Assembly: GCA_037133055.1 (NCBI GenBank)
Contig: JBAXOY010000001.1
Span: 32,236 to 96,235 of the forward strand
Direction: 5' to 3'
Length of the DNA: 64,000 nt
Origin: Chlamydiota bacterium
Lineage (GTDB): Bacteria > Auribacterota > Tritonobacteria > UBA1439
This document shows, piece by piece, positions 1 to 64,000 of this stretch (position 1 is its first letter; the number at the start of each line of letters is the position of its first letter). The notes below the pieces were generated by a model, which worked only from the letters and a program-made list of their open reading frames with translations, searched no databases and was not told where the DNA came from. The position numbers and the translations under genes were made by a program.

Positions 1-1
1 G

Positions 2-766
2 CGCCTCGCCGGCGTCCTCCGGATCGCGCATCTGCTGAACCGCGATACCGGTACGCTCTCCGGGGGGGAGATGCAACGCGTCGCCCTCGCCCGGGCGCTC
101 ATCGTGCACCCGGAGGCGATCCTCCTCGACGAGCCGTTCTCCGCGATCGACCCGGGCACTCGGGTGCGCCTCTGGTTTGAGATCAAGGAGATCCTCCACG
201 CCCTGGATGTCGCCGTGGTGCACGTCACGCACAACCTGGACGAAGCCTCCGCGATCGCCGATCGCATCGGCGTCCTCATCGACGGAAGGCTTGAACAGGT
301 CGGCGCCCGCGACGAGGTGCTGCTCCGACCCGCCACCGAGCGCGTGGCGCGCTATCTTGGGATCCGCAACATCTTCGAGGGGGAAGTGGCGCGCGCGAAC
401 GGCGGGAAGATGACCGTGCGCTGCGGGCCGGTCGACCTCACGGTCCAGGGGGATGCGCCCCCCGGGCGGCGTCTCTCGCTCTCCGTGCGCCCCCAGGATA
501 TCAAGGTCATCAAGCCGGGGCAGCCGCTGCGGGAGGATCTCAGGGACAACCTGTTCGAGGGAAAGGTCGTCTCGGCATATTTCTGCAACGACTTCTGCAC
601 CGTGACGGTGAGCGCCGGGGCGGAATTCGAGATGAGGTTCCCCTCGTACATCTACAGGCGGCACGATCTCGCGAAGGGGAAACGGATCACCATCGGGCTT
701 CGCCAGAGCGCGATCACTATTTTCCCTGCCGCGTCTCCGCGGAACGGGCACGGGCCTCCCGGCTGA
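2..766 (+). CDS. ABC transporter ATP-binding protein, 5'-truncated at window edge; C-terminal TOBE-like domain (molybdate/sulfate/tungstate type)
   Basis: Frame continues from position 2. LSGGEMQRVALARAL ABC signature, Walker B ILLDEPFSAID, H-loop VTHNL. ~110 aa C-terminal extension typical of ModC/CysA-like TOBE domains. Confidence 0.75.
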   Translation, partial: RLAGVLRIAHLLNRDTGTLSGGEMQRVALARALIVHPEAILLDEPFSAIDPGTRVRLWFEIKEILHALDVAVVHVTHNLDEASAIADRIGVLIDGRLEQVGARDEVLLRPATERVARYLGIRNIFEGEVARANGGKMTVRCGPVDLTVQGDAPPGRRLSLSVRPQDIKVIKPGQPLREDLRDNLFEGKVVSAYFCNDFCTVTVSAGAEFEMRFPSYIYRRHDLAKGKRITIGLRQSAITIFPAASPRNGHGPPG

Positions 767-773
767 TCGTCGC

Positions 774-2719
<1,946 letters not shown>

Positions 2720-2723
<4 letters not shown>

Positions 2724-3682
2724 CGCGGTCCCCGCCCCCCCATGGGCATGAACGGGTTGGTCCCCTGAGAGCTTTTCGGCGCGTTCTTCTTCTCTTTCTT
2801 CATCACGACCGTGTCGTTCGCTCCGAGCCCGGAGATAATTTCCGCGTATTTTTCGTCCGAGGCGCCGAGGCGGACCTCGCGCCGGACCTGGCGCCCCCCC
2901 TCGAGGACCGTCACCGTCGCCTTTTTCCTGCCCCTCGCCACCGCGGCGACCGGCACGCGAAGGACGCCGTTTTTCTGCCGCTCCACGATCTCCACCAGGG
3001 CGCTCATCCCCGAGCGGAAGACGTCGGGGACCTTGTCCGGAAGTATGTCCACCTCGTAGATCGTGACGTTGTTCACCACCTTCGACTCATAGGATATGTG
3101 CGCGACCTTCGAGGTGACCTTGACGTCCGGGTAGGCGTCGAGGCTGACGACGGCTTCCTGGCCGACCTTCACCCTCCCGATGTCCGTCTCGTCCACCTGC
3201 GCGTTGACGATGAGGCGGTCCGAGAGGACGAGGACGGCGTCGGTGGCGGTCACGGTCTGCCCCGGCTCGAACGCCCTGACGATGACCTCGGCGGCGATGG
3301 GGGCGATCAGGGGGGCGGCCTTGTAGGCGTCCTTCCAGTACGCGACCTGCTCGGGGCCGCGCGAGCGGGCCGCGTCGAGAAGCGCGGCGCGCTCGGTCGA
3401 GCTCATCCAGGCGAGAGTCTGCCCCTCCTTCACCATGTCGCCCTCGTGGACAAGGATCTCCTCGATCCTCCCGCCGATCGGCGGCTTGATCTGGAGGCGG
3501 TTCTGCGGCTCAACCGTGCCGGTCGTCGAGATCACCTCCCGTATGTCGCCGATCTCCAGGTGTATCTCTTCGACAACAGCCGCGCCGCCGCTCGAACGGC
3601 ACCCCCTCACCGTCCATACGACGAGGAGAAGGGCGGCAAGAATCCCCGCGCCCATCGCGATTCTCTTCTTAATCATCGTCAT
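2720..3682 (-). CDS. macA: Efflux periplasmic adaptor (HlyD/MacA family)
   Basis: Start chosen at internal MTMIKKRIAMGAG (signal/TM anchor). Biotinyl-lipoyl and beta-barrel-like segments typical of membrane fusion proteins. The 175-aa R/G-rich N-terminal extension in the ORF track was rejected. Confidence 0.8.
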
Positions 3683-3708
3683 CCCGTGTATCCCCCGTGT
3701 ATACCTCG

Positions 3709-4986
3709 TCACCGAACCTCGTCCTCGAGCGTGCCCCCCCGCGCCTGGACCCACGCTGCCTCCGCGAGCCCTTCCGCCCAGCAGGCGTCGAGGAACGTGT
3801 TCTTGGCCCTCACCAGCGAGTCCTCGATGATCGTCCAGTTGTCGAAGCTGAGGAGGCCGATCGAGTACTGCGCCCGGGAGATCTTCGCCCGCTCCTCGGC
3901 CGCGGCAAGAACCTTCCGCTGCACGTCGACCTGTTCGATCGCGTTGCGGAGCTTCGTCCACGTATCCGTGAGCGTCAGCACCACCCCGTTGCGGCCGCTC
4001 TGCTCGTCGGCCTCGGTCTGAAGGAGGATATCCTTCGACCTCGCAACCTCGGCGACGCGCAGCCCCCCCTCGTAGAGGGGCCAGTTCATGCTGATGCCGA
4101 TGTCCTTCTCGTCGCCGCGTGCGGGCCAGCCCGGCCCGGCCTTGTTCACCCCGATCGACCCATAGACCTGGGGGAAATAATCCGAGTACGACGACTTCAC
4201 TCCCCATCGCGCCGCCTCTTTCTGCGCGGCGAGCTGGTGAAGGAATGGATTAGTCTCGCAGAGCCCCTCGAAATCGGGCCTCTCCGGCCCCGGGGCGTCA
4301 AGGGCGAAGTCGCCGCCGGTCTTCAGGGGCGCGGAGTGCGGTCTCCCCATCTCCTTGGTGAGGCGCCTGCGCCCGAGCTCGATAGCCCGGAGCGCCGCGG
4401 CGACGTCGTACTCCGCCTGCGCAAGATCGGCCTGGGAGAGCATCAGGGATCCCTTGTGCTCCCTTCCGGCCTCGTAGCGGAGCGTCACGAGATCCGTGTT
4501 CTGCTTCCTCCGGTCGGTGATCTCCCGCGTGATCGTCACGAGGTCCTGCGCCCTCAGCAGGTCCACGTACGCGTTCCGGAGCCTGAGTCGCACGTCCGAG
4601 GAGGTCACAAAGTAGGCCCAGCGCGACGCGGAAATCCCCTCCCCCGCCTTCCCCATCTCGAACGGGGTCTTGAATCCATCGAAGAGGAGTTGCCGGGCGT
4701 CGAGCCCGAATACATGCGCTTCCCCGACGATGCCATCCGTGCCCTTGGCCTTCGTGTCGCCGGCGGAGGCATTCACCTGGGGAAAGAGGGGGCTCGCCGC
4801 GATCCTGCGATCGGCCTTCGACTGACCCAGTTTCGCGAGCGCCGCGGCAAGGTCGGGGTTCTGCCGCCACGCCTCCCGCACGCACTCCCGCCAGGCGATC
4901 GCCTCGCCGGTCTCTTCCGCCCCCGCGGGGGCGGGAAGAGCCGCCAGGGAGGCCCCAAGGCAGAGCAGCAGCGCGTGTGCCTTCAT
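3709..4986 (-). CDS. TolC-family outer membrane efflux protein
   Basis: Signal peptide MKAHALLLCLGASLAALPAPAGA. Two coiled-coil/beta repeat halves typical of outer membrane factor (OMF) proteins. First gene of a tolC-macA-macB operon. Confidence 0.8.
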   Translation of the reverse strand: MKAHALLLCLGASLAALPAPAGAEETGEAIAWRECVREAWRQNPDLAAALAKLGQSKADRRIAASPLFPQVNASAGDTKAKGTDGIVGEAHVFGLDARQLLFDGFKTPFEMGKAGEGISASRWAYFVTSSDVRLRLRNAYVDLLRAQDLVTITREITDRRKQNTDLVTLRYEAGREHKGSLMLSQADLAQAEYDVAAALRAIELGRRRLTKEMGRPHSAPLKTGGDFALDAPGPERPDFEGLCETNPFLHQLAAQKEAARWGVKSSYSDYFPQVYGSIGVNKAGPGWPARGDEKDIGISMNWPLYEGGLRVAEVARSKDILLQTEADEQSGRNGVVLTLTDTWTKLRNAIEQVDVQRKVLAAAEERAKISRAQYSIGLLSFDNWTIIEDSLVRAKNTFLDACWAEGLAEAAWVQARGGTLEDEVR

Positions 4987-4990
4987 TCCG

Positions 4991-5236
4991 TCACCTGTTT
5001 TCCCGGGACGCCTTCCGCTTGAATTTCGAGATAAGGCGCGAGGCCTGCGTGAGCATCCGTGTGAAGTCCTGCGCCCGCATGAGCCCGAGCATGTTCCTGT
5101 CGGGCCTGACGAAGACGATGAGCCGGTCGCCGGGCCGGATGCCCAGGGACTCCCTGACCTCCGCGGGTATCACGATCTGCCCCCGCGCCCCCACGGTCGC
5201 CGACCCGTGCACCTCGCCCCTTAAAAGCCCGTTCAT
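4991..5236 (-). CDS. AbrB/SpoVT-domain small DNA-binding protein (MazE/antitoxin-like regulator)
   Basis: RGQIVIPAEVRESLGIRPGDRLIVFV swapped-hairpin motif. Internal ATG at 5236 preceded by GGGGGAG. Lies 5 nt upstream of tolC on the same strand. Confidence 0.5.
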   Translation of the reverse strand: MNGLLRGEVHGSATVGARGQIVIPAEVRESLGIRPGDRLIVFVRPDRNMLGLMRAQDFTRMLTQASRLISKFKRKASRENR

Positions 5237-5551
5237 ATCACGCCCCCGCTCCCCCCGCGATGCAAAGTATGCGATGTATGAAAAGTATGATACGCCGGAT
5301 GCGCCCCTCCCGCAATGCGTTTTTACCCCGGATGCCCGCATCACCTCCCTTCCACCTTTGACTCTTTCCATCCCGTGAAAGTTCCCCCGGCTCTGCCCAT
5401 TGATAAACTTTTCTTCCGGGATTGTTCTTTCTCCGTGCATTCCCGTGTTCTCCGTGTCCTCCGTGATAAACCATATATCCCCGGGGCTCTGGACAATATA
5501 TCCCCGGGGCTCTTGCCGCTCCGGGCGGGAGTCGCTATACTACGGCCCGTC

Positions 5552-6922
5552 ATGCACGACCTTGCAGATTTCTTCTCATGGCTCGCCGCGCACGTGCGGC
5601 TCGGGCCGGCGCTCTCCGCGCTGAGCAACATCGTGTGGGGGCCGCCGATGCTCGCGCTCCTCTTCGGCACGCACCTCTTCCTCACCTTCAGGCTTCGATT
5701 CATCCAGCGCTACACCTGGAAGGCGATCAGGATCTCCCTTTCGCGCACGCCCGAGGGCGAGGGCGACATCAGCCAGTTCGGCGCGCTCATGACCGCCCTC
5801 GCCGCGACGATCGGCACGGGAAACATCGTCGGCGTCGCGACCGCGATCGCCTCGGGGGGGCCCGGGGCGGTCCTCTGGATGTGGCTCACGGGCGTCTTCG
5901 GGATCGCCACCAAGTACGCCGAGGCGGTGCTCTCCGTGAAGTACCGCATCACCACCAGGGACGGGTTCATGGCGGGGGGACCGATGTACGTCCTCGAGCG
6001 CGGGCTCCGCTGCCGGTGGCTCGGGATGATCTTCGCGGCCCTCACCGCGGTCGCCGCGTTCGGCATCGGCAACATGGTCCAGGCGAACTCGATCTCCACG
6101 ATGGTGAAGGAGAACTTCAACATCTCCCCCTGGATCACCGGGATCATCATGACAATGTGCACCGCCATCGTCATGATCCACGGCATCAAATCGATCGCGA
6201 GGGTGTGCGAGTTCCTGGTGCCGTTCATGGCCGTCTTCTACATACTCGGCTGCAGCGTCCTCCTCGCCATGAACCTGCGCGACATCCCCGGGACGATCGC
6301 CCTCATACTCAGGAGCGCCTTCACGGGGCAGGCAGCGCTCGGGGGGTTCATCGGGGCGGGGATGAGGGACGCGGTCCGCTACGGGATCGCCCGGGGGCTC
6401 TTCTCGAACGAGTCGGGGATGGGGAGCGCCCCGATCGTCGCCGCCGCGGCGCAGACCCGGAACCCGGTCCGGCAGGCGCTCGTCTCCTCGACCGGGACCT
6501 TCTGGGACACCGTGGTGGTCTGCGCCCTTACGGGCCTCGTCCTTGTGAACTCCGGGGAGTGGACGAGGGGGCTCCAGGGCGCGGCGCTCACGACCGCCGC
6601 CTTCGCCGGCATCCCCCGCGTCGGTCCCCTCGTGCTGACGGTGGGGCTCCTCACCTTCGTCGCCTCGACGATCTTCGGCTGGTGCTACTACGGGGAGAAG
6701 GCGATCGAGTACCTCCTCGGCCCCCGCGCGACGGAACCGTACCGCAGGCTCTGGGTCGCGGCGGTGATGGTCGGGTCGGTGATGTCGCTCCCGTCGGTCT
6801 GGGCGTTCGCCGATATCGCGAACGCGCTCATGGCCGTCCCGAACCTGATCTCGCTCATCCTGCTGAGCGGCGTCGTCGTCGCGGAAACGCGCACGCACCT
6901 CTGGGACGCCCCCGACGCGTAA
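5552..6922 (+). CDS. agcS: Alanine/glycine:sodium symporter (AGCS family)
   Basis: Strong family-level similarity (GTGNIVGVATAIASGGPGAVLWMWLTGVFG, multiple TM helices). Start set at MHDLADFF. The 79-aa upstream extension in the ORF track was rejected. Confidence 0.85.
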   Translation: MHDLADFFSWLAAHVRLGPALSALSNIVWGPPMLALLFGTHLFLTFRLRFIQRYTWKAIRISLSRTPEGEGDISQFGALMTALAATIGTGNIVGVATAIASGGPGAVLWMWLTGVFGIATKYAEAVLSVKYRITTRDGFMAGGPMYVLERGLRCRWLGMIFAALTAVAAFGIGNMVQANSISTMVKENFNISPWITGIIMTMCTAIVMIHGIKSIARVCEFLVPFMAVFYILGCSVLLAMNLRDIPGTIALILRSAFTGQAALGGFIGAGMRDAVRYGIARGLFSNESGMGSAPIVAAAAQTRNPVRQALVSSTGTFWDTVVVCALTGLVLVNSGEWTRGLQGAALTTAAFAGIPRVGPLVLTVGLLTFVASTIFGWCYYGEKAIEYLLGPRATEPYRRLWVAAVMVGSVMSLPSVWAFADIANALMAVPNLISLILLSGVVVAETRTHLWDAPDA

Positions 6923-6978
6923 CAGGGCTTGCTCCCGCCACACCCTTCACACCCTTCTCACCTTTCTCCCCCTTCTCA

Positions 6979-7926
6979 CTATTCTTTTTCCTCCCTGAAG
7001 TACGGCCGCCCCAGCGCCTCCGGCGCCCCCACCGCGCGCCGCGACGCCTTCCCCTGCGCGAGCGCGAGGAAGGCGATCGTGCCGAGGTAGGGGATCATCT
7101 GGAGGAACTGCACCGGGATGACCGTGCCGCGCGCCTGGAGCCGGGTGTCGAGCGAGTAGAGCGCCCCGAAGAGGAGCGCGCCGAGCGTCGCCTTGCCGGG
7201 GTGCCAGTTGCCGAATATCACGAGCGCGAGCGCCACCCATCCCCTCCCCGCGGTCATCTGCTCCCTCCACCCCGGGGAAAGCGAGAGGGAGAGGTAGGCG
7301 CCACCGAGCCCGGCCAGTATCCCCCCGAGCGCCACGCAGAGGTAGCGGACGGCGGCGACGCTGACCCCCATCACGTCCGCCGTCGAGGGGCTCTCCCCGA
7401 CCGCCCGGATGCAGAGCCCGAGCCTCGTCCTGAAGAGCATGAACCAGACCGCAAAGGCGAGGGCGTAGGTCAGATAGGCGAGGATGTTCTGGCGGAAGAG
7501 CGCCTCGCCGAAAAACGGGATCTGCGCGAGAAGGGGGATAGGGAGCGCGGCGAAGCTCAGCGGCGCGGGCTGCATGATCAGATTGAGGCGCTCGCCGATG
7601 AACGAGGAGATGCCGAGGCCGAGGATGGAGAGGGCGAGCCCGCTCACGATCTGGTTCGCCCTGAAGGTCACCGAGAGGAGCGCGTGTGCAAGGCTGAAGA
7701 CCCCCCCCACCAGCATCGCCGCCGCCACGCCCGCGAGGAGGCTCGAACCGGCGGTGCATGCCGCGAAGCCGCAGACCGCCCCCATAAGCATCATCCCCTC
7801 GGCGCCGAGGTTCAGGACCCCCGCCCGCTCGCAGATGATCTCGCCGAGCGCGACGAGGAGGAGCGGCGCCCCCTGGTCCACCGCCGCCGCCAGGACCACC
7901 TGGATGAATCCCGGCCAGTTATCCAT
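6979..7926 (-). CDS. ABC transporter permease (BMP/nucleoside-type system), subunit 2
   Basis: Polytopic membrane protein with the ABC-permease conserved loop. Start at MDNWPGF. 8-nt overlap with upstream permease. Confidence 0.75.
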   Translation of the reverse strand: MDNWPGFIQVVLAAAVDQGAPLLLVALGEIICERAGVLNLGAEGMMLMGAVCGFAACTAGSSLLAGVAAAMLVGGVFSLAHALLSVTFRANQIVSGLALSILGLGISSFIGERLNLIMQPAPLSFAALPIPLLAQIPFFGEALFRQNILAYLTYALAFAVWFMLFRTRLGLCIRAVGESPSTADVMGVSVAAVRYLCVALGGILAGLGGAYLSLSLSPGWREQMTAGRGWVALALVIFGNWHPGKATLGALLFGALYSLDTRLQARGTVIPVQFLQMIPYLGTIAFLALAQGKASRRAVGAPEALGRPYFREEKE

Positions 7927-9010
7927 GGATGTGCCCCTCCGCGGCGCGGGCCGTCCCCGCGCGCCGCGCAACGATCCGGTAATTCAGGAACAGGTCCCCT
8001 GCGAGGAGGAAGAACAGGATCGAGCCGGTGAGGATGTTGATCACCGATGCCGGGACGCCCAGTTCGATCTGGATCATCTCGCCCCCCGTGAGGAGCCCCC
8101 CGAAAAGAAACGCGACGATCGCGACGCCGAGGGGCCTCGCCTTCGCGAGCCATGCCACGACGATCGCGGTGTAGCCGTACTGGGCGAACACCTCGCGCGG
8201 GATCCTGCACTCGACCCCCGCGACCTGGCAGAACCCTGAGATCCCGGAGAGCCCCCCCGCGAGGGTCATCACCAGGAATATGTTCTTTCGTATCGCCATC
8301 CCCGCGTACCGGGCGCATTCCGGGCTGTCGCCGATCACCTTTACCTCGAACCCCCAGACGGTCTTCGCCAGAAGCAGCTGCAGGACCACCGCGGCGCCCG
8401 CGGCCAGGAATGCGCCGGCGTGGACCCTCCCCCACCCCACCCGCATGAGACAGGCAGGCGGGGGGAAGGGGCTCGTGAACGGGAAGCCGTCCGCGCCGCG
8501 GAGCGGCCCGTAAACAAAGAACTGGATCAGGTAGATCGCCACCCAGTTCATGAGGAGCGTCGTGATGATCTCACTCACGTTGAGGCGCGCGCGGAGCGCG
8601 CCGGGAATGCCCCCCCAGAGGGCTCCGGCGGCGAACGAGGCGAGGAGCATGAGGGCGAAGTAGGAGACGCGGCCGAGGCCCGGGATCACGAGGGCGACAA
8701 GGGATGCAGCGAGCGCCCCGACCACATACTGCCCCTCGGCCCCGATGTTCCAGAGGCGCATGCGGAGCGCGAGGGAGACGCTCAGTCCGCAGAAGAGGAG
8801 CGGGATCGCCTTGACCACCGTTTCCGAGAGCCCGTAGCTCGTCCCGAACGCCCCCCTGCAGAGGGCCGCGTAGGCGCCGCACGGGTTCACGCCGACGGCC
8901 GCGATCACTGCGCCGCCGAGGAACAGCGCGAGCGAGAGAGAGCCCAGCGTGACCGCGGCACGCAGCGCCCGCGAGGCGTGGAGCCGCTTCTCGATCGCGA
9001 GCGCGATCAT
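7919..9010 (-). CDS. ABC transporter permease (BMP/nucleoside-type system), subunit 1
   Basis: Start at MIALAIEK overlapping the ATPase stop (ATGA). Hydrophobic, about 10 predicted TM segments. The R/G-rich 132-aa extension was rejected. Confidence 0.75.
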   Translation of the reverse strand: MIALAIEKRLHASRALRAAVTLGSLSLALFLGGAVIAAVGVNPCGAYAALCRGAFGTSYGLSETVVKAIPLLFCGLSVSLALRMRLWNIGAEGQYVVGALAASLVALVIPGLGRVSYFALMLLASFAAGALWGGIPGALRARLNVSEIITTLLMNWVAIYLIQFFVYGPLRGADGFPFTSPFPPPACLMRVGWGRVHAGAFLAAGAAVVLQLLLAKTVWGFEVKVIGDSPECARYAGMAIRKNIFLVMTLAGGLSGISGFCQVAGVECRIPREVFAQYGYTAIVVAWLAKARPLGVAIVAFLFGGLLTGGEMIQIELGVPASVINILTGSILFFLLAGDLFLNYRIVARRAGTARAAEGHIHG

Positions 9011-10611
9011 GATGCCTGCCCCCCCCGATCCCACGGGACCGGCTGCCCCGTCATAAGGAGGCCGAGCATCTCGAGCGTCGCCTCGCCGCGCATCATGACC
9101 CTGCTCAATTTCCCGCGGTGCATCACCGCGAGCCTGTCGCTCAGGGCGCACACCTCGTCGAGATCCTCCGAGACGAGCAGCACCGCCGCCCCGTATTTCC
9201 GCATCGCGAGAAGGGCGCGGCGGATGCCCTCGGCGGCGCCGACGTCGAGACCCCTTGTCGGGTGGACCGCGAGGAGCGCGCGGGGGCTTGACGAAAGCTC
9301 GCGGGCAAGGATGATCTTCTGGAGGTTTCCCCCCGAGAGGAGTCTCACGGGGGCGCGAAGATCGGGAACAGCGATCCCGTAGCGCCTGATCAGCTCGCCC
9401 GCCCACTCCCCGGCCTCCCGCTCATCGAGGAGGATTCCCGAGGCGATCGGCGGTGAGTGGTAGCTCTTGAGGATCAGGTTGTCGACGGCGTCGAGCCCGG
9501 ACGCCGTGCCCACCCTGCTCCGGTCGCCGGGTATGCAGGCAAGGCCGCGGGCGATGATCTCCGAGGGCGACGCCCCCGCCATGTTTTTTCCGAGCAGCGC
9601 GTACCTCCCTCCCGAGGGCTTCCGCAGGCCCGTGAGCACCTCTTCGAGCTCCTTCTGCCCGTTTCCGGAGACGCCCGCGATTCCGAAGATCTCTCCCCCG
9701 CGGAGATCGAGGTCGACGCCGCGGAGCGCGGGGGCGCCGCGCGGGCCGGGCGCCATGAGACCCGTGAGCTCTATGACCGGCAGCCCCTCCGCCCTCACGG
9801 GCGCGGCGGCGGAAGCGGGCGCGCCCGCATGCCCGCGGAATGAAATGGGCAGCCCCCGAGATGCGCGCGCGGGCGTGAGCTCTCTCCCCACCATCAGGCG
9901 GGCGAGTTCGCGCTCGTGTGTCGCGGCGCGGTCAAGGACCGCGACGACCGTCCCTTTCCGGAGGACGGTGATGCGGTCCGATATCTCCATCACCTCGTCG
10001 AGCTTGTGCGAGATGAAGATGACCGCCCGGCCCTTCTGTGCAAACCCGCGCATCGTCTCGAAGAGCGCGCGGGTCTCGCCGGGCGCGAGCACCGCCGTCG
10101 GCTCGTCCAGTATGAGCACGCGCACCTGTCGGAGGAGCATCTTCACGATCTCGACGCGCTGCTGCTCGCCCACCGAGAGCTGCCAGACGGGGGCGCGCAG
10201 GTCCACCGCCAGGCCGTAGCGCCGCGCCACCCTCTCGACACGGTTTTCGATATCCCGCGCGCGGTAAAGGAACGGGAGCCCGGGCATCCCGAGCGCCGCG
10301 TTTTCGGCGACGGTGTGGCGGGGGATGAGCGTGCTGTGCTGATGCACCATCCCGACGCCGAGGGCGATGGCGTCGCGCGGGGAGCCGATCGCCGCGGGGC
10401 GTCCGTCGAGCCGGATCTCCCCCGCGTCGGGACGGTAGAGGCCGGCGAGGATGTTCATCAGGGTGGATTTGCCCGCCCCGTTCTCCCCGAGGAGGGCGTG
10501 GATCTCTCCGCGGCGGACATCGAAATCGACGCCGTCGTTGGCGACGACGACGGGGAAGCTCTTGCGGATGCCGCACATCCGCACCGCCGGCTCGTGTATC
10601 GTTTCGCTCAT
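9007..10611 (-). CDS. ABC transporter ATP-binding protein with duplicated NBDs (sugar/nucleoside type)
   Basis: Two Walker A/signature sets (GENGAGKST ... LSVGEQQRVEI; second NBD LSGGNLQK). ATG at 10611 (MSETIHE) preferred. Alternative GTG at 10656 has an AAGGAG that abuts the start codon. Confidence 0.8.
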   Translation of the reverse strand: MSETIHEPAVRMCGIRKSFPVVVANDGVDFDVRRGEIHALLGENGAGKSTLMNILAGLYRPDAGEIRLDGRPAAIGSPRDAIALGVGMVHQHSTLIPRHTVAENAALGMPGLPFLYRARDIENRVERVARRYGLAVDLRAPVWQLSVGEQQRVEIVKMLLRQVRVLILDEPTAVLAPGETRALFETMRGFAQKGRAVIFISHKLDEVMEISDRITVLRKGTVVAVLDRAATHERELARLMVGRELTPARASRGLPISFRGHAGAPASAAAPVRAEGLPVIELTGLMAPGPRGAPALRGVDLDLRGGEIFGIAGVSGNGQKELEEVLTGLRKPSGGRYALLGKNMAGASPSEIIARGLACIPGDRSRVGTASGLDAVDNLILKSYHSPPIASGILLDEREAGEWAGELIRRYGIAVPDLRAPVRLLSGGNLQKIILARELSSSPRALLAVHPTRGLDVGAAEGIRRALLAMRKYGAAVLLVSEDLDEVCALSDRLAVMHRGKLSRVMMRGEATLEMLGLLMTGQPVPWDRGGQAS

Positions 10612-10685
10612 GGAATTGGCGAGAGCGTCACCCGGCTCATTCCGTTGCGGTTGCACTCCTTGAGAGTATCATCCTTTTGAGATCT

Positions 10686-10699
10686 GGGATTTGGGATTT
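10686..10699. repeat. (GGGATTT)2 heptanucleotide tandem repeat (locus a)
   Basis: TGGGATTTGGGATTT lies between the SBP stop and the ATPase start of the minus-strand ABC operon. Overlaps the SBP stop codon. Confidence 0.8.
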
Positions 10700-11780
10700 A
10701 TTTCGGTATCCGCCCCTCGACCCCCTCCACGAAATAGCTCATGGTGTAGAGTTCGCGGTCCGTGGGGGCCTTCCCGTCGGGGATCGCCGTCTTCCCCTCC
10801 TGATCCCTGACCGGTCCCCGGAAGACCACGAGCTTCTTCTCCGCGATCTCCTTCTTCTTCTCCGTGACGAGCTTCTTCACCTCCTCCGGAACCATCGGGC
10901 CGAGAGGGGCGATGTCCACGATCCCCGTCTCGATCCCCCACCAGATCGGCTCGTTGCTCCACTTCCCCTCATGGAGATCGGTCGCGATCTTCGTGTAGAG
11001 AGGGACCCAGTTCCAGACGGCGGAGGTCAGGTGGGCCGTCGGGGCGAACCGGCTCATGTCGGTGTTGTACCCGATGCTCCAGACCCCGTGCTCCTGGGCG
11101 GCCTGCTGGGGGCCCGATGAGTCCTGGTGCTGGGCGATCACGTCGGCCCCGACCTCGATAAGGCTCTCCGCTGCCTCCTTCTCCTTTGCCGGGTCGAACC
11201 AGGTATAGGTCCAGACCACCCTGACCTTCGCCCTCGGGTTGACCGATCGGACCCCGAGGGTGAACGCGTTGATGCCGCGGATCACCTCGGGGATCGGGTG
11301 CGCGGCGACATAGCCGATGTCGTTCTTCTTCGTCATCTTCCCCGCGACGATCCCGGTGAGGTAGCGGGCCTGGTACATCCTCCCGAAATAGTTTGACATG
11401 TTGGCGGAGCGCTTCGATCCGGAACAGTGCATGAAGACGGTCTTCGGGTAGTTCTTCGCCGCCTCCTCGCACGGGTCCATGTAGCCGTAGCTCGTCGCGA
11501 AGATCAAATTGAATCCCATCTCCGCGAACTGGGTCATCACGCGCGTCGCGTCCGCCCCCTCCTTCACGTTCTCGACGAACCGGGTCTTCTTCACGAACGG
11601 GAGCTTCTCGATCGACTTCCTCCCCTCGTCGTGGGCCCAGTTCCACCCGGCGTCCCCGACCGGGGCGACGTAGACGAACCCGGCCCGTATCTCCTTCACC
11701 GGCTCGAACGCCCCCAGGGGCGTCCCGGCGCTCCACTGCCATGCGAAGAACGCGACCATGCCGGCGGCCGTCCTTTTCAT
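10698..11780 (-). CDS. BMP-family ABC transporter substrate-binding protein (Med/TmpC-like, purine nucleoside type)
   Basis: Signal peptide [19 protein letters not shown]. Family-typical motifs ([14 protein letters not shown]..., DVIAQHQDS). GGGAGG SD 5 nt upstream of the ATG at 11780. Confidence 0.8.
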
Positions 11781-11941
11781 CTGTTCCTCCCGAATATTTC
11801 GACTCCACGTGCCATCGACGGGAGAGTATAGCATCCGTTCCCTCGCCGCCTCCACCGCGATCTGCCGCAATTCGGGATCTGGCGCGATTTGCTGTGCGGG
11901 TCCACGATCCTAGCTCCGTCTCCACGGGGGCCTTCCGCTTC

Positions 11942-11980
11942 GGGGATTTTTTGGATTTGGGATTTGGGGTTTGGGATTTC
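11942..11980. repeat. Degenerate (GGGATTT)~5 tandem repeat (locus b) in divergent promoter region
   Basis: GGGGATTTTTTGGATTTGGGATTTGGGGTTTGGGATTT. Sits between the SBP start (11780, minus) and the BMC-H start (12080, plus). Confidence 0.8.
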
Positions 11981-12079
11981 CCATCCAGCACTCTCCCCTT
12001 GACCCCCTCCGCGGCGCTGTACTATGATGTGCCCCTGTTTCACATGCGCGCGGCGCACACATCAGCGGAGGATCACACA

Positions 12080-12370
12080 ATGGCCGAAGCACTGGGAATG
12101 ATCGAGACGCGCGGGTTTGCCGCCATGGTGGAGGCGTCGGACGCCATGGTGAAGGCGGCCAAGGTCGAGCTCGTGAGCTACGAGAAGATCGGCGGAGGGT
12201 ACGTCACGGCGATCGTCCGCGGCGATGTCGCGGCGGTGCGCGCGGCGGTGGAGGCCGGGGCGCGGGGCGCGGAGAAGGTGGGAGAGCTCGTCTCCGTCCA
12301 CGTGATACCGAGGCCGCACGTCAACGTGGACACGGTTTTGCCGCTCGGCCGTCCGCATCCGAAGGACTGA
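12080..12370 (+). CDS. Bacterial microcompartment shell hexamer protein (BMC-H; PduA/EutM/CcmK family)
   Basis: [60 protein letters not shown]...[10 protein letters not shown] is near-consensus for PF00936. GGAGGA SD 8 nt upstream. Confidence 0.88.
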
Positions 12371-12410
12371 TCCCGGCCATCCCCTTCTTTTTTCCGTGAA
12401 TCCTTGCCTT

Positions 12411-12440
12411 TTGGGATTTGGGATCTGGGATTTGGGATTT
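12411..12440. repeat. (GGGATTT)4 tandem repeat (locus c), intercistronic
   Basis: GGGATTTGGGATCTGGGATTTGGGATTT between BMC-H stop and BMC-P1 start. Four G3 tracts spaced by 4 nt. Confidence 0.85.
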
Positions 12441-12455
12441 ACCCCGGAGGGGTTC

Positions 12456-12767
12456 ATGCAGCTCGGCAGAGTGGTGGGTTCGGTCGTCTCGACCCGGAAG
12501 AGCGAGAACATCCAGGGGCTGAAGCTCCTCCTGGTCCAGCAGCTCTCCCACGGCGGGAGCGCTCTCAAGAACTACGTCATGGCGGTCGACGTGGTGCAGG
12601 CGGGGACCGGCGACGTGGTGCTCTACTCCGAGGGGAGCTCATGCCGGCAGACCGCCCAGACCGACAAGCGGCCCGTGGACGGGGTCGTCATGGCGATCGT
12701 CGACACGTGGGAAGTCGGAGGCAAAGAGGTCTATTCAAAGTCGCGCGAGGACGGCGCATCGAAATGA
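12456..12767 (+). CDS. BMC vertex pentamer protein (BMC-P; EutN/CcmL/PduN family), paralog 1
   Basis: MQLGRVVGSVVSTRKSENIQGLKLLLVQQ... matches PF03319 N-terminus. GGAGGGG SD 5 nt upstream. Confidence 0.8.
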   Translation: MQLGRVVGSVVSTRKSENIQGLKLLLVQQLSHGGSALKNYVMAVDVVQAGTGDVVLYSEGSSCRQTAQTDKRPVDGVVMAIVDTWEVGGKEVYSKSREDGASK

Positions 12768-13036
12768 AAATCGGGAAAGTAATCGGCACGGTGGTGGCGA
12801 CCCGGAAGGTGGAGTCGCTGAACGGCGTCAAGCTCCTCCTCGTCCAGCCGCTCGACGAAGACGGAAAGCCCGCGGGCGAGCCCGTCGTCGCCTGCGACAG
12901 CCAGCAGTCCGGCCCCGGGGAGACCGTCTTCTTCATCGGCGGCCGCGAGGCGTCGCTGCCCCTGCCGGAGCCTTTCAATCCCGCCGACGCGGCCATCACC
13001 GGGATCATCGACGCCGTGACAAAGGACGCCCCATGA
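12764..13036 (+). CDS. BMC vertex pentamer protein (BMC-P), paralog 2
   Basis: MKIGKVIGTVVATRKVESLNGVKLLLVQPL... ATGA start/stop overlap with paralog 1. Confidence 0.8.
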   Translation: MKIGKVIGTVVATRKVESLNGVKLLLVQPLDEDGKPAGEPVVACDSQQSGPGETVFFIGGREASLPLPEPFNPADAAITGIIDAVTKDAP

Positions 13037-13362
13037 AGATCGGCACCGTCATCGGCACGGTGGTGGCGACCCTGAAGCCCGAGGGGTTCAACGGCCGCAA
13101 GCTCCTCCTCGTCCGCCCCGAGGACCCGTACGGGAAGAAGACCGAGACCCCGGTGATTGCCGTGGACACGGTCTCTGCGGGGGAGGGCGACCGGGTGATC
13201 TTCGTGGACGAGGGGAACTCCGCGCGGCAGGTGCTGGACTGGAAGGACGGCTGCGTGCGCGCCGTCATCGTGGGCTACATCGACGAGATCGACATCCCAC
13301 GAAATCCCAAATCCCCGGATTCAAATCCCAAATCCCAAATCCCGAATCCCAAGAAGAAGTAG
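13033..13362 (+). CDS. BMC vertex pentamer protein (BMC-P), paralog 3, with repeat-encoded C-terminal tail
   Basis: MKIGTVIGTVVATLKPEGFNGRKLLLVRPED... ATGA overlap with paralog 2. Last ~21 aa (PRNPKSPDSNPKSQIPNPKKK) are encoded by the (AAATCCC)n repeat. Confidence 0.75.
   Translation: MKIGTVIGTVVATLKPEGFNGRKLLLVRPEDPYGKKTETPVIAVDTVSAGEGDRVIFVDEGNSARQVLDWKDGCVRAVIVGYIDEIDIPRNPKSPDSNPKSQIPNPKKK
13302..13352. repeat. (AAATCCC)~7 tandem repeat (locus d; reverse orientation of GGGATTT)
   Basis: AAATCCCAAATCCCCGGATTCAAATCCCAAATCCCAAATCCCGAATCCCAA. Inside the 3' end of BMC-P3. Confidence 0.85.
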
Positions 13363-13495
13363 GTTCCCGCTATGCCTCTTCTGTGACGCCAAGGGTGCCT
13401 TGCGTCGTCGGGATTTCGCTTCCGCTGATTGAGAAGACCCTCCAGGAGAGGGGACTGCCGGGGACCCGGATAGGAAGAGAAGGGTGTGTCTCTTT

Positions 13496-13522
13496 GATTT
13501 GGGATTTGGGATTTGGGATTTT
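13496..13522. repeat. (GGGATTT)~3.5 tandem repeat (locus e), inverted relative to locus d
   Basis: GATTTGGGATTTGGGATTTGGGATTTT. Overlaps the proS stop codon (minus strand). Confidence 0.85.
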
Positions 13523-15236
13523 ATTCCAGTGCCCGCCGCACCATCCCCGCGATCTCATCTGCGGCGCCCCCCATGTCGACGAGCCGCGCATCCTTCTCGC
13601 CCCGGACCTTCAGCTCAACCTTCCCCTGCGCGAGACCCTTCGGCCCGACGACGACCCTGAGCGGGATGCCGACGAGGTCGGCGTCCTTGAACTTCACCCC
13701 CGGCCGCTCGTCCCTGTCGTCGAGGAGCACCTCCACCCCCCGCACCTCGAGGGCGGCGCAGAGCTCCCCGGCGGCGCGTATCGTCGGCTCGTCCGTCACC
13801 TTCATCGCGATGATCTCGACGTGGTACGGCGCGATGGCCATCGGCCATATGATCCCGTCGGCGTCGTGGTGCTGCTCGATCGCGGCGGCGACGGTCCGTG
13901 TGACGCCGATGCCGTAGCAGCCCATGACGAACGGCTTCGCCGCCCCGTCCTCGTCCGAGAACGTCGCCCCCATCGACTCGCTGTACTTCCTGCCCAGCTT
14001 GAAGATCTGCCCGACCTCGATCCCGCGGTACGCCGTGAGCGGCGCGCCGCACCTCGGGCACCCGTCGCCCTCCCGGCTCACGGCGAGGTCGTGGTACTCC
14101 GCGGCGGTAAAATCGCGACCCTCGCTCACCCCCGCGAGGTGATGGTCGGTCCGGTTCGCCCCCGTGACGCCGTCCCGCATCCCCTTCACCGTGCGGTCGG
14201 CGATGACGAGGACCCCTTTGAGGCCGAGGGGCCCCGCGAAGCCGACCTCGGCCCCCGTGACTTTCCGGATCGCCGCCTCGTCGGCCAGCTCCAGCCCGGC
14301 GCGGCCGAGGGCCTTGCCGAGCTTCGGCTCGCTCACATCCCTGTCGCCGCGGATGAGCACCGCGACCGTCTCCTCCCCCGCGCGGTAGAGCAGCGTTTTG
14401 ATGAGCCGGTCCGGCGTCACGCCGAGGAACGCCGTCACCTCCTCGACCGTCTTCCTCCCCGGGGTGTGGACCTCGCGGAGCTCCGCCTCTTCGCGCTCCT
14501 CCGCAGGCGGCACCGCGCCGGTCGCCGTGTCGGTCGTCGCGGCGTAGCCGCAGGCCTCCGACGGGCACGAGATCACCACGGACTCTCCCGTCTCGGCGAG
14601 CACCATGAACTCGTGCGTGTCCTTCCCCCCCATGAGGCCGGGGTCGGCGAGCACCGCCCTGAAGGTGAGCCCGCACCGCCTGAAGATGCGGGAGTACACT
14701 TCGTGCATGCGCAGGTAGTACTCCTCGAGCGACGCTGCGTCCCGGTGGAATGAATAGGCGTCCTTCATCGTGAACTCTCTCCCGCGCATCACGCCGAAGC
14801 GCGGCCGCACCTCGTCCCGGAACTTGGTCTGTATCTGGTACAGGCAGAGCGGCAGCTCGCGGTAAGAGCGCACCTCGCCCCGCACCGTCGCGGTGATGAC
14901 CTCCTCGTGCGTGGGCCCGAGCGCGAACTCCCTGTCGTGCCGGTCCTTGAGGCGCATGAGCTCCTTGCCGTACTCGTCCCAGCGCCCGCTCTCGCGCCAG
15001 AGCTCCGCGGGGCTCAGGATGGGGAGGAGCAGCTCCTGCGCGCCCGCGCGGTCCATCTCCTCGCGCACGATGCGCTCGACCTTCCTGATGCTCCGCCACC
15101 CGAGCGGGAGGTAGGTGTAGACCCCCGCGCCGAGCTTCCGCATCATCCCCGCGCGAAGCATCAGCCTGTGGCTGGCGATCTCGGCGTCCGCGGGGCTCTC
15201 TTTCAATGTCGGTATGAATGCGTGTGTCCATTTCAT
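13521..15236 (-). CDS. proS: Proline--tRNA ligase
   Basis: Full-length class II aaRS with bacterial-type editing domain. Strong family similarity (MKWTHAFIPTLKE..., FTMKDAYSFH, GCYGIGVTR). Confidence 0.92.
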   Translation of the reverse strand: MKWTHAFIPTLKESPADAEIASHRLMLRAGMMRKLGAGVYTYLPLGWRSIRKVERIVREEMDRAGAQELLLPILSPAELWRESGRWDEYGKELMRLKDRHDREFALGPTHEEVITATVRGEVRSYRELPLCLYQIQTKFRDEVRPRFGVMRGREFTMKDAYSFHRDAASLEEYYLRMHEVYSRIFRRCGLTFRAVLADPGLMGGKDTHEFMVLAETGESVVISCPSEACGYAATTDTATGAVPPAEEREEAELREVHTPGRKTVEEVTAFLGVTPDRLIKTLLYRAGEETVAVLIRGDRDVSEPKLGKALGRAGLELADEAAIRKVTGAEVGFAGPLGLKGVLVIADRTVKGMRDGVTGANRTDHHLAGVSEGRDFTAAEYHDLAVSREGDGCPRCGAPLTAYRGIEVGQIFKLGRKYSESMGATFSDEDGAAKPFVMGCYGIGVTRTVAAAIEQHHDADGIIWPMAIAPYHVEIIAMKVTDEPTIRAAGELCAALEVRGVEVLLDDRDERPGVKFKDADLVGIPLRVVVGPKGLAQGKVELKVRGEKDARLVDMGGAADEIAGMVRRALE

Positions 15237-15246
15237 GGCATTTTTC

Positions 15247-16299
15247 CTACTCCACCGTCACCTTCTCCGTCGCCACGGCGAGCGCGGTCTCGGCGCGCGC
15301 GATCGAGTGGAGCGGGATCAGGGCGAGGTGGATGGTGTAGATGCCCGGGTGCGTCGCGGGGTCTATCACGGCGTCGACAAGGGTTTTGTAGACGGGCAGC
15401 CTGATCCCATCCGGGTCGCTGATGAAGGGGATGACTCCGGAGGTGATCCTGCCCCTCTTCGTGAGCGAATATTTCTTTCCGTCGGGCGCAATGATCACGG
15501 CGTATCCCTTCACGGCCGCCGGCAGAGGCTGTGCGATGGCATCGAGCGAAAACTTCTCCCCCGCCCTGACCTTCCTCCCGCTCGGCGCCGCGTACAGGGG
15601 TGCAAGGGGTTTAAGGCCCAGCATCTTTCTCGCCTCCGCAGGGGTGGCGATCGGCCGCTTCAGGGCGCGCGCGATCGAGACCGCCTGCCGCAGGTAGTCG
15701 AGGTTGACGGGATTCCCCTTGTAGGGCCACGCGCGGCTCTCGCGGAGGCCGAGGCGGAGGTGACCGCCTTCCCGGATGATCTTCCGCATCGCCTCGATCG
15801 GCGCCTTGCCGCCTGCGGGCGAGAACAGGGTCCTCCTCCCCTGCGCGGCGCAGAGCTCGATCCGGCCGTTGCATCGCGCCCACTCGATGACCTCGGTCGT
15901 CGCCCCCGCGAGATCGACGTCGAGAATGACGGCGGGCGCCGCCTGGAGCACGCCCTTCACGACCTCCCGGTAGTTCGCGAGGCTCCGGTCGTAGCGGCAG
16001 CCCTCCGGTCCGCTCTCCGGCGCGAGCGGCTGCACGCGCACGACGGTGGCTCCGATACGAAGGCACTCCCCCACCTCCCCGAAATAGTCGCGCGGGCGCG
16101 TCGGGGCCTCGGCGCAGGGGGCGCTCCCCGGCTCCGGCACCAGCGCCACCTCGATGATGAGCGGCGCAGGCCCGCGTTTCGCATGCTTCGCGGGCGCGGA
16201 TTTCGGCATCTTCACGAGCCGGGGCTGCGGATTGTTCTCGGCCCGCGCGCACGCGTAGAGCAAAGCGGCGGCACAAAGAACGGCGGCCGACCTTCTCAT
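15247..16299 (-). CDS. Hypothetical secreted/lipoprotein; weak resemblance to DUF849/BKACE-like TIM-barrel proteins
   Basis: N-terminal signal peptide with Cys (LLYAC). No confident family assignment from sequence alone. Confidence 0.4.
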   Translation of the reverse strand: MRRSAAVLCAAALLYACARAENNPQPRLVKMPKSAPAKHAKRGPAPLIIEVALVPEPGSAPCAEAPTRPRDYFGEVGECLRIGATVVRVQPLAPESGPEGCRYDRSLANYREVVKGVLQAAPAVILDVDLAGATTEVIEWARCNGRIELCAAQGRRTLFSPAGGKAPIEAMRKIIREGGHLRLGLRESRAWPYKGNPVNLDYLRQAVSIARALKRPIATPAEARKMLGLKPLAPLYAAPSGRKVRAGEKFSLDAIAQPLPAAVKGYAVIIAPDGKKYSLTKRGRITSGVIPFISDPDGIRLPVYKTLVDAVIDPATHPGIYTIHLALIPLHSIARAETALAVATEKVTVE

Positions 16300-16670
16300 C
16301 GCCCCTTCCCCCGTATCTCTTCAACGATCTCGTTCAGCCGCCACTCGAGCCCCGAGAGGACCCAGAACATGAAGTGCATCTGGCGCGAGTAGCTGTGGAG
16401 GAGCCACATGATCTTGAGCGAGATGAGCACGATGCCGACCTCGATCATCGAGAGGGTGAGCCTGCCGTGCGTGAGGAGCGACACGGCGAAACAGGCGGCG
16501 ATGGCGACTGCAAAGAATATATTGAGAAGCTTCTGCTTGAACGTGGGGACGCCGCCGATCCTCCCGACGATGGCCCGGATGCGCTCCTTCTCCCTCCTGA
16601 AATGCTCGATCTCATCGACTAGGGCGGACTCCTTCTCCCTGTCGATATCCCTCGCGGCGCCGTTCGTCAT
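16296..16670 (-). CDS. Hypothetical small membrane protein
   Basis: Two predicted TM helices. 4-nt overlap with upstream gene. Start at MTNGAARD uncertain. Confidence 0.3.
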   Translation of the reverse strand: MTNGAARDIDREKESALVDEIEHFRREKERIRAIVGRIGGVPTFKQKLLNIFFAVAIAACFAVSLLTHGRLTLSMIEVGIVLISLKIMWLLHSYSRQMHFMFWVLSGLEWRLNEIVEEIRGKGR

Positions 16671-16740
16671 GGCGGCACAATACCAGCTTCCGCCCGCACG
16701 TTCAACCGCAAAAGCCCCGCACCCGTATGGAGTCACTCAT

Positions 16741-16800
16741 GGGGAGCTCCCCCATTATCCCCCTCCCCCCTTGAGGGGGGGGTCGGGATGGGGGGTGAAA
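16741..16800. terminator. G/C-homopolymer-rich hairpin / possible terminator or G4 motif
   Basis: GGGGAGCTCCCCCATTATCCCCCTCCCCCCTTGAGGGGGGGGTCGGGATGGGGGG between the alkD stop and the next minus-strand gene. Confidence 0.25.
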
Positions 16801-16849
16801 ATACCCGCCGTAAGTGCCCCCAGTATCCGCACCCGGATCGCCGGATGCG

Positions 16850-17563
16850 CTATCTGGTGCCGTGCAGGTATGCGCGTCGTTCGGTCTCGGGCAGTTTTTC
16901 GATGGCGTAGCGCAGCATGGTTCGGGGCATTTCCTTGTAGTGTCGCGCCAGGAACTGTTCCTCTGTATCCGGGTTTCTCTTGCCCACCTCGCGCACCATC
17001 CACCCCGCGGCCTTGTGGATCAGGTCCTCCCGGTCATACAGCAGCAATCCCGCGACCGCCAGGGTATCCGCGAAGTCATTTCTCTTTACGAAGTGAAACG
17101 TGGACATAATGGCGATTCTTCGCTCCCACATATTTTTCGACCGCGCGAGCCGGTAGAGGGGCTTTCTGTCTCGCCTAAACAAGTGCGCCCCCACAATATG
17201 CTCCGCAGAACAATCGACCAGATCCCAACTGTTGATGTGGGCCGTGTGGTTCAAGTACGCGCGGTAGACAGCTTTCTTCTCGCCGGTCCCTCGGGACGAG
17301 GAATACCGCGCGACGAGTATCAGCAGGGCAAGGAGTCGGGCTTCATGGAAGGGGGATTTCAGTAATCCCAGGGCTTCGTCGAGGGATATTTCCCTGTACT
17401 CCCCGCAGCATTGTCTGAGGGTCGGGACACGGATGCCGAGGAACGTATCTCCTTCCCCGTATTCTCCCTTTCCCGTCCTGAAGAATCGCCGCGACTGGGT
17501 CGCGACGCCGGGATCGCCCAGTTCACGCAACCTGCGCACAATCTGCCCGGTGTGGACGCTCAT
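16850..17563 (-). CDS. DNA alkylation repair enzyme (AlkD/AlkC-like HEAT-repeat glycosylase family)
   Basis: Family-level similarity to PF08713 across the full length (…WDLVDCSAEHIVGAHL…, …GWMVREVGKRNP…). Confidence 0.7.
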   Translation of the reverse strand: MSVHTGQIVRRLRELGDPGVATQSRRFFRTGKGEYGEGDTFLGIRVPTLRQCCGEYREISLDEALGLLKSPFHEARLLALLILVARYSSSRGTGEKKAVYRAYLNHTAHINSWDLVDCSAEHIVGAHLFRRDRKPLYRLARSKNMWERRIAIMSTFHFVKRNDFADTLAVAGLLLYDREDLIHKAAGWMVREVGKRNPDTEEQFLARHYKEMPRTMLRYAIEKLPETERRAYLHGTR

Positions 17564-17958
17564 CGCGCCTCACGGGGAACACTTTTCCTCCGGCCACATC
17601 TCCCGCGTGTGCCCACCCCATAGGGAGAGGACTGTTCTCTCATCATCCGAATACAGTACGAATTAAGGCTCTGGCCCGCGCGCGCGGCGCGAATCGCCAA
17701 TTCCTTGTGCATTTCTTTTCCGACGCGCACGACAAATTTCCCGGAATAGTCCGATCGGACGGTGGGCGTCGGCAATGGATCGCCGTCATCCTCATGGATC
17801 TTCAGCCATTCGTCCACGGTTCGGCAGAGATCCCCGTAGACCTCCGATTCGACAGGGCCATGAACGCCCCCTAACATCAAGCCGGGACAGGTGCCTACAT
17901 AGCATTGATCTTCCTCCGACCACTCCACGATCTTCAGATACCGGTCGCTCGGTTTCAT
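17560..17958 (-). CDS. hicB: HicB-family antitoxin
   Basis: N-terminal HicB/RNase-H-like fold (MKPSDRYLKIVEWSEEDQCYVGTCPGL) plus C-terminal RHH-like SGKFVVRVGKEMHKELAIRAARAGQSLNSY. 4-nt overlap with hicA. Confidence 0.7.
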   Translation of the reverse strand: MKPSDRYLKIVEWSEEDQCYVGTCPGLMLGGVHGPVESEVYGDLCRTVDEWLKIHEDDGDPLPTPTVRSDYSGKFVVRVGKEMHKELAIRAARAGQSLNSYCIRMMREQSSPYGVGTRGRCGRRKSVPREAR

Positions 17959-18149
17959 GGCGCCACCTCTCGAATAGCCTTCAGCAGTTCTCTTTCCTGA
18001 TATCGCTTCGCATCCTGTCCCGGCCGGCCGCTGATGGTGATCTTGACTCCTTTCGAATGTTTGAAATTGCGATGGCTTCCCTTGCCGCCGCGATTGATGA
18101 AGCCAGCCCTCTCCAGATCTCGAACAAGCTCCCTGATCTTTCTCGGCAT
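17955..18149 (-). CDS. hicA: HicA-family mRNA interferase toxin
   Basis: 64 aa with GSHRNFKH motif characteristic of YcfA/HicA. Toxin-first gene order typical of hicAB. Confidence 0.7.
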   Translation of the reverse strand: MPRKIRELVRDLERAGFINRGGKGSHRNFKHSKGVKITISGRPGQDAKRYQERELLKAIREVAP

Positions 18150-18175
18150 GGCACTATAGTACTATAGTGATATCA

Positions 18176-18784
18176 TTAAGTCAATCGAGCAGACTCGGAA
18201 ATATGTGTATCTTCATAAAAGAAACCCCGGTTTGCCACGCGACCTTTATCGCGAAATGCGATGCCTTCCATCTCCAGGAGAGCCCGTTTCATTTTCAATC
18301 CGCCCCCATAGCCGCCCAGGGAGCCGTCGGAACTGATCACCCGGTGGCAGGGGATGACAATGGGAAAGGGATTGGTCGCCAGGGCCGCCCCGACGGCGCG
18401 GGCGCCGTTCGGATTGCCCACGTGTTTCGCAATGAGACTATACGTGCTGACCCTGCCGCGGGGAATCGCGTGGTCGGCGCGATGGACTTTCTGTTGAAAG
18501 GCGGAGCAGAGTTCGAGGCGGACCGCGTCGAGAGAGAACCGGATATCCTCGCCGCTCAGGGATGCCTCGATCTGACCGACAAGGATGTCGATTTCCGGGC
18601 AGGAGGAGGCAGCGGAATCAGGGAAGCATTTCCTGAGAGCGTGCGCGGCAGGGAATCCCGGCTTTGATATCAGGATGCGGCAGATCCCTGGCTCTCGTCC
18701 GTAAGCCGACCAGAGCACAGCCACGGGGCCGAAGGGGGTGGCGCGCAGACGATAGAAAGTCGGATTTGGCACTACCTGTTTCAT
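18176..18784 (-). CDS. ogt: Methylated-DNA--protein-cysteine methyltransferase
   Basis: Active-site IPCHRVI. Helix-turn-helix NPFPIVIPCHRVISSDGSLGGYGGG. Confidence 0.82.
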   Translation of the reverse strand: MKQVVPNPTFYRLRATPFGPVAVLWSAYGREPGICRILISKPGFPAAHALRKCFPDSAASSCPEIDILVGQIEASLSGEDIRFSLDAVRLELCSAFQQKVHRADHAIPRGRVSTYSLIAKHVGNPNGARAVGAALATNPFPIVIPCHRVISSDGSLGGYGGGLKMKRALLEMEGIAFRDKGRVANRGFFYEDTHISESARLT

Positions 18785-19059
18785 GCGTCTCACGGGGCTT
18801 CGGCTGACCTGCGGCCCGACGCGAGCCTGCTCGCCCAAGGGCTGTCAGGTCCAGCCGCTGGTTGGGCCGCGCGCAGTGAACCCATCAGCAACCCATCAGG
18901 GGCAGACCCCTCCTCTACACAAGTTTATCGTGAATCTGTCTCACCCGTTTCGCCAATCTTCGGTCTTTCACCATCTGCTACTGAATGCGCGTATGATTAA
19001 TCGTCACCGCAGCTCCGTTTTCTGACCCTGATATTTCTCTGATCTCTCTCAGAAAGAGG

Positions 19060-20124
19060 TTATTGCGCCTCCGCAGACAGGAACTTGAACGGTTCGGCAT
19101 TTTTAAACATTGCCGCCGCGCTGCCGCTGTAGGTCTCGCCGCCTGAGAGCGTCAGCTTCTTGACCGGTGCCCCCCCTTTGAAGTCCAGGTCCGCCAGAGG
19201 CACCCGGAACACGGTCGGGCTGGTGGCCGAGTCGAAATAAAGAACTTTGTTCTTGTGGTCGTAGACTGTGCGCCAGATCGTGCTGGAAATGTTGGGCTGG
19301 CCCGGGGTGGTGATGCCCAGCGGGACCGAGACGCCGCGAATCACGCTGAAGACCGAGGCTACGGCTCTCTTGTGTTCGTCGGTTTTGGGGATGGCGTTGA
19401 TGTAGAAGGAGGCACGGGCGAAGCGGTCGGCGGCCCTGTTGGTGCCCGGGAGAAATGTCAGCCCGCCGATTTGCTCCCAGTACTTGTTGAGCGCGAGCTG
19501 CTGGTCGAAGGTCGGGGAGTTGGTCATGACCTGGTACTCGCGCCCGTGGTGGATGACCAGCGTGCCCTTGACATACTCGAAAATCGCCGAGTCGCCGCTC
19601 GGATCCGAGATCGCCATGTGCCCCTGGGCGTGGGCGCCGGTTGGCAGTATGGGGGCGATGATCACGAAGGGCTCCCTGCGCAAGGCGTCGACCGCCTCGG
19701 CGACGGTGGCGAAGTTGTCCAGCACATATTGGGCCCAGGCGGTGATCGAGAGAGTCGACTGCGTGCCGTCAGGTTTGCCGTAGTCGGATTCAACCAGGAA
19801 GAGGATGTTGGAGACCAGGCCCTTCTCGTTCATGCCGTCGACGGAGCCGACATCATAGAAGGCGCAGATGACGCTGCCGTACGCGCTGGTCCAGGCGATG
19901 GAATTGGGGCCCGCTGCCCCGTCGCGCTTCATGCCGCGCGGAAAGCAATAGAGGTTCGTGCCCGGGTCCTCCGCCCAGTCCATCGACCGGGCGACGATGA
20001 CCGTGTCCTTCGGCCCAAGGTAAACGCAGCGGGTGCACGCGTCGGAGGCGGTCGGCAGAAGCGCCGCACAGGCAACGGCGGCTCCCAAGACAGTGACGAT
20101 TCGGGTGACGATAGTGTGTCTCAT
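19060..20124 (-). CDS. Choloylglycine hydrolase / linear amide C-N hydrolase family (Ntn hydrolase), secreted
   Basis: Signal peptide followed by the nucleophile Cys (…SDA|CTRCVYLG). Family-typical RSMDW and NEKGL motifs. Confidence 0.75.
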   Translation of the reverse strand: MRHTIVTRIVTVLGAAVACAALLPTASDACTRCVYLGPKDTVIVARSMDWAEDPGTNLYCFPRGMKRDGAAGPNSIAWTSAYGSVICAFYDVGSVDGMNEKGLVSNILFLVESDYGKPDGTQSTLSITAWAQYVLDNFATVAEAVDALRREPFVIIAPILPTGAHAQGHMAISDPSGDSAIFEYVKGTLVIHHGREYQVMTNSPTFDQQLALNKYWEQIGGLTFLPGTNRAADRFARASFYINAIPKTDEHKRAVASVFSVIRGVSVPLGITTPGQPNISSTIWRTVYDHKNKVLYFDSATSPTVFRVPLADLDFKGGAPVKKLTLSGGETYSGSAAAMFKNAEPFKFLSAEAQ

Positions 20125-20274
20125 GCAGAATACCCTCCATGGTTTATAGTGACATCTCAATCGCTTCTCACTATAGCAGATTGATCCCAAGGAGACTACG
20201 TGCAGACCTTCCGGTTCTCCGGATCATGGGACCGATGCGTATGTCGAGGTTGCGCCTCCCCTCTTTCGCGCCCC

Positions 20275-20763
20275 TCATGTCAGTGAAACACGCAGCAACT
20301 GCCTGAGGATCACCCACCGCGTCACGACAAACCCCAGCAGACCGGTGTACACGGCCTTGAACAAGGCGAACCGCGCGAAACAAAGCCCGGGGATACCGGC
20401 CAGATGAAACAGTCCACATGTGAGTGGCGCAAGAACGAACGCGATGCCGAACCCGAGCATCAGTCCCAGGGCCCACGAGTGACCGGGCAGGCGCGAGAGC
20501 AGACGTCCCTCACGGGAAAACCCGCTGACGGCCCTGACGCGCCCGGCCTTGAGATCACGATGGACACCGGATGTGACGAACAGCGCCACCAGCAGAGATA
20601 GGACGACCGAAGTCACTGCGGCATCGCTTACAATGCTGCGGAGCGGCATGAACCTCATCCCGCGGTTGCCGACCCATGCCAGTGCCGGGTTGAGCGCCAT
20701 GTTGATCACGGCCGCACTTGCGCCTTGTCTTCGAACGTACACAGCGACCGATTGCGGCATCAT
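20275..20763 (-). CDS. Hypothetical integral membrane protein
   Basis: Four predicted TM helices. No family recognised. Confidence 0.35.
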   Translation of the reverse strand: MMPQSVAVYVRRQGASAAVINMALNPALAWVGNRGMRFMPLRSIVSDAAVTSVVLSLLVALFVTSGVHRDLKAGRVRAVSGFSREGRLLSRLPGHSWALGLMLGFGIAFVLAPLTCGLFHLAGIPGLCFARFALFKAVYTGLLGFVVTRWVILRQLLRVSLT

Positions 20764-20810
20764 GTGACCTCCCGGCACACCGCAGTGCCTCGTCACCAGG
20801 TTCAGAAGGC

Positions 20811-21641
20811 CTAATAATACGACCCGGTGGACTGGAACGCGCTGCGGCGTTGCCTGGCCATATCCATCAAAAGGTTTTCAGCGGATTCAGGGGACGTTCG
20901 ATACTGGAGCCAGTACTTCCGGGCTGATTCAGGCAGGACGATGATGCCCTCCCCGTTCGCGACGCCCGCGAGGATGATCCGCGCCGCCTCTTCCGCGGGG
21001 ATCGCATTGTCCGGGGGCTTCACCTCCCTGCGTTCGCCGATGATCGGCGTCCCGTAGATGCGGGTGGCGACGTCCGCGGGGCACACGGCGGAGAGATGAA
21101 TGCCCTCGTCCGCGAGTTCGAAGCGGAGGCTTTCGCTGAGGCCCACCAGCGCATACTTGGTGGCGCAGTACAGGGCCTGGAACGGGAACGGCATGAGCCC
21201 GGCGAGCGACGACGTGTTGATGAGGTGACCCCCGCCCTGGCGGCGCATGACCGGGATGGCGGCGTGGACCCCGTAGATGATGCCCCAGAGGTTGACGTCA
21301 ATGAGGCGGCGCCAATGCTCCAGCGTCGCGTCGCCGATCGGCATCGTGCATCCGACGCCGGCATTGTTGAAGAGAAAATCCAGCCGGCCATGGCGCGACG
21401 CCGCGTCCTGGATCAACCTCTGCACCTGTCCCTGGCTCGTCACGTCGACGTTCGCGGAATGCACACGCCCGGCATGTGCGCCGAGCCGTTCGACCGCGGA
21501 GACCAGCGTCTTCGCATCCCGATCCGCCAGTACGACAGCCGCGCCCGCATGCAGAAGCGCTTCCGCGACTGCAAAGCCGATACCCGACGCCGCGCCGGTG
21601 ACCACGCACCCCTTGTCGCGGAAGTGTTCTTCGACATGCAT
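20811..21641 (-). CDS. SDR-family oxidoreductase
   Basis: TGAASGIG cofactor motif, NNAG, catalytic YCATK. Confidence 0.85.
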   Translation of the reverse strand: MHVEEHFRDKGCVVTGAASGIGFAVAEALLHAGAAVVLADRDAKTLVSAVERLGAHAGRVHSANVDVTSQGQVQRLIQDAASRHGRLDFLFNNAGVGCTMPIGDATLEHWRRLIDVNLWGIIYGVHAAIPVMRRQGGGHLINTSSLAGLMPFPFQALYCATKYALVGLSESLRFELADEGIHLSAVCPADVATRIYGTPIIGERREVKPPDNAIPAEEAARIILAGVANGEGIIVLPESARKYWLQYRTSPESAENLLMDMARQRRSAFQSTGSYY

Positions 21642-21979
21642 GTCACGTCCTCCCCTCTATGGACTTGTGTGATGGCGTTCGGTGATACTGCAAAACAAGG
21701 GTTCTCTTCCGTACCTTACCTCTCACGCAATCCGCGGACTGGACCGCGGACGGCGCTCCACGTAAAACGAAAAGAAGATTCCTACGCGATGCGCGCCTCG
21801 CAGGATTATAGGAGGGGTTATCCTCCTTGACCAGCATTTAGATTGCGCGCGTGCATCGGCCCCGGTGTGGCCGTCGCGAACCGGCGATCCGTACCGCGAC
21901 AGGCGCCGCCGCGACTGCCGCATCGCTCACGGGGCATGGCTGTGCTACACTGGAGCGGATAGGGAAGGCCGACCGTACC

Positions 21980-23098
21980 ATGGACACCGCGCGATTCATC
22001 CGCAACGAACTGCCCCGGCTCTTTCCGCCCCCGCCCCGCCCGGTGAGCGCGGCGCTCCTGAAACTCGGGCGCCGGCTCGCGGAGGGCGGGAGTCTTCGCG
22101 CGGCGGATGCGGCGAGCGCAGTGGAGATCATGATGGGGGGAGAGTGCGACCCGTATGAGGCGGGGCTCTTTCTCTCCGCGTTCCAATCGTCCGACTGCAC
22201 CCCGCGGGCGCTCGCCGCGATGGCCGGGGTGATGCGGGCGAAGATGGTGCCCGTCGCGGTCCGCCCAGGTGAAGGGCCCCTCGGCGACAACTGCGGCACG
22301 GGGGGAGACAGCCTGCATCTCTTCAATGTCTCCACCGCCGCCATGTTCATCCTTGCCGCGGCGGGGGTCAGGATCGCCAAGCACGGGAACCGGGCGAGCA
22401 CCTCGCGATGCGGGAGCGCGGACGCCCTCGAAGCGCTGGGCGCGCTGATCGATCTCGGCCCGGAGGAGGTCGCCCGCTGCATCGGGGAGGCCGGGATAGG
22501 ATTCATGTTCGCTCCGCGTTACCACCCGGCGATGAAAAACGTCTCGGAGGTCCGGAGGGCGCTGCCGTTCCGCACCGTCTTCAACCTGCTGGGTCCGCTC
22601 TGCAACCCGGCCCCCGTCGACTTCCAGATCCTCGGCGTCTATCATCCGGACATGCTCGACCTCGCGGGGAAAGCCGCGCGGATTCTGAAAATCCCGCGCG
22701 CGCTCATCGTCTGCGGCCGAACGGGGCATAAGGGTGCGTGGATGGACGAGGTGTCGGTATCGGGAGCGACCCGGGCGGTCATGCTCTCGAAGGGACGGAT
22801 GCGTCCCGTGGAGATCACGCCGCGCGCGCTTGGAATTCCCTGCGCCCCGATTGACTCGCTCCGGGGCGGGACGCCGCGCAGGAACGCGGGGATCCTCACG
22901 GAGATACTTGCGGGGAAGGACAAGGGCCCTCGCCGGGACATCTGTCTCGCCAACGCGGCCGTGGGACTCTATGCTGCCGGGACAGCGCCGGACCTCCGTG
23001 AGGGAATGGCCCGCGCACGCGAGGCGCTCGAGAGCGGCAGGGCAATCGAGAAACTCGAACAGTTCATCGCCGCGACCCGGCGTCTGGGTCAGAAATGA
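21980..23098 (+). CDS. trpD: Anthranilate phosphoribosyltransferase
   Basis: GTGGDSLHLFNVSTAAMF and KHGNRASTSRCGSADALEALG motifs. Isolated from other trp genes, so a TrpD2-like paralog is possible. Confidence 0.7.
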   Translation: MDTARFIRNELPRLFPPPPRPVSAALLKLGRRLAEGGSLRAADAASAVEIMMGGECDPYEAGLFLSAFQSSDCTPRALAAMAGVMRAKMVPVAVRPGEGPLGDNCGTGGDSLHLFNVSTAAMFILAAAGVRIAKHGNRASTSRCGSADALEALGALIDLGPEEVARCIGEAGIGFMFAPRYHPAMKNVSEVRRALPFRTVFNLLGPLCNPAPVDFQILGVYHPDMLDLAGKAARILKIPRALIVCGRTGHKGAWMDEVSVSGATRAVMLSKGRMRPVEITPRALGIPCAPIDSLRGGTPRRNAGILTEILAGKDKGPRRDICLANAAVGLYAAGTAPDLREGMARAREALESGRAIEKLEQFIAATRRLGQK

Positions 23099-23904
23099 TA
23101 TTCCGGGTTATGTCGGTCGAAATCCTTGTCGGTGAAGCCGGGGTTCAGCTCAAGGTTTTCGTAGAGGTATTCCTCGGAGAGGTTGTTGTCCCAGTCATAG
23201 ATTCGAATCTTCACCGGGAGGCCGTTCTCCTCGTCGAACCAGACCATGCACCGGTAGCAGTAGTACCCCTTCGAGCGGTCCGCCGGCAGCACCGACTCGA
23301 GCACCCGCGTACGCCGCCCGGAAACCGTCTCCGTCCCCCTGTCGATCACGTCGCTCGCCTTTTCACCCCGCGCGCGCCGCGCATTTTTCATGAATACATC
23401 GAGAAAATATCCTATCCCCGTGTGATTGATCGGGTGAATGTTGTCGCGCATCACCCAGTACCCGTCGACGTCGATGGGGATGACCGGGGTCACCATGCCC
23501 TTCCATCCCCCCGCCCGGACAAGTGCCCTCGGCCCGTACCGTGAAGGCGAGTAGAGCATCTCCTGGCCTTCATGCTGTTTCGAGAGCCATTTCATGTAGA
23601 CGTCCATCGGCTTCCTGAATTTGAGAAGTATCCGCTGGGCATCCTGGAGCCCGCCGCCGATGCGCTGGCGCTTCTCGAACATGCACCGGTACTCCCGCAC
23701 CTTCCCGTACTGTTCGACGGCACGGTCGATAACGCCATGAAGCCTCGCGAGGTCTTCACCCGCCGCGCCGGGCCCGGACTCTTCATTGCGGGGCGGCGCG
23801 GGCGCCGGAGCGACCGCGCACCCGTACATCGCGGCAAGCGCCGCGGAAACCGCAAGGACCCCCTGCACCCGTCCGAACCTCTTCACCCACGCCGCGTATT
23901 TCAT
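23089..23904 (-). CDS. DUF1571-like secreted lipoprotein
   Basis: Signal peptide with Cys (AAMYGCAV). Family resemblance only. Confidence 0.45.
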   Translation of the reverse strand: MKYAAWVKRFGRVQGVLAVSAALAAMYGCAVAPAPAPPRNEESGPGAAGEDLARLHGVIDRAVEQYGKVREYRCMFEKRQRIGGGLQDAQRILLKFRKPMDVYMKWLSKQHEGQEMLYSPSRYGPRALVRAGGWKGMVTPVIPIDVDGYWVMRDNIHPINHTGIGYFLDVFMKNARRARGEKASDVIDRGTETVSGRRTRVLESVLPADRSKGYYCYRCMVWFDEENGLPVKIRIYDWDNNLSEEYLYENLELNPGFTDKDFDRHNPEYHF

Positions 23905-26093
23905 TCGCCCTCCCCGTAGAGTTCCCGCACGACCGCCCTGAGCGTCTCAGCGTCGAGCAGGTATAGCTGGTTGAGAATATTTTTTCGGCCGTCGATCCCG
24001 GGAAACGCGCCGGGGCGCGACGCCACGCGGCCCACGATCGCATCGAGAACGCGGCGGCAGGCGTCCCTGTGCGCCCCCGTCGCTCCCGCGAGCTGCGCGT
24101 GGACCGTCAGGAGCCAGAGCGACGGATCGCCGCCGCGGGCGAGACTGCATACGGTGGCGCGCTCCTCGAACCATCTCTCGATCCGCCGCGGAGAGAAGAG
24201 CGCGCGAGCGGCGAGCCCGATGCACCGCGCGGGATGCTTCGAGACGGGGAGGAAGCGCCTCAAGTCGCCGAGGTGCAGGCGCTCGTGCGCGGCGACAAGT
24301 TCGGCGTACCGGTCCTCGATGCGCGCCTCGATCGGCTCCCCCGCCGGGCAGGAGATCGACCGGCAGACTTTCTCGAAAAGCCTCTTCTCGAGCATGCGTG
24401 AGAACAGCACCTCGCGCGGCCCGAGCGGACCACGGCCGGTCTCATCGAGAAACCACGAGTGCCCGAGCGGATCCCTCCTCCGCGAGCCCCGCGACTCGCA
24501 CAGGTCGCTCCACCGCGACGGGTCGTAGAAGACCGCGAGACCCGTGAACGGCGGGTAGGCCAGCCCGCTCTCCCCCTCCATCACGCCGCTGCCCGACGGG
24601 CAGCAGGTGGTCTCCCAGTGGAACGGCCCGCGCGCGTCGCCGCGCCTGAGCGCGCACCGGATCACCTCGGCGACCTCGAAGGTCATCCGCCGCGCGCACA
24701 CGTTCTCAAAAAAGATGATCTCGCGGTTCCCCCCGCGGAGCGCGTCGAGCAGCGGCTGGGGCCGTCCCGTGGCGTCGCCGAACCAGCGGACCCCGGCGAG
24801 GGAGCGGATCGACCCCGGCAGGACCACCGGCCGCCCCGCCGCCTCCGCCGTCACCCGGGTGAGCTCTCCCACCGCGCGGGGGAAAGAGATGCGGGGAGAC
24901 CGCCGGCGTGTGCCGCTATCGAGCCACTTCCCGTAGCGGCCCAGTGCGTCCAGAACCTTCACCCCCTCGGCATCCGCGGCGAGGGGACCGCCGCGCGCCG
25001 CGTCTCCTCCCTCGGCCCTGCGGACGGAGGCCGCCTCCGCCCACCAGCCCATCGCCTCGTACGACTCCGCAAGGGCGGCGAACGCAGCGGGACCGGCGCC
25101 GGGAGGTGCCGCGCGCGCCGTCTCCTCGACACGGCGCCAGAGGGGCAGGAGCCGGTTGTCCTCCGCGGAGAGCTGCATCCCGAAAAGCGAGCGCCACAGC
25201 CCGACCGCCTTCCCGTGGAGACCTGAGTCGGCGTAAAGGCGGCGCAGGTCCTGCGCGAAAACGAAGGGGAGCGGCCCCGCGCGCGCGGCGTTCTCGTACC
25301 ATTCGACCGCCCCCGCCCGGTCCCCGCCCCGCGCCAGAAAATATCCCCTGTACGCCGCGAGCGGCGGACTCCCCGGGAAACGGGCTGCCGCGATCGCGCT
25401 TATGGCCGCCCCCTCGTCCGTCCGGTCGAGGGCCTGGCACTCCGAAAGCGCCGCGGCAAACAGCTCGCCCGGCGCGTCCTCATCCCGAAGAAGCTCCCGG
25501 TAGAGTTGGAGGGCCCGCTCGCGCCTCCCCGCGAGCGACTCGAGATGCGCCTTCGCGATGCGAGCCTGCATGAATAACCGGTCACCGTCGAGCGCCGCGG
25601 CGATCTCCTCCTCCGCCCCCTCCCGGTCTCCCCGGCCCAGGAGATTCATGGCCCTGCCGTAATGCCCCCAGGGGAAACGCGGGTCGAGCGCGATCACCCG
25701 AGCGAACTCCCGGTCCTGGCTCGATGGATCGTCGAGAAGACGACCGTACAGGTAGCGCAGGGCGGGGTCGCCGGGGTTCCGGCGCACCGCCGCCCCGTAG
25801 TCCCGCGCCAGCTCCTCCTGAAACCCTAGGTCGAGCATGAGGTTCTGGTATTCCCGGTGCGCCGGGATATGGCCGGGGAGGAGAACGGTCGCGGCGCGGA
25901 ACTCATCGAGCGCCGCATCGTACCGAAGGGACATCCTGAGGGCGAGCCCCCGCCGGTAATGCGCGTCCGCCGGGGACGACGCCCCCCGGACGGACTCCCC
26001 GGGGGGGGATTCCTTTTCATCCTTCGAGGCCGGCGATGCCGCGGAAAGGGCACAGGCGCAGAACAACAGCGCGACTGCCGGGGTTCTTTTCAT
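23901..26093 (-). CDS. TPR-repeat secreted protein with large C-terminal domain of unknown function
   Basis: Start at MKRTPAVALLFCACALSAA (signal peptide). N-terminal half is TPR-like. 160-aa upstream extension rejected. Confidence 0.6.
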   Translation of the reverse strand: MKRTPAVALLFCACALSAASPASKDEKESPPGESVRGASSPADAHYRRGLALRMSLRYDAALDEFRAATVLLPGHIPAHREYQNLMLDLGFQEELARDYGAAVRRNPGDPALRYLYGRLLDDPSSQDREFARVIALDPRFPWGHYGRAMNLLGRGDREGAEEEIAAALDGDRLFMQARIAKAHLESLAGRRERALQLYRELLRDEDAPGELFAAALSECQALDRTDEGAAISAIAAARFPGSPPLAAYRGYFLARGGDRAGAVEWYENAARAGPLPFVFAQDLRRLYADSGLHGKAVGLWRSLFGMQLSAEDNRLLPLWRRVEETARAAPPGAGPAAFAALAESYEAMGWWAEAASVRRAEGGDAARGGPLAADAEGVKVLDALGRYGKWLDSGTRRRSPRISFPRAVGELTRVTAEAAGRPVVLPGSIRSLAGVRWFGDATGRPQPLLDALRGGNREIIFFENVCARRMTFEVAEVIRCALRRGDARGPFHWETTCCPSGSGVMEGESGLAYPPFTGLAVFYDPSRWSDLCESRGSRRRDPLGHSWFLDETGRGPLGPREVLFSRMLEKRLFEKVCRSISCPAGEPIEARIEDRYAELVAAHERLHLGDLRRFLPVSKHPARCIGLAARALFSPRRIERWFEERATVCSLARGGDPSLWLLTVHAQLAGATGAHRDACRRVLDAIVGRVASRPGAFPGIDGRKNILNQLYLLDAETLRAVVRELYGEGE

Positions 26094-26217
26094 GGGCAGT
26101 AGTATATACCGGAGAGACCCCGGTAACTGCATATATTGATGCGCACGGGGACGGTGTGGTATAGTGGACGCTCGGCACGCAGGCCGCGCACGACGAACCG
26201 AAAGGAGCCGGAAAGCC

Positions 26218-27492
26218 ATGAAACTCTTTGCCCGCAGCGCCGCGCTTTGCATCGCCCTCATATTTGCCTTGTTCACCATCGCAGCCGCCATGGGGCGCAA
26301 GCCCACGGGACCGCCCGCGGCCCCGGCGAGAGGGAAACCCGCGATGCCGTCCCTCCCGGTGACCGTCGTCCCCGCCCCGGAGGCACGACACGATGTCCCG
26401 GCAGCCCCCGTTCCCGCCGCAAGTCCCGTGCACCCCGTCAGCGTTGCGGGGGCACCGCATGAAACACCCCAGCCCGCCGCAACGCCCAAGGGGCCGCAGC
26501 CGAAGATCGTCTTCGAGGAGCTGAAACACGATTTCGGCGAGGTCGTGGGCGTTGAGAAGGTCGAGCACATCTACAGATTCCGGAACAACGGACCGGGAGA
26601 ACTGAAGGTGGACAAGGTCTCCACGACCTGCGGCTGCACCGCGGCGCTGATCTCGTCCAAGGAGATCCCGCCCGGCGGAAAGGGCGAGATCAAGACCACG
26701 TTCACCGTCGGGGGGAGACAGGGGAAGCAGACGAAACACATCTACGTCTTCTCGAACGACCCGATCGAGCCCAAGGCATGTCTCATTCTCGAGGGGACGA
26801 TCATTCCCCCGCTCGCCGTGGAGCCCGCGAACGTCATGCTCCAGGACACAAAGTCCGAATCCGCGCGGACGGTCAGGATCTTACAGACAATGCCCGAAGA
26901 GCTCACGATCGAGGAGCCGACCACGCGCCTGAACCTGGTGACTGCGAAGCTCCGCAGCGACCAGCCCGAGAACGGGAAGAAACGCTACACCATCGAGATC
27001 ACCCTTAAACCCGACCTCGAGACCGGCCGGTATTCCGAAAATCTGACCGTGGTGACGAACTGCAAGACGAAGCCGAAAATAGAGATCCCCGTGCGGATCA
27101 CCGTGAACGGGGACATCACGGCATCTCCCAGCCGGATAAGCCTCGGGCAGCTCGCCCCTGGACAGGAGGTCACCCGCTCGATCACCCTCGCGAGCACCCG
27201 GGATCAGGCGTTCACGATCCTGAAGATCGAGATCGACAACGCCGCGTTCACCATCAGCCCGTCGACTCCGCCCGCTCCCGCGCAGACATACACCTTCACC
27301 GTGACCGGGAAACCGGAGTCGGCGACCGGGGGGGTAAGGGCAACGGTCACCTTCACCCTCGATCACCCGAAGCAAAAAACGATCGAAGTCCCGATCTACG
27401 GATGGCTGCGCGTCGAGCGCACCCCCGTCCCGCCGCGCGCGGCCCCGCAGGGGAGCCCCGCGCCTGCCGCCGCAGGTCAGGTCAAGCCTTAG
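26218..27492 (+). CDS. DUF1573 domain-containing protein
   Basis: KVSTTCGCTAALIS motif and PapD-like fold typical of PF07610. AAAGGAG SD upstream of MKLFARS. Confidence 0.65.
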   Translation: MKLFARSAALCIALIFALFTIAAAMGRKPTGPPAAPARGKPAMPSLPVTVVPAPEARHDVPAAPVPAASPVHPVSVAGAPHETPQPAATPKGPQPKIVFEELKHDFGEVVGVEKVEHIYRFRNNGPGELKVDKVSTTCGCTAALISSKEIPPGGKGEIKTTFTVGGRQGKQTKHIYVFSNDPIEPKACLILEGTIIPPLAVEPANVMLQDTKSESARTVRILQTMPEELTIEEPTTRLNLVTAKLRSDQPENGKKRYTIEITLKPDLETGRYSENLTVVTNCKTKPKIEIPVRITVNGDITASPSRISLGQLAPGQEVTRSITLASTRDQAFTILKIEIDNAAFTISPSTPPAPAQTYTFTVTGKPESATGGVRATVTFTLDHPKQKTIEVPIYGWLRVERTPVPPRAAPQGSPAPAAAGQVKP

Positions 27493-28189
27493 CCCGAGCG
27501 GCCGGGAAGCGCAATTCCTTTTCGAGCGCCCCGCGCACATCCTCGAATGTGCGGTAGCGTCGGAAGCGTATGCCCTCTCGCGCGCAGTGCGCCGCGAGAA
27601 CCCCTTTCGCGAACACCACCTCCGCATGGCCGGCGGGGCAGCGGTCCGTCACCCCGTTCCCGATGAAGACGGTCCGCATCCCCCTCCGCTTCGCGCGGAC
27701 AAGGGGAGCTGATTTGCAGTGGTTGCATTCTCCGCAGAGCCGCCGCCGGCGCGAGGGGATCACTTTCCATCTCCGGCCGGAGACCCTCACCTCGTTCGCG
27801 CGCACCTCCAGCCCCCCGAGGCCGTGCCGGCGGAGCACCCGTCCGATGATCGAGGCGAACCCGCCGCTCAACACCGTGAGCGGCAGCCCCCGCTCCCCGA
27901 GCCATGCCGCGAAACGCGGGAATGAGGGGTCGATCGCCACGTCGCGGTCGACGACCGCCATCGCCTCGCCGCGAGGAGCGCGCACCAGGTCGAACTCCAT
28001 CTGCAGGCTCCTCCTGTCCCCGATGCGCCCGGCCGCAACCTCGGCCTCGATGCGTCGCCACGCGTTCCCGGTAAAGACGGTGAGAATATGCTGGAGCGAG
28101 TCGACGGTCGTCACCGTCCCGTCGAAATCCGTAAACACCGCCAGTTTCTTTTTCACGCGATCGAGTTCCCCCCGATGCCGGCCCGACAT
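27482..28189 (-). CDS. HAD-IB family hydrolase (MtnX / phosphoserine phosphatase-like)
   Basis: Motif I VFTDFDGTVT. C-terminal CxxC pair. Confidence 0.65.
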   Translation of the reverse strand: MSGRHRGELDRVKKKLAVFTDFDGTVTTVDSLQHILTVFTGNAWRRIEAEVAAGRIGDRRSLQMEFDLVRAPRGEAMAVVDRDVAIDPSFPRFAAWLGERGLPLTVLSGGFASIIGRVLRRHGLGGLEVRANEVRVSGRRWKVIPSRRRRLCGECNHCKSAPLVRAKRRGMRTVFIGNGVTDRCPAGHAEVVFAKGVLAAHCAREGIRFRRYRTFEDVRGALEKELRFPAARAKA

Positions 28190-28285
28190 GGTACGCAATC
28201 CCCCGCGTATGTGCAAGCGCGGCCTTGACTTTCAGCGCGGCCTTGACCCTCTTCTATTCGAGAAGGCCGCGGGGTATAATAGGCC

Positions 28286-29798
28286 CATGAAGATCCTGCG
28301 CCTCGTGGCGCTCTTCGTCATCCTCTTCTTCGCCGCGATTGCGGCGCTCTCCTACGCCCTGTTCCTCCGCCCGGCCGCGCTCAAGGCCCGGGTCCGGGAT
28401 CTCATCCGACAGTACCTTATCGCCGACATCAGCCTCGGCTCCGCGTCGCTCGACCCGTTTTCCGGCCTCACCCTCAGGGGGCTCAACGTGCGGAAATCCA
28501 AGGGGAACGAGCTGCTCTTCAAGGCGGACCGCATCCGCGTGAGGCCGCGATGGACCGCGCTCGCGAGGATGAAGTTCCGGGTCAAGGAGCTGAACCTGCA
28601 GAACGCCGACCTCCGGTTCGACAGGGACCGCGCGGGCCGCTCGAACTGGGAGGGGGTGGTCGCGAAGACTACGGCGGGCGGGGCGGGCCCTCCCCCGGTA
28701 TTCACGCTCACGCGCGGCAGGGTGACGATCGGCGGCTGTCTCATCCAGGGACTCACCTGCGAGCTCACGCCCTTCCCGTCGGAGAAGCTCGTCGCCCTGC
28801 GCGGCACGGTGGACGATCCGTTCTGGGGCTCCTACACCGTTTCCGGAAACGCCGACCTCGGCGCCGAAACGCTGCGGGTCTCGTTCGAGAGCACGGACCT
28901 GCGCGTCACCGAGGGCTGGATCACGGCCCTCCCGTTCATCGGCATGGACATCTGGACGCGCTATCGCCCCGCCGGGCTCTTCGACCTGACGGGGACTATG
29001 GCCCTGTGCTGGGGCTCCGCGCGCACAGGGGACTACAGCCTCATCTTCACCGCAAAGGATTCCTCCTGCCGCTATCTGGCATTCCCCGTCACGAAGGCGA
29101 CGGGGCGGGTGTTCGTGGACCCGCGCTCGGTGATCGTGAACCACCTCGACGGGAAAATGTTCGGCGGAACGGTTGAGGGATACAGCATCGTCAACCTCGA
29201 CACGCCGTGCACCTACTTCAACCGCTACAGCTTCGAGGACCTCGACATCAAGGCGCTCATCCGAGGGATCCAGCCGGCGGTGGAGGGGCTGCGCGGCAAC
29301 GGCAGCGGCTACGTGACCCTCCAGGGGGACCACTGCCTCGGCGAGGTGCAGGGGCGCGGGGAGCTCGCCGTGACCGACGCGCGCCTCTGGAATCTTCCCG
29401 TGCTCCTTCTCGTGCTTTCGAAAATCCAGCTCGCGTGGCCGACGCGGGAGGAACCCGCGCAGGAGTGCAGGATCGTCTACGCGTTCACCGGGCAGGTGCT
29501 CCGCATCGAGGAGATCAGCGTCTCAAGCGACGTCCTCGACCTCTACGGGACCGGGACGGTGGGGATCGACGGGGAGATCGACCTCACCCTCTACGCGCGG
29601 CCCGTCAGCAAGAGTCCCCTTTTTCTTGCGGGCATGTTGCTCCAGCCCGCCCTCGACAGCCTCTCGGGGAGTCTTGTCCAGTTCAGGGTCACCGGGACTG
29701 TCTCGGACCCATGCCTGACCGTCATCCCGCTCTCTCCCGTGAGCAGCAGGATCATCAACTTCTTCGACACCCTCACCCTAAAGCGCTTCAGCTCCTGA
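28286..29798 (+). CDS. AsmA-family / DUF748-like envelope protein
   Basis: N-terminal TM anchor MKILRLVALFVILFFAAIAAL followed by a long periplasmic beta-rich domain. Confidence 0.45.
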
Positions 29799-29846
29799 TC
29801 CCCGCCCCCTCATCTTCTCCATCTCGATCGCCCGATAGCTCGATAG

Positions 29847-31559
29847 CTATCTTTTCAGCTCCCTCAGCAGCTTCTTCAGCGGATACGTGTTGATCACGTC
29901 CCCCGCCTCCGCCCAGCCCCGGCGTGCGGTGAAGACGCCGTAGCGCATCAGATTGAGGTTCTGCGTCGAGTGCGCGTCGGTCGAAATGACGAGCTTCACC
30001 CCGTGCTCCACTGCCAGGCGCACGTGGATGTCCCGCAGGTCCAGCCGGTCCGGATGGGCGTTCACCTCCATGACGACCCCGTGGTCCTTCGCCGCTTTCA
30101 CGATCTCCTCCATGTCCACCTCGTAGCCGGGCCGTTCCAGGATGAGGCGCCCGGTTGGATGACCGAGGATGTGGACGCGCGGGTTGCTGATGCCCTTCAC
30201 GATGCGCCGCGTCATCTCCCTTTGGGGGAGGTTGAACCGGGAGTGAACCGCGGCGATGACGACCTCGCACTCCCCGAGGATGCCGTCGTCGAGATCAAGG
30301 CTCCCGTCGGGCAGTATGTCCACCTCGATGCCTTTCAGGATTCGCATCCCGGGCGACTTCTCCCCGGCCTTATCGATCGCCTTCAGGTGTGCTGCGAGCC
30401 TCTTCGCGTCGAGCCCGCGGGCCACCCTCACCGCCTTCGAGTGGTCCGTGATCGCGATGTAGGCGTAGCCGAGCTCCTTCGCCTTCGCCGCCATGTCGAG
30501 GATCGTGCCGCGGCCGTCTGTCGCCACGGTGTGCATCTGGAGATCGCCCCTGATGTCCGCGAGCTCGATCAGGGCGGGGAGCTCCCCTTTTTCCGCAGCC
30601 TCAAGCTCGCCGCGATTTTCGCGGAGCTCCGGGGGGATGACCGGAAGCCCCACCGCGGCGTAGACCCCCTCCTCGTTCCGGCCGGCGATCGCCCGCGCGC
30701 CCTTGAAGACCCCGTACTCGCTGAGCTTCAGGCCTCGCGCGCCCGCGCGACCGCGGAGGGCGACGTTGTAGTCCTTTGAGCCGGTGAAATACTGGAGCGC
30801 GGCCCCGTAGCTCCCCTCATCGAGCACGCGCACATCCACGCTCAGCCCGCACGAGAGCCGCGCGCTCGATTTCGTCGGCCCCTTCGCGGTCATCTCCTCG
30901 ATCCCGTCGTAGCGGGCAAACCGGTCCATGATATCCGACCCGGCCCCGCAGATGACGAGGATGTCGATGTCCCCGACGGTCTCCTTCCGCCTTCGCACGC
31001 TCCCGGCGGCCTCGATGGCCGCCACCCCCCTCGCCTTCCGGAGATGGCGCATGAGGGACTCCGCGTACTCGAGCCCCGCCGAGAGTTTGAACCTTCCCTG
31101 CCCCGCTCGGTAGCGGGCGATCGCCTTCAGGAGGTTGTCCCCGCTCTTGTCACCCATCCCGGGGAGATCCCTGATCGTACCCTCCCGCGCCGCCTTCTCG
31201 AGCTTGTCCACCGTGTCGATATGGAGCGTATCGTAAAAGAGCTTCACCTTCTTCGGCCCGAGCCCCTCGATCTTCAAGAGCCCGGGAAGCCCGCGCGGGA
31301 GCTTCTCCCGGAGTTCGGCGAGAAAGGAGAGTCGCCCGGTGGACACGAGTTCTTTGACCTTTTCCGCCAGGGCGGCCCCGATGCCGGGGAGCACGGTGAT
31401 GTCCCCTCCCTCGCGCACCACGGTCGCGATGCTCTCAGACATGTCCCCGATCACCCGCGCCGCGTTCCGGTAAGAGCGGATACGAAACGGGTTTTCGCCG
31501 AGGATGTCGAGAATGTCGGCGATCTCGTTGAAGACATCTGCAATGGCGGTGTTTTCCAT
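29847..31559 (-). CDS. polX: DNA polymerase X family protein with C-terminal PHP domain
   Basis: HhH motifs, nucleotidyltransferase GSVRRRKETVGDIDILV, and PHP-domain histidines (MHTVATDG…, ITDHS…). Confidence 0.85.
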   Translation of the reverse strand: MENTAIADVFNEIADILDILGENPFRIRSYRNAARVIGDMSESIATVVREGGDITVLPGIGAALAEKVKELVSTGRLSFLAELREKLPRGLPGLLKIEGLGPKKVKLFYDTLHIDTVDKLEKAAREGTIRDLPGMGDKSGDNLLKAIARYRAGQGRFKLSAGLEYAESLMRHLRKARGVAAIEAAGSVRRRKETVGDIDILVICGAGSDIMDRFARYDGIEEMTAKGPTKSSARLSCGLSVDVRVLDEGSYGAALQYFTGSKDYNVALRGRAGARGLKLSEYGVFKGARAIAGRNEEGVYAAVGLPVIPPELRENRGELEAAEKGELPALIELADIRGDLQMHTVATDGRGTILDMAAKAKELGYAYIAITDHSKAVRVARGLDAKRLAAHLKAIDKAGEKSPGMRILKGIEVDILPDGSLDLDDGILGECEVVIAAVHSRFNLPQREMTRRIVKGISNPRVHILGHPTGRLILERPGYEVDMEEIVKAAKDHGVVMEVNAHPDRLDLRDIHVRLAVEHGVKLVISTDAHSTQNLNLMRYGVFTARRGWAEAGDVINTYPLKKLLRELKR

Positions 31560-31766
31560 GGGCCGCTTCTCCTTCGCGTCGCCCCGTCCCCGATACGATA
31601 CCATCTTCGGCGGAGCGAGGCGAGGCGATTGCCGGGAGGGGGTCGCGCCGCAGGGCGCGCCATAGCCCTTGCGCTCACGGTCCCGGGTATGCCATACTTA
31701 CGTCTTCGACGCCGGGGGCTTTCGGAAGTGTCGCCCGCGGCGCACAACCGCCACAGGGGGTTCGCC

Positions 31767-32696
31767 ATGCCGCTCGTCACCACAAAAGAGCTTTTCCGGA
31801 AGGCCCTCGCGGGCCGCTACGCCATCGGGGCATTCAACGTCAACAACATGGAGATCATTCAGGGAATCGTCGAGGGCGGCATGGCGGAGCGCGCCCCGCT
31901 CATCCTGCAGTTCTCCGCCGGCGCCCGAAAATACGCCCGGCACGAGTATCTCAAGAAGCTCGTCGAGGCCGCCGTCGAGACCTGCGACCTCCCGATCGTC
32001 CTGCACCTCGACCACGGCGAGGATTTCGAGATATGCAAGGCCTGCGTGGACGGGGGGTTCACCTCGGTGATGATCGACGGCTCGAAGCATTCGTTCGACG
32101 GGAACATCGCGCTCACCCGGAAGGTCGTCGAGTACGCCCACCCGCGCGGCGTAACGGTCGAGGCAGAGCTCGGAAAGCTCGCGGGGGTCGAGGACAACGT
32201 CTCCGTGAGCGAAAAGGACGCCATTTTCACGAACCCCGACCAGGCGCACGAGTTCGTCGAGCGGAGCAAATGCGACTCGCTCGCGGTGGCGATCGGGACC
32301 AGCCACGGCGCCTACAAGTTCAAGGGCGAGCCGAAGCTCGACTTCGAGCGACTCGAGGAGATCCAGGAGCGCCTTCCGGGCTTCCCGCTCGTTCTGCACG
32401 GCGCCTCGAGCGTCCCACAGGACCTGGTGGACTTTTGCAACCGGTACGGCGGAAAGATCATGGGGTCGCGCGGCGTCCCCGAGGAGATGATCAGCCGCGC
32501 CGCGAAGATGAACGTGTGCAAGGTCAACATCGACACGGACATCCGCCTCGCCATCACCGGGACGATCCGCAAGTGTTTCGCGGAGGACCCCGGGAACTTC
32601 GATCCCCGCCACTACCTCGGCCCGGCCAGGGACGCCATCAGGGACGTCGTGCGGCGGAAGATCAAGGCCCTCGGCTGCGACGGAAAGGCGGCCTGA
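31767..32696 (+). CDS. fba: Class II fructose-bisphosphate aldolase
   Basis: LHLDHG, GTSHGAYKF, LVLHGASS motifs. Confidence 0.9.
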   Translation: MPLVTTKELFRKALAGRYAIGAFNVNNMEIIQGIVEGGMAERAPLILQFSAGARKYARHEYLKKLVEAAVETCDLPIVLHLDHGEDFEICKACVDGGFTSVMIDGSKHSFDGNIALTRKVVEYAHPRGVTVEAELGKLAGVEDNVSVSEKDAIFTNPDQAHEFVERSKCDSLAVAIGTSHGAYKFKGEPKLDFERLEEIQERLPGFPLVLHGASSVPQDLVDFCNRYGGKIMGSRGVPEEMISRAAKMNVCKVNIDTDIRLAITGTIRKCFAEDPGNFDPRHYLGPARDAIRDVVRRKIKALGCDGKAA

Positions 32697-32778
32697 GCGC
32701 CTCCCGCCCCCGACGGTGACGCGGCGCGCCCCGGGGGGGGCAATGTGCAACCGCCTGTTGCCGCAGAGGAGTGAGCCC

Positions 32779-33174
32779 ATGCCGATCCAAACCCTTTGGG
32801 ACCCCCACCTGTGGTTCGCGGCGTCGCTGATCCTCCTTGCCGCGGCCGTCCTCCTGCATGCCCGCCAGGTGCGCCGCCGCCTCGACCGGCTCAACTTCGA
32901 AGAGATGACCCGCCGTGTCGACGAGCTCGCGAAAGAGTCCGAGGAGCGCGGGCGCGATCTTGAGGTTTGCCGGCGCGACTGCGCCGAGCTGAAGATGCGC
33001 CTCACGGCTGCCGAGAGCGAGCTCGTGCAGGTGAAGGAGGAGAGCGCCCGCTTCCTCGGCATTTTCAAGACGGTCCTCTACGGATTCGACTACATTGTCC
33101 AGGGGTGCAAGAGCGCCCTTGAGATAGGTCCGGGGGAGAAGCAGCCCGGGGAGAAGCGCATCGCCGCCGACTGA
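32779..33174 (+). CDS. Hypothetical membrane-anchored coiled-coil protein
   Basis: One TM helix followed by a coiled-coil segment. Start uncertain. Confidence 0.3.
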   Translation: MPIQTLWDPHLWFAASLILLAAAVLLHARQVRRRLDRLNFEEMTRRVDELAKESEERGRDLEVCRRDCAELKMRLTAAESELVQVKEESARFLGIFKTVLYGFDYIVQGCKSALEIGPGEKQPGEKRIAAD

Positions 33175-33205
33175 CCTGCGCCGCTGGGAGGGGAGTCCCG
33201 CGCAC

Positions 33206-34453
33206 GTGAACCGCTATATCGCCTACCACATCGTCGGCATCTTCGTCCTCCTCTGCTTCTCCTTCTTCTTCTCCTGCACCGAAACCACCCTCTTCTCCCT
33301 CTCCCCGTTCCAGGTGAAAAAGCTCTCGCGCGGCAGGCGGGGCACCCTCATCTCCTGGCTCCTCGCCAACCCCCGCTGGCTCCTGACCTCGATACTCATC
33401 GGCAACATGTTCGTGAACATTTTCTCCTCGACGCTCGGGGAATCCCTCCTCCGGACCGCCTTCGGCGATGAGGGGACCGTGCTGGCGATTTTCATCATGA
33501 CCCTCGCCATCCTGGTCATGGGAGAAGTCACTCCGAAGACAATCGCCATCCAGTGCAACACCCGCCTTGCGCCCGTGGTCGCCCCGGGCATCAAGCTCAT
33601 CGGATCCCTGCTCTACCCGGTCCGCCAGGCGGTCCTCCGCATCTCGGACCGGCTCATCGGCCTCGTCACCCCCGTCGTCGCGGCTGAGCATGCGGTCACC
33701 GAGGACGAGATAAAGACCGCGATCAGGATCGGCTCCCGGGAGGGGGTCGTGGACACGCGCGAGAAGGCGATGATCCAGGGGGTCTTCGATTTCGCAACCC
33801 GCCGGGTCACGACGCTCATGCGCCCCAGGAAGGAGATCACCGCCTTCGAGGTCGACCGGCCCCTTCCGGAAATCGAGGAGGCGATCCGCCGGAACGGCTA
33901 CTCCCGCATCCCCGTCTACGAGAAGAATCTCGACAACATCATCGGCATACTCTACGCGAAGGACCTCCTGGGCCCGCGCGGGCGGGCGCCGGGCGCCGAG
34001 CTCAGGGGACTCCTCAGGCCCGCGTACTTCGTCCCGGAGACAAAGTACGCCCCATCCCTGCTCAGGGAGTTCAGGCGCAGGAAGATTCACCTCGCGGTGG
34101 TCGTGGACGAGTACGGGGGTGTCGCCGGCATCGTCACGCTCGAGGACCTGATCGAGCAGATCATCGGGGAGATGCGCGACAAGGGCGAGCCGGCGGCGCC
34201 GCTCTTCCAGCAGCTCGGGAAGAACAGCTTCAAGGTCAGGGCCCGGATGAAGATCGCCGAGTTCAACGGGATCTTCGGCACCGACCTCAAGGACGAGGGG
34301 AACACCACCATCGGCGGCTTCCTCACCGCCCGCGCCGGCAGGATACCCCCCGAGGGGGCCCGCATGCGGCACGGCGGCCTCCTCTTCACCGTGTCGGCGG
34401 CCCAGAAAAACAGGATCCGCGAGGTCCTCGTGAGCCGGGAGGCGCCCCGATGA
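33206..34453 (+). CDS. CNNM/HlyC-CorC family transporter (DUF21 + CBS pair + CorC_HlyC)
   Basis: Canonical domain order. GTG start. Confidence 0.8.
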   Translation: MNRYIAYHIVGIFVLLCFSFFFSCTETTLFSLSPFQVKKLSRGRRGTLISWLLANPRWLLTSILIGNMFVNIFSSTLGESLLRTAFGDEGTVLAIFIMTLAILVMGEVTPKTIAIQCNTRLAPVVAPGIKLIGSLLYPVRQAVLRISDRLIGLVTPVVAAEHAVTEDEIKTAIRIGSREGVVDTREKAMIQGVFDFATRRVTTLMRPRKEITAFEVDRPLPEIEEAIRRNGYSRIPVYEKNLDNIIGILYAKDLLGPRGRAPGAELRGLLRPAYFVPETKYAPSLLREFRRRKIHLAVVVDEYGGVAGIVTLEDLIEQIIGEMRDKGEPAAPLFQQLGKNSFKVRARMKIAEFNGIFGTDLKDEGNTTIGGFLTARAGRIPPEGARMRHGGLLFTVSAAQKNRIREVLVSREAPR

Positions 34454-35694
34454 TCCTCGCCGGGGTCGCGGTCATCCTGATCTGCCTGCTTTTCCAGGCG
34501 TTCTTCGCCGGGTCGGAGATGGCGGTCATCTCCTGCAACCGCCTTAAGATCCGCCACAGGGCGGAGCTCGGGGAGCGGAGGGCGCGGATCATCCAGCGGT
34601 TCCTCGACGAGCCGCGGAACCTGCTCGCCACCACCCTTGTCGGCTACAACGTCTCCGTGGTCATCGGCTCCTGCATCCTCAACAACATGGTCTCCCATTT
34701 TGCGCCGAAGAACACCGAGAACTTTTTCTCCCTCGCCGTCTACTGGCCCTTCGTTTTGATCGTGGGACAGATCATCCCCATGGCCTACGGGCGGCAGCAC
34801 GCCAACACGTTCTGCTTCACCTGCGCGCGCCCGCTCCGCGCCGCCTACTTCGCCCTTTTCCCCCTCGTCTTCACGGCCTCCCTCCTGGGGAGGGGCATCA
34901 CCAGGATATTCACCCGGGGGCGGTCGAAGAAGAACCCGTTCGTGACCAAGGAGGAGATCGAGCTCCTCGTCAAGGAGAGCCACGAATCGGGCGCCCTCCG
35001 GAGAGAGGAGAAGGAGATGATCGGGGAGATCTTCCGCTTCGGCGAGACCACGGTCCGGGAGGCGATGGTCCCGCTCATCGACGTGACGGCCGCGCCGGAG
35101 TCGGCGACCGTCGGGGAGCTCCTCCGCCTTGTCGCCGAGATCGGCCACTCGCGCATCCCCATCTACCGCGAGCGGATAGACCGGATCATCGGGATCATCA
35201 ACGCCACCGACCTCGCCGGGGTCCCGGAGGAGACGAGGGCCGGGGAGCTCATCCGCCCCCCCCGCATCATCCCCGAGTCCGCCTCGCTCGAGACCGTGCT
35301 CGCCGATCTCCAGGGCGCGGGGAGGCACATCGCGGTCGTCATGAACGAGTACGGCGGCGCCTCGGGCATTCTCACCATGGAGGACATCGTCGAGGAGATC
35401 GTGGGCGAGATCGACGACGAATATGACACCGAGTCGGCCGCCGAGTGGCGCAGGGGCGGGGACTCGATCGTCGTGGACGGGCGGATGCGCGTCGAAAAGT
35501 TCAACACAATCTTCGACCAGCGCCTGCCCCGCGGCGTGGCCGAGACGATGGCGGGGTTCGCGACGGACCTTTTCGGGAGGATCCCCGCACCCGCGGACGA
35601 GATCGGTTACGAGCACTTAAAATTCCGCGTCATCGAGGCGGACGACCGCCGGGTGCGGGCGATCGAGGTTCGGGGGATACGGGAGTCGCATTAG
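34450..35694 (+). CDS. CNNM/HlyC-CorC family transporter, tandem paralog
   Basis: Same architecture. ATGA overlap with preceding paralog. Stop codon TAG is the first 3 nt of the MITE-like element. Confidence 0.8.
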   Translation: MILAGVAVILICLLFQAFFAGSEMAVISCNRLKIRHRAELGERRARIIQRFLDEPRNLLATTLVGYNVSVVIGSCILNNMVSHFAPKNTENFFSLAVYWPFVLIVGQIIPMAYGRQHANTFCFTCARPLRAAYFALFPLVFTASLLGRGITRIFTRGRSKKNPFVTKEEIELLVKESHESGALRREEKEMIGEIFRFGETTVREAMVPLIDVTAAPESATVGELLRLVAEIGHSRIPIYRERIDRIIGIINATDLAGVPEETRAGELIRPPRIIPESASLETVLADLQGAGRHIAVVMNEYGGASGILTMEDIVEEIVGEIDDEYDTESAAEWRRGGDSIVVDGRMRVEKFNTIFDQRLPRGVAETMAGFATDLFGRIPAPADEIGYEHLKFRVIEADDRRVRAIEVRGIRESH

Positions 35695-35973
35695 GAGCCT
35701 GTCCGAGTAATGGGCTCTGTCGCGCCGCCTGCCGGTTGCGAGCGGATCAAGGCGCGAGGCCGAAGGCGTACTCAGCGCCGTACGCTGAGGCCGGAGCAAC
35801 GCCGAGCCGCGACGCAACCGGCGGCGGCCCGAAGGGTTTCGGCGGCGGGCAGCCGTCTGCGGCGTTACGGCTTCCTCGACGATGGGCAGGACATCGCCTT
35901 CGTCGCCGCGCCTTGCATCCGGCCCCCCGGCGCTCGAAATGCGTCGAGATCCATTACTCGGACAGACTCCTAG
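35692..35973. mobile_element. MITE-like palindromic element, copy 1 (282 bp)
   Basis: Terminal inverted repeats TAGGAGCCTGTCCGAGTAATGG... and ...CCATTACTCGGACAGACTCCTAG. GC-rich interior with hairpin GTACTCAGCGCCGTACGCTGAGG. Confidence 0.6.
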
Positions 35974-37591
35974 CCCCGAGGCGCCCCTCGCGCGCGAGCC
36001 GCGCGAGATCCCCCGGCGCGATGTCATAGACAAGGTAGGCATGCGCCACGTGCCCCACCGGCTCGAAATTCTCCCTCAGCCACCGGTAGCGCTCGGGGAG
36101 AAACACCCCCGTGAGCAGGTTCACCCCGACGACCACCCTCCCCTCCGAGGGCTTCTCGGGATTCACGATCACGCCGGGGTGATCCTTGACGTACCGCCTC
36201 AGGTACCAGCCGCCCTGCCCCCAGTCGATGTTCGAATCCGCCAGTATTCTGTAGCAGCGGGTGCGATCGGGGACGAGTTCGTTGAAATACGGGAGGAAGT
36301 GGGGATACCACGAGAGGACCGATGCCCCAAGCCAGACGAGCGCGCAGGCGAGCGCAGTCCGGCGCAAAGCGCCGAACTCGTCCCACCCCTTGAGGAGGCT
36401 GCCGCAGAAGATGATGAGCGGCGGGAAGGCGAAAAGAAAATAGCGTATCCCTACCTGGGTCTTGAAGAAGAATCCGAACCAGACGAGGGCGGCGGCGGGC
36501 GGGACAAGGAGGAATGCCTCGGCGCCGGGGAAGTCGAACCGCTCCCGGCGGCACAGGTACGCGGCAAGCGCCGCCCACAGGCACGCCTGGACGGCGAGCG
36601 GGACCTTGTACAGGAACGCGAAAAGGTAGTAGCCGGTGAACCCGACGCCCCGCGGGTGCAGCCTGCCGAAGAGATACGGGTTCCCCGAGACCCCGCCCAT
36701 TTCCTCGTAGTGCTTCGACCAATCAAGGCCCTCGAGGTAGGGATACGGCAGCGGGAGCGGCAGCCGGTTGAGGATCCCGGCCCTCGATTGGATCGCATGG
36801 GAGAGGGCGCTCTTGAACTCATACGCCCCGAACGGCGTGCCGCTCCCCTCGAAGAGGAACCCGGCGTTGACGACGGCCGCGCTCACCGCCGCAAAAAAGA
36901 ACGCCCATCCGGTAAAAACAGCCGCGCGGGAGGCGAGCCCGCGGAAATCCCTCTTCGCGATAAGGGCGAAGAGTGCCCGCGCGTGCCGCACGGCGAGGAT
37001 GACTAGAAACACCGGGTAGAGGAGTATCGCGGCGTGCTTGGTGAGCTGGGCGAGCCCGAGCGTGAGCGCGCTCGCCGCCCCGCTCACCCGCCCCGGCCTC
37101 TTCTCGAACCGCCAGAAATAATACAGCGCGACCGTCATCGCGCAGGCCGCATACAGGTCGGTGGTGACGAGCTGTCCGTGCGCGATGAAGTTCGGCTCGA
37201 ACGCGTACAGGGCGAGGGAGAAGAGGCCGGCGGCCGGCCCGTACAGCTCCCGCGCCCACCGGTAGACGAAGACCCCGAGGAGCAGGGCGGCGAGCACCGT
37301 GACGTATCTCCCCGTCTTCCGATCGCGAAGGAACCGCCGCGCCGCGCCTCCGCCGATCAGCGGGGCGAGCATATCCCCGGTCGCGCGGGGGACGGCATTG
37401 AGGGCCGAAACGGGCATTGTCGAGTCCGTGAACCGTTTCGCGGTGTGGTCCTTGAGTATCTGGAGTCCATACCGGTAATGGTACGGCTCGTCGTAGGTGA
37501 GAGTGAGATGCCGGGCACTCAGGACCGAGAGGATCAGCAGCGCGCCCAGGATGGCCGCCGCGGCGGCACGGGAGGATCGGAGGGGCATCAT
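35954..37591 (-). CDS. Glycosyltransferase family 39 (ArnT/PMT-like) membrane protein
   Basis: Polytopic N-terminal domain with GT-C features. Last residues ...GARSLSE and stop TAA are encoded by the right TIR of the MITE-like element. Confidence 0.7.
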   Translation of the reverse strand: MMPLRSSRAAAAAILGALLILSVLSARHLTLTYDEPYHYRYGLQILKDHTAKRFTDSTMPVSALNAVPRATGDMLAPLIGGGAARRFLRDRKTGRYVTVLAALLLGVFVYRWARELYGPAAGLFSLALYAFEPNFIAHGQLVTTDLYAACAMTVALYYFWRFEKRPGRVSGAASALTLGLAQLTKHAAILLYPVFLVILAVRHARALFALIAKRDFRGLASRAAVFTGWAFFFAAVSAAVVNAGFLFEGSGTPFGAYEFKSALSHAIQSRAGILNRLPLPLPYPYLEGLDWSKHYEEMGGVSGNPYLFGRLHPRGVGFTGYYLFAFLYKVPLAVQACLWAALAAYLCRRERFDFPGAEAFLLVPPAAALVWFGFFFKTQVGIRYFLFAFPPLIIFCGSLLKGWDEFGALRRTALACALVWLGASVLSWYPHFLPYFNELVPDRTRCYRILADSNIDWGQGGWYLRRYVKDHPGVIVNPEKPSEGRVVVGVNLLTGVFLPERYRWLRENFEPVGHVAHAYLVYDIAPGDLARLAREGRLGARSLSE

Positions 37592-37689
37592 CTCACCCCT
37601 GGTGACGGCGGGATATTCGCCGTGTACTATTCGTCCGTTGACTCAGCCGGCCGCGTCGTGGATAATAGTCCGTGCACAGAGAGGTGACC

Positions 37690-37878
37690 ATGGAAATCTT
37701 CATCAAGCTTCTCATCGGGTTCGCGATCTTCTTCACCGGCACCGTGCTGAACGTGTCCATCATGAGGAAGACCGGCGGCAAGGCCACCGGCTTCATGCCG
37801 ATTTTCTCCTTCCTCATCATCTGCGCCGGCCTGGCCGCCCTCGTCTGGCTTGCCAGCACCATCAAGGTCGCCGTCTGA
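37690..37878 (+). CDS. Hypothetical small membrane protein
   Basis: Two TM helices. 62 aa. Confidence 0.3.
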   Translation: MEIFIKLLIGFAIFFTGTVLNVSIMRKTGGKATGFMPIFSFLIICAGLAALVWLASTIKVAV

Positions 37879-37887
37879 ACCGCGCGC

Positions 37888-39192
37888 TCACCGCGCTTCC
37901 GCCGCCCGCGCCTGGATCCCCTTCAGGCGCTCCTTGAGTTCCCTGTCGTAGGCGCCCCAGTCACTGATCGGGGCCTGCGCGACCCCGCTCTCCATCGCGG
38001 CCCGCGCCACGCGCGGCGCCACCCACAGGAGCACCCGCGGGTCAAACGGCTTGGGAATGATGTAGTCGCGCCCGAAGGTGAAATCCTTTCCCCCGTACGC
38101 CGCCCGCACCTCGTCGATGAGTTCCTCCCGCGCGAGCGCCGCGAGCCCCTCCGTGGCGGCGTGCTTCATCGCCTCGTTGATGTGCGTCGACCGGACGTCG
38201 AGCGCCCCGCGGAAGATGAACGGGAAGCCGAGCACGTTGTTGACCTGGTTCGGGTAATCCGAACGGCCGGTGGCGACGATGACGTCGGGCCGCGCGGCCT
38301 TCGCCTCCTCGTAGGTGATCTCCGGGTCGGGATTCGCCATGGCGAAGACGATCGGATCACGGTTCATCGACCGCACCATCTCGGGGGTGACCAGGTTCTT
38401 GGAGGAGAGCCCCACGAAGAGATCGGCCCCCTTCAGCGCGTCCGCGAGCGTCCGGGCCTGCGTGCGGGCCGCGAACTTCTCCTTGTACGGGTTCATCCCC
38501 TTCGTGCGCCCCTCGCAGATGACGCCGCCGCTGTCGCACAGGAGAAGATTCTCCCTCCTCACCCCGAGGCTCAGGTAATAGTTCGCGCACGCGATGCCGG
38601 CGGCGCCCGCGCCGCTGAACACCACCCGGCACGAACCGATCTTCCTCCCCGTGATCTCGAGGGCGTTCAGGAGCGCCGCGCCCGATATGATCGCGGTCCC
38701 GTGCTGGTCGTCGTGGAAGACCGGGATCTTCATGTCGCGCTCGCAGACCTCCTCGATCGGGAAGCACTCGGGGGCCTTGATATCCTCGAGGTTGATGCCC
38801 CCGAACGTCGGCTCGAGGAGTTTCACGAGCATGATGATCTCGTCCACGCTCTTCGAGTTCACCTCGAGGTCGAAGGCGTCGATGTCGGCGAACCGCTTGA
38901 AGAGGACCGCCTTCCCCTCCATCACCGGCTTGCCGGCCAGCGCGCCGATGTCGCCGAGGCCGAGGACCGCGGTCCCGTTCGAAATCACCGCGACGAGGTT
39001 TCCCTTCGCGGTGAGGCGGAACGCCTCCTCAGGATTCGAGGCGATTGCGAGGCACGGCACCGCCACGCCGGGCGTGTAGGCAAGCGACAGGTCCTTCTGC
39101 GTCCGGCACGGCTTGGACGGGACGACCTCGATTTTGCCGCGCCGCCCGCGGCTGTGGTAGTCGAGCGCTTCCCTCTCTTTTTCGGTGACCAT
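37888..39192 (-). CDS. maeB: NAD(P)-dependent malic enzyme (short form)
   Basis: Malic-enzyme N-terminal and NAD-binding domains (…[17 protein letters not shown]…). Confidence 0.85.
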
Positions 39193-39343
39193 GGTGTCCT
39201 CCTCCGTGGGGTCGGGCCGTTGCGCGGTGCATTCGCCGGTCCCTGAGGCGATCCCCCGCGCACGAACCGCCCTTCCGGGCCATTATAACAACCCCACCGG
39301 GCGTCACAATCGCTTTCTGTCGTCCGCCGCATTGGGTATACTC

Positions 39344-41179
39344 ATGCCCACCATGAAAGGCAACGCCCCGGTCGATCTGTTCGTCTACGGCACCCTCGCC
39401 TACGACCGCACCATGCGCGCCCTCACCGGGCGCATATTCCCGAAGAGGCCCTGTGTCCTGAAAGGCTACACGCGCGTCATGCCCCCCTGCGGCTATTCCT
39501 ACATCATCCCGGATAAGGGGGGCGCGGTGAACGGCTATCTCGTCGAAGGCCTGACCAGGCGCCACCTCGCCCGGCTCGACGCGTACGAGGCGGAAGGGGA
39601 CATGTATCACCGGCGGCGGGTGACTGTCGCGCGGGCGGGGAAAAACCGCCCCGCATATGCCTACGTGGCCAATCGGGACCGGATCGAGCGCCACTTCGGC
39701 GGCGGGGAAGAGACCGGCGCGAGAGATGCCTCCGTGATCGTCGACGAAATTATCGAGGAGGAAGCAGCCCGCGCCTCGGGGAAACGGCCTTCCCGCGAAA
39801 CGATGACCGCCTACCGCGAGCTCCTCGATGAAACGGTCGAGGAGCTCCGCACCGCGCGCCGCGGCGGGAAACCGCTGCCGCGGGAGGAGATGCGCCGCGC
39901 CCTTCGCACCCCCGGCATCCCCACGCTCGCGCCGCTGAAAAAGACGGACCACCCGGCGCGCCCCTACGCGGGCGCGTACCTCCGCTTCGTCGTGAGGCAT
40001 ATCGTCTTCAGCCACATCGAAGAACGGATCGCAGCCCGTTTTCGCGACCTGGTCGCCCAGCCGGTGACGTTCTACTCCCGCGCGCGGAGCGCCTTTGCCG
40101 CCCTGGCGTCCGTGAACGAGAAGAAAGACGAGATCGAGGAGTCCATCGAGCGCGAGGGATGCGGCAGTCTCCGGGACGACTGGGACTACCTCGAGTACGC
40201 CCTCCGCGGGCTCCGTATCGCCTCGCGCGTCTTTGACGCCTGCAACGCCGCGGGGGCCTGCCGCCTCGCCAGGAGGGACGCGCAGCCCGGGGCCATTCCA
40301 CTCGGGGCCGAGCTCGAGTTCAGCAATCTCGGCGCGCGCGCGATCGGCGCCGCGCCGGGGCAGGACCCCGAGTTCGATGGTTTCTACTACGTCCGGGACT
40401 TCGACCTCATCCGGAGGGGCTGGAAGCTCGGGCTACACGTGGACAACCATCGCGCGGTCTGCGCGCCCGGGGAACGCTGCAGGGGGTTCCTCGAGTACGC
40501 GCTCGGGCGGTGGAGGATCGCCGCCGACCTCTCCAGGCCGGTGACCAACGACCCGTGTCTCCTCGCGGGGCTCGTCCGGGAAGCGGCGGCGTTCTGCGGG
40601 ATACCGGCCCACAGCCTCCATCTCTCCCTCGAGATCCCCCCGGGGCGCCCGTATGGGCCGGTGGAGCAGCCAAGCGACCTCCTCTGCCTGCTGCTTCTCG
40701 GGGGTGACCTGCGGCGGGACGAGTCGGGAACGATGCGGGAGATGCGAATCCGCAACCGCGAGATCGAGGATGACCGCGGCGGGCTTTACTTCTCCAGGGA
40801 AAATGTCCACTCCTCCGACGGGGAGATGCAATCCGAGGTCATCGAGTACCAGTTCCCGAGGCTCAAAACGGGACACGACTTCACGCCGCTCATCATGGCC
40901 CTCAAGGGGTTCCAGCTCGCCGGGAATCCCCACCCCGTGAACCCGTTCATGGCCGGCGGCGACTACCGCCCCGACCACCCGCTGCTGAAGGAGTTGAAGC
41001 GCTGGGCCGAATGCCCGTGTCCGCTCCCGGGCGCGGCGATCGGCCGGTTCCTCTCCCGCGTCGAGGCGGGGCTGAACTCGGAGTTGTCCGGCGCGCCCGC
41101 CCACTCGCCCGCCTTCATCAGAAACTCGATCGAATCCGTGGCGCGCAAGCTCCGCGACGCGAACGATTCGCTGCGCTGA
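39344..41179 (+). CDS. Hypothetical protein with N-terminal gamma-glutamylcyclotransferase-like (AIG2/GGCT) domain fused to ~490-aa uncharacterised region
   Basis: DLFVYGTLAYDRTMRALTG…GYLVEG…LDAYEAEGDMY matches the GGCT-like fold. Remainder has no recognised family. Confidence 0.5.
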   Translation: MPTMKGNAPVDLFVYGTLAYDRTMRALTGRIFPKRPCVLKGYTRVMPPCGYSYIIPDKGGAVNGYLVEGLTRRHLARLDAYEAEGDMYHRRRVTVARAGKNRPAYAYVANRDRIERHFGGGEETGARDASVIVDEIIEEEAARASGKRPSRETMTAYRELLDETVEELRTARRGGKPLPREEMRRALRTPGIPTLAPLKKTDHPARPYAGAYLRFVVRHIVFSHIEERIAARFRDLVAQPVTFYSRARSAFAALASVNEKKDEIEESIEREGCGSLRDDWDYLEYALRGLRIASRVFDACNAAGACRLARRDAQPGAIPLGAELEFSNLGARAIGAAPGQDPEFDGFYYVRDFDLIRRGWKLGLHVDNHRAVCAPGERCRGFLEYALGRWRIAADLSRPVTNDPCLLAGLVREAAAFCGIPAHSLHLSLEIPPGRPYGPVEQPSDLLCLLLLGGDLRRDESGTMREMRIRNREIEDDRGGLYFSRENVHSSDGEMQSEVIEYQFPRLKTGHDFTPLIMALKGFQLAGNPHPVNPFMAGGDYRPDHPLLKELKRWAECPCPLPGAAIGRFLSRVEAGLNSELSGAPAHSPAFIRNSIESVARKLRDANDSLR

Positions 41180-41243
41180 AGGATCCGCAGGGGCGCCTCC
41201 CGGCGGTGACACGTGGGGGGGACAGCGCATCACGTTGCGCCGC

Positions 41244-41765
41244 CTACCATCTCGGCGGGGAGACGCCCGGAGGAAGGGATTTGCCGTCGCGCGTGGTCTC
41301 CTCGGAGAGCTGCATGTATTGCTTCACGCGCCATCCAGTGGGAGTCTTAATCAGCATAGCGCTCCACCGGCTGACGGTTTGATACTTGTATTCCATGTCC
41401 GCCTTGAGCCTGAAGTTGATCGTTGTCACATAGGTGATGCTCGCGCGCGGAACCTCGACCTCCGCTTCGAGGAGCTTATAATTCGCTTGCATAGAGGCTA
41501 TCTTCCCGCAATCCTTATCCGCCTTCTCCTTCCACTTCTCGATGGTCATGGTTGTCCCGTCGGCGTATCGCAGAGTTGCCTCTGGAATGGCAATAGCGGT
41601 GATCTCATCCAAATCCATTCCGCCACGGTGGTTGAAGCCCCCCGCCGCGGCGTCCAAAAGGGCTTGGATATCTGTCCGGGCCGTCGAATCCTGGGCCCAT
41701 CCGGGAGGGAGAACAATTCCCGTCGCCAGAACGCCCGCCAGAACCGCCGCCGAAAATTTTTTCAT
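41244..41765 (-). CDS. Hypothetical secreted protein (NTF2/SnoaL-like size and composition)
   Basis: Signal peptide. Lower local GC than surroundings. Confidence 0.35.
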   Translation of the reverse strand: MKKFSAAVLAGVLATGIVLPPGWAQDSTARTDIQALLDAAAGGFNHRGGMDLDEITAIAIPEATLRYADGTTMTIEKWKEKADKDCGKIASMQANYKLLEAEVEVPRASITYVTTINFRLKADMEYKYQTVSRWSAMLIKTPTGWRVKQYMQLSEETTRDGKSLPPGVSPPRW

Positions 41766-41845
41766 TCCGTATCTCCATTACTCCGACACACCGGGAGTAT
41801 ACCCAAAAGCGCCGCCGCGCGCCGTAATTAATATTCCGGGCAGGG

Positions 41846-42082
41846 CTAATATGTGAAAAGGTCCCCGAGGGTGTAGTTCCTGCCCGAGGCCCTGTTCATC
41901 GCTTCGAGGATCCTGCGCTGGATGTGAGGCGTCAGCCGCCTGCCCTTGCAAGCCCGGGATACCATCTTGTGGGTAAGCTGTTCCGTCGACGCCGCCACGA
42001 GATCATGGGGCTTCAGGCCGCGCCCGGCCATGACCCGCGCGATCGGCTGCGCGCCGAGATCCCGCCCGCTTTCGGCACCCAT
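41846..42082 (-). CDS. Hypothetical small protein
   Basis: ORF only. No family recognised. Confidence 0.2.
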   Translation of the reverse strand: MGAESGRDLGAQPIARVMAGRGLKPHDLVAASTEQLTHKMVSRACKGRRLTPHIQRRILEAMNRASGRNYTLGDLFTY

Positions 42083-42140
42083 CCCATGCCTCCCTCCCCG
42101 GCCTCGTACGCCCCTCGCGCGCGGTCGCGCATTGAGGCGG

Positions 42141-42314
42141 CTACATGGCGGGTTGTGCTACCGGCTTTTCGGTTTTCCAGATGGGGACTCCCAGCACCTT
42201 GACCTGATGCTTCTTCTCCTTCTTATTGGTTTTCGTCTTGTCGCTCACCAGCGCGCACCCCGCCAGTGAGACGAAGAGCACGCAGAGCACCGCCGACGCC
42301 GTTATCCTTCTCAT
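42141..42314 (-). CDS. Small lipoprotein
   Basis: MRRITASAVLCVLFVSLAGC lipobox followed by a Lys-rich tail. Confidence 0.35.
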   Translation of the reverse strand: MRRITASAVLCVLFVSLAGCALVSDKTKTNKKEKKHQVKVLGVPIWKTEKPVAQPAM

Positions 42315-42428
42315 TCCCCTACCCCCTTTCCCGTGCGTCCCGGACTCTTCCGATGTGGCATCCGAGGGCACTCACGGGCACCGCTGCAACCCGCCGCCGG
42401 TCGTGTCCCGCCGAACCCGGGAAGGCAC

Positions 42429-43109
42429 TCATCCAGAGAGAGAAAAATCCCATCCCATTTCAACCGCCAGCCAATGCGGGAGGAGCAGTATCGAACGCGA
42501 GTACTCCACGCCCGCCTTTTCTATCCGACCCTTGATCGCCTCGGTGAACCGGCGTGCCGACGCCACCACGGACCCTATCACCACCGGAGCGGGGCGTGCG
42601 GATTCCGGGTCGTGTGCGGCGCGGCAGGAACGCGGATGCGAACGGACGAAGTGCGTCCGGCAGACGACCGGTCTCACGGGATAGGCGATGCAGGAGCCGT
42701 GCACCAGCAGCGGGCAAAAATGGTCGCGCGCGGGAATATCCGTCCGCGTCCCGACCCTCGCCGCGGGATATCTCCCCGGCATGGAATTGTCCCACTCATG
42801 CCATTGCCATGTTCGCATGCGGAGCTCGCGTATCAGGGCTCGCGGCATTTCCCGCCTGATATAGCGCGCGAGGGTATGGGCCTCCGCGCTGTTCGTCATG
42901 ATAAGGTACCGGCAGCAGTGGGGACAGCCCGATGTGCACGGCGGGATGACCTCCTCTTCGCGACACAGCCGATCCAGTTCTCGCGCAATCGCCGCATCCA
43001 GTGATGCGTACACGCCCGTGACGAATTTTTCCTGCGGCGTGATCGGGATGCCGGCCGCAGATTTCCCGGCGCGTACACCGGCCTTGCGGCCCTTGATCAT
43101 GGTCGTCAT
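42429..43109 (-). CDS. YkgJ-family zinc/iron-chelating Cys-cluster protein (UPF0153)
   Basis: CTSGCPHCC…C cluster typical of PF03692. Confidence 0.55.
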   Translation of the reverse strand: MTTMIKGRKAGVRAGKSAAGIPITPQEKFVTGVYASLDAAIARELDRLCREEEVIPPCTSGCPHCCRYLIMTNSAEAHTLARYIRREMPRALIRELRMRTWQWHEWDNSMPGRYPAARVGTRTDIPARDHFCPLLVHGSCIAYPVRPVVCRTHFVRSHPRSCRAAHDPESARPAPVVIGSVVASARRFTEAIKGRIEKAGVEYSRSILLLPHWLAVEMGWDFSLSG

Positions 43110-43190
43110 CCCCGCTTCTCCGGGAAGGACCCCGGACATGTTTCGGGATCAATCGTGCATTTTCAACAAGATAACGCGACCCCGATTCAA

Positions 43191-44315
43191 TCAAACAAGA
43201 TGCTTGATGAAACACCTTCTCCGCTTATGCTGTCGCTTATCAAAGTATTTCCACTGCTCCCGGACATGCCTGTTCGTCTCGAGTTCCGGATTTGATTCGA
43301 CCCTGATGATGCCGAATGCATTAAACGCCTCATGCATCTTCTGGATCACCACCGCATTCACGCCCTTGCCCTGGTATTCGGACCTCACTGCCATCAAATA
43401 GAGGTCCGCCTGGTCATTTTTCCGGAGTGCGCGCATGATATGGATGAATCCGCACGGGAACAGTCTTCCCCCCGCCTTCTGGAGCGCCCTCGACAGCGAG
43501 GGGATCGCGATGCCGAACGCGACCATGCGGTTGTTCTTGTCAAGCACCACCGGCGCGAATGCCGGGGTGATGAAGTTGAAATACTTGTGTATGTACGCAT
43601 CGACCTGACGTTCCGTCAACGGCGCCGCGGCGTACTGGTACTGGTATTCATCCTCGATCACACGGAAGAGATCCCTGGCATACGGCAGCAGCTCTTTTCT
43701 GTTTCGCACCTCCAGCGTGTGCAGCGCATAGCGCCGCAGCACCACATCGGCAATCCTGGAGATTTTCTCATGGGGTTTGAGCGGGCCCACCAGCTCGTAT
43801 TCCACCCAGTCGGCATCTTTTACATATCCCAGTTTCTCCATATGCGCCGCGTAGTAGGGGTGGTTATAGATCGTGGCCAGTGTGCCGAGTTCGTCGAACC
43901 CCTCTACCAGCATGCCCTCCGGATCGAGGTTGGCGAAACCCAGGGGTCCGTGCACCTCGGTCATGCCCGTCGACCGCGCCCATGACTCGACCGTCGTCAG
44001 CAGGGCCTCCGACACGGCCGCATCGTCGACAAAGTCGATCCAGCCGAACCGCATCGCGCGCCGCTTCCACTTCCGGATGTACAGCCGGTTGAGTATGCCC
44101 GCGATACGGCCGACCATGCGGCCCCGGCGGTACGCCAGCCAGTACCTCGCCTCGCAATTTTGGAAGGCGGGATTCTTGTCCCTGCGGAGGGTGTGGTACT
44201 GATCCATGAAGAGGGGAGGGACCCAATTCGGGTTGTCGCGGTACAGCGTATGGGGAAAGCGGATGAAGGATTTCAACTCCTTCCGGGTAACGACTTCCCG
44301 TACCTGCACGTCCAT
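43191..44315 (-). CDS. GNAT-like two-domain acyltransferase (Fem/BioF2-like)
   Basis: Two GNAT-like halves. Family resemblance only. Confidence 0.45.
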   Translation of the reverse strand: MDVQVREVVTRKELKSFIRFPHTLYRDNPNWVPPLFMDQYHTLRRDKNPAFQNCEARYWLAYRRGRMVGRIAGILNRLYIRKWKRRAMRFGWIDFVDDAAVSEALLTTVESWARSTGMTEVHGPLGFANLDPEGMLVEGFDELGTLATIYNHPYYAAHMEKLGYVKDADWVEYELVGPLKPHEKISRIADVVLRRYALHTLEVRNRKELLPYARDLFRVIEDEYQYQYAAAPLTERQVDAYIHKYFNFITPAFAPVVLDKNNRMVAFGIAIPSLSRALQKAGGRLFPCGFIHIMRALRKNDQADLYLMAVRSEYQGKGVNAVVIQKMHEAFNAFGIIRVESNPELETNRHVREQWKYFDKRQHKRRRCFIKHLV

Positions 44316-44377
44316 GGTGTCACTCTTCAAGGCGGCCGGTCCTGCCCGGCGGTATCGTCGGGGTGAGGCCGCGATGA

Positions 44378-44650
44378 TCATATGCCGATGGTGCTCAACG
44401 CGTCTATCACCCGCCCCACGGCCATCGTCAGGGAGAGGTGCGACGCCTCGAAGTGCCGGGCGGATTCCGTGAGTTTTTCGAGAAACTGCTGGTGCCGATG
44501 CGCCGGGATTTCCCCGCCGCCGTCGATGAGCGTTTCGATTTCATCCAGCATGCCCTGGATGCGCTCGCGGACGCCGGCATCGACCGGCCGGGCCTTCCGG
44601 AGTTCGGCACGGAGTTCATGGATCGTTGTGCGAAGCCTTTGCTCCTTCAT
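44378..44650 (-). CDS. DUF4404-like small protein
   Basis: 90 aa, helical, LRxxLxxL N-terminus. Confidence 0.4.
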   Translation of the reverse strand: MKEQRLRTTIHELRAELRKARPVDAGVRERIQGMLDEIETLIDGGGEIPAHRHQQFLEKLTESARHFEASHLSLTMAVGRVIDALSTIGI

Positions 44651-45192
44651 GCGCTATCCCTTTCCTGTCCCGCGGCCACGCAGTCGACCTGCGGGCTGTA
44701 GACGACCCTATTCTCCATCTCCTCCCTCATCTCGCGCAATGCCAATCCGGCGTCATACTCCGCATTGAACATGAAGGGCTTCCCATCGAGGATATAACGG
44801 TAGATGAAGCAATCCGTCACGGGGGTGGGGATTTTCAGCAGGTCTGCGGGGCTGATCCATTCCAGAACGCCCTCATTGCAGCCGGGCGGTTCCCGGCGGT
44901 CCACATCCGCGATGTAGACAAAGCAGATCCAGTTGTATTCCGCCGGCGAGCTCTCCACCAGGACCCCGCAATAGCGCGCGTCCGTGATCTCAATCCCCGT
45001 CTCCTCGCGGGTCTCCCGTATCACCGCGTCACGCGGGCTCTCGAACGGGTTGATCTTCCCTCCCACCGGCGTGTACATCCCCTTGTTCGGGTCTCTGTAC
45101 CTCTTGAGAAGAAGGTACCGGTCCCCCGATCTCAGGATGCAGAGAACCGCGGGCTGCTTGTGGCCGTGGGGAACGAACACGGGCGTCTCCAT
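44647..45192 (-). CDS. NUDIX hydrolase
   Basis: Nudix box GGKINPFESPRDAVIRETREETG. Start at METPVF. The extension encoded by the MITE-like copy was rejected. Confidence 0.75.
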   Translation of the reverse strand: METPVFVPHGHKQPAVLCILRSGDRYLLLKRYRDPNKGMYTPVGGKINPFESPRDAVIRETREETGIEITDARYCGVLVESSPAEYNWICFVYIADVDRREPPGCNEGVLEWISPADLLKIPTPVTDCFIYRYILDGKPFMFNAEYDAGLALREMREEMENRVVYSPQVDCVAAGQERDSA

Positions 45193-45208
45193 TCTCCAAA
45201 GGGTGCAA

Positions 45209-45261
45209 GGAGCCTGTCCGAGCAATGGATCTCGACGCCCACTACTCGGACAGGCTCCTAG
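45209..45261. mobile_element. MITE-like palindromic element, copy 2 (53 bp hairpin derivative)
   Basis: GGAGCCTGTCCGAGCAATGGATCTCGACGCCCACTACTCGGACAGGCTCCTAG. 14-bp perfect stem. Confidence 0.6.
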
Positions 45262-45343
45262 GATATCAAATAATCCGCCGGGGTGTACCCGCGCGCACGG
45301 AATTGATTACCGGCACGTGAACGGATTCATTATACTATCTTCC

Positions 45344-46930
45344 ATGTGGGAAGTCCCATGTTTAATGCTCGCTTCCTTTTTATGCGCCGCGGCGCCCGGG
45401 GCATCCCCCGCGGCATTGACGGGCGCCGGCGATGGAGAGACCATGCGATTCGTGATCGACGATATGCGCCTCGAGGCGGAGGCGCTCATCCTTGAGCAGG
45501 GTGTGCGCTCCTGGGAGAACCGCGTCTACGGCGACCAGGTGGACATCGCCCAGACGTACGCGGGACACGAGAGACTCTTCAGTCCCGGGGCGATCGCGGC
45601 GGTCGAGCGGGCGATCGGGGCCGCGGCGGAGCCGAGGGATAAGAAGGCCCTCCGCTACTTCACGCGCTACCTGCTCTCGGAGCAGATCGACAAGGCCGTG
45701 GCGCCCCTGAGCGACAGGATCCGCAACACCGAGTCGGGCTCGGAGACAGTCGTGGACGGGGGGAAGGTCCCCTACCCCCAGCTCGCCGTCCTCCTCGCCA
45801 CCGAGGCCGACTACGCGAAGCGGCAGCGGATCTCCGACGCCGCCCTCCCCGTGCTCGCGAAGATCGAGCCCGACGGGGTCGAAAAGGAGGAGAAAAGCCG
45901 GGCGCTCGCGCGCGCGCTCGGCTTCGACTCCTACAACGCCCTGAGCGAGGAGCTCCGGTCGTTCTCCCTCGACGCGCTCGCCCGGGACTGCGAAACAATC
46001 CTCGCCACGACGGAGCCCGCCTACGCAACGCTGCTCAAAAAGGTGACCCCCGAGTTCATCGGCGTTCCCGTCGAGAAGCTCCGGCGGTGCGACATCGCCC
46101 GGATGTTCCAGCTTGACCGGTACAAGGGCGGTTTCCCCGCCGCGGGGCTGATGCCGGCGGTCTCCTCCACGCTCGGGGGGATGGGAATCGACCTGAGGGA
46201 GCAGAAGAACATCCTCATCCACGACGAGCCCCTGCCGAAGAAGAATCCCCGCGCGGCCTGTTTCGGCCTGAAGGTTCCAGACGACATACGCCTCACCGTC
46301 AAGCCGACCGGGGGCGTTCCGGACTACGAGACGCTCCTGCACGAGATGGGGCACGCCCAGCATTTCGCGAACACGCGGACCGACCATTTCGAGTTCGCGC
46401 AGCTCGGGGACAACACGGTGACGGAGGCGTACGCATTCCTCTTCGAGGAGCTGATGGACGACCCGGCGTGGGTGCGGGAGCACACCGCCCTCCCCCCCGC
46501 CGATCTGGAGGCCTACGGCGAGTTCCGGAGATTTTCACGGCTCTATTTCGCCCGCCGCTACGCCGCGAAAATACTCTACGAGCGAGAGCTCCACTCGGGG
46601 GCGTCCGATCCGAGGGAGATCTACCGGAAGACGCTCTCCCGCGCCTACGGGTTCCCCCTGGACGGGAGGGACGCCGCGCGCTACCTGAGCGACGTGGACG
46701 ACTACTACTATGCGGCGGACTATCTCCGCGCCTGGTTCCTGAAGGCGCAGATCGAGAAGGCGCTCAAAGACAAGTTCGGCGAACGGTGGTTCAAAAATCC
46801 CCGGACAGGGGCGTTTTTGAAGTCGTTGTGGCGCTACGGCCAGGAGCTGAACGGCGACGAGCTCGCGAGGCATCTCGGCTATGCGGGCCTCACACCTGCG
46901 TTGTTCATACACAATCTACTGGGAGAGTGA
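45344..46930 (+). CDS. Secreted zinc metallopeptidase, M3-like (HEMGH)
   Basis: Signal peptide. HEMGHAQH zinc motif. Size and composition consistent with the oligoendopeptidase family. Confidence 0.6.
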   Translation: MWEVPCLMLASFLCAAAPGASPAALTGAGDGETMRFVIDDMRLEAEALILEQGVRSWENRVYGDQVDIAQTYAGHERLFSPGAIAAVERAIGAAAEPRDKKALRYFTRYLLSEQIDKAVAPLSDRIRNTESGSETVVDGGKVPYPQLAVLLATEADYAKRQRISDAALPVLAKIEPDGVEKEEKSRALARALGFDSYNALSEELRSFSLDALARDCETILATTEPAYATLLKKVTPEFIGVPVEKLRRCDIARMFQLDRYKGGFPAAGLMPAVSSTLGGMGIDLREQKNILIHDEPLPKKNPRAACFGLKVPDDIRLTVKPTGGVPDYETLLHEMGHAQHFANTRTDHFEFAQLGDNTVTEAYAFLFEELMDDPAWVREHTALPPADLEAYGEFRRFSRLYFARRYAAKILYERELHSGASDPREIYRKTLSRAYGFPLDGRDAARYLSDVDDYYYAADYLRAWFLKAQIEKALKDKFGERWFKNPRTGAFLKSLWRYGQELNGDELARHLGYAGLTPALFIHNLLGE

Positions 46931-47704
46931 ATGAGATCTTTCATGGAAGTCGCGGTGCGCGCCGCGCGCGAGGCGGGCGCGATCATCAGGCGTGATTTCG
47001 GCAGGCCCTCCGGCGTGAGCTTCAAGGCCAGGATGAACCCGGTCACGGAAACCGATCTGGCGGCGGAGCGCGCGGTCGTATCCGTCCTCGCGCGGGAGTT
47101 CCCATCCCACGACATCCTGACGGAGGAATCGGCTCAGGCCCCGCGCCGCTCGGAGTACCTCTGGGTCATCGACCCGATGGACGGCACCGTCAACTTCACG
47201 CACAACTACCCGTGCGTCTGCGCGTCGGTGGGGTTGATGCGCGGGGATGAAATTATCGCCGGCGCCGTGTTCGACCCGATCCACGGCGAGCTCTTCGCCG
47301 CCGGGAAGGGCGATGGGGCAACGCTGAACGGGTCGCCCCTTCGCGTCTCCTCAGTCCCCTCGCTCGAGGGGAGCCTCCTCTGCACCGGTTTTCCCTACCG
47401 GCTCGTGGAGAACCCCGGGGATACGTTCCGTGTCTTTGAGCGCATCTCTCTTCTCGTTCAGGGCGTCAGGCGGGACGGCTCCGCGGCGCTCGACATCTGC
47501 TATGTGGCGGCGGGGCGGTTCGAGGGATTCTGGGAGCGGGAACTCAGGCCCTGGGACACGGCGGCGGGCGTGCTGATCCTCAGGGAGGCGGGAGGCCGGG
47601 CGACGGATTTCGCGGGGAAGGAGTTCGACCCGTTCATGAAGGAGATCGCCTGCACGAATAGCCTCGTCCACGAGGAGATGCTCGGCCTCTTCCGGACGGC
47701 GTGA
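46931..47704 (+). CDS. suhB: Inositol monophosphatase family protein
   Basis: EESAQ…WVIDPMDGT…DPIHGE motifs. Confidence 0.85.
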   Translation: MRSFMEVAVRAAREAGAIIRRDFGRPSGVSFKARMNPVTETDLAAERAVVSVLAREFPSHDILTEESAQAPRRSEYLWVIDPMDGTVNFTHNYPCVCASVGLMRGDEIIAGAVFDPIHGELFAAGKGDGATLNGSPLRVSSVPSLEGSLLCTGFPYRLVENPGDTFRVFERISLLVQGVRRDGSAALDICYVAAGRFEGFWERELRPWDTAAGVLILREAGGRATDFAGKEFDPFMKEIACTNSLVHEEMLGLFRTA

Positions 47705-47834
47705 CCCCCCGGGAAGGCCCCGGGTCCCGACCCTTTTCTACGAGAGGAACTGAATGCTCAAGGGGCGGCTCGGATATTGTTTTTATGCTAGAATTCGCAC
47801 GCTGAAAACGCCTGACCACGGAGCGACCTTCCCG

Positions 47835-49298
47835 ATGAAGCCGGCATCCGGCCGCATCGCGCGGTTCCTGGCATGCGCCGCGCTGGCGGCGATGTGCGGC
47901 GGAGGGGCCCGCGCCGAGCAGGGGGATGCAACCGCTCCCCCCCTCCCCCTCCAGGGGGGAGGGGATGCGATGCGCAGGAGCGGAGACGCCGCGCCGGTCC
48001 TCACCTTCGACGAGTGCGTCCGGAGGGTGCTCGCCTGGTACCCGGTTTTGAAGAAGCAGCACGCGCGCGTCGACGAGGCGCTCGCGGAGCGCGCGCTCGC
48101 GGTGAGCGGCCTCCTCCCCCGCGGGCGGGGCGTCGCCTCCGTGACGGCCACCGACAGCCCGCTGAACGTCTTCGGGATGCTGCTCAACCAGCGCTCCGTC
48201 ACGATGCGGGATTTTGAGCCGGACAACGTCAACAATCCGGGGCGCCGGACGAACTTCAACTTCGGCCTCCAGGGCGAGATGCCCCTCTTCAACGCATTCC
48301 AGACCTTCTATGCCATCCGCGCGGCGAAGCTCTCCGTCGAGGCATCCAGGGGGCAGGAATCGTTCACCGGGATGGAGGCCTCCCTCCTCGCCGCGGAGGC
48401 GTACCTGCGGCTCCTGCTCTGCGAGAGGACCTATGCCCTCGCGGAGCGTGTGCACGCGGACGGGGAGAAGGATATCCGGGAGGCGGAGAGCCTCAAGGAG
48501 CGGGGGATGATACTCGGCGCGGACTTCTACGCCGCGAAGGTGATTCAGGGCGGCATCACGCAGACGGAGCGGAGGTGCGACGCCCGGCGACGCGCGGCGC
48601 GGCTCCTGCTGAACATCCTTATGAACGAGGACCCCGCGAGGGACTACGCGATCGAGGGCGCGCTCCCCTCCGGCACGCGCGAGGCGAAGCCGCTCGCCGA
48701 CTGGCTCTCCGCGGCCGAAAAGGCGCGCCCGGACCTCGCCGCGGTCCGGGCGGGCGTCAAGGCGCAGGAGGCCATCCTTTCGAAGGAAAAGACCTCGATA
48801 CTCCCCCGCGTCAGCGCCCTCGGCGCCGTGGAGGAGAACACGCGCGACATGCGGCACGGGGCGGGAAACTACACGATGGGGTTCGCGGGGAATATGGATT
48901 TTCTCGACCCGTCGTATCTCCCGAGGATACAGCGGGCGCGCGGGCGCATGGAACAGCTCATACAGGACGAGGCGATCCTCATGGACTCGATCCGGCGGTC
49001 CATCTCGGAGGCGTACGAGAACTACGGGGCGGTCAGGTTCAATCTCCCGGTCCTCGCGCAGGCGGGGGCCGACGCCCGCGAGGCGGTGAACCTCACCGCC
49101 CCCCTCTACCGCGAGGGGAGAAAGTCGATCAAGGACCTTCTCGAGATAAGGAACATGTCCCTCGGCATGGATTCGGCCGCGGACCAGCTCCGCTACGACT
49201 CGGAGCTCGGGTATGCCACGCTGCTCTTCCTCTCGGGATCGCTCGGGGAGCCGGAGATCAGGGAGATGGGGCGGCGGATAGCGGGAGCGGGGCAATGA
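47835..49298 (+). CDS. TolC-family outer membrane efflux protein
   Basis: Signal peptide MKPASGRIARFLACAALAAMCGG. Duplicated OMF repeats. Confidence 0.7.
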   Translation: MKPASGRIARFLACAALAAMCGGGARAEQGDATAPPLPLQGGGDAMRRSGDAAPVLTFDECVRRVLAWYPVLKKQHARVDEALAERALAVSGLLPRGRGVASVTATDSPLNVFGMLLNQRSVTMRDFEPDNVNNPGRRTNFNFGLQGEMPLFNAFQTFYAIRAAKLSVEASRGQESFTGMEASLLAAEAYLRLLLCERTYALAERVHADGEKDIREAESLKERGMILGADFYAAKVIQGGITQTERRCDARRRAARLLLNILMNEDPARDYAIEGALPSGTREAKPLADWLSAAEKARPDLAAVRAGVKAQEAILSKEKTSILPRVSALGAVEENTRDMRHGAGNYTMGFAGNMDFLDPSYLPRIQRARGRMEQLIQDEAILMDSIRRSISEAYENYGAVRFNLPVLAQAGADAREAVNLTAPLYREGRKSIKDLLEIRNMSLGMDSAADQLRYDSELGYATLLFLSGSLGEPEIREMGRRIAGAGQ

Positions 49299-52200
49299 TG
49301 GGCACTGATCACGGCGGCGCGCTCGGGGGGATCGTCCGCTACTTCGCGGACTCGAAGCTCACCCCGCTCTTCATCATCGCCTCGCTCCTCATCGGCGCCT
49401 TCGCCGTCGCGAACCTCCCGCGGGAGGAGGAGCCGCAGATCTCCGTGCCGATGTTCGACATCCTCGTCTCCTACCCCGGGGCGAGCGCCAAGGAGATGGA
49501 GCAGCGGATCGTCAACCTCGGCGAGAGGAAGCTCTGGGAGATCACGGGGGTCGAATACATCTACTCGACCGTCGAGCCCGATCAGGCCCTCATCATCGTC
49601 AGGTTCAAGGTCGGCGAGGACCCGGAGAAGAGCCTGATCAAGCTCTACACGAAGGTCTACTCGAACCTCGACCTGATGCCTCCGGGGGCTTCCCAGCCGC
49701 TCATCAAGCCGCGCTCGATCGACGACGTGCCGGTCCTCGCCCTCACCTTTCACGGCGGCGGCCGCGACCCCCTCGTTCTCCGGAAGACCGTCGCGCGGGT
49801 GCGGCAGGAGGTGAGCGCCGTCCCGGACGTTTCCGAGACGGTCATCACCGGGGGCAGGAAGCGGCAGTTCCAGGTCTTCTTCGATGAGGCGAAGCTCGCC
49901 GAGCGCCTGATGAGCCCGCTTGAAATCGGCGCGCTCATACGGGGCACGAACGTCAGGCGCCCCGCCGGCCGCCTCGAGAGCCGGCCGAAGCTCATGGCGG
50001 TCGAGTCGAACGCGTTCTTCCGCTCGAAGGCCGATCTCGAGAACCTGGTCGTGGGCGTGAGCGCGGGCGGGAGCGTGCATGTGAAGGATGTGGCGCGCGT
50101 GGCGGACGGCCCCGACGAGGACGAGCGCTTCGTATCCATCCGGGGCGGCGCCGCGGCCCCGCCCGGAGAAAGGGCGGAGCAGGCGGCGGTGACCCTCTCG
50201 ATCTCGAAGCGGAGGGGGACGAACGCGACGCGGCTCTGCAGGCAGGTCCTCGCGAAGGTCGAGGCGCTCAAGGGAACCGCCATACCCCCCGGGATCGCGT
50301 ACACGGTGACCCGCGACTACGGCGAGACCGCCGCGGAGAAATCCAACGAGCTCCTCCTGCACATGGCGATCGCCGTGGTCGGGGTGAGCATCCTCATCGC
50401 GGTGTCGCTGGGCATCTACGAGTCGGGCGTGGTGGCGGTGGCGGTCCCCGTGACCCTCGCCCTCACCCTCGCCTCGTTCTACTTCATCGGCTTCACCCTG
50501 AACCGCATCACCCTCTTCGCCCTCATCTTCTCCATCGGGATCCTCGTGGACGACCCGATCGTGGACGTCGAAAACATCGTGCGCCATCTCCGGATGCCGT
50601 CGAGCAGGGGGCGTCCCATCCTCGACGTGACGGTCGAGGCGGTGAACGAGGTGCGGAGCCCCCTCATCCTGGCGACGCTCGCCGTGATCGCGGCGATACT
50701 GCCGATGGCGTTCGTGCGCGGATTGATGGGCCCGTATATGCGCCCCATCCCGATCGGGTCGAGCATGGCGATGGCGTTCTCCATGGCGGTCGCGTTCATC
50801 GTGACGCCCTGGTCCGCCCTGAGGATCATGGGGTGGGCGCTCCGCAGGGGGAGGCTCAAGGGCCACGGCCGCGAGGAGCGCGAGGACCTGCTCACGCGCC
50901 TCTACCGGACCTCGATGAAGCCGATCGTGACCCGTCCGCGGCCCCGGCGCTGGTTCCTTCGCGCCCTTGCCGCCATGCTCCTCGCCGCCGCGGCCCTCGT
51001 GCCGCTCAAATGCGTGAAGCTCAAGATGCTCCCGTTCGACAACAAGAACGAGTTCCAGGTCGTGCTCGATATGCCCGAGGGGACGCCCGCGGAGAAGACG
51101 CGGGCCGTGATCGGTGAGATCGCCGCCCTGTGCGCCGCGGTGCCCGAGGCGACCGATATCGAGACCTACGTCGGCGCGAGCTCCCCCTATAATTTCAACG
51201 GCCTCGTGCGCCACTACTTCATGCGGGACCGGCCCCACCAGGCGGACCTCCAGGTCAACCTCGTCGGGAAGGGCTCGCGGAAGCGGCAGAGCCACGCAAT
51301 CGCCGACAGCGTCAGGCCCGCCATCCACGGGATCGTGCGCCGGGCGGGCGGACACGTCCAGGTCGCCGAGGTCCCTACCGGGCCCCCGGTGCTCTCGACG
51401 CTCGTCCTCGAGATCTACGGGCCGACGGTCGAGGGGCAGATCGAGCTGGCGGGCGAGATCGAGGCGCTCCTCGCGCGCACCCCCGGCATCACGGACATCG
51501 GCGCCTACGTCCAGGCCGGGGAGCCCCTGGCCCGCCTTTCCATCGACACCGAGAAGGCCTCCCTGAACGGGATCGACGTCTCCTCCATCGCGAACACGGT
51601 CACCGCCGCCCTTGCGGGCCAGGCGGCCGACCTCGCCCGCCTGCCCGACGAGTACGAACCGGTGGAGATCCTCCTGCGGCTCCCGAAGGAAAAGCGGGCG
51701 ACGCTGGATGCCGTGAAGCGGATCAGGCTTCTTTCCCGCTTCGGGCAGATGATCCCGGTGGGGGACCTCACCGCGACGGAGCCCCTGGCAAGGGACCGCG
51801 CGATCTACCACAAGAACCTCATGCGCGTCCAGTACGTCATCGCCGACGTCACCGGGGACCTCGCGAGCCCGGCGTACGCCATCCTGAAGCTCCGCCGGCA
51901 GGTCGCCGGCCTCCCCATCCCCGGAGCGCGCCCGGGCGGCTTGCGCCGCCTCGCGCAGTATTTCACCATGCAGCCGCCGGCCGCCGGGGGGTGGGCGGTA
52001 AAGTGGGACGGGGAATGGCAGATCACCTACGAGGTCTTCCGGGACATGGGGATCGCGTTCGCGGCCGTGCTCATCCTCATCTACATCCTCGTCGTCGGCT
52101 GGTTCCGGTCGTTCAAGACCCCGCTCGTCATCATGATCCCGATCCCCCTCTCCCTCATCGGCATACTCCCGGCGCACTGGATGGCGGGGGTGTTCTTCAC

Positions 52201-52519
52201 GGCGACCTCCATGATCGGGCTCATCGCCGGCGCGGGGATCGTGGTGCGGAACGCGATCATCCTCGTGGACTTCATCGAGCTCAGGATCTCGCACGGGATG
52301 CCGATCGAGGAGGCCGTGATCGACGCGGGGGCGAAGCGGTTCCGCCCGATGCTCCTCACCGCGGCCGCGGTGATCGTGGGCTCGTCGGTCATCCTCTTCG
52401 ATCCCATCTTCCAGGGGCTCGCACTCTCGCTCATGGCGGGGGAGATCGCCTCAACCCTCCTGTCGAGGACGGCGGTGCCGGTCTTCTACTACCTGATGAT
52501 GCGGAAGAAGGCGGTCTGA
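49295..52519 (+). CDS. RND efflux transporter (AcrB/CzcA superfamily)
   Basis: 12-TM RND architecture with two large periplasmic loops. ATGA overlap with the upstream OMF gene. 240-aa upstream extension rejected. Confidence 0.85.
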   Translation: MMGTDHGGALGGIVRYFADSKLTPLFIIASLLIGAFAVANLPREEEPQISVPMFDILVSYPGASAKEMEQRIVNLGERKLWEITGVEYIYSTVEPDQALIIVRFKVGEDPEKSLIKLYTKVYSNLDLMPPGASQPLIKPRSIDDVPVLALTFHGGGRDPLVLRKTVARVRQEVSAVPDVSETVITGGRKRQFQVFFDEAKLAERLMSPLEIGALIRGTNVRRPAGRLESRPKLMAVESNAFFRSKADLENLVVGVSAGGSVHVKDVARVADGPDEDERFVSIRGGAAAPPGERAEQAAVTLSISKRRGTNATRLCRQVLAKVEALKGTAIPPGIAYTVTRDYGETAAEKSNELLLHMAIAVVGVSILIAVSLGIYESGVVAVAVPVTLALTLASFYFIGFTLNRITLFALIFSIGILVDDPIVDVENIVRHLRMPSSRGRPILDVTVEAVNEVRSPLILATLAVIAAILPMAFVRGLMGPYMRPIPIGSSMAMAFSMAVAFIVTPWSALRIMGWALRRGRLKGHGREEREDLLTRLYRTSMKPIVTRPRPRRWFLRALAAMLLAAAALVPLKCVKLKMLPFDNKNEFQVVLDMPEGTPAEKTRAVIGEIAALCAAVPEATDIETYVGASSPYNFNGLVRHYFMRDRPHQADLQVNLVGKGSRKRQSHAIADSVRPAIHGIVRRAGGHVQVAEVPTGPPVLSTLVLEIYGPTVEGQIELAGEIEALLARTPGITDIGAYVQAGEPLARLSIDTEKASLNGIDVSSIANTVTAALAGQAADLARLPDEYEPVEILLRLPKEKRATLDAVKRIRLLSRFGQMIPVGDLTATEPLARDRAIYHKNLMRVQYVIADVTGDLASPAYAILKLRRQVAGLPIPGARPGGLRRLAQYFTMQPPAAGGWAVKWDGEWQITYEVFRDMGIAFAAVLILIYILVVGWFRSFKTPLVIMIPIPLSLIGILPAHWMAGVFFTATSMIGLIAGAGIVVRNAIILVDFIELRISHGMPIEEAVIDAGAKRFRPMLLTAAAVIVGSSVILFDPIFQGLALSLMAGEIASTLLSRTAVPVFYYLMMRKKAV

Positions 52520-52620
52520 TCCGCTCCCCTCTTTCGGCTTGCCGCATTCTGCCGGGCGGGTATAATAGGGGTGCTGCACGGGCATTCCCGCCCGCGCACC
52601 CCACACCACGGGCGCCGCGC

Positions 52621-53455
52621 CATGTATCTCACGTACTACGGATTCCAGAAACACCCGTTCAACCTCACCGCCGACCCGAGCTTCCTTTTCCCGAGCCCCC
52701 AGCACCGGGAGGCGATGAGCTTCCTCTACTACGGCATCATGGGCAGGAAGGGGTTCCTGGCGATCACCGGCGAGGTCGGCACCGGGAAGACGACCCTCTG
52801 CCGCGCCCTCCTCTCGCAGCTCGACGACCGCGTGAAGACCGCCTTCATCCTCAACTCGAACCTCACCGAGTTCCAGCTCATCCACGCGGTCATCGAGGAT
52901 TTCGGCATCCCGATCTCCGGGAACAGCAGGATGAACCTGATGCGCGCCCTGAACGCATTTCTCATCGCGCAGGTGCGGGAGGGGAACAACGCGGTCTTGA
53001 TCATCGACGAGGCCCAGAACCTGAGCGCGGGGCAGCTCGAGCAGGTGCGCATGCTCTCGAATCTCGAGACCGCCGAGGAGAAACTCATCCAGATCATACT
53101 CGTCGGCCAGCCGGAACTCCGGAAAAAGCTCGATTCGAAATCGCTCCTCCAGCTCAGGCAGCGGATATCCATCCGGTTCCACCTCTCCCCGCTGCAGCGG
53201 GGAGAGATCGCCTCGTACATCGCGCACCGGCTGAGGGTGGCCGGAGGCGAGGGGCGGGTCGGGTTCGACAGGAAGTCGGTCGAGCTCGTCTACGAGTACT
53301 CGGGCGGCGTGCCGCGCCTCATCAACATGCTGTGCGACAAGGCGCTGCTCGCCGGGTTCGTGCTCGGCACCAGGTCGATCACGGCGAAGATCGTCAGGGC
53401 GAGCATCAGGGAGATCGAGGGGGAGCCGGAGCTCACGGCGGCGGCGACCGTGTGA
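52621..53455 (+). CDS. ExeA/GspA/MshM-like AAA ATPase
   Basis: GEVGTGKTT Walker A, IIDEAQNL Walker B. Family-typical length. Confidence 0.75.
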
Positions 53456-53547
53456 TACCCGGTAACTGCTCAGGAGCCAGAATTCAGGAGTCAGGAGTCT
53501 GACTACCTGAGGAGTAACGATTCTCGTATAATCCCGGACGGCAGATC

Positions 53548-54141
53548 ATGAGCATCATCTTCGAGGCGCTGAAAAAGATCGAGGAGGAGAAGAGGGATGA
53601 CCCGCTCGGCGGGCCCCCCGGCATCCTGAGCCTCGCCGGGGGAAAGTCAGCCGTGGAGCCCCGTCGGATCTCATGGGCGCGCGTCAACACCGCTGCGGCC
53701 GTCGTGGGGATCCCCCTCGTCATCCTGTCGGCGATCTATCTCCGGCCTCGCATGCCCGCCGCCACGGCAAAACCCCCGGCAGCGCCGCCCCCGCGCCACG
53801 CGGGCGCCACGGCATCGACGAAGCCGGCCATGGAGGAGGTCCGTCTGAAGCCGCGGAGCATCGTGCCCGCCGTTGAGGGATTCTCCCCGGAGACGCTCCA
53901 GCCCGCATCTCCGCCCCCGCCGGCCGCCGCTCCCCCACTGGCCGCCGCTCCCCCGCCGGCGGCCCAGCTCCCCGATTTTCACCTCAGGGGCTTGAGCCGC
54001 AGCGGCAGCCGGTCGTGGGCCTTCATCAACGACCGGATGGTGAAGGTCGGGGACACCGTCGAGGGGGCCGAGGTGGTGGAGATCCTGAGCGACCGCGTGA
54101 AGCTCAGAAACGGGGGCACGGTCTTCACCCTCACCTACTGA
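53548..54141 (+). CDS. GspB-like membrane-anchored proline-rich protein
   Basis: TM anchor, Pro/Ala-rich linker, and C-terminal WAFINDRMVKVGDTVEGAEVVEI… resembling the GspB C-terminus. Confidence 0.45.
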   Translation: MSIIFEALKKIEEEKRDDPLGGPPGILSLAGGKSAVEPRRISWARVNTAAAVVGIPLVILSAIYLRPRMPAATAKPPAAPPPRHAGATASTKPAMEEVRLKPRSIVPAVEGFSPETLQPASPPPPAAAPPLAAAPPPAAQLPDFHLRGLSRSGSRSWAFINDRMVKVGDTVEGAEVVEILSDRVKLRNGGTVFTLTY

Positions 54142-54267
54142 ATGCCCGGGGAACATCCCGTCCCGCCCCGCCGTTTCACCCTTCAGGGCACGCCGCATCG
54201 CGCCGCGCCCCCCTGCGCCGCGCCCCTCTTCTTCGGAGCCCCCGATTTTGCTATCATGGGTGCCGCC

Positions 54268-55767
54268 ATGAAGACCGTCCGCCGTTTTCCGACCGCAGCC
54301 GCGCTCGCGTGCCTCCTCGCGCTCGCGCCCCCCTTCGGGGCGCGCGCCCAGCAGGCCTCCGAGGACTGGCCCCTCTACCTCGAACGGGGGCACACGGACA
54401 GGCGCTGGGACGACTATGTCAAGAAGGGGCTTGACCTCTTCACCGCCGCCAGGATTCCCGAGTCGGCGAAGCAGTTCGGGAAGGCGATGTCCGCGGGCTG
54501 CGACGACGGCCTCGTCCTCTTCAGGCTCGCCGCCTGCACGTACATCACCGGCGACTACGCCCGCGCGGTCGAGCTCCTCGACACGGCGGTGCCCCTGATC
54601 GAATCGCGATACGGCGGCACGGTCTACACCGCTCAGGCCCGCAACCTGAAGGGGATCATCCTCGCGGACCAGGGAAAGCCCGCCGAGGCGGAGAAAGAGC
54701 TGAAGGCGGCGATCCGCGCCGCTCCCTCCCTTGCCGAGACGCACAACAACCTCGGGAAATTCTACACCGCGCAGGGCCGCCACGGAGAGGCGTATCTCGA
54801 GTTCGAGCAGGCGCTTCAGCTCGATCCCGGGGACGCCGCCGCGCGGCTGAACCTCGGGTTCCTCTACGAATCCGAGAAGAAGCACGACGAGGCCCTCGCC
54901 GAGTTCGATCGCGTGCTGCGCCTCCACCCCGACGAGTACCGTGCATGCTACGCCAAGGGACAGACCTTCGTCCGCATGGAGTTCATGGACGAGGCGATCG
55001 CGCAATTCCGCGAGACGGTGAAGCTGAAGCCCGACTTTTTCGACGGACACCTCGGCCTCGGGTATGCCTGCGCCGCCGCGCAGCAGTGGAGCGAGTCCGA
55101 GACCGCCCTTCTGAAGGCCGTCCGCCTCCAGCCGAAGAACCCGAAGGGGCACTACGCCCTCGGGCGCATGTACGCGCAGAAGGGCGACAACGCGCGCGCC
55201 ATCAAGGCCCTGCGCAAGGCGGTGAGCCTCGACCCGCTCTACTTCGATGGGCACCTCGCGCTCGGCGTCTCCTACGCGGAGGGGAAGGACTACGAGGCCG
55301 CCCTGAACGAGTTCACCAAGGCCTCAGAGCTCGACACGAAGTCGGCCGTCGCCCTCCGCCACCGCGGGCGGGCGTTCTTTTACCTGAACCAGTTCGGGGA
55401 AGCCCTGAAGGACCTCAACAGATCGCTCCAGATGGAGAAGGACAACCCCACCACCCTCCTCTTTCTCGGCTACAGCCACTGGAAGTTGAAGGACTACGAC
55501 CGCGCGCTGAAGGCATTGAAGAGGGCGGCGGCGGCGAGCCCCGCAAACGCGAACGTGCACCTCGCGCTCGGGGAGATCTACGAGGAGCAGGGGAAATCCG
55601 AGGATGCGATCGCGGAATACTCCCGGGTGGTCGAGCTCGTCCCCGGCGCCGCGGACGTCCAGTACAAGCTCGGCAAGCTTTACGATAAGGCGGGCAGGAA
55701 GGACGAGGCGTTCAAGGCGCTCCAGAAAGCGGGGCCGTACCTCGAGACGCTCGGCGGGACGCGGTAA
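54268..55767 (+). CDS. TPR-repeat protein (MshN-like), secreted
   Basis: Signal peptide MKTVRRFPTAAALACLLALA. At least 10 TPR units. Confidence 0.6.
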   Translation: MKTVRRFPTAAALACLLALAPPFGARAQQASEDWPLYLERGHTDRRWDDYVKKGLDLFTAARIPESAKQFGKAMSAGCDDGLVLFRLAACTYITGDYARAVELLDTAVPLIESRYGGTVYTAQARNLKGIILADQGKPAEAEKELKAAIRAAPSLAETHNNLGKFYTAQGRHGEAYLEFEQALQLDPGDAAARLNLGFLYESEKKHDEALAEFDRVLRLHPDEYRACYAKGQTFVRMEFMDEAIAQFRETVKLKPDFFDGHLGLGYACAAAQQWSESETALLKAVRLQPKNPKGHYALGRMYAQKGDNARAIKALRKAVSLDPLYFDGHLALGVSYAEGKDYEAALNEFTKASELDTKSAVALRHRGRAFFYLNQFGEALKDLNRSLQMEKDNPTTLLFLGYSHWKLKDYDRALKALKRAAAASPANANVHLALGEIYEEQGKSEDAIAEYSRVVELVPGAADVQYKLGKLYDKAGRKDEAFKALQKAGPYLETLGGTR

Positions 55768-55847
55768 GGGGACGGGTCTTCCCGGGAGGGGAGCTGAAAA
55801 ACCCCGCGCGGATCACTATCGGATGCACGGCAGGGAGGGTGTACACC

Positions 55848-56405
55848 ATGGCGAACGCAGTCGATCTCAGAAGGGGGGTGGCGATCCTGTACCAGGGAGC
55901 GCCGCATGTCATCACCGAGTACCAGCACGTCACGCCGGGAAACTGGCGCGCCTACGTGCAGGTTTCGATGCGCAATGTGAAGACGGGAAACTCGACGCAG
56001 GCGCGGTTCAGGACATCGGAGACCGTGGAGCTTGTCGATCTCGAGAGCCGCAAACTCCAGTACCAGTACCGCGACGGGGACGGCTACAACTTCATGAATC
56101 TCGAGGATTTCAGCACCGTCGTCCTTTCCCCCGCCGTCGTCGGCGAGGCCGCGCGGTATTTCAAGGAGGGCGACGAGATCAAGGGCCTCTTCCACGGCGA
56201 GGAGCCGATAGAGCTCGAACTCCCCACGAGCGTGGTGCTGAAGGTGGTGACGACCACGCCCGGCTTCAAGGGGGACTCGGTCAACAATCTTCAAAAGCCG
56301 GCGACGCTCGAGACGGGGTACGAGCTGAACGTGCCGCTCTTCATCAAGGAGGGGGAGATGGTCAAGGTGGACACGCGGACCGGGGGGTATCTGGGGAGGG
56401 AGTGA
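55848..56405 (+). CDS. efp: Elongation factor P
   Basis: Full-length three-domain EF-P similarity. GGGAGGG SD 7 nt upstream. Loop tip reads TPGNW rather than KPGKG. Confidence 0.85.
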   Translation: MANAVDLRRGVAILYQGAPHVITEYQHVTPGNWRAYVQVSMRNVKTGNSTQARFRTSETVELVDLESRKLQYQYRDGDGYNFMNLEDFSTVVLSPAVVGEAARYFKEGDEIKGLFHGEEPIELELPTSVVLKVVTTTPGFKGDSVNNLQKPATLETGYELNVPLFIKEGEMVKVDTRTGGYLGRE

Positions 56406-56407
56406 TT

Positions 56408-56433
56408 CAAATCCCAAAACCCAAATCCCAAAA
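56408..56433. repeat. (AAATCCC)~3 tandem repeat (locus f)
   Basis: CAAATCCCAAAACCCAAATCCCAAAAG. Begins 3 nt after the efp stop. Confidence 0.8.
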
Positions 56434-56505
56434 GAGGCTAAAAAGAACGGGGCCGTATGCACGTGGATGGCGCGCATGCGGCCCCGGATGCTTTTGAGCC
56501 CCTGT

Positions 56506-56584
56506 GGAGCCTGTCCAAGGTCCAAGTAATGGATCTCGACGCCAAGCCTCCGGGCCGCCGCCGGTTACTCGGACAGGCTCCTAG
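56506..56584. mobile_element. MITE-like palindromic element, copy 3 (79 bp)
   Basis: GGAGCCTGTCCAAGGTCCAAGTAATGGATCTCGACGCC…GGTTACTCGGACAGGCTCCTAG. Ends 2 nt before the dodecin stop codon. Confidence 0.6.
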
Positions 56585-56585
56585 C

Positions 56586-56813
56586 TCAGGCCTTCTTCAA
56601 CTCCTCGGGGCTCAGGAGCTTGAAGCCGATCTTCACCTTCACCTGGAACTCGCTCACCGTGCCGTTGTCGATGCGCCCGCCGAGCTTGTCGACCTCGAAC
56701 CAGCCCATCGCCTTGATGCTCTTCCCCGCCTCCTCGACCGCGCTCTTCGTGGCCTCGGCAAAGCTCTTCGGCGAGGTCCCGATGATCTCGATGACCTTGT
56801 ACGTCTTTGACAT
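56586..56813 (-). CDS. Dodecin-family flavin-binding protein
   Basis: MSKTYKVIEIIGTSPKSFAEATKSAVEEAGKSIKAMGWFEV…; 75 aa. GGGGGAG SD upstream. Confidence 0.6.
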   Translation of the reverse strand: MSKTYKVIEIIGTSPKSFAEATKSAVEEAGKSIKAMGWFEVDKLGGRIDNGTVSEFQVKVKIGFKLLSPEELKKA

Positions 56814-56890
56814 GGACTCCCCCTTTCCGCTGTTTCGCGCGTCTGCCCGGCGCCCCGGGAGAATAATGCTCCCGGCACTCCGCAGCCGCA

Positions 56891-57670
56891 TCACGCGAAG
56901 TAATCCGCGTGCGCATGTATGAACTTCATCGTATCGGCGAAGGCCTCGATGTCATGCGGCTCGAAGGTGTACACGGGCCTCATGGAAAGCCCCTTGATGA
57001 CCGCGAAGAACTCCGCGAAGTCGATTGTTCCCCTGCCCGGGGCGAGGTGGTAGTCCCAGTCGCCGTTGTTGTCCGTGATATGGACCTCTTCGATGCGCCC
57101 CGCCCAGCGCAGGAGCCACTCGGAGACCGGCGTCTTTCCGAAGACGTGATGATGCGCGACATCGAACAGGAGGCCCACGTTGTCCGCCCCCGCCGCCTCC
57201 ACCGCGTCGAGGATGAGATCCGGCGACAGCTCGAAGGTGTTCTCCACCAGGAGCCGGAGCCCCTTCCCCGCGGCCTCCCCCGCGATGGCGCGAAGCGAGG
57301 GGACGAACTGCGCGAAGTAGCGGTCCGCGAGGTCCCGCTTGTTGAGGATGTCGAAACCCGAGTGCACCACGATTGACTCGGCGCCGAGCGCCTCCGCGAA
57401 ATCGATCGACTGGCGGCAGCGGTGGAGCGTGACCTCGCGTATTTTCGGGTCGAAGGCGCCGAGCGCCATCTCCGATATCGGGCCGTGCACGCGGCGCCGG
57501 AGCCCCGCCGAATCGAGGAGCGCGCGGGCGGCCGATACGCGCGCCGGATCGAGGACCTCCAGGACATCCCCGTCGGCGAAGACCTCGGCGTTCACCCGCT
57601 GCTGGCGGGCAAGCTCCTCGTGCGCGAGGAGAAAATCAATCGGGACCGCGAAGAAGAAGGCCTGGTTCAC
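56891..57670 (-). CDS. Sugar phosphate isomerase/epimerase (xylose-isomerase-like TIM barrel)
   Basis: Family similarity (…VHSGF…LLVENT…HITDNNG…). GTG start assumed. Confidence 0.6.
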   Translation of the reverse strand: MNQAFFFAVPIDFLLAHEELARQQRVNAEVFADGDVLEVLDPARVSAARALLDSAGLRRRVHGPISEMALGAFDPKIREVTLHRCRQSIDFAEALGAESIVVHSGFDILNKRDLADRYFAQFVPSLRAIAGEAAGKGLRLLVENTFELSPDLILDAVEAAGADNVGLLFDVAHHHVFGKTPVSEWLLRWAGRIEEVHITDNNGDWDYHLAPGRGTIDFAEFFAVIKGLSMRPVYTFEPHDIEAFADTMKFIHAHADYFA

Positions 57671-57732
57671 AGATGCTATCCCCGTGCCCTTGGTTTGAGG
57701 TATAGTATAGCTGCACGCGACACCGCTGACAA

Positions 57733-58416
57733 ATGAAATGCCGAACGCTCCATCCCTGGAACCCCTGCGTGGCACGGGCCGTCGAAATCCAGCGGGAACT
57801 CCGCGAGAGGCTGGTCTCCACTCCTCCCCGCGAAGCCCCGCGCCTGGTCGCGGGCGCCGACGCCTCCTACCGGGATCGCGGCGGCATGTTCTTCGCCGCC
57901 GTGGTCGTCTTCTCGCTCAGGCCTTGGCGCCTGGTCGAGCAGGCGGCCGCGTGGGGGCGGGTCTCCTTCCCCTACATCCCCGGACTCCTGAGCTTCAGGG
58001 AGGCGCCCGTCCTTCTCCGCGCGTTCAAAAAGCTCAGGAGCACCCCGGACCTCATCATCTTCGACAGCCAGGGAATCGCCCACCCGCGCGGGATCGGGCT
58101 CGCCGCGCACATGGGCCTCCTGCTTGACACCCCCTCGATCGGGTGCGCCAAGAGCCGGCTCGTCGGCGCCTTCCGCCCCCCCGGCATGCGCGCGGGCTGC
58201 CGCACCGCCCTCATGTTCGACGGCGCGCGTGTGGGGACGGTCCTGAGGACGCGCGGGGGCGTCAAACCGGTCTTTGTCTCCCCCGGGCACCGGATGGACC
58301 ATGCGGGCGCCGCGCGATGGGTCCTCCGCTGCGTCCGCGGATTCCGCCTCCCCGAGCCGACCCGGCAGGCCCATATCCTGGTCAACGCGCTGCGGCGCGA
58401 GCGGACGGCGCCATGA
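57733..58416 (+). CDS. nfi: Endonuclease V
   Basis: VAGADASY…YIPGLLSFREAP…GIAHPRGIGLAAHMG… aligns with Nfi throughout. Confidence 0.8.
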   Translation: MKCRTLHPWNPCVARAVEIQRELRERLVSTPPREAPRLVAGADASYRDRGGMFFAAVVVFSLRPWRLVEQAAAWGRVSFPYIPGLLSFREAPVLLRAFKKLRSTPDLIIFDSQGIAHPRGIGLAAHMGLLLDTPSIGCAKSRLVGAFRPPGMRAGCRTALMFDGARVGTVLRTRGGVKPVFVSPGHRMDHAGAARWVLRCVRGFRLPEPTRQAHILVNALRRERTAP

Positions 58417-59249
58417 GGAGCCCGACGGACGCCGGCGCCCCCGCGCCGGGGGCGAAACTCCGCGAGATCGCCTGCCGCTCGATCCTGAGCCCCTCCCGCA
58501 TCCCGGGGGCGGACTACTCCATCAACCCGTACGTCGGCTGCCTCCACGCCTGCGCCTACTGCTACGCCCACTACATGCAGCGATGGTCGGGGCACGAGGA
58601 GCCGTGGGGAACGTTCGTGGACGTGAAGATGAACGCGGTCCGCGTTCTCATCCGCGCGCTCCGCCGCACCCCGCCCTCCCGGATCTTCATGAGTTCCGTG
58701 ACCGACCCCTACCAGCCGCCGGAGCGGCGCTATCTCATCACGCGCCGCATCCTCGAGGCGCTCGCCTCCCTCCCCCACTCGATCGTGATCCACACGAAGT
58801 CGGCGCTCGTCGCGCGAGACCTGGACATCCTGCGCTCGTTCCGGGATATCTCCGTGACCTTCACCATCGTCACGGGCGACGCGGGGGCGGTCCGCCTTCT
58901 CGAGCCGGGGGCCCCGCCGGTCCCCGAGCGGATCCTGGCCCTCGATACGCTGGCCCGGGCGGGGATCGATACGTCCGTGTTCATCGCCCCCGTCATCCCG
59001 TTCGTCACGGAGCGGGGCATCGAGGGGCTTATCCGCGGTCTTGCAGGGGCGGGGGTGCGGCGCGTCATGCTCGACGACCTTCACTATTTCCCCCGCCTCG
59101 CCGGCCGCCTCATCCCCGCCCTGAGGGCGTACGATGCGTCCCTGCCCGCGAGGGTCGCCCGGGCCACAAAAGATTATTATCAACAAACCGGCCGGAATAT
59201 TCTAGAATGTTGTCGCGGGCACGGGATCAGGTGCGACGCTTTTTTCTGA
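58413..59249 (+). CDS. Radical SAM protein, SplB/DNA-repair-photolyase-like
   Basis: CLHACAYCY radical-SAM cluster. ATGA overlap with nfi. Confidence 0.65.
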   Translation: MRSPTDAGAPAPGAKLREIACRSILSPSRIPGADYSINPYVGCLHACAYCYAHYMQRWSGHEEPWGTFVDVKMNAVRVLIRALRRTPPSRIFMSSVTDPYQPPERRYLITRRILEALASLPHSIVIHTKSALVARDLDILRSFRDISVTFTIVTGDAGAVRLLEPGAPPVPERILALDTLARAGIDTSVFIAPVIPFVTERGIEGLIRGLAGAGVRRVMLDDLHYFPRLAGRLIPALRAYDASLPARVARATKDYYQQTGRNILECCRGHGIRCDAFF

Positions 59250-59287
59250 GGCGCTCCGGGCGCCGTCGCCGCAAGGGGAGGTCCGCA

Positions 59288-59758
59288 ATGCGTACGATCA
59301 CTGCAGTCGCGACGACCGCCTGCGCCGCGTGGCTCCTTTCGGGATGCGGATGGAAGATGATCGAGGCCCCGATACGGGTCCACGGCCAGGTGATCGACGC
59401 GGGCACGAAAGAGCCGGTCGAGGGCGCCTGCATAGACATCGCCGACGACCGTGAGAAGCTGGACATCAGGCTCAATACGGGCATCCTGACGGACAAGAAC
59501 GGCGTATTCGACACCACCTTCATATACGGCTACGAGCGGTGGATGTGGCTCGGGATCCCCGTCTGGTGGCTGCCGACCGCCCCGGAGCGGATCTACGTCG
59601 AGGTATCCGGAAACGGCTACCGCCCCCGCATCACCAACATCGAGTACCGCGCCGCCCTGTCCGGCGGGGAGAAGGAGCCGCCCCCGGTCAAATTCGACCC
59701 CATCACGATCCATCGGAGCTCGCCGTCGAAGAAGCGCGCGTCCGGGGGAGACGGGTAA
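59288..59758 (+). CDS. Hypothetical lipoprotein
   Basis: WLLSGC lipobox. Confidence 0.4.
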   Translation: MRTITAVATTACAAWLLSGCGWKMIEAPIRVHGQVIDAGTKEPVEGACIDIADDREKLDIRLNTGILTDKNGVFDTTFIYGYERWMWLGIPVWWLPTAPERIYVEVSGNGYRPRITNIEYRAALSGGEKEPPPVKFDPITIHRSSPSKKRASGGDG

Positions 59759-59768
59759 TACTACCCCC

Positions 59769-60830
59769 ATGAAGCGGATACGCATTGCGGTCATCATGGG
59801 AGGACGGACCGCCGAGCACGACATCTCGCGCGCCACGGGCGCCATGGTGCTCGCCAACCTCGACCGCAGGAAATACCGCGTGAAACCGGTCGTCATTTCG
59901 AGGGACGGCAGGTGGCACGCCGCGCAGGGCTACCCGCCCGCGGGACGGCGCGGGGCTGCGAGGCCCCGCTTCGGTCCGGCGGGCGCCGCCGTCACGCGCC
60001 TCGTGAAGGACCGCGTCGAGTGCGCCTTCATCGCGATGCACGGCCCGTACGGCGAGGACGGCACGATCCAGGGCCTGCTGGAGATGCTGGACATCCCCTA
60101 CACCGGCTCGGACGTGTGCGCGAGCGCGCTGGCGATGGACAAGATCAAGGCAAAGGAGATCTACCGCGCCCACGGGATCCCGACGCCCTCGTTCTGCGTC
60201 ATCGACGCGCGCGACTGGAGAAGCGGCCGAAGAGAAATCTCCCGGGCGGTGGCGCGCCTGGTGGGATTCCCTTGTTTCCTGAAACCGTCGCGGCTCGGGT
60301 CGAGCGTCGGCGTCAGCGTCTGCGGATCGGCGGCCGACCTTGCGCGGCGAGCCCCCGCCTCGCTCCGGTACGGGGACCGGCTGCTCGCCGAGAAGCTCGT
60401 CGAGGGGATCGAGGTCACCTGCGCCGTGCTCGACACCCCGGGGGGGCGGCCGCCGGTCGCCCTCCCGCCCACGGAGATCGTGCCGCAGACGGGCGCGTAC
60501 TTCGATTACCACGCGAAATATACGCCCGGCGCGAGCGTCGAAATCACGCCCGCGCGCATCGGGGCGGCCATGACCGCCCGGGCGCAGGACCTCGCGCTGC
60601 GCGCGCACGCGGCGCTCGGCTGCGCGGGGATGTCGAGGACGGACATGATCATGCGAGGGCGCGGGCTCACCGTGCTCGAGACCAACACCATCCCGGGCAT
60701 GACGAAGACCTCCCTGCTCCCGCAGGCCGCCCGGGCGGCGGGCCTGAGCTTTCCCCGCCTGCTCGACAGGATCATCGCCGTGGCGCGGGAGGGGCATCGG
60801 CGCCGGCGCCGCCACACCCGGACACGCTGA
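59769..60830 (+). CDS. ddl: D-alanine--D-alanine ligase
   Basis: ATP-grasp motifs. GGRTAEHDIS N-terminus. Confidence 0.85.
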   Translation: MKRIRIAVIMGGRTAEHDISRATGAMVLANLDRRKYRVKPVVISRDGRWHAAQGYPPAGRRGAARPRFGPAGAAVTRLVKDRVECAFIAMHGPYGEDGTIQGLLEMLDIPYTGSDVCASALAMDKIKAKEIYRAHGIPTPSFCVIDARDWRSGRREISRAVARLVGFPCFLKPSRLGSSVGVSVCGSAADLARRAPASLRYGDRLLAEKLVEGIEVTCAVLDTPGGRPPVALPPTEIVPQTGAYFDYHAKYTPGASVEITPARIGAAMTARAQDLALRAHAALGCAGMSRTDMIMRGRGLTVLETNTIPGMTKTSLLPQAARAAGLSFPRLLDRIIAVAREGHRRRRRHTRTR

Positions 60831-60857
60831 CGGCGCGCGCCGGGGGGGAGGTGTGCC

Positions 60858-61046
60858 ATGTTCAAAAAAATACTGTGTGCCGTGATCGCCGCACTGTCCG
60901 CGATGACCTGCACGGCTCAGTCCACCGAGCCCGTGGGGCCCTCGGGCTGGACCGCGCGCAACTGGGCGGGGATCTGCGTGCAGATAATCCTGTTCGTCCT
61001 GGCGCTCATCGGCGTCTGGGCGCTCGCAGGCCGCGACAGGGAATGA
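60858..61046 (+). CDS. Hypothetical small membrane protein
   Basis: GGGAGG SD. Two hydrophobic segments. Confidence 0.3.
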   Translation: MFKKILCAVIAALSAMTCTAQSTEPVGPSGWTARNWAGICVQIILFVLALIGVWALAGRDRE

Positions 61047-61055
61047 CGCGCCGCT

Positions 61056-61493
61056 TCACCGCGCCGGATCGAGCGCCTTCCTCATCTCCTGAAGGAACGC
61101 GCCGGGGGGCTTGAATCCCACCACCCGGTGCACCACCCTCCCCCCGGCATTCATAAAGAGAACCGTGGGAAGCGCGGGGATGCCGTAGGCGCGGCTCGCC
61201 GCGGGGTCCTTCCCCACGTCCACCCTGACCGCCACGAACTTCTCCGCTAGTTCCCGGACCGCAGCGTCCGCGTAGGTCTCCCGGTCGAGCTTTCCGCACC
61301 AGCTGCACCGCTCCGAGAAAAAATCCGCCATGACCGGTTTCCCCTGCTCCCCGGCGGCCTTCAATGCATCGGGGATCGAGGCGCTCCAGAGAATGGCGCC
61401 TTGTGCGCCTCCCCCGGTCTCCCCTGGCTCCCTTCCCCCGCAGGAGGGGAGCACCGCCGCACCACACAGCGCCGCAATCACCGCCGGTCTCAT
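61056..61493 (-). CDS. Thioredoxin-family lipoprotein
   Basis: CSWC active site. Lipobox LPSCGG. Confidence 0.65.
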   Translation of the reverse strand: MRPAVIAALCGAAVLPSCGGREPGETGGGAQGAILWSASIPDALKAAGEQGKPVMADFFSERCSWCGKLDRETYADAAVRELAEKFVAVRVDVGKDPAASRAYGIPALPTVLFMNAGGRVVHRVVGFKPPGAFLQEMRKALDPAR

Positions 61494-61515
61494 CAGTCGG
61501 TCCCTCCGGTTCACC

Positions 61516-62133
61516 TCAGCGAAAAAATCCCCAGTACCCCATCACGATCCAGTTAATGAACTGTATGACGAGGGTGAGCAGCACCGCGATCCCCACCGCA
61601 ACCGACGCCACCATGATGAACGACTCCACGCTGTCCACGTAAGCGGCGCTGAGGGTGTAGAGGAGCAGAAACAGGGCGAACGCGAAATGGTGCGCCATGT
61701 GGAGCGGACCGGAGGCCGTAAAAACGTAAAGCGCCATCGCGGCGACGCAGAGCAGCATGAGCCCGAGGGACACGGTGCTCCCGCCCCAGTTGGCGAATCG
61801 CCGCAGGATGAGCCACCCGGAGATCGCGGAGCAGGAAAGGCTTATCGCCTCGGCGATCACCATGAGCGGGGGCAGGAGGGTAAGGGAGGTATGGCGCGTG
61901 CAGAAATCCGCCCATCCCATCGGGCCGAGCCTGGTCTTGGCTCCGCAGGAGAGGCATACCCCCTGCAGCACCGCCCTGAAGGGAAACAAATACTTATAGC
62001 CGGCATAGAGCCCGAGCGCGGCCACCGTCGAGATCACGAACGCCGCCACCAGGCGCGCCGCAGACCGTTCCCGCCACCCGCGCACGGGGGCTTTCCTCTC
62101 AGCCGTGACGCCCGCCGGCGTCTTCCCCCTCAT
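61516..62133 (-). CDS. Hypothetical polytopic membrane protein (DoxX/MauE-like?)
   Basis: Hydrophobic. Adjacent to thioredoxin gene. Start uncertain. Confidence 0.3.
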   Translation of the reverse strand: MRGKTPAGVTAERKAPVRGWRERSAARLVAAFVISTVAALGLYAGYKYLFPFRAVLQGVCLSCGAKTRLGPMGWADFCTRHTSLTLLPPLMVIAEAISLSCSAISGWLILRRFANWGGSTVSLGLMLLCVAAMALYVFTASGPLHMAHHFAFALFLLLYTLSAAYVDSVESFIMVASVAVGIAVLLTLVIQFINWIVMGYWGFFR

Positions 62134-62515
62134 AAAGGACTCCTTCGATGCGCTCCACGGCGCCCGACAACCTGTTGAGCGACGCCTCGACCGACAGGCC
62201 GAGGCGTATGAGTTCCGCCAGTGCGAGGCACCCCAAAAACACGCCGGCTCCGAGGACAAGGCCGGCCGCCGGGATAAGCCATACCCCCTCGCGCCCGAGA
62301 TGGGCGATCGCCGCGCCGCCCGCGAGGCCCGTGACCGCGCACACCCTGAACGCGACCGCGAGCCCGCGGAGCAGCGCAAACCCGCGCGGCCCCGGCCTGT
62401 CGTCATCCCCGCAGCTCCCCCGAAAGCACCGCGGGCACAGTGCCCTGCCGTCATCCCCCTCGTACGTGAAGATCCCCGGCGGGATCTCCGCGCGGCACCG
62501 CGCGCACACCGCCAT
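62099..62515 (-). CDS. Zinc-ribbon membrane protein
   Basis: CxxC…CxxC N-terminus followed by TM helices. Confidence 0.3.
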   Translation of the reverse strand: MAVCARCRAEIPPGIFTYEGDDGRALCPRCFRGSCGDDDRPGPRGFALLRGLAVAFRVCAVTGLAGGAAIAHLGREGVWLIPAAGLVLGAGVFLGCLALAELIRLGLSVEASLNRLSGAVERIEGVLYEGEDAGGRHG

Positions 62516-62530
62516 CGCCGAACTCCTTTA

Positions 62531-63178
62531 TCAGTCGAGCAGCCCCTTGAGCGCGTCGTTCTTCTTTTCGCCCCCGCTCCCCCGCTTGCTCATGAGCTGG
62601 TCGAGCATCAGCCCGATCCCGCGCGTCGCCACCTCGTGCGGCAGGCCCGTGTCGTCGACGAGGATGCTCCCCTGCCAGACCGGCTCGCCCGTCGCCGTGT
62701 CGGCCATGCGGACCTGTACGTCGACCTTGGAGTTGTTGTGCTGGCGGTATTTATAGGTGGAGCACTTGTCCACCTGCCCCATGACGAGGGCGTCCGCCCT
62801 GAGCATCGCGCCGACGCGCAGCACGTCTTTACGCACGAGGATCCCGGCGATCTTCTCCCCGCGCTTCCCGAAATACTGCGCGACCTTTTCCGGCCCGACC
62901 ACCTTGAACTTCACCCTCTTCCTCAGCTCCGAGGTGAAGATATCGCAGATGACCTTGCCGTTGTCCCGGGTTATCCGCTCGGGCACGCCCATGATGGTCT
63001 TGGTCTCCCCCCGGGTCACGAAGTATTCCATGAAAGGCACCACGGCGACCTTGCGAATCCGGTCGTGTTTCTCGAACGCCGGGAATGTCTGGACGCTGAT
63101 TGTGTCCTGGTTTATCCCCGTGACACACCCGGCGCAGCAGACGAGCGCCGCCCCCGCATGCCACAAAAACTTACGCAT
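62531..63178 (-). CDS. Hypothetical lipoprotein
   Basis: VCCAGC lipobox. Confidence 0.4.
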   Translation of the reverse strand: MRKFLWHAGAALVCCAGCVTGINQDTISVQTFPAFEKHDRIRKVAVVPFMEYFVTRGETKTIMGVPERITRDNGKVICDIFTSELRKRVKFKVVGPEKVAQYFGKRGEKIAGILVRKDVLRVGAMLRADALVMGQVDKCSTYKYRQHNNSKVDVQVRMADTATGEPVWQGSILVDDTGLPHEVATRGIGLMLDQLMSKRGSGGEKKNDALKGLLD

Positions 63179-63233
63179 CGCTCCCCCCCTTCGCCTTTCA
63201 CCGCGTGAACCGCTTGAACTGCTTGAACCGTTG

Positions 63234-63989
63234 TTATCGTATCCCGACTTCGGCGGTCGCCCCCGGCATCGGCTCCGCTCCCGCGGCGATGGTCATGAGC
63301 CCGTAGAGCGTCGCATCCGGGATCCGGTCCGCCTCGCCCCAGTTCAACCGCTCCGCGTCGGCATGCCCCAGCGCGAAACTTCGATACGGCTCCTTCCGCC
63401 AGTACGGGCCCACGGCCTTGAGCGACTGGTAGCCGCGCGCGCCGTAACCGTCGCCCGGCTCCTGGCGAAACTGCCCCCTTGCCACGCGGACCGTGAGCCG
63501 GTCGATCTTCCCCTTGAGCCCTATGAAATGATTCGCCGCGTTTTCCTTCCCGGAGCGCCCCCATCCCGTTTCTCCCCCCATCCATGGGCGCTGGGCGAAG
63601 CGATGCGCGGTATGAAAGCAGAAGCCGTGCCCCCACCCGCCCTCCATGAGGAAGCGCACGAGCCCCCACGCGTCCTGGTCGAACTCCCCCCCGTCCTCGG
63701 CGCTCCTCACCACCACCGTGAGCGTCACGTCGAATCTGCCGTCCCTCTCCTCGCCGCACGATGCCTCCAGCTCGTCCGGGACAACCCGCTCGCGCGCGCC
63801 CGGGCCGGTGGGATTCTCGCGGAACATGCTCCTCAGTTCGTCGGTGAGCGCCGCGCCGAGCGAATCCCCGCTGAGATGGCGCTCGCCGACGCGGATGAGC
63901 CCGTCCTCCACCGCGAGGCGCTCGCACTCCCTGATTTTCTCGTCGATGGAAGTGAGCTTCTTCTCGTCGGAGAAGATCCAGTACCCCAT
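63234..63989 (-). CDS. Hypothetical protein, possibly N-terminally truncated by window end
   Basis: ORF runs to within 11 nt of the window edge. Confidence 0.3.
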   Translation of the reverse strand: MGYWIFSDEKKLTSIDEKIRECERLAVEDGLIRVGERHLSGDSLGAALTDELRSMFRENPTGPGARERVVPDELEASCGEERDGRFDVTLTVVVRSAEDGGEFDQDAWGLVRFLMEGGWGHGFCFHTAHRFAQRPWMGGETGWGRSGKENAANHFIGLKGKIDRLTVRVARGQFRQEPGDGYGARGYQSLKAVGPYWRKEPYRSFALGHADAERLNWGEADRIPDATLYGLMTIAAGAEPMPGATAEVGIR

Positions 63990-64000
63990 TTGCCGCGCGG

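Follow-up and report, generated by a model that had tools for sequence, protein, structure and literature searches.

The Correia elements (CREE/NEMIS) of Neisseria are palindromic miniature inverted-repeat transposable elements (MITEs), some 100-150 bp long, that end in terminal inverted repeats (TIRs) and duplicate a TA. They insert where genes meet, are transcribed together with those genes as hairpins and can change how neighbouring genes are expressed; no parent transposase is known for them. For the IS1182 family, MITEs derived from ISMac2 and 160-169 bp long have been described in Methanosarcina acetivorans, which are non-autonomous, small and multi-copy, have TIRs in common with an IS1182-family IS and carry a short or absent target duplication (PMC3852290). 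Another member of this family, IS1272 of Staphylococcus, is reported to target palindromic stem-loops by a 'stem-loop-replacing' transposition (PMC5678879).

The window analysed here is a 64-kb stretch of DNA from an uncultivated Auribacterota bacterium. Candidatus Auribacterota is a poorly known candidate phylum of the PVC group. Three palindromic repeats in the window are very probably non-autonomous MITEs whose 18-20-bp TIRs (GGAGCCTGTCCGAGTAAT) are those of DDE insertion sequences (IS) in an ISMno8-like clade of the IS1182 family. They represent an ordinary kind of mobile DNA, a new family member that leaves the existing concepts unchanged. Their sequence is unrelated to that of the Correia elements, and a parent family is identified only for the window family. 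The likeness to the Methanosarcina acetivorans MITEs is one of description, and these differ in their archaeal host, their TIR of 25-26 bp and a direct repeat of 4 or 0 bp (PMC3852290), whereas the window family spans 15 bacterial phylum-level lineages.

Copy 1 (35694-35970) is a 277-bp foldback palindrome, the full-size form of its subfamily as judged from sequence and alignment. Its ends read TA-GGAGCCTGTCCGAGTAATGG…CCATTACTCGGACAGACTCC-TA, with the left TIR GGAGCCTGTCCGAGTAATGG at 35694-35713 on the plus strand, the right TIR (minus strand, 35951-35970) reading GGAGTCTGTCCGAGTAATGG with a single mismatch, and the TA target-site duplications at 35692-35693 and 35971-35972. Copy 2 (45209-45258, plus strand) is a minimal 50-bp derivative consisting of the two TIRs and a 10-nt loop, flanked by AA (45207-45208) and TA (45259-45260) and read as AA-GGAGCC…GGCTCC-TA. 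Copy 3 (56506-56581, plus strand; GT-GGAGCCTGTCCAAG…CTCGGACAGGCTCC-TA, with GT at 56504-56505 and TA at 56582-56583) belongs to a 69-bp class and is 76 bp long through the tandem duplication of 7 bp (GTCCAAG, 56513-56526); its left TIR is damaged by a G>A change. All three have inverted GGAGCCTGTCCGAG termini, and the alignment shows that they have subterminal and internal sequence in common beyond the termini alone. Because the shared asymmetric subterminal GTAATGGATCTCGACGC shows orientation, copy 1 can be placed on the minus strand, opposite to copies 2 and 3. With lengths of 277, 50 and 76 bp and TIRs of 18-20 bp, the copies fall within the size range of MITEs, which measure tens to a few hundred bp and carry TIRs.

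A search of the window with a 14-mer of the TIR, allowing at most two mismatches, gave nine matches against 1.35 expected, a number reached in 0 of 100 shuffles. Six of the nine are the three inverted arm pairs of copies 1-3; the other three (18119, 33643 and 55088), which show neither the TAAT extension nor a CTA flank, are no more than chance would give. When the whole window was searched with an nhmmer profile built on the family, copies 1-3 were again the only matches. A previous sequence-only reading had described three MITE-like palindromic copies with TIRs, and both points are confirmed by reading the letters at these coordinates, by the sequence held in common and, for the TIRs, by the 14-mer search and an alignment of 219 arms. 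Its figure of about 33 bp for the TIR of copy 1 holds for the inverted pairing, but that length is a subfamily-specific extension, and the TIR conserved across the family is 18-20 bp.

The parentage of these elements became apparent from a scan of GTDB genomes with an 18-mer of the TIR, which returned at least 117 stretches compared with about 20 by chance (our estimate from the size of the collection). Arms in inverted pairs were separated by 49-425 bp at 32 loci and by 1376-1627 bp at 13 others, and the latter are 13 elements of 1.4-1.6 kb whose ends match the window MITEs. The two long elements scanned of these 13 (L075 and L013) encode transposases scoring 355.9 and 375.5 bits with the IS1182-family profile NCBIfam NF033551, above its curated cut-off of 270 bits, and long-form transposases also match Pfam DUF772, DDE_Tnp_1 and DDE_Tnp_1_6. 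The NF033551 match is a property of the parent elements; the elements in the window have no gene. An element named ISMno8 in RefSeq, from Methylobacterium nodulans, reads cTA-GGAGCCTGTCCGAGTAA…CTCGGACGGGCTCC-TAg over 1468 bp, with ends and flanks as in the window family, and its transposase is 64 % identical to that of L075. ISMno8 and ISMno38-like elements of M. nodulans ORS 2060, together with unnamed relatives in many MAGs, are identical in their terminal 17-20 bp (GGAGCCTGTCCGAGTAA…) and in their cTA…TAg flanks, whereas the window elements are 50-277 bp long, lack a transposase and are unrelated in sequence to the full-length elements sampled beyond about 20-33 bp. Neither the TIR string nor the name ISMno8 turned up a paper in the literature searched. 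TIR-bearing elements occur in 15 bacterial phylum-level lineages, and across these one 18-20-bp TIR is nearly unchanged while the transposases have diverged to 42-68 % identity. Individual MAGs can contain both a full-length and a MITE form, as in the pairings of L040/L090 and L051 and of L026 and L070. Since their interiors, past those roughly 20-33 bp, resemble none of the sampled full-length elements, the MITEs have only a presumptive origin by deletion from an IS, and MITEs with unrelated interiors have formed repeatedly on these TIR ends.

It is proposed that an IS1182-family transposase recognising only the TIRs would mobilise the MITEs in trans, and that it may be encoded elsewhere in the genome or arrive transiently. 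A tblastn search of the window with two IS1182 transposases gave nothing better than E = 0.026, in agreement with the previous reading, which had noted no transposase gene in the window and had taken the elements as non-autonomous; its expectations of a full-length parent IS with the same ends and of further copies outside the window have since been realised by the 1.4-1.6-kb IS1182-family elements, ISMno8 included, by the GTDB stretches and by 23 further MITE copies in metagenomes found with a subfamily-specific 21-mer. None of these 23 matches, all MITEs or solo arms, is an autonomous IS with the subterminal sequence of the subfamily, and since no partner IS is among them, the window copies may be fossils. 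One candidate full-length parent (L144), with arms 2 kb apart, was rejected, since what looks like its left arm is a fortuitous match within a gene and its right arm stands alone directly next to a gene for a membrane protein. For the repeat family of Candidatus Auribacterota, the assignment provides a checkable annotation consisting of a parent IS family and an ISfinder-type relative, ISMno8, which should be of use to studies of IS1182-family transposition.

Among the 219 distinct arms, positions 1-18 of the TIR are 74-99 % conserved and the flank is C in 78 %, T in 84 % and A in 94 %, with random sequence from position -4 outward; the elements are thus flanked by cTA…TAg. Of the 48 paired elements most have TA/TA flanks, as do nine of the 15 unbiased metagenome copies, and one copy has CA/CA. 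A TA duplication, for which the earlier reading had advised a check, is present, perfect at copy 1 and imperfect on the left side of copies 2 (AA/TA) and 3 (GT/TA). From the flanking letters, a duplication of 2 bp at a C-TA-G-like target is favoured by the minority of cases that are informative, because the outer bases vary (L008, L070, L088 and copy 1) and because one copy (L129) has a CA/CA duplication; the duplication published for other IS1182 members is 4 bp (PMC3281130, PMC3852290). As in IS1272 (PMC5678879), the preferred target would be palindromic, here the 4-bp palindrome CTAG; but where IS1272 replaces its target palindrome and makes no duplication, the window family duplicates the central TA, and reconstruction of the site before insertion yields an intact sequence. 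CTAG is depleted about 20-fold in the window (observed/expected = 0.05), and MITE junctions make up three of its ten CTAG sites. We infer that the scarcity of this target in a GC-rich genome would channel insertions to intergenic spacers and stop codons, which may account for the position of the copies at gene ends.

The clearest consequence of an insertion is seen at copy 1, where the TA of the stop codon of a CNNM/CBS/CorC_HlyC transporter gene (34450-35694, plus strand; Pfam, with orthologues at 74-79 % identity) was the insertion point, so that the left duplication is bases 1-2 of the TAG stop. On the other side, the element truncates the 3' end of a PMT_2-family glycosyltransferase gene (35954-37591, minus strand, 545 aa; Pfam). 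The insertion removed 20 codons from this overlapping convergent gene, and the right TIR supplies in their place the last five codons (RSLSE) and a TAA stop at 35954-35956. In silico deletion of 35694-35972 restores a glycosyltransferase of 560 aa ending in …PPR*, as in the orthologue, and in three relatives (L118, L147 and L149) the protein is 558-560 aa long and its gene overlaps the CorC gene by 65 nt. As reconstructed, the ancestral glycosyltransferase is a protein of 560 aa whose gene has a convergent overlap of about 65 nt with the CorC gene, and the locus provides one clear case of gene remodelling, in which a glycosyltransferase loses its 20-codon tail. Copy 2 was inserted 16 nt upstream of the start codon of a NUDIX gene on the minus strand (ATG at 45192-45190), and it is 85 nt upstream of a divergent gene on the plus strand (ATG at 45344). 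Copy 3 is located between the convergent genes for EF-P (55839-56405, plus strand) and dodecin (minus strand, stop at 56586-56588). These contexts had been correctly given in the first reading as convergent 3' ends for copy 1, a divergent promoter for copy 2 and a 3' end for copy 3. A scan for consensus promoters and terminators found nothing at copy 1 and only a weak hybrid -35/-10 match at copy 2; CGGACA in the TIR is a suspected outward-facing -35.

Each of the three copies is absent from the orthologous site in Auribacterota relatives that are 74-83 % identical, which shows them to be insertions. The site of copy 1 is empty in L118-L123, L147, L149 and L150, in which the two genes overlap by 65 nt; copy 2 is absent from the orthologous spacer of L147, and copy 3 from that of L151 and L152. 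L122 has no NUDIX gene and is unusable as an empty site for copy 2. The dispersal and insertion polymorphism that characterise MITEs are accordingly both observed, with three copies in 64 kb, the 23 metagenome copies and an empty site for each window copy. Short, GC-rich, hairpin-forming repeats at gene ends with no transposase nearby also bring to mind REP/REPIN-type extragenic palindromes, which are moved by a RAYT (Y1, IS200/IS605-like) transposase, or regulatory palindromes encoded by the host. This alternative is scarcely credible for elements whose termini DDE IS1182-family elements carry in identical form, whose single arms are not palindromic REP units and which are flanked by a TA duplication, REPINs making none; their occurrence in 15 phylum-level lineages and their absence from the orthologous sites of relatives speak against it as well.

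The size classes of the subfamily bear on how the IS1182-type MITEs acquired their short forms. The 23 metagenome copies fall into classes of 69, about 177, 277 and 319 bp, and include no full-length IS. Copy 1 is 82-92 % identical to four of them (L130, L132, L140 and L143) and 65-68 % identical over its full length to three Acidobacteriota copies (L063, L087 and L041; 69-75 % in BLAST local alignments), the 277-bp form keeping a length of 274-277 bp throughout. About 85-92 % identical 277-bp copies are present in contigs of 46-69 % GC. We infer that internal deletion of the 277-bp form would have given rise to the shorter ones, of 50, 69-76 and about 177 bp, and that these then transposed in their own right. 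Alternatively, each copy could be the remnant of a full-length IS that lost its interior on site, the short forms never having moved as such, a scenario with which the IS-like ends, all that short copies keep, and the visible decay of copy 3 would agree. We regard it as very improbable, since five 69-bp copies have one internal junction and different flanks, identical deletion junctions likewise recur at different loci with different flanks in the ~177-bp class, the 277-bp interior is unlike transposase genes or IS interiors and, between genomes, both its length and its sequence are conserved, and the orthologous positions hold only empty sites and no full-length IS. Contigs break at these elements, and their annotation should therefore assist MAG assembly, as well as repeat masking. 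Three matches in viral contigs, all at contig ends, were uninformative.

Copy 1 was previously described as having a non-coding interior with an internal hairpin. The interior is indeed non-coding, with substitutions spread evenly over the codon positions (17, 18 and 20), as is characteristic of a MITE without coding capacity; the hairpin is not internal but is the foldback palindrome of the whole 277-bp element, which carries compensatory changes and can fold equally on both strands. All three copies form very stable hairpins. For copy 1, RNA folding gives -172 kcal/mol (z = -8.4) for one strand and -177 kcal/mol (z = -8.6) for the other. DNA folds of copy 2 (z = -6.3 and -7.4) and copy 3 (z = -2.9 and -5.1) support the view already taken of them as short, hairpin-forming derivatives. 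It is possible, if unlikely, that the conserved foldback or Y-shape is itself under selection, either for a structure-dependent IS1182 transposition acting on cruciform or hairpin DNA or as a bidirectional RNA stem-loop of the host (terminator, stabiliser or 5'-leader regulator). In seven copies that are 62-95 % identical and come from Auribacterota-type and Acidobacteriota lineages, 93.9 % of cells are paired, compensatory double changes occur in 25 of 86 pairs compared with 2-7 in slid controls, and the covariation score is 0.283 against 0.04-0.065, a value reached in 0 of 500 shuffles; with only seven related sequences, these controls overstate the significance. Such selection would also fit the conserved length of the 277-bp form, the position of copies 1-3, all at transcribed gene ends or leaders, and the palindromic stem-loops that IS1272 is reported to target (PMC5678879). 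However, under a single long hairpin 88.9 % of cells are paired and 24 pairs are compensatory, as would be expected of any foldback MITE with halves evolving in concert, and the Y-shape was rejected as a unique structure, the single long foldback being nearly as good. A strand-specific RNA was also rejected, as both strands fold equally and no asymmetry of G·U over A·C gives a sign of an RNA with defined polarity; Rfam gave no match at the gathering threshold in the whole window and none at E <= 1 in 35650-36020. The interior is moreover dispensable for mobility because 50-76-bp derivatives without it have spread nonetheless, and the host has no need of the elements because their sites are empty in relatives. 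We consider it doubtful that the 277-bp form travels horizontally as a DNA module selected for its structure, with a foldback or Y-shape kept by compensatory substitutions across Auribacterota-type and Acidobacteriota hosts, the proposed cause being ISMno8-type transposases acting on extruded hairpin or cruciform DNA, or its use by hosts as a reusable bidirectional RNA stem-loop. If true, such action on an extruded hairpin or cruciform would be a structure-dependent mode of DDE transposition. For the non-autonomous MITEs favoured here, the hairpins, when transcribed, could act incidentally as RNA stem-loops, at the 3' ends adjoining copies 1 and 3 and in the NUDIX 5' leader at copy 2. An 87-aa ORF across copy 1 (35710-35973), running from an ATG in the TIR to a TAG in the flank, was rejected as a gene, as it shows no codon-position bias and the frame is not consistently open among members; at such a GC content, chance alone would produce an ORF of this length (about 0.19 per frame by our estimate).

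The three repeats that a sequence-only reading had described as a family of miniature non-autonomous transposons (MITEs) are present in the window, and the sequence read there agrees with the earlier description: copy 1 occupies 35694-35970 (277 bp, with a TA flank on both sides), copy 2 45209-45258 (50 bp) and copy 3 56506-56581 (76 bp). The 14-mer GGAGCCTGTCCGAG, allowing at most two mismatches, has nine matches in the window against 1.35 expected, a count equalled by none of 100 shuffles. Six of these matches make up the three inverted pairs of copies 1-3; the remaining three are chance matches devoid of any extension, and a family profile search detected no further copies in the 64-kb window. 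The similarity goes beyond the tips, one end always running on as GTAATGGATCTCGACGC, from which it can be seen that copy 1 has the opposite orientation to copies 2 and 3. In addition, GGGCCGCCGCCGGTT is common to copy 3 and the interior of copy 1. The ends and the duplication of copy 1 are intact; the left flanks of copies 2 and 3 are imperfect, and in copy 3 the left terminal inverted repeat (TIR) is damaged by a point change, and a 7-bp tandem duplication is present. The hairpin folds of all three copies are far stabler than those of shuffled controls.

The 18-mer TACTCGGACAGGCTCCTA was scanned in GTDB at one genome per species and occurs in at least 117 stretches, against about 20 by chance as estimated from collection size. 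The hosts of the matches listed span at least 14 phylum-level lineages (Acidobacteriota, Planctomycetota, Nitrospirota, Thermodesulfobacteriota, Alpha- and Gammaproteobacteria, Chloroflexota, Gemmatimonadota, Binatia, Verrucomicrobiota, Armatimonadota, Bacteroidota, Firestonebacteria and Eisenbacteria), or at least 15 when the window's own Auribacterota is included. Pairing of inverted arms among the matches listed yields at least 45 elements, 32 of 49-425 bp and 13 of 1376-1627 bp. The long elements have one ORF each, of about 430-480 aa; the two ORFs tested match the IS1182 family transposase model NCBIfam NF033551 with 356 and 376 bits (cut-off 270), as well as Pfam DUF772, DDE_Tnp_1 and DDE_Tnp_1_6. 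When plasmids were searched by tblastn, a transposase with 64% identity to the query turned up in an element of Methylobacterium nodulans that RefSeq names "IS1182-like element ISMno8"; the 1468-bp copy of this element on pMNOD02 begins with cTA and GGAGCCTGTCCGAGTAAG and ends with GTTACTCGGACGGGCTCC and TAg. The parent insertion sequence (IS) with the same ends that had been predicted from the window therefore exists, and its family is IS1182. The transposases of 11 full-length copies mostly share only 42-68% pairwise identity, although the terminal 18 bp are nearly invariant. Across 219 distinct arms, with the caveat of ascertainment that at each locus one arm was selected by the pattern itself, conservation is at least 90% at positions 1-16 and 74-84% at positions 17-18, and reaches background by position 21. 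Some MAGs contain full-length and MITE forms together (L040/L090 with L051, and L026 with L070). The TIR 18-mer is also found on three IMG/VR viral-classified contigs, every match lying near a contig end; one of them, of 16,450 nt, is probably the same sequence as a Methylobacterium sp. B4 contig, since length and match position are equal.

Target-site duplication is present as a TA duplication at CTAG-like sites. Just outside the ends the flank is C in 78%, T in 84% and A in 94% of cases and random beyond, so that the elements read cTA-GGAGCC…GGCTCC-TAg. Because CTAG is palindromic, this reading alone makes 2-bp (TA) and 4-bp (CTAG) duplication indistinguishable. Elements with differing outer bases (G-TA-G in L008, C-TA-A in L070 and L088, T-TA-G in copy 1) and a single CA/CA duplication (L129) favour duplication of 2 bp, with C-TA-G as the preferred target. 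For other IS1182 members a 4-bp duplication or none has been reported (PMC3281130, PMC3852290), and for IS1272 palindromes have been reported as targets (PMC5678879). CTAG is about 20-fold under-represented in the window, with 10 sites where base composition predicts 200, three of the 10 being created by MITE junctions; YTAR tetramers total 36. TTAG and CTAA show a comparable deficit (observed/expected 0.04-0.07). Every copy lies at a gene boundary, and the scarcity of these target sites, taken with the role of TAG and TAA as stop codons, suffices to explain this.

Further copies outside the window were recovered when metagenomes were scanned with CCRAGYAATGGATCTCGACGC, a sequence peculiar to the subterminal part of the window's elements: all 23 stretches found are MITEs or solo arms, with no full-length IS among them. 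They fall into size classes of 69 bp, 175-196 bp, 277 bp and 319 bp. Copies of full size share 82-92% identity with copy 1, and the GC content of the matching contigs, from 46% (L146, a solo arm with 85% identity over 62 nt) through 49% (L143, a full-size copy with 91.5% identity to copy 1) to 69%, suggests different hosts. The 69-bp class comprises five copies with one internal junction and differing flanks; copy 3 is a member of it, and copy 2 is that class minus a further 19 bp. The same deletion junctions recur at separate loci, which shows that the short forms themselves transposed; the alternative that they are in-situ remnants of an IS is rejected on this ground. Acidobacteriota MAGs contain 274-bp members that are more distantly related (L063, L087 and L041; 65-68% identity to copy 1 by alignment), and a 317-bp member (L029, 58% identity) groups with them. 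Beyond the outer 20-33 bp, the MITE interiors resemble no sampled full-length IS.

Seven full-size members share a common fold in which 93.9% of cells are paired, with compensatory double changes at 25 of 86 pairs (2-7 with slid partners) and a covariation score of 0.283 (about 0.05 with slid partners). Other results restrict the meaning of this. The reverse strand folds equally well and G·U bias is absent; moreover, one long hairpin, in which the left and right halves pair with each other, performs almost as well (88.9% paired, 24 compensatory pairs) and is the minimum-energy fold in several members. Neither a coding signature nor an Rfam match was found in the interior. These results describe a foldback palindrome of DNA in which the halves stay complementary, either through selection, which could stem from, say, a step in IS1182-type transposition that depends on structure, or through concerted evolution of the arms. 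That the foldback is selected for its structure and tied to the transposition mechanism seems to us doubtful; the interior is unnecessary for mobility, because 50-76-bp derivatives that lack it have spread.

The ends are identical to those of IS1182-family elements, relatives have empty sites for all three window copies, and one gene is truncated. The elements showed every MITE property that could be tested and did not have those of REPs or REPINs. An IS1182-family DDE transposase acting in trans would bind the 18-20-bp TIRs and move the element, internal deletion would give rise to the short forms, and any hairpin effects on transcripts would be incidental. IS1182-derived MITEs have already been reported in Methanosarcina (PMC3852290). 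Our literature search found no paper mentioning the TIR of the window's elements or ISMno8; it therefore seems that neither this family nor its spread over many phyla and its occurrence in Auribacterota has been described.

Orthologues of the transporter protein beside copy 1, at 74-79% identity, carry the label Candidatus Aureabacteria (= Candidatus Auribacterota, PVC group). In three relatives (L118-L123, L147 and L149/L150) there is no repeat, and the last 65 nt of the CorC/HlyC gene are shared with the PMT_2 glycosyltransferase gene that converges on it; the window minus 35694-35972 is colinear with a relative. In silico deletion of this segment restores a 560-aa glycosyltransferase ending in GGRPPR (orthologue, 559 aa, GTGPPR); the present gene stops 20 codons early, its final RSLSE read from the TIR. 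Insertion occurred at the TA of the transporter TAG stop codon, which was regenerated. Like copy 1, the metagenome elements often change gene ends: a 521-aa ORF of L143 (2227-3792) runs through the entire MITE, and in L144, at 2313-2345, a membrane-protein ORF can start at an ATG inside TIR-adjacent GTAATGGATC. Gene-end MITEs that remodel neighbouring genes are well known, the Correia elements being an example. A near-identical strain in ENA sample ERZ1426829 (CorC 100%, AP_endonuc_2 98% identical) has a 2039-nt contig whose end lies about 120 nt beyond the stop codon of CorC; this would fit an assembly break inside copy 1, and hence the presence of that copy in the strain.

Copy 2, absent from the 49-nt spacer between the NUDIX gene and a 550-aa gene in L147, lies 16 nt 5' of the NUDIX start codon, directly ahead of the GGAGA ribosome-binding site, and thus either puts a 50-nt hairpin in the leader or cuts the gene off from its old promoter. 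The conserved -10 region of the divergent gene, downstream of the element, is intact. A weak hybrid promoter-like site at 45247-45274 (+) combines a -35-like CGGACA inside the right TIR of copy 2 with an AATAAT in the flank, the two separated by 16 nt (9/12 matches); since CGGACA belongs to every TIR, the ends could in principle supply an outward -35. Gene content here is fluid: syntenic L122 (CorC 79% identical) lacks 41186-42163, 42314-44382, 44635-45443 and 47686-52614, including the NUDIX gene and a 4.9-kb block, and L147 has the NUDIX gene.

L151 and L152 have no copy 3 between EF-P and dodecin, although the heptamer array and GC hairpin of that spacer are kept. The ERZ1426829 spacer measures 173 nt and that of the window 180 nt, a difference as long as the tandem duplication of copy 3, which would fit a copy 3 without it. 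The heptamer AAATCCC/GGGATTT forms short arrays in both orientations at gene ends (10668-10702, 11948-11982, 12409-12443, 13317-13352, 13490-13527 and 56404-56432; about 2640-2700 in L151) and seems to be an intergenic motif of this lineage, with no relation to the MITE. One array lies directly past the EF-P stop, followed by a GC-rich hairpin and T-run (56449-56495), and is conserved at the same place in L151; the AP_endonuc_2 proteins encoded next to it in L151 and in the window share 83% identity. Among the arrays, three direct repeats of about 105 nt (12456-13137; 66-75% identical to the reference copy, spaced by 308 and 269 nt) may represent small paralogous genes, or domains, in tandem.
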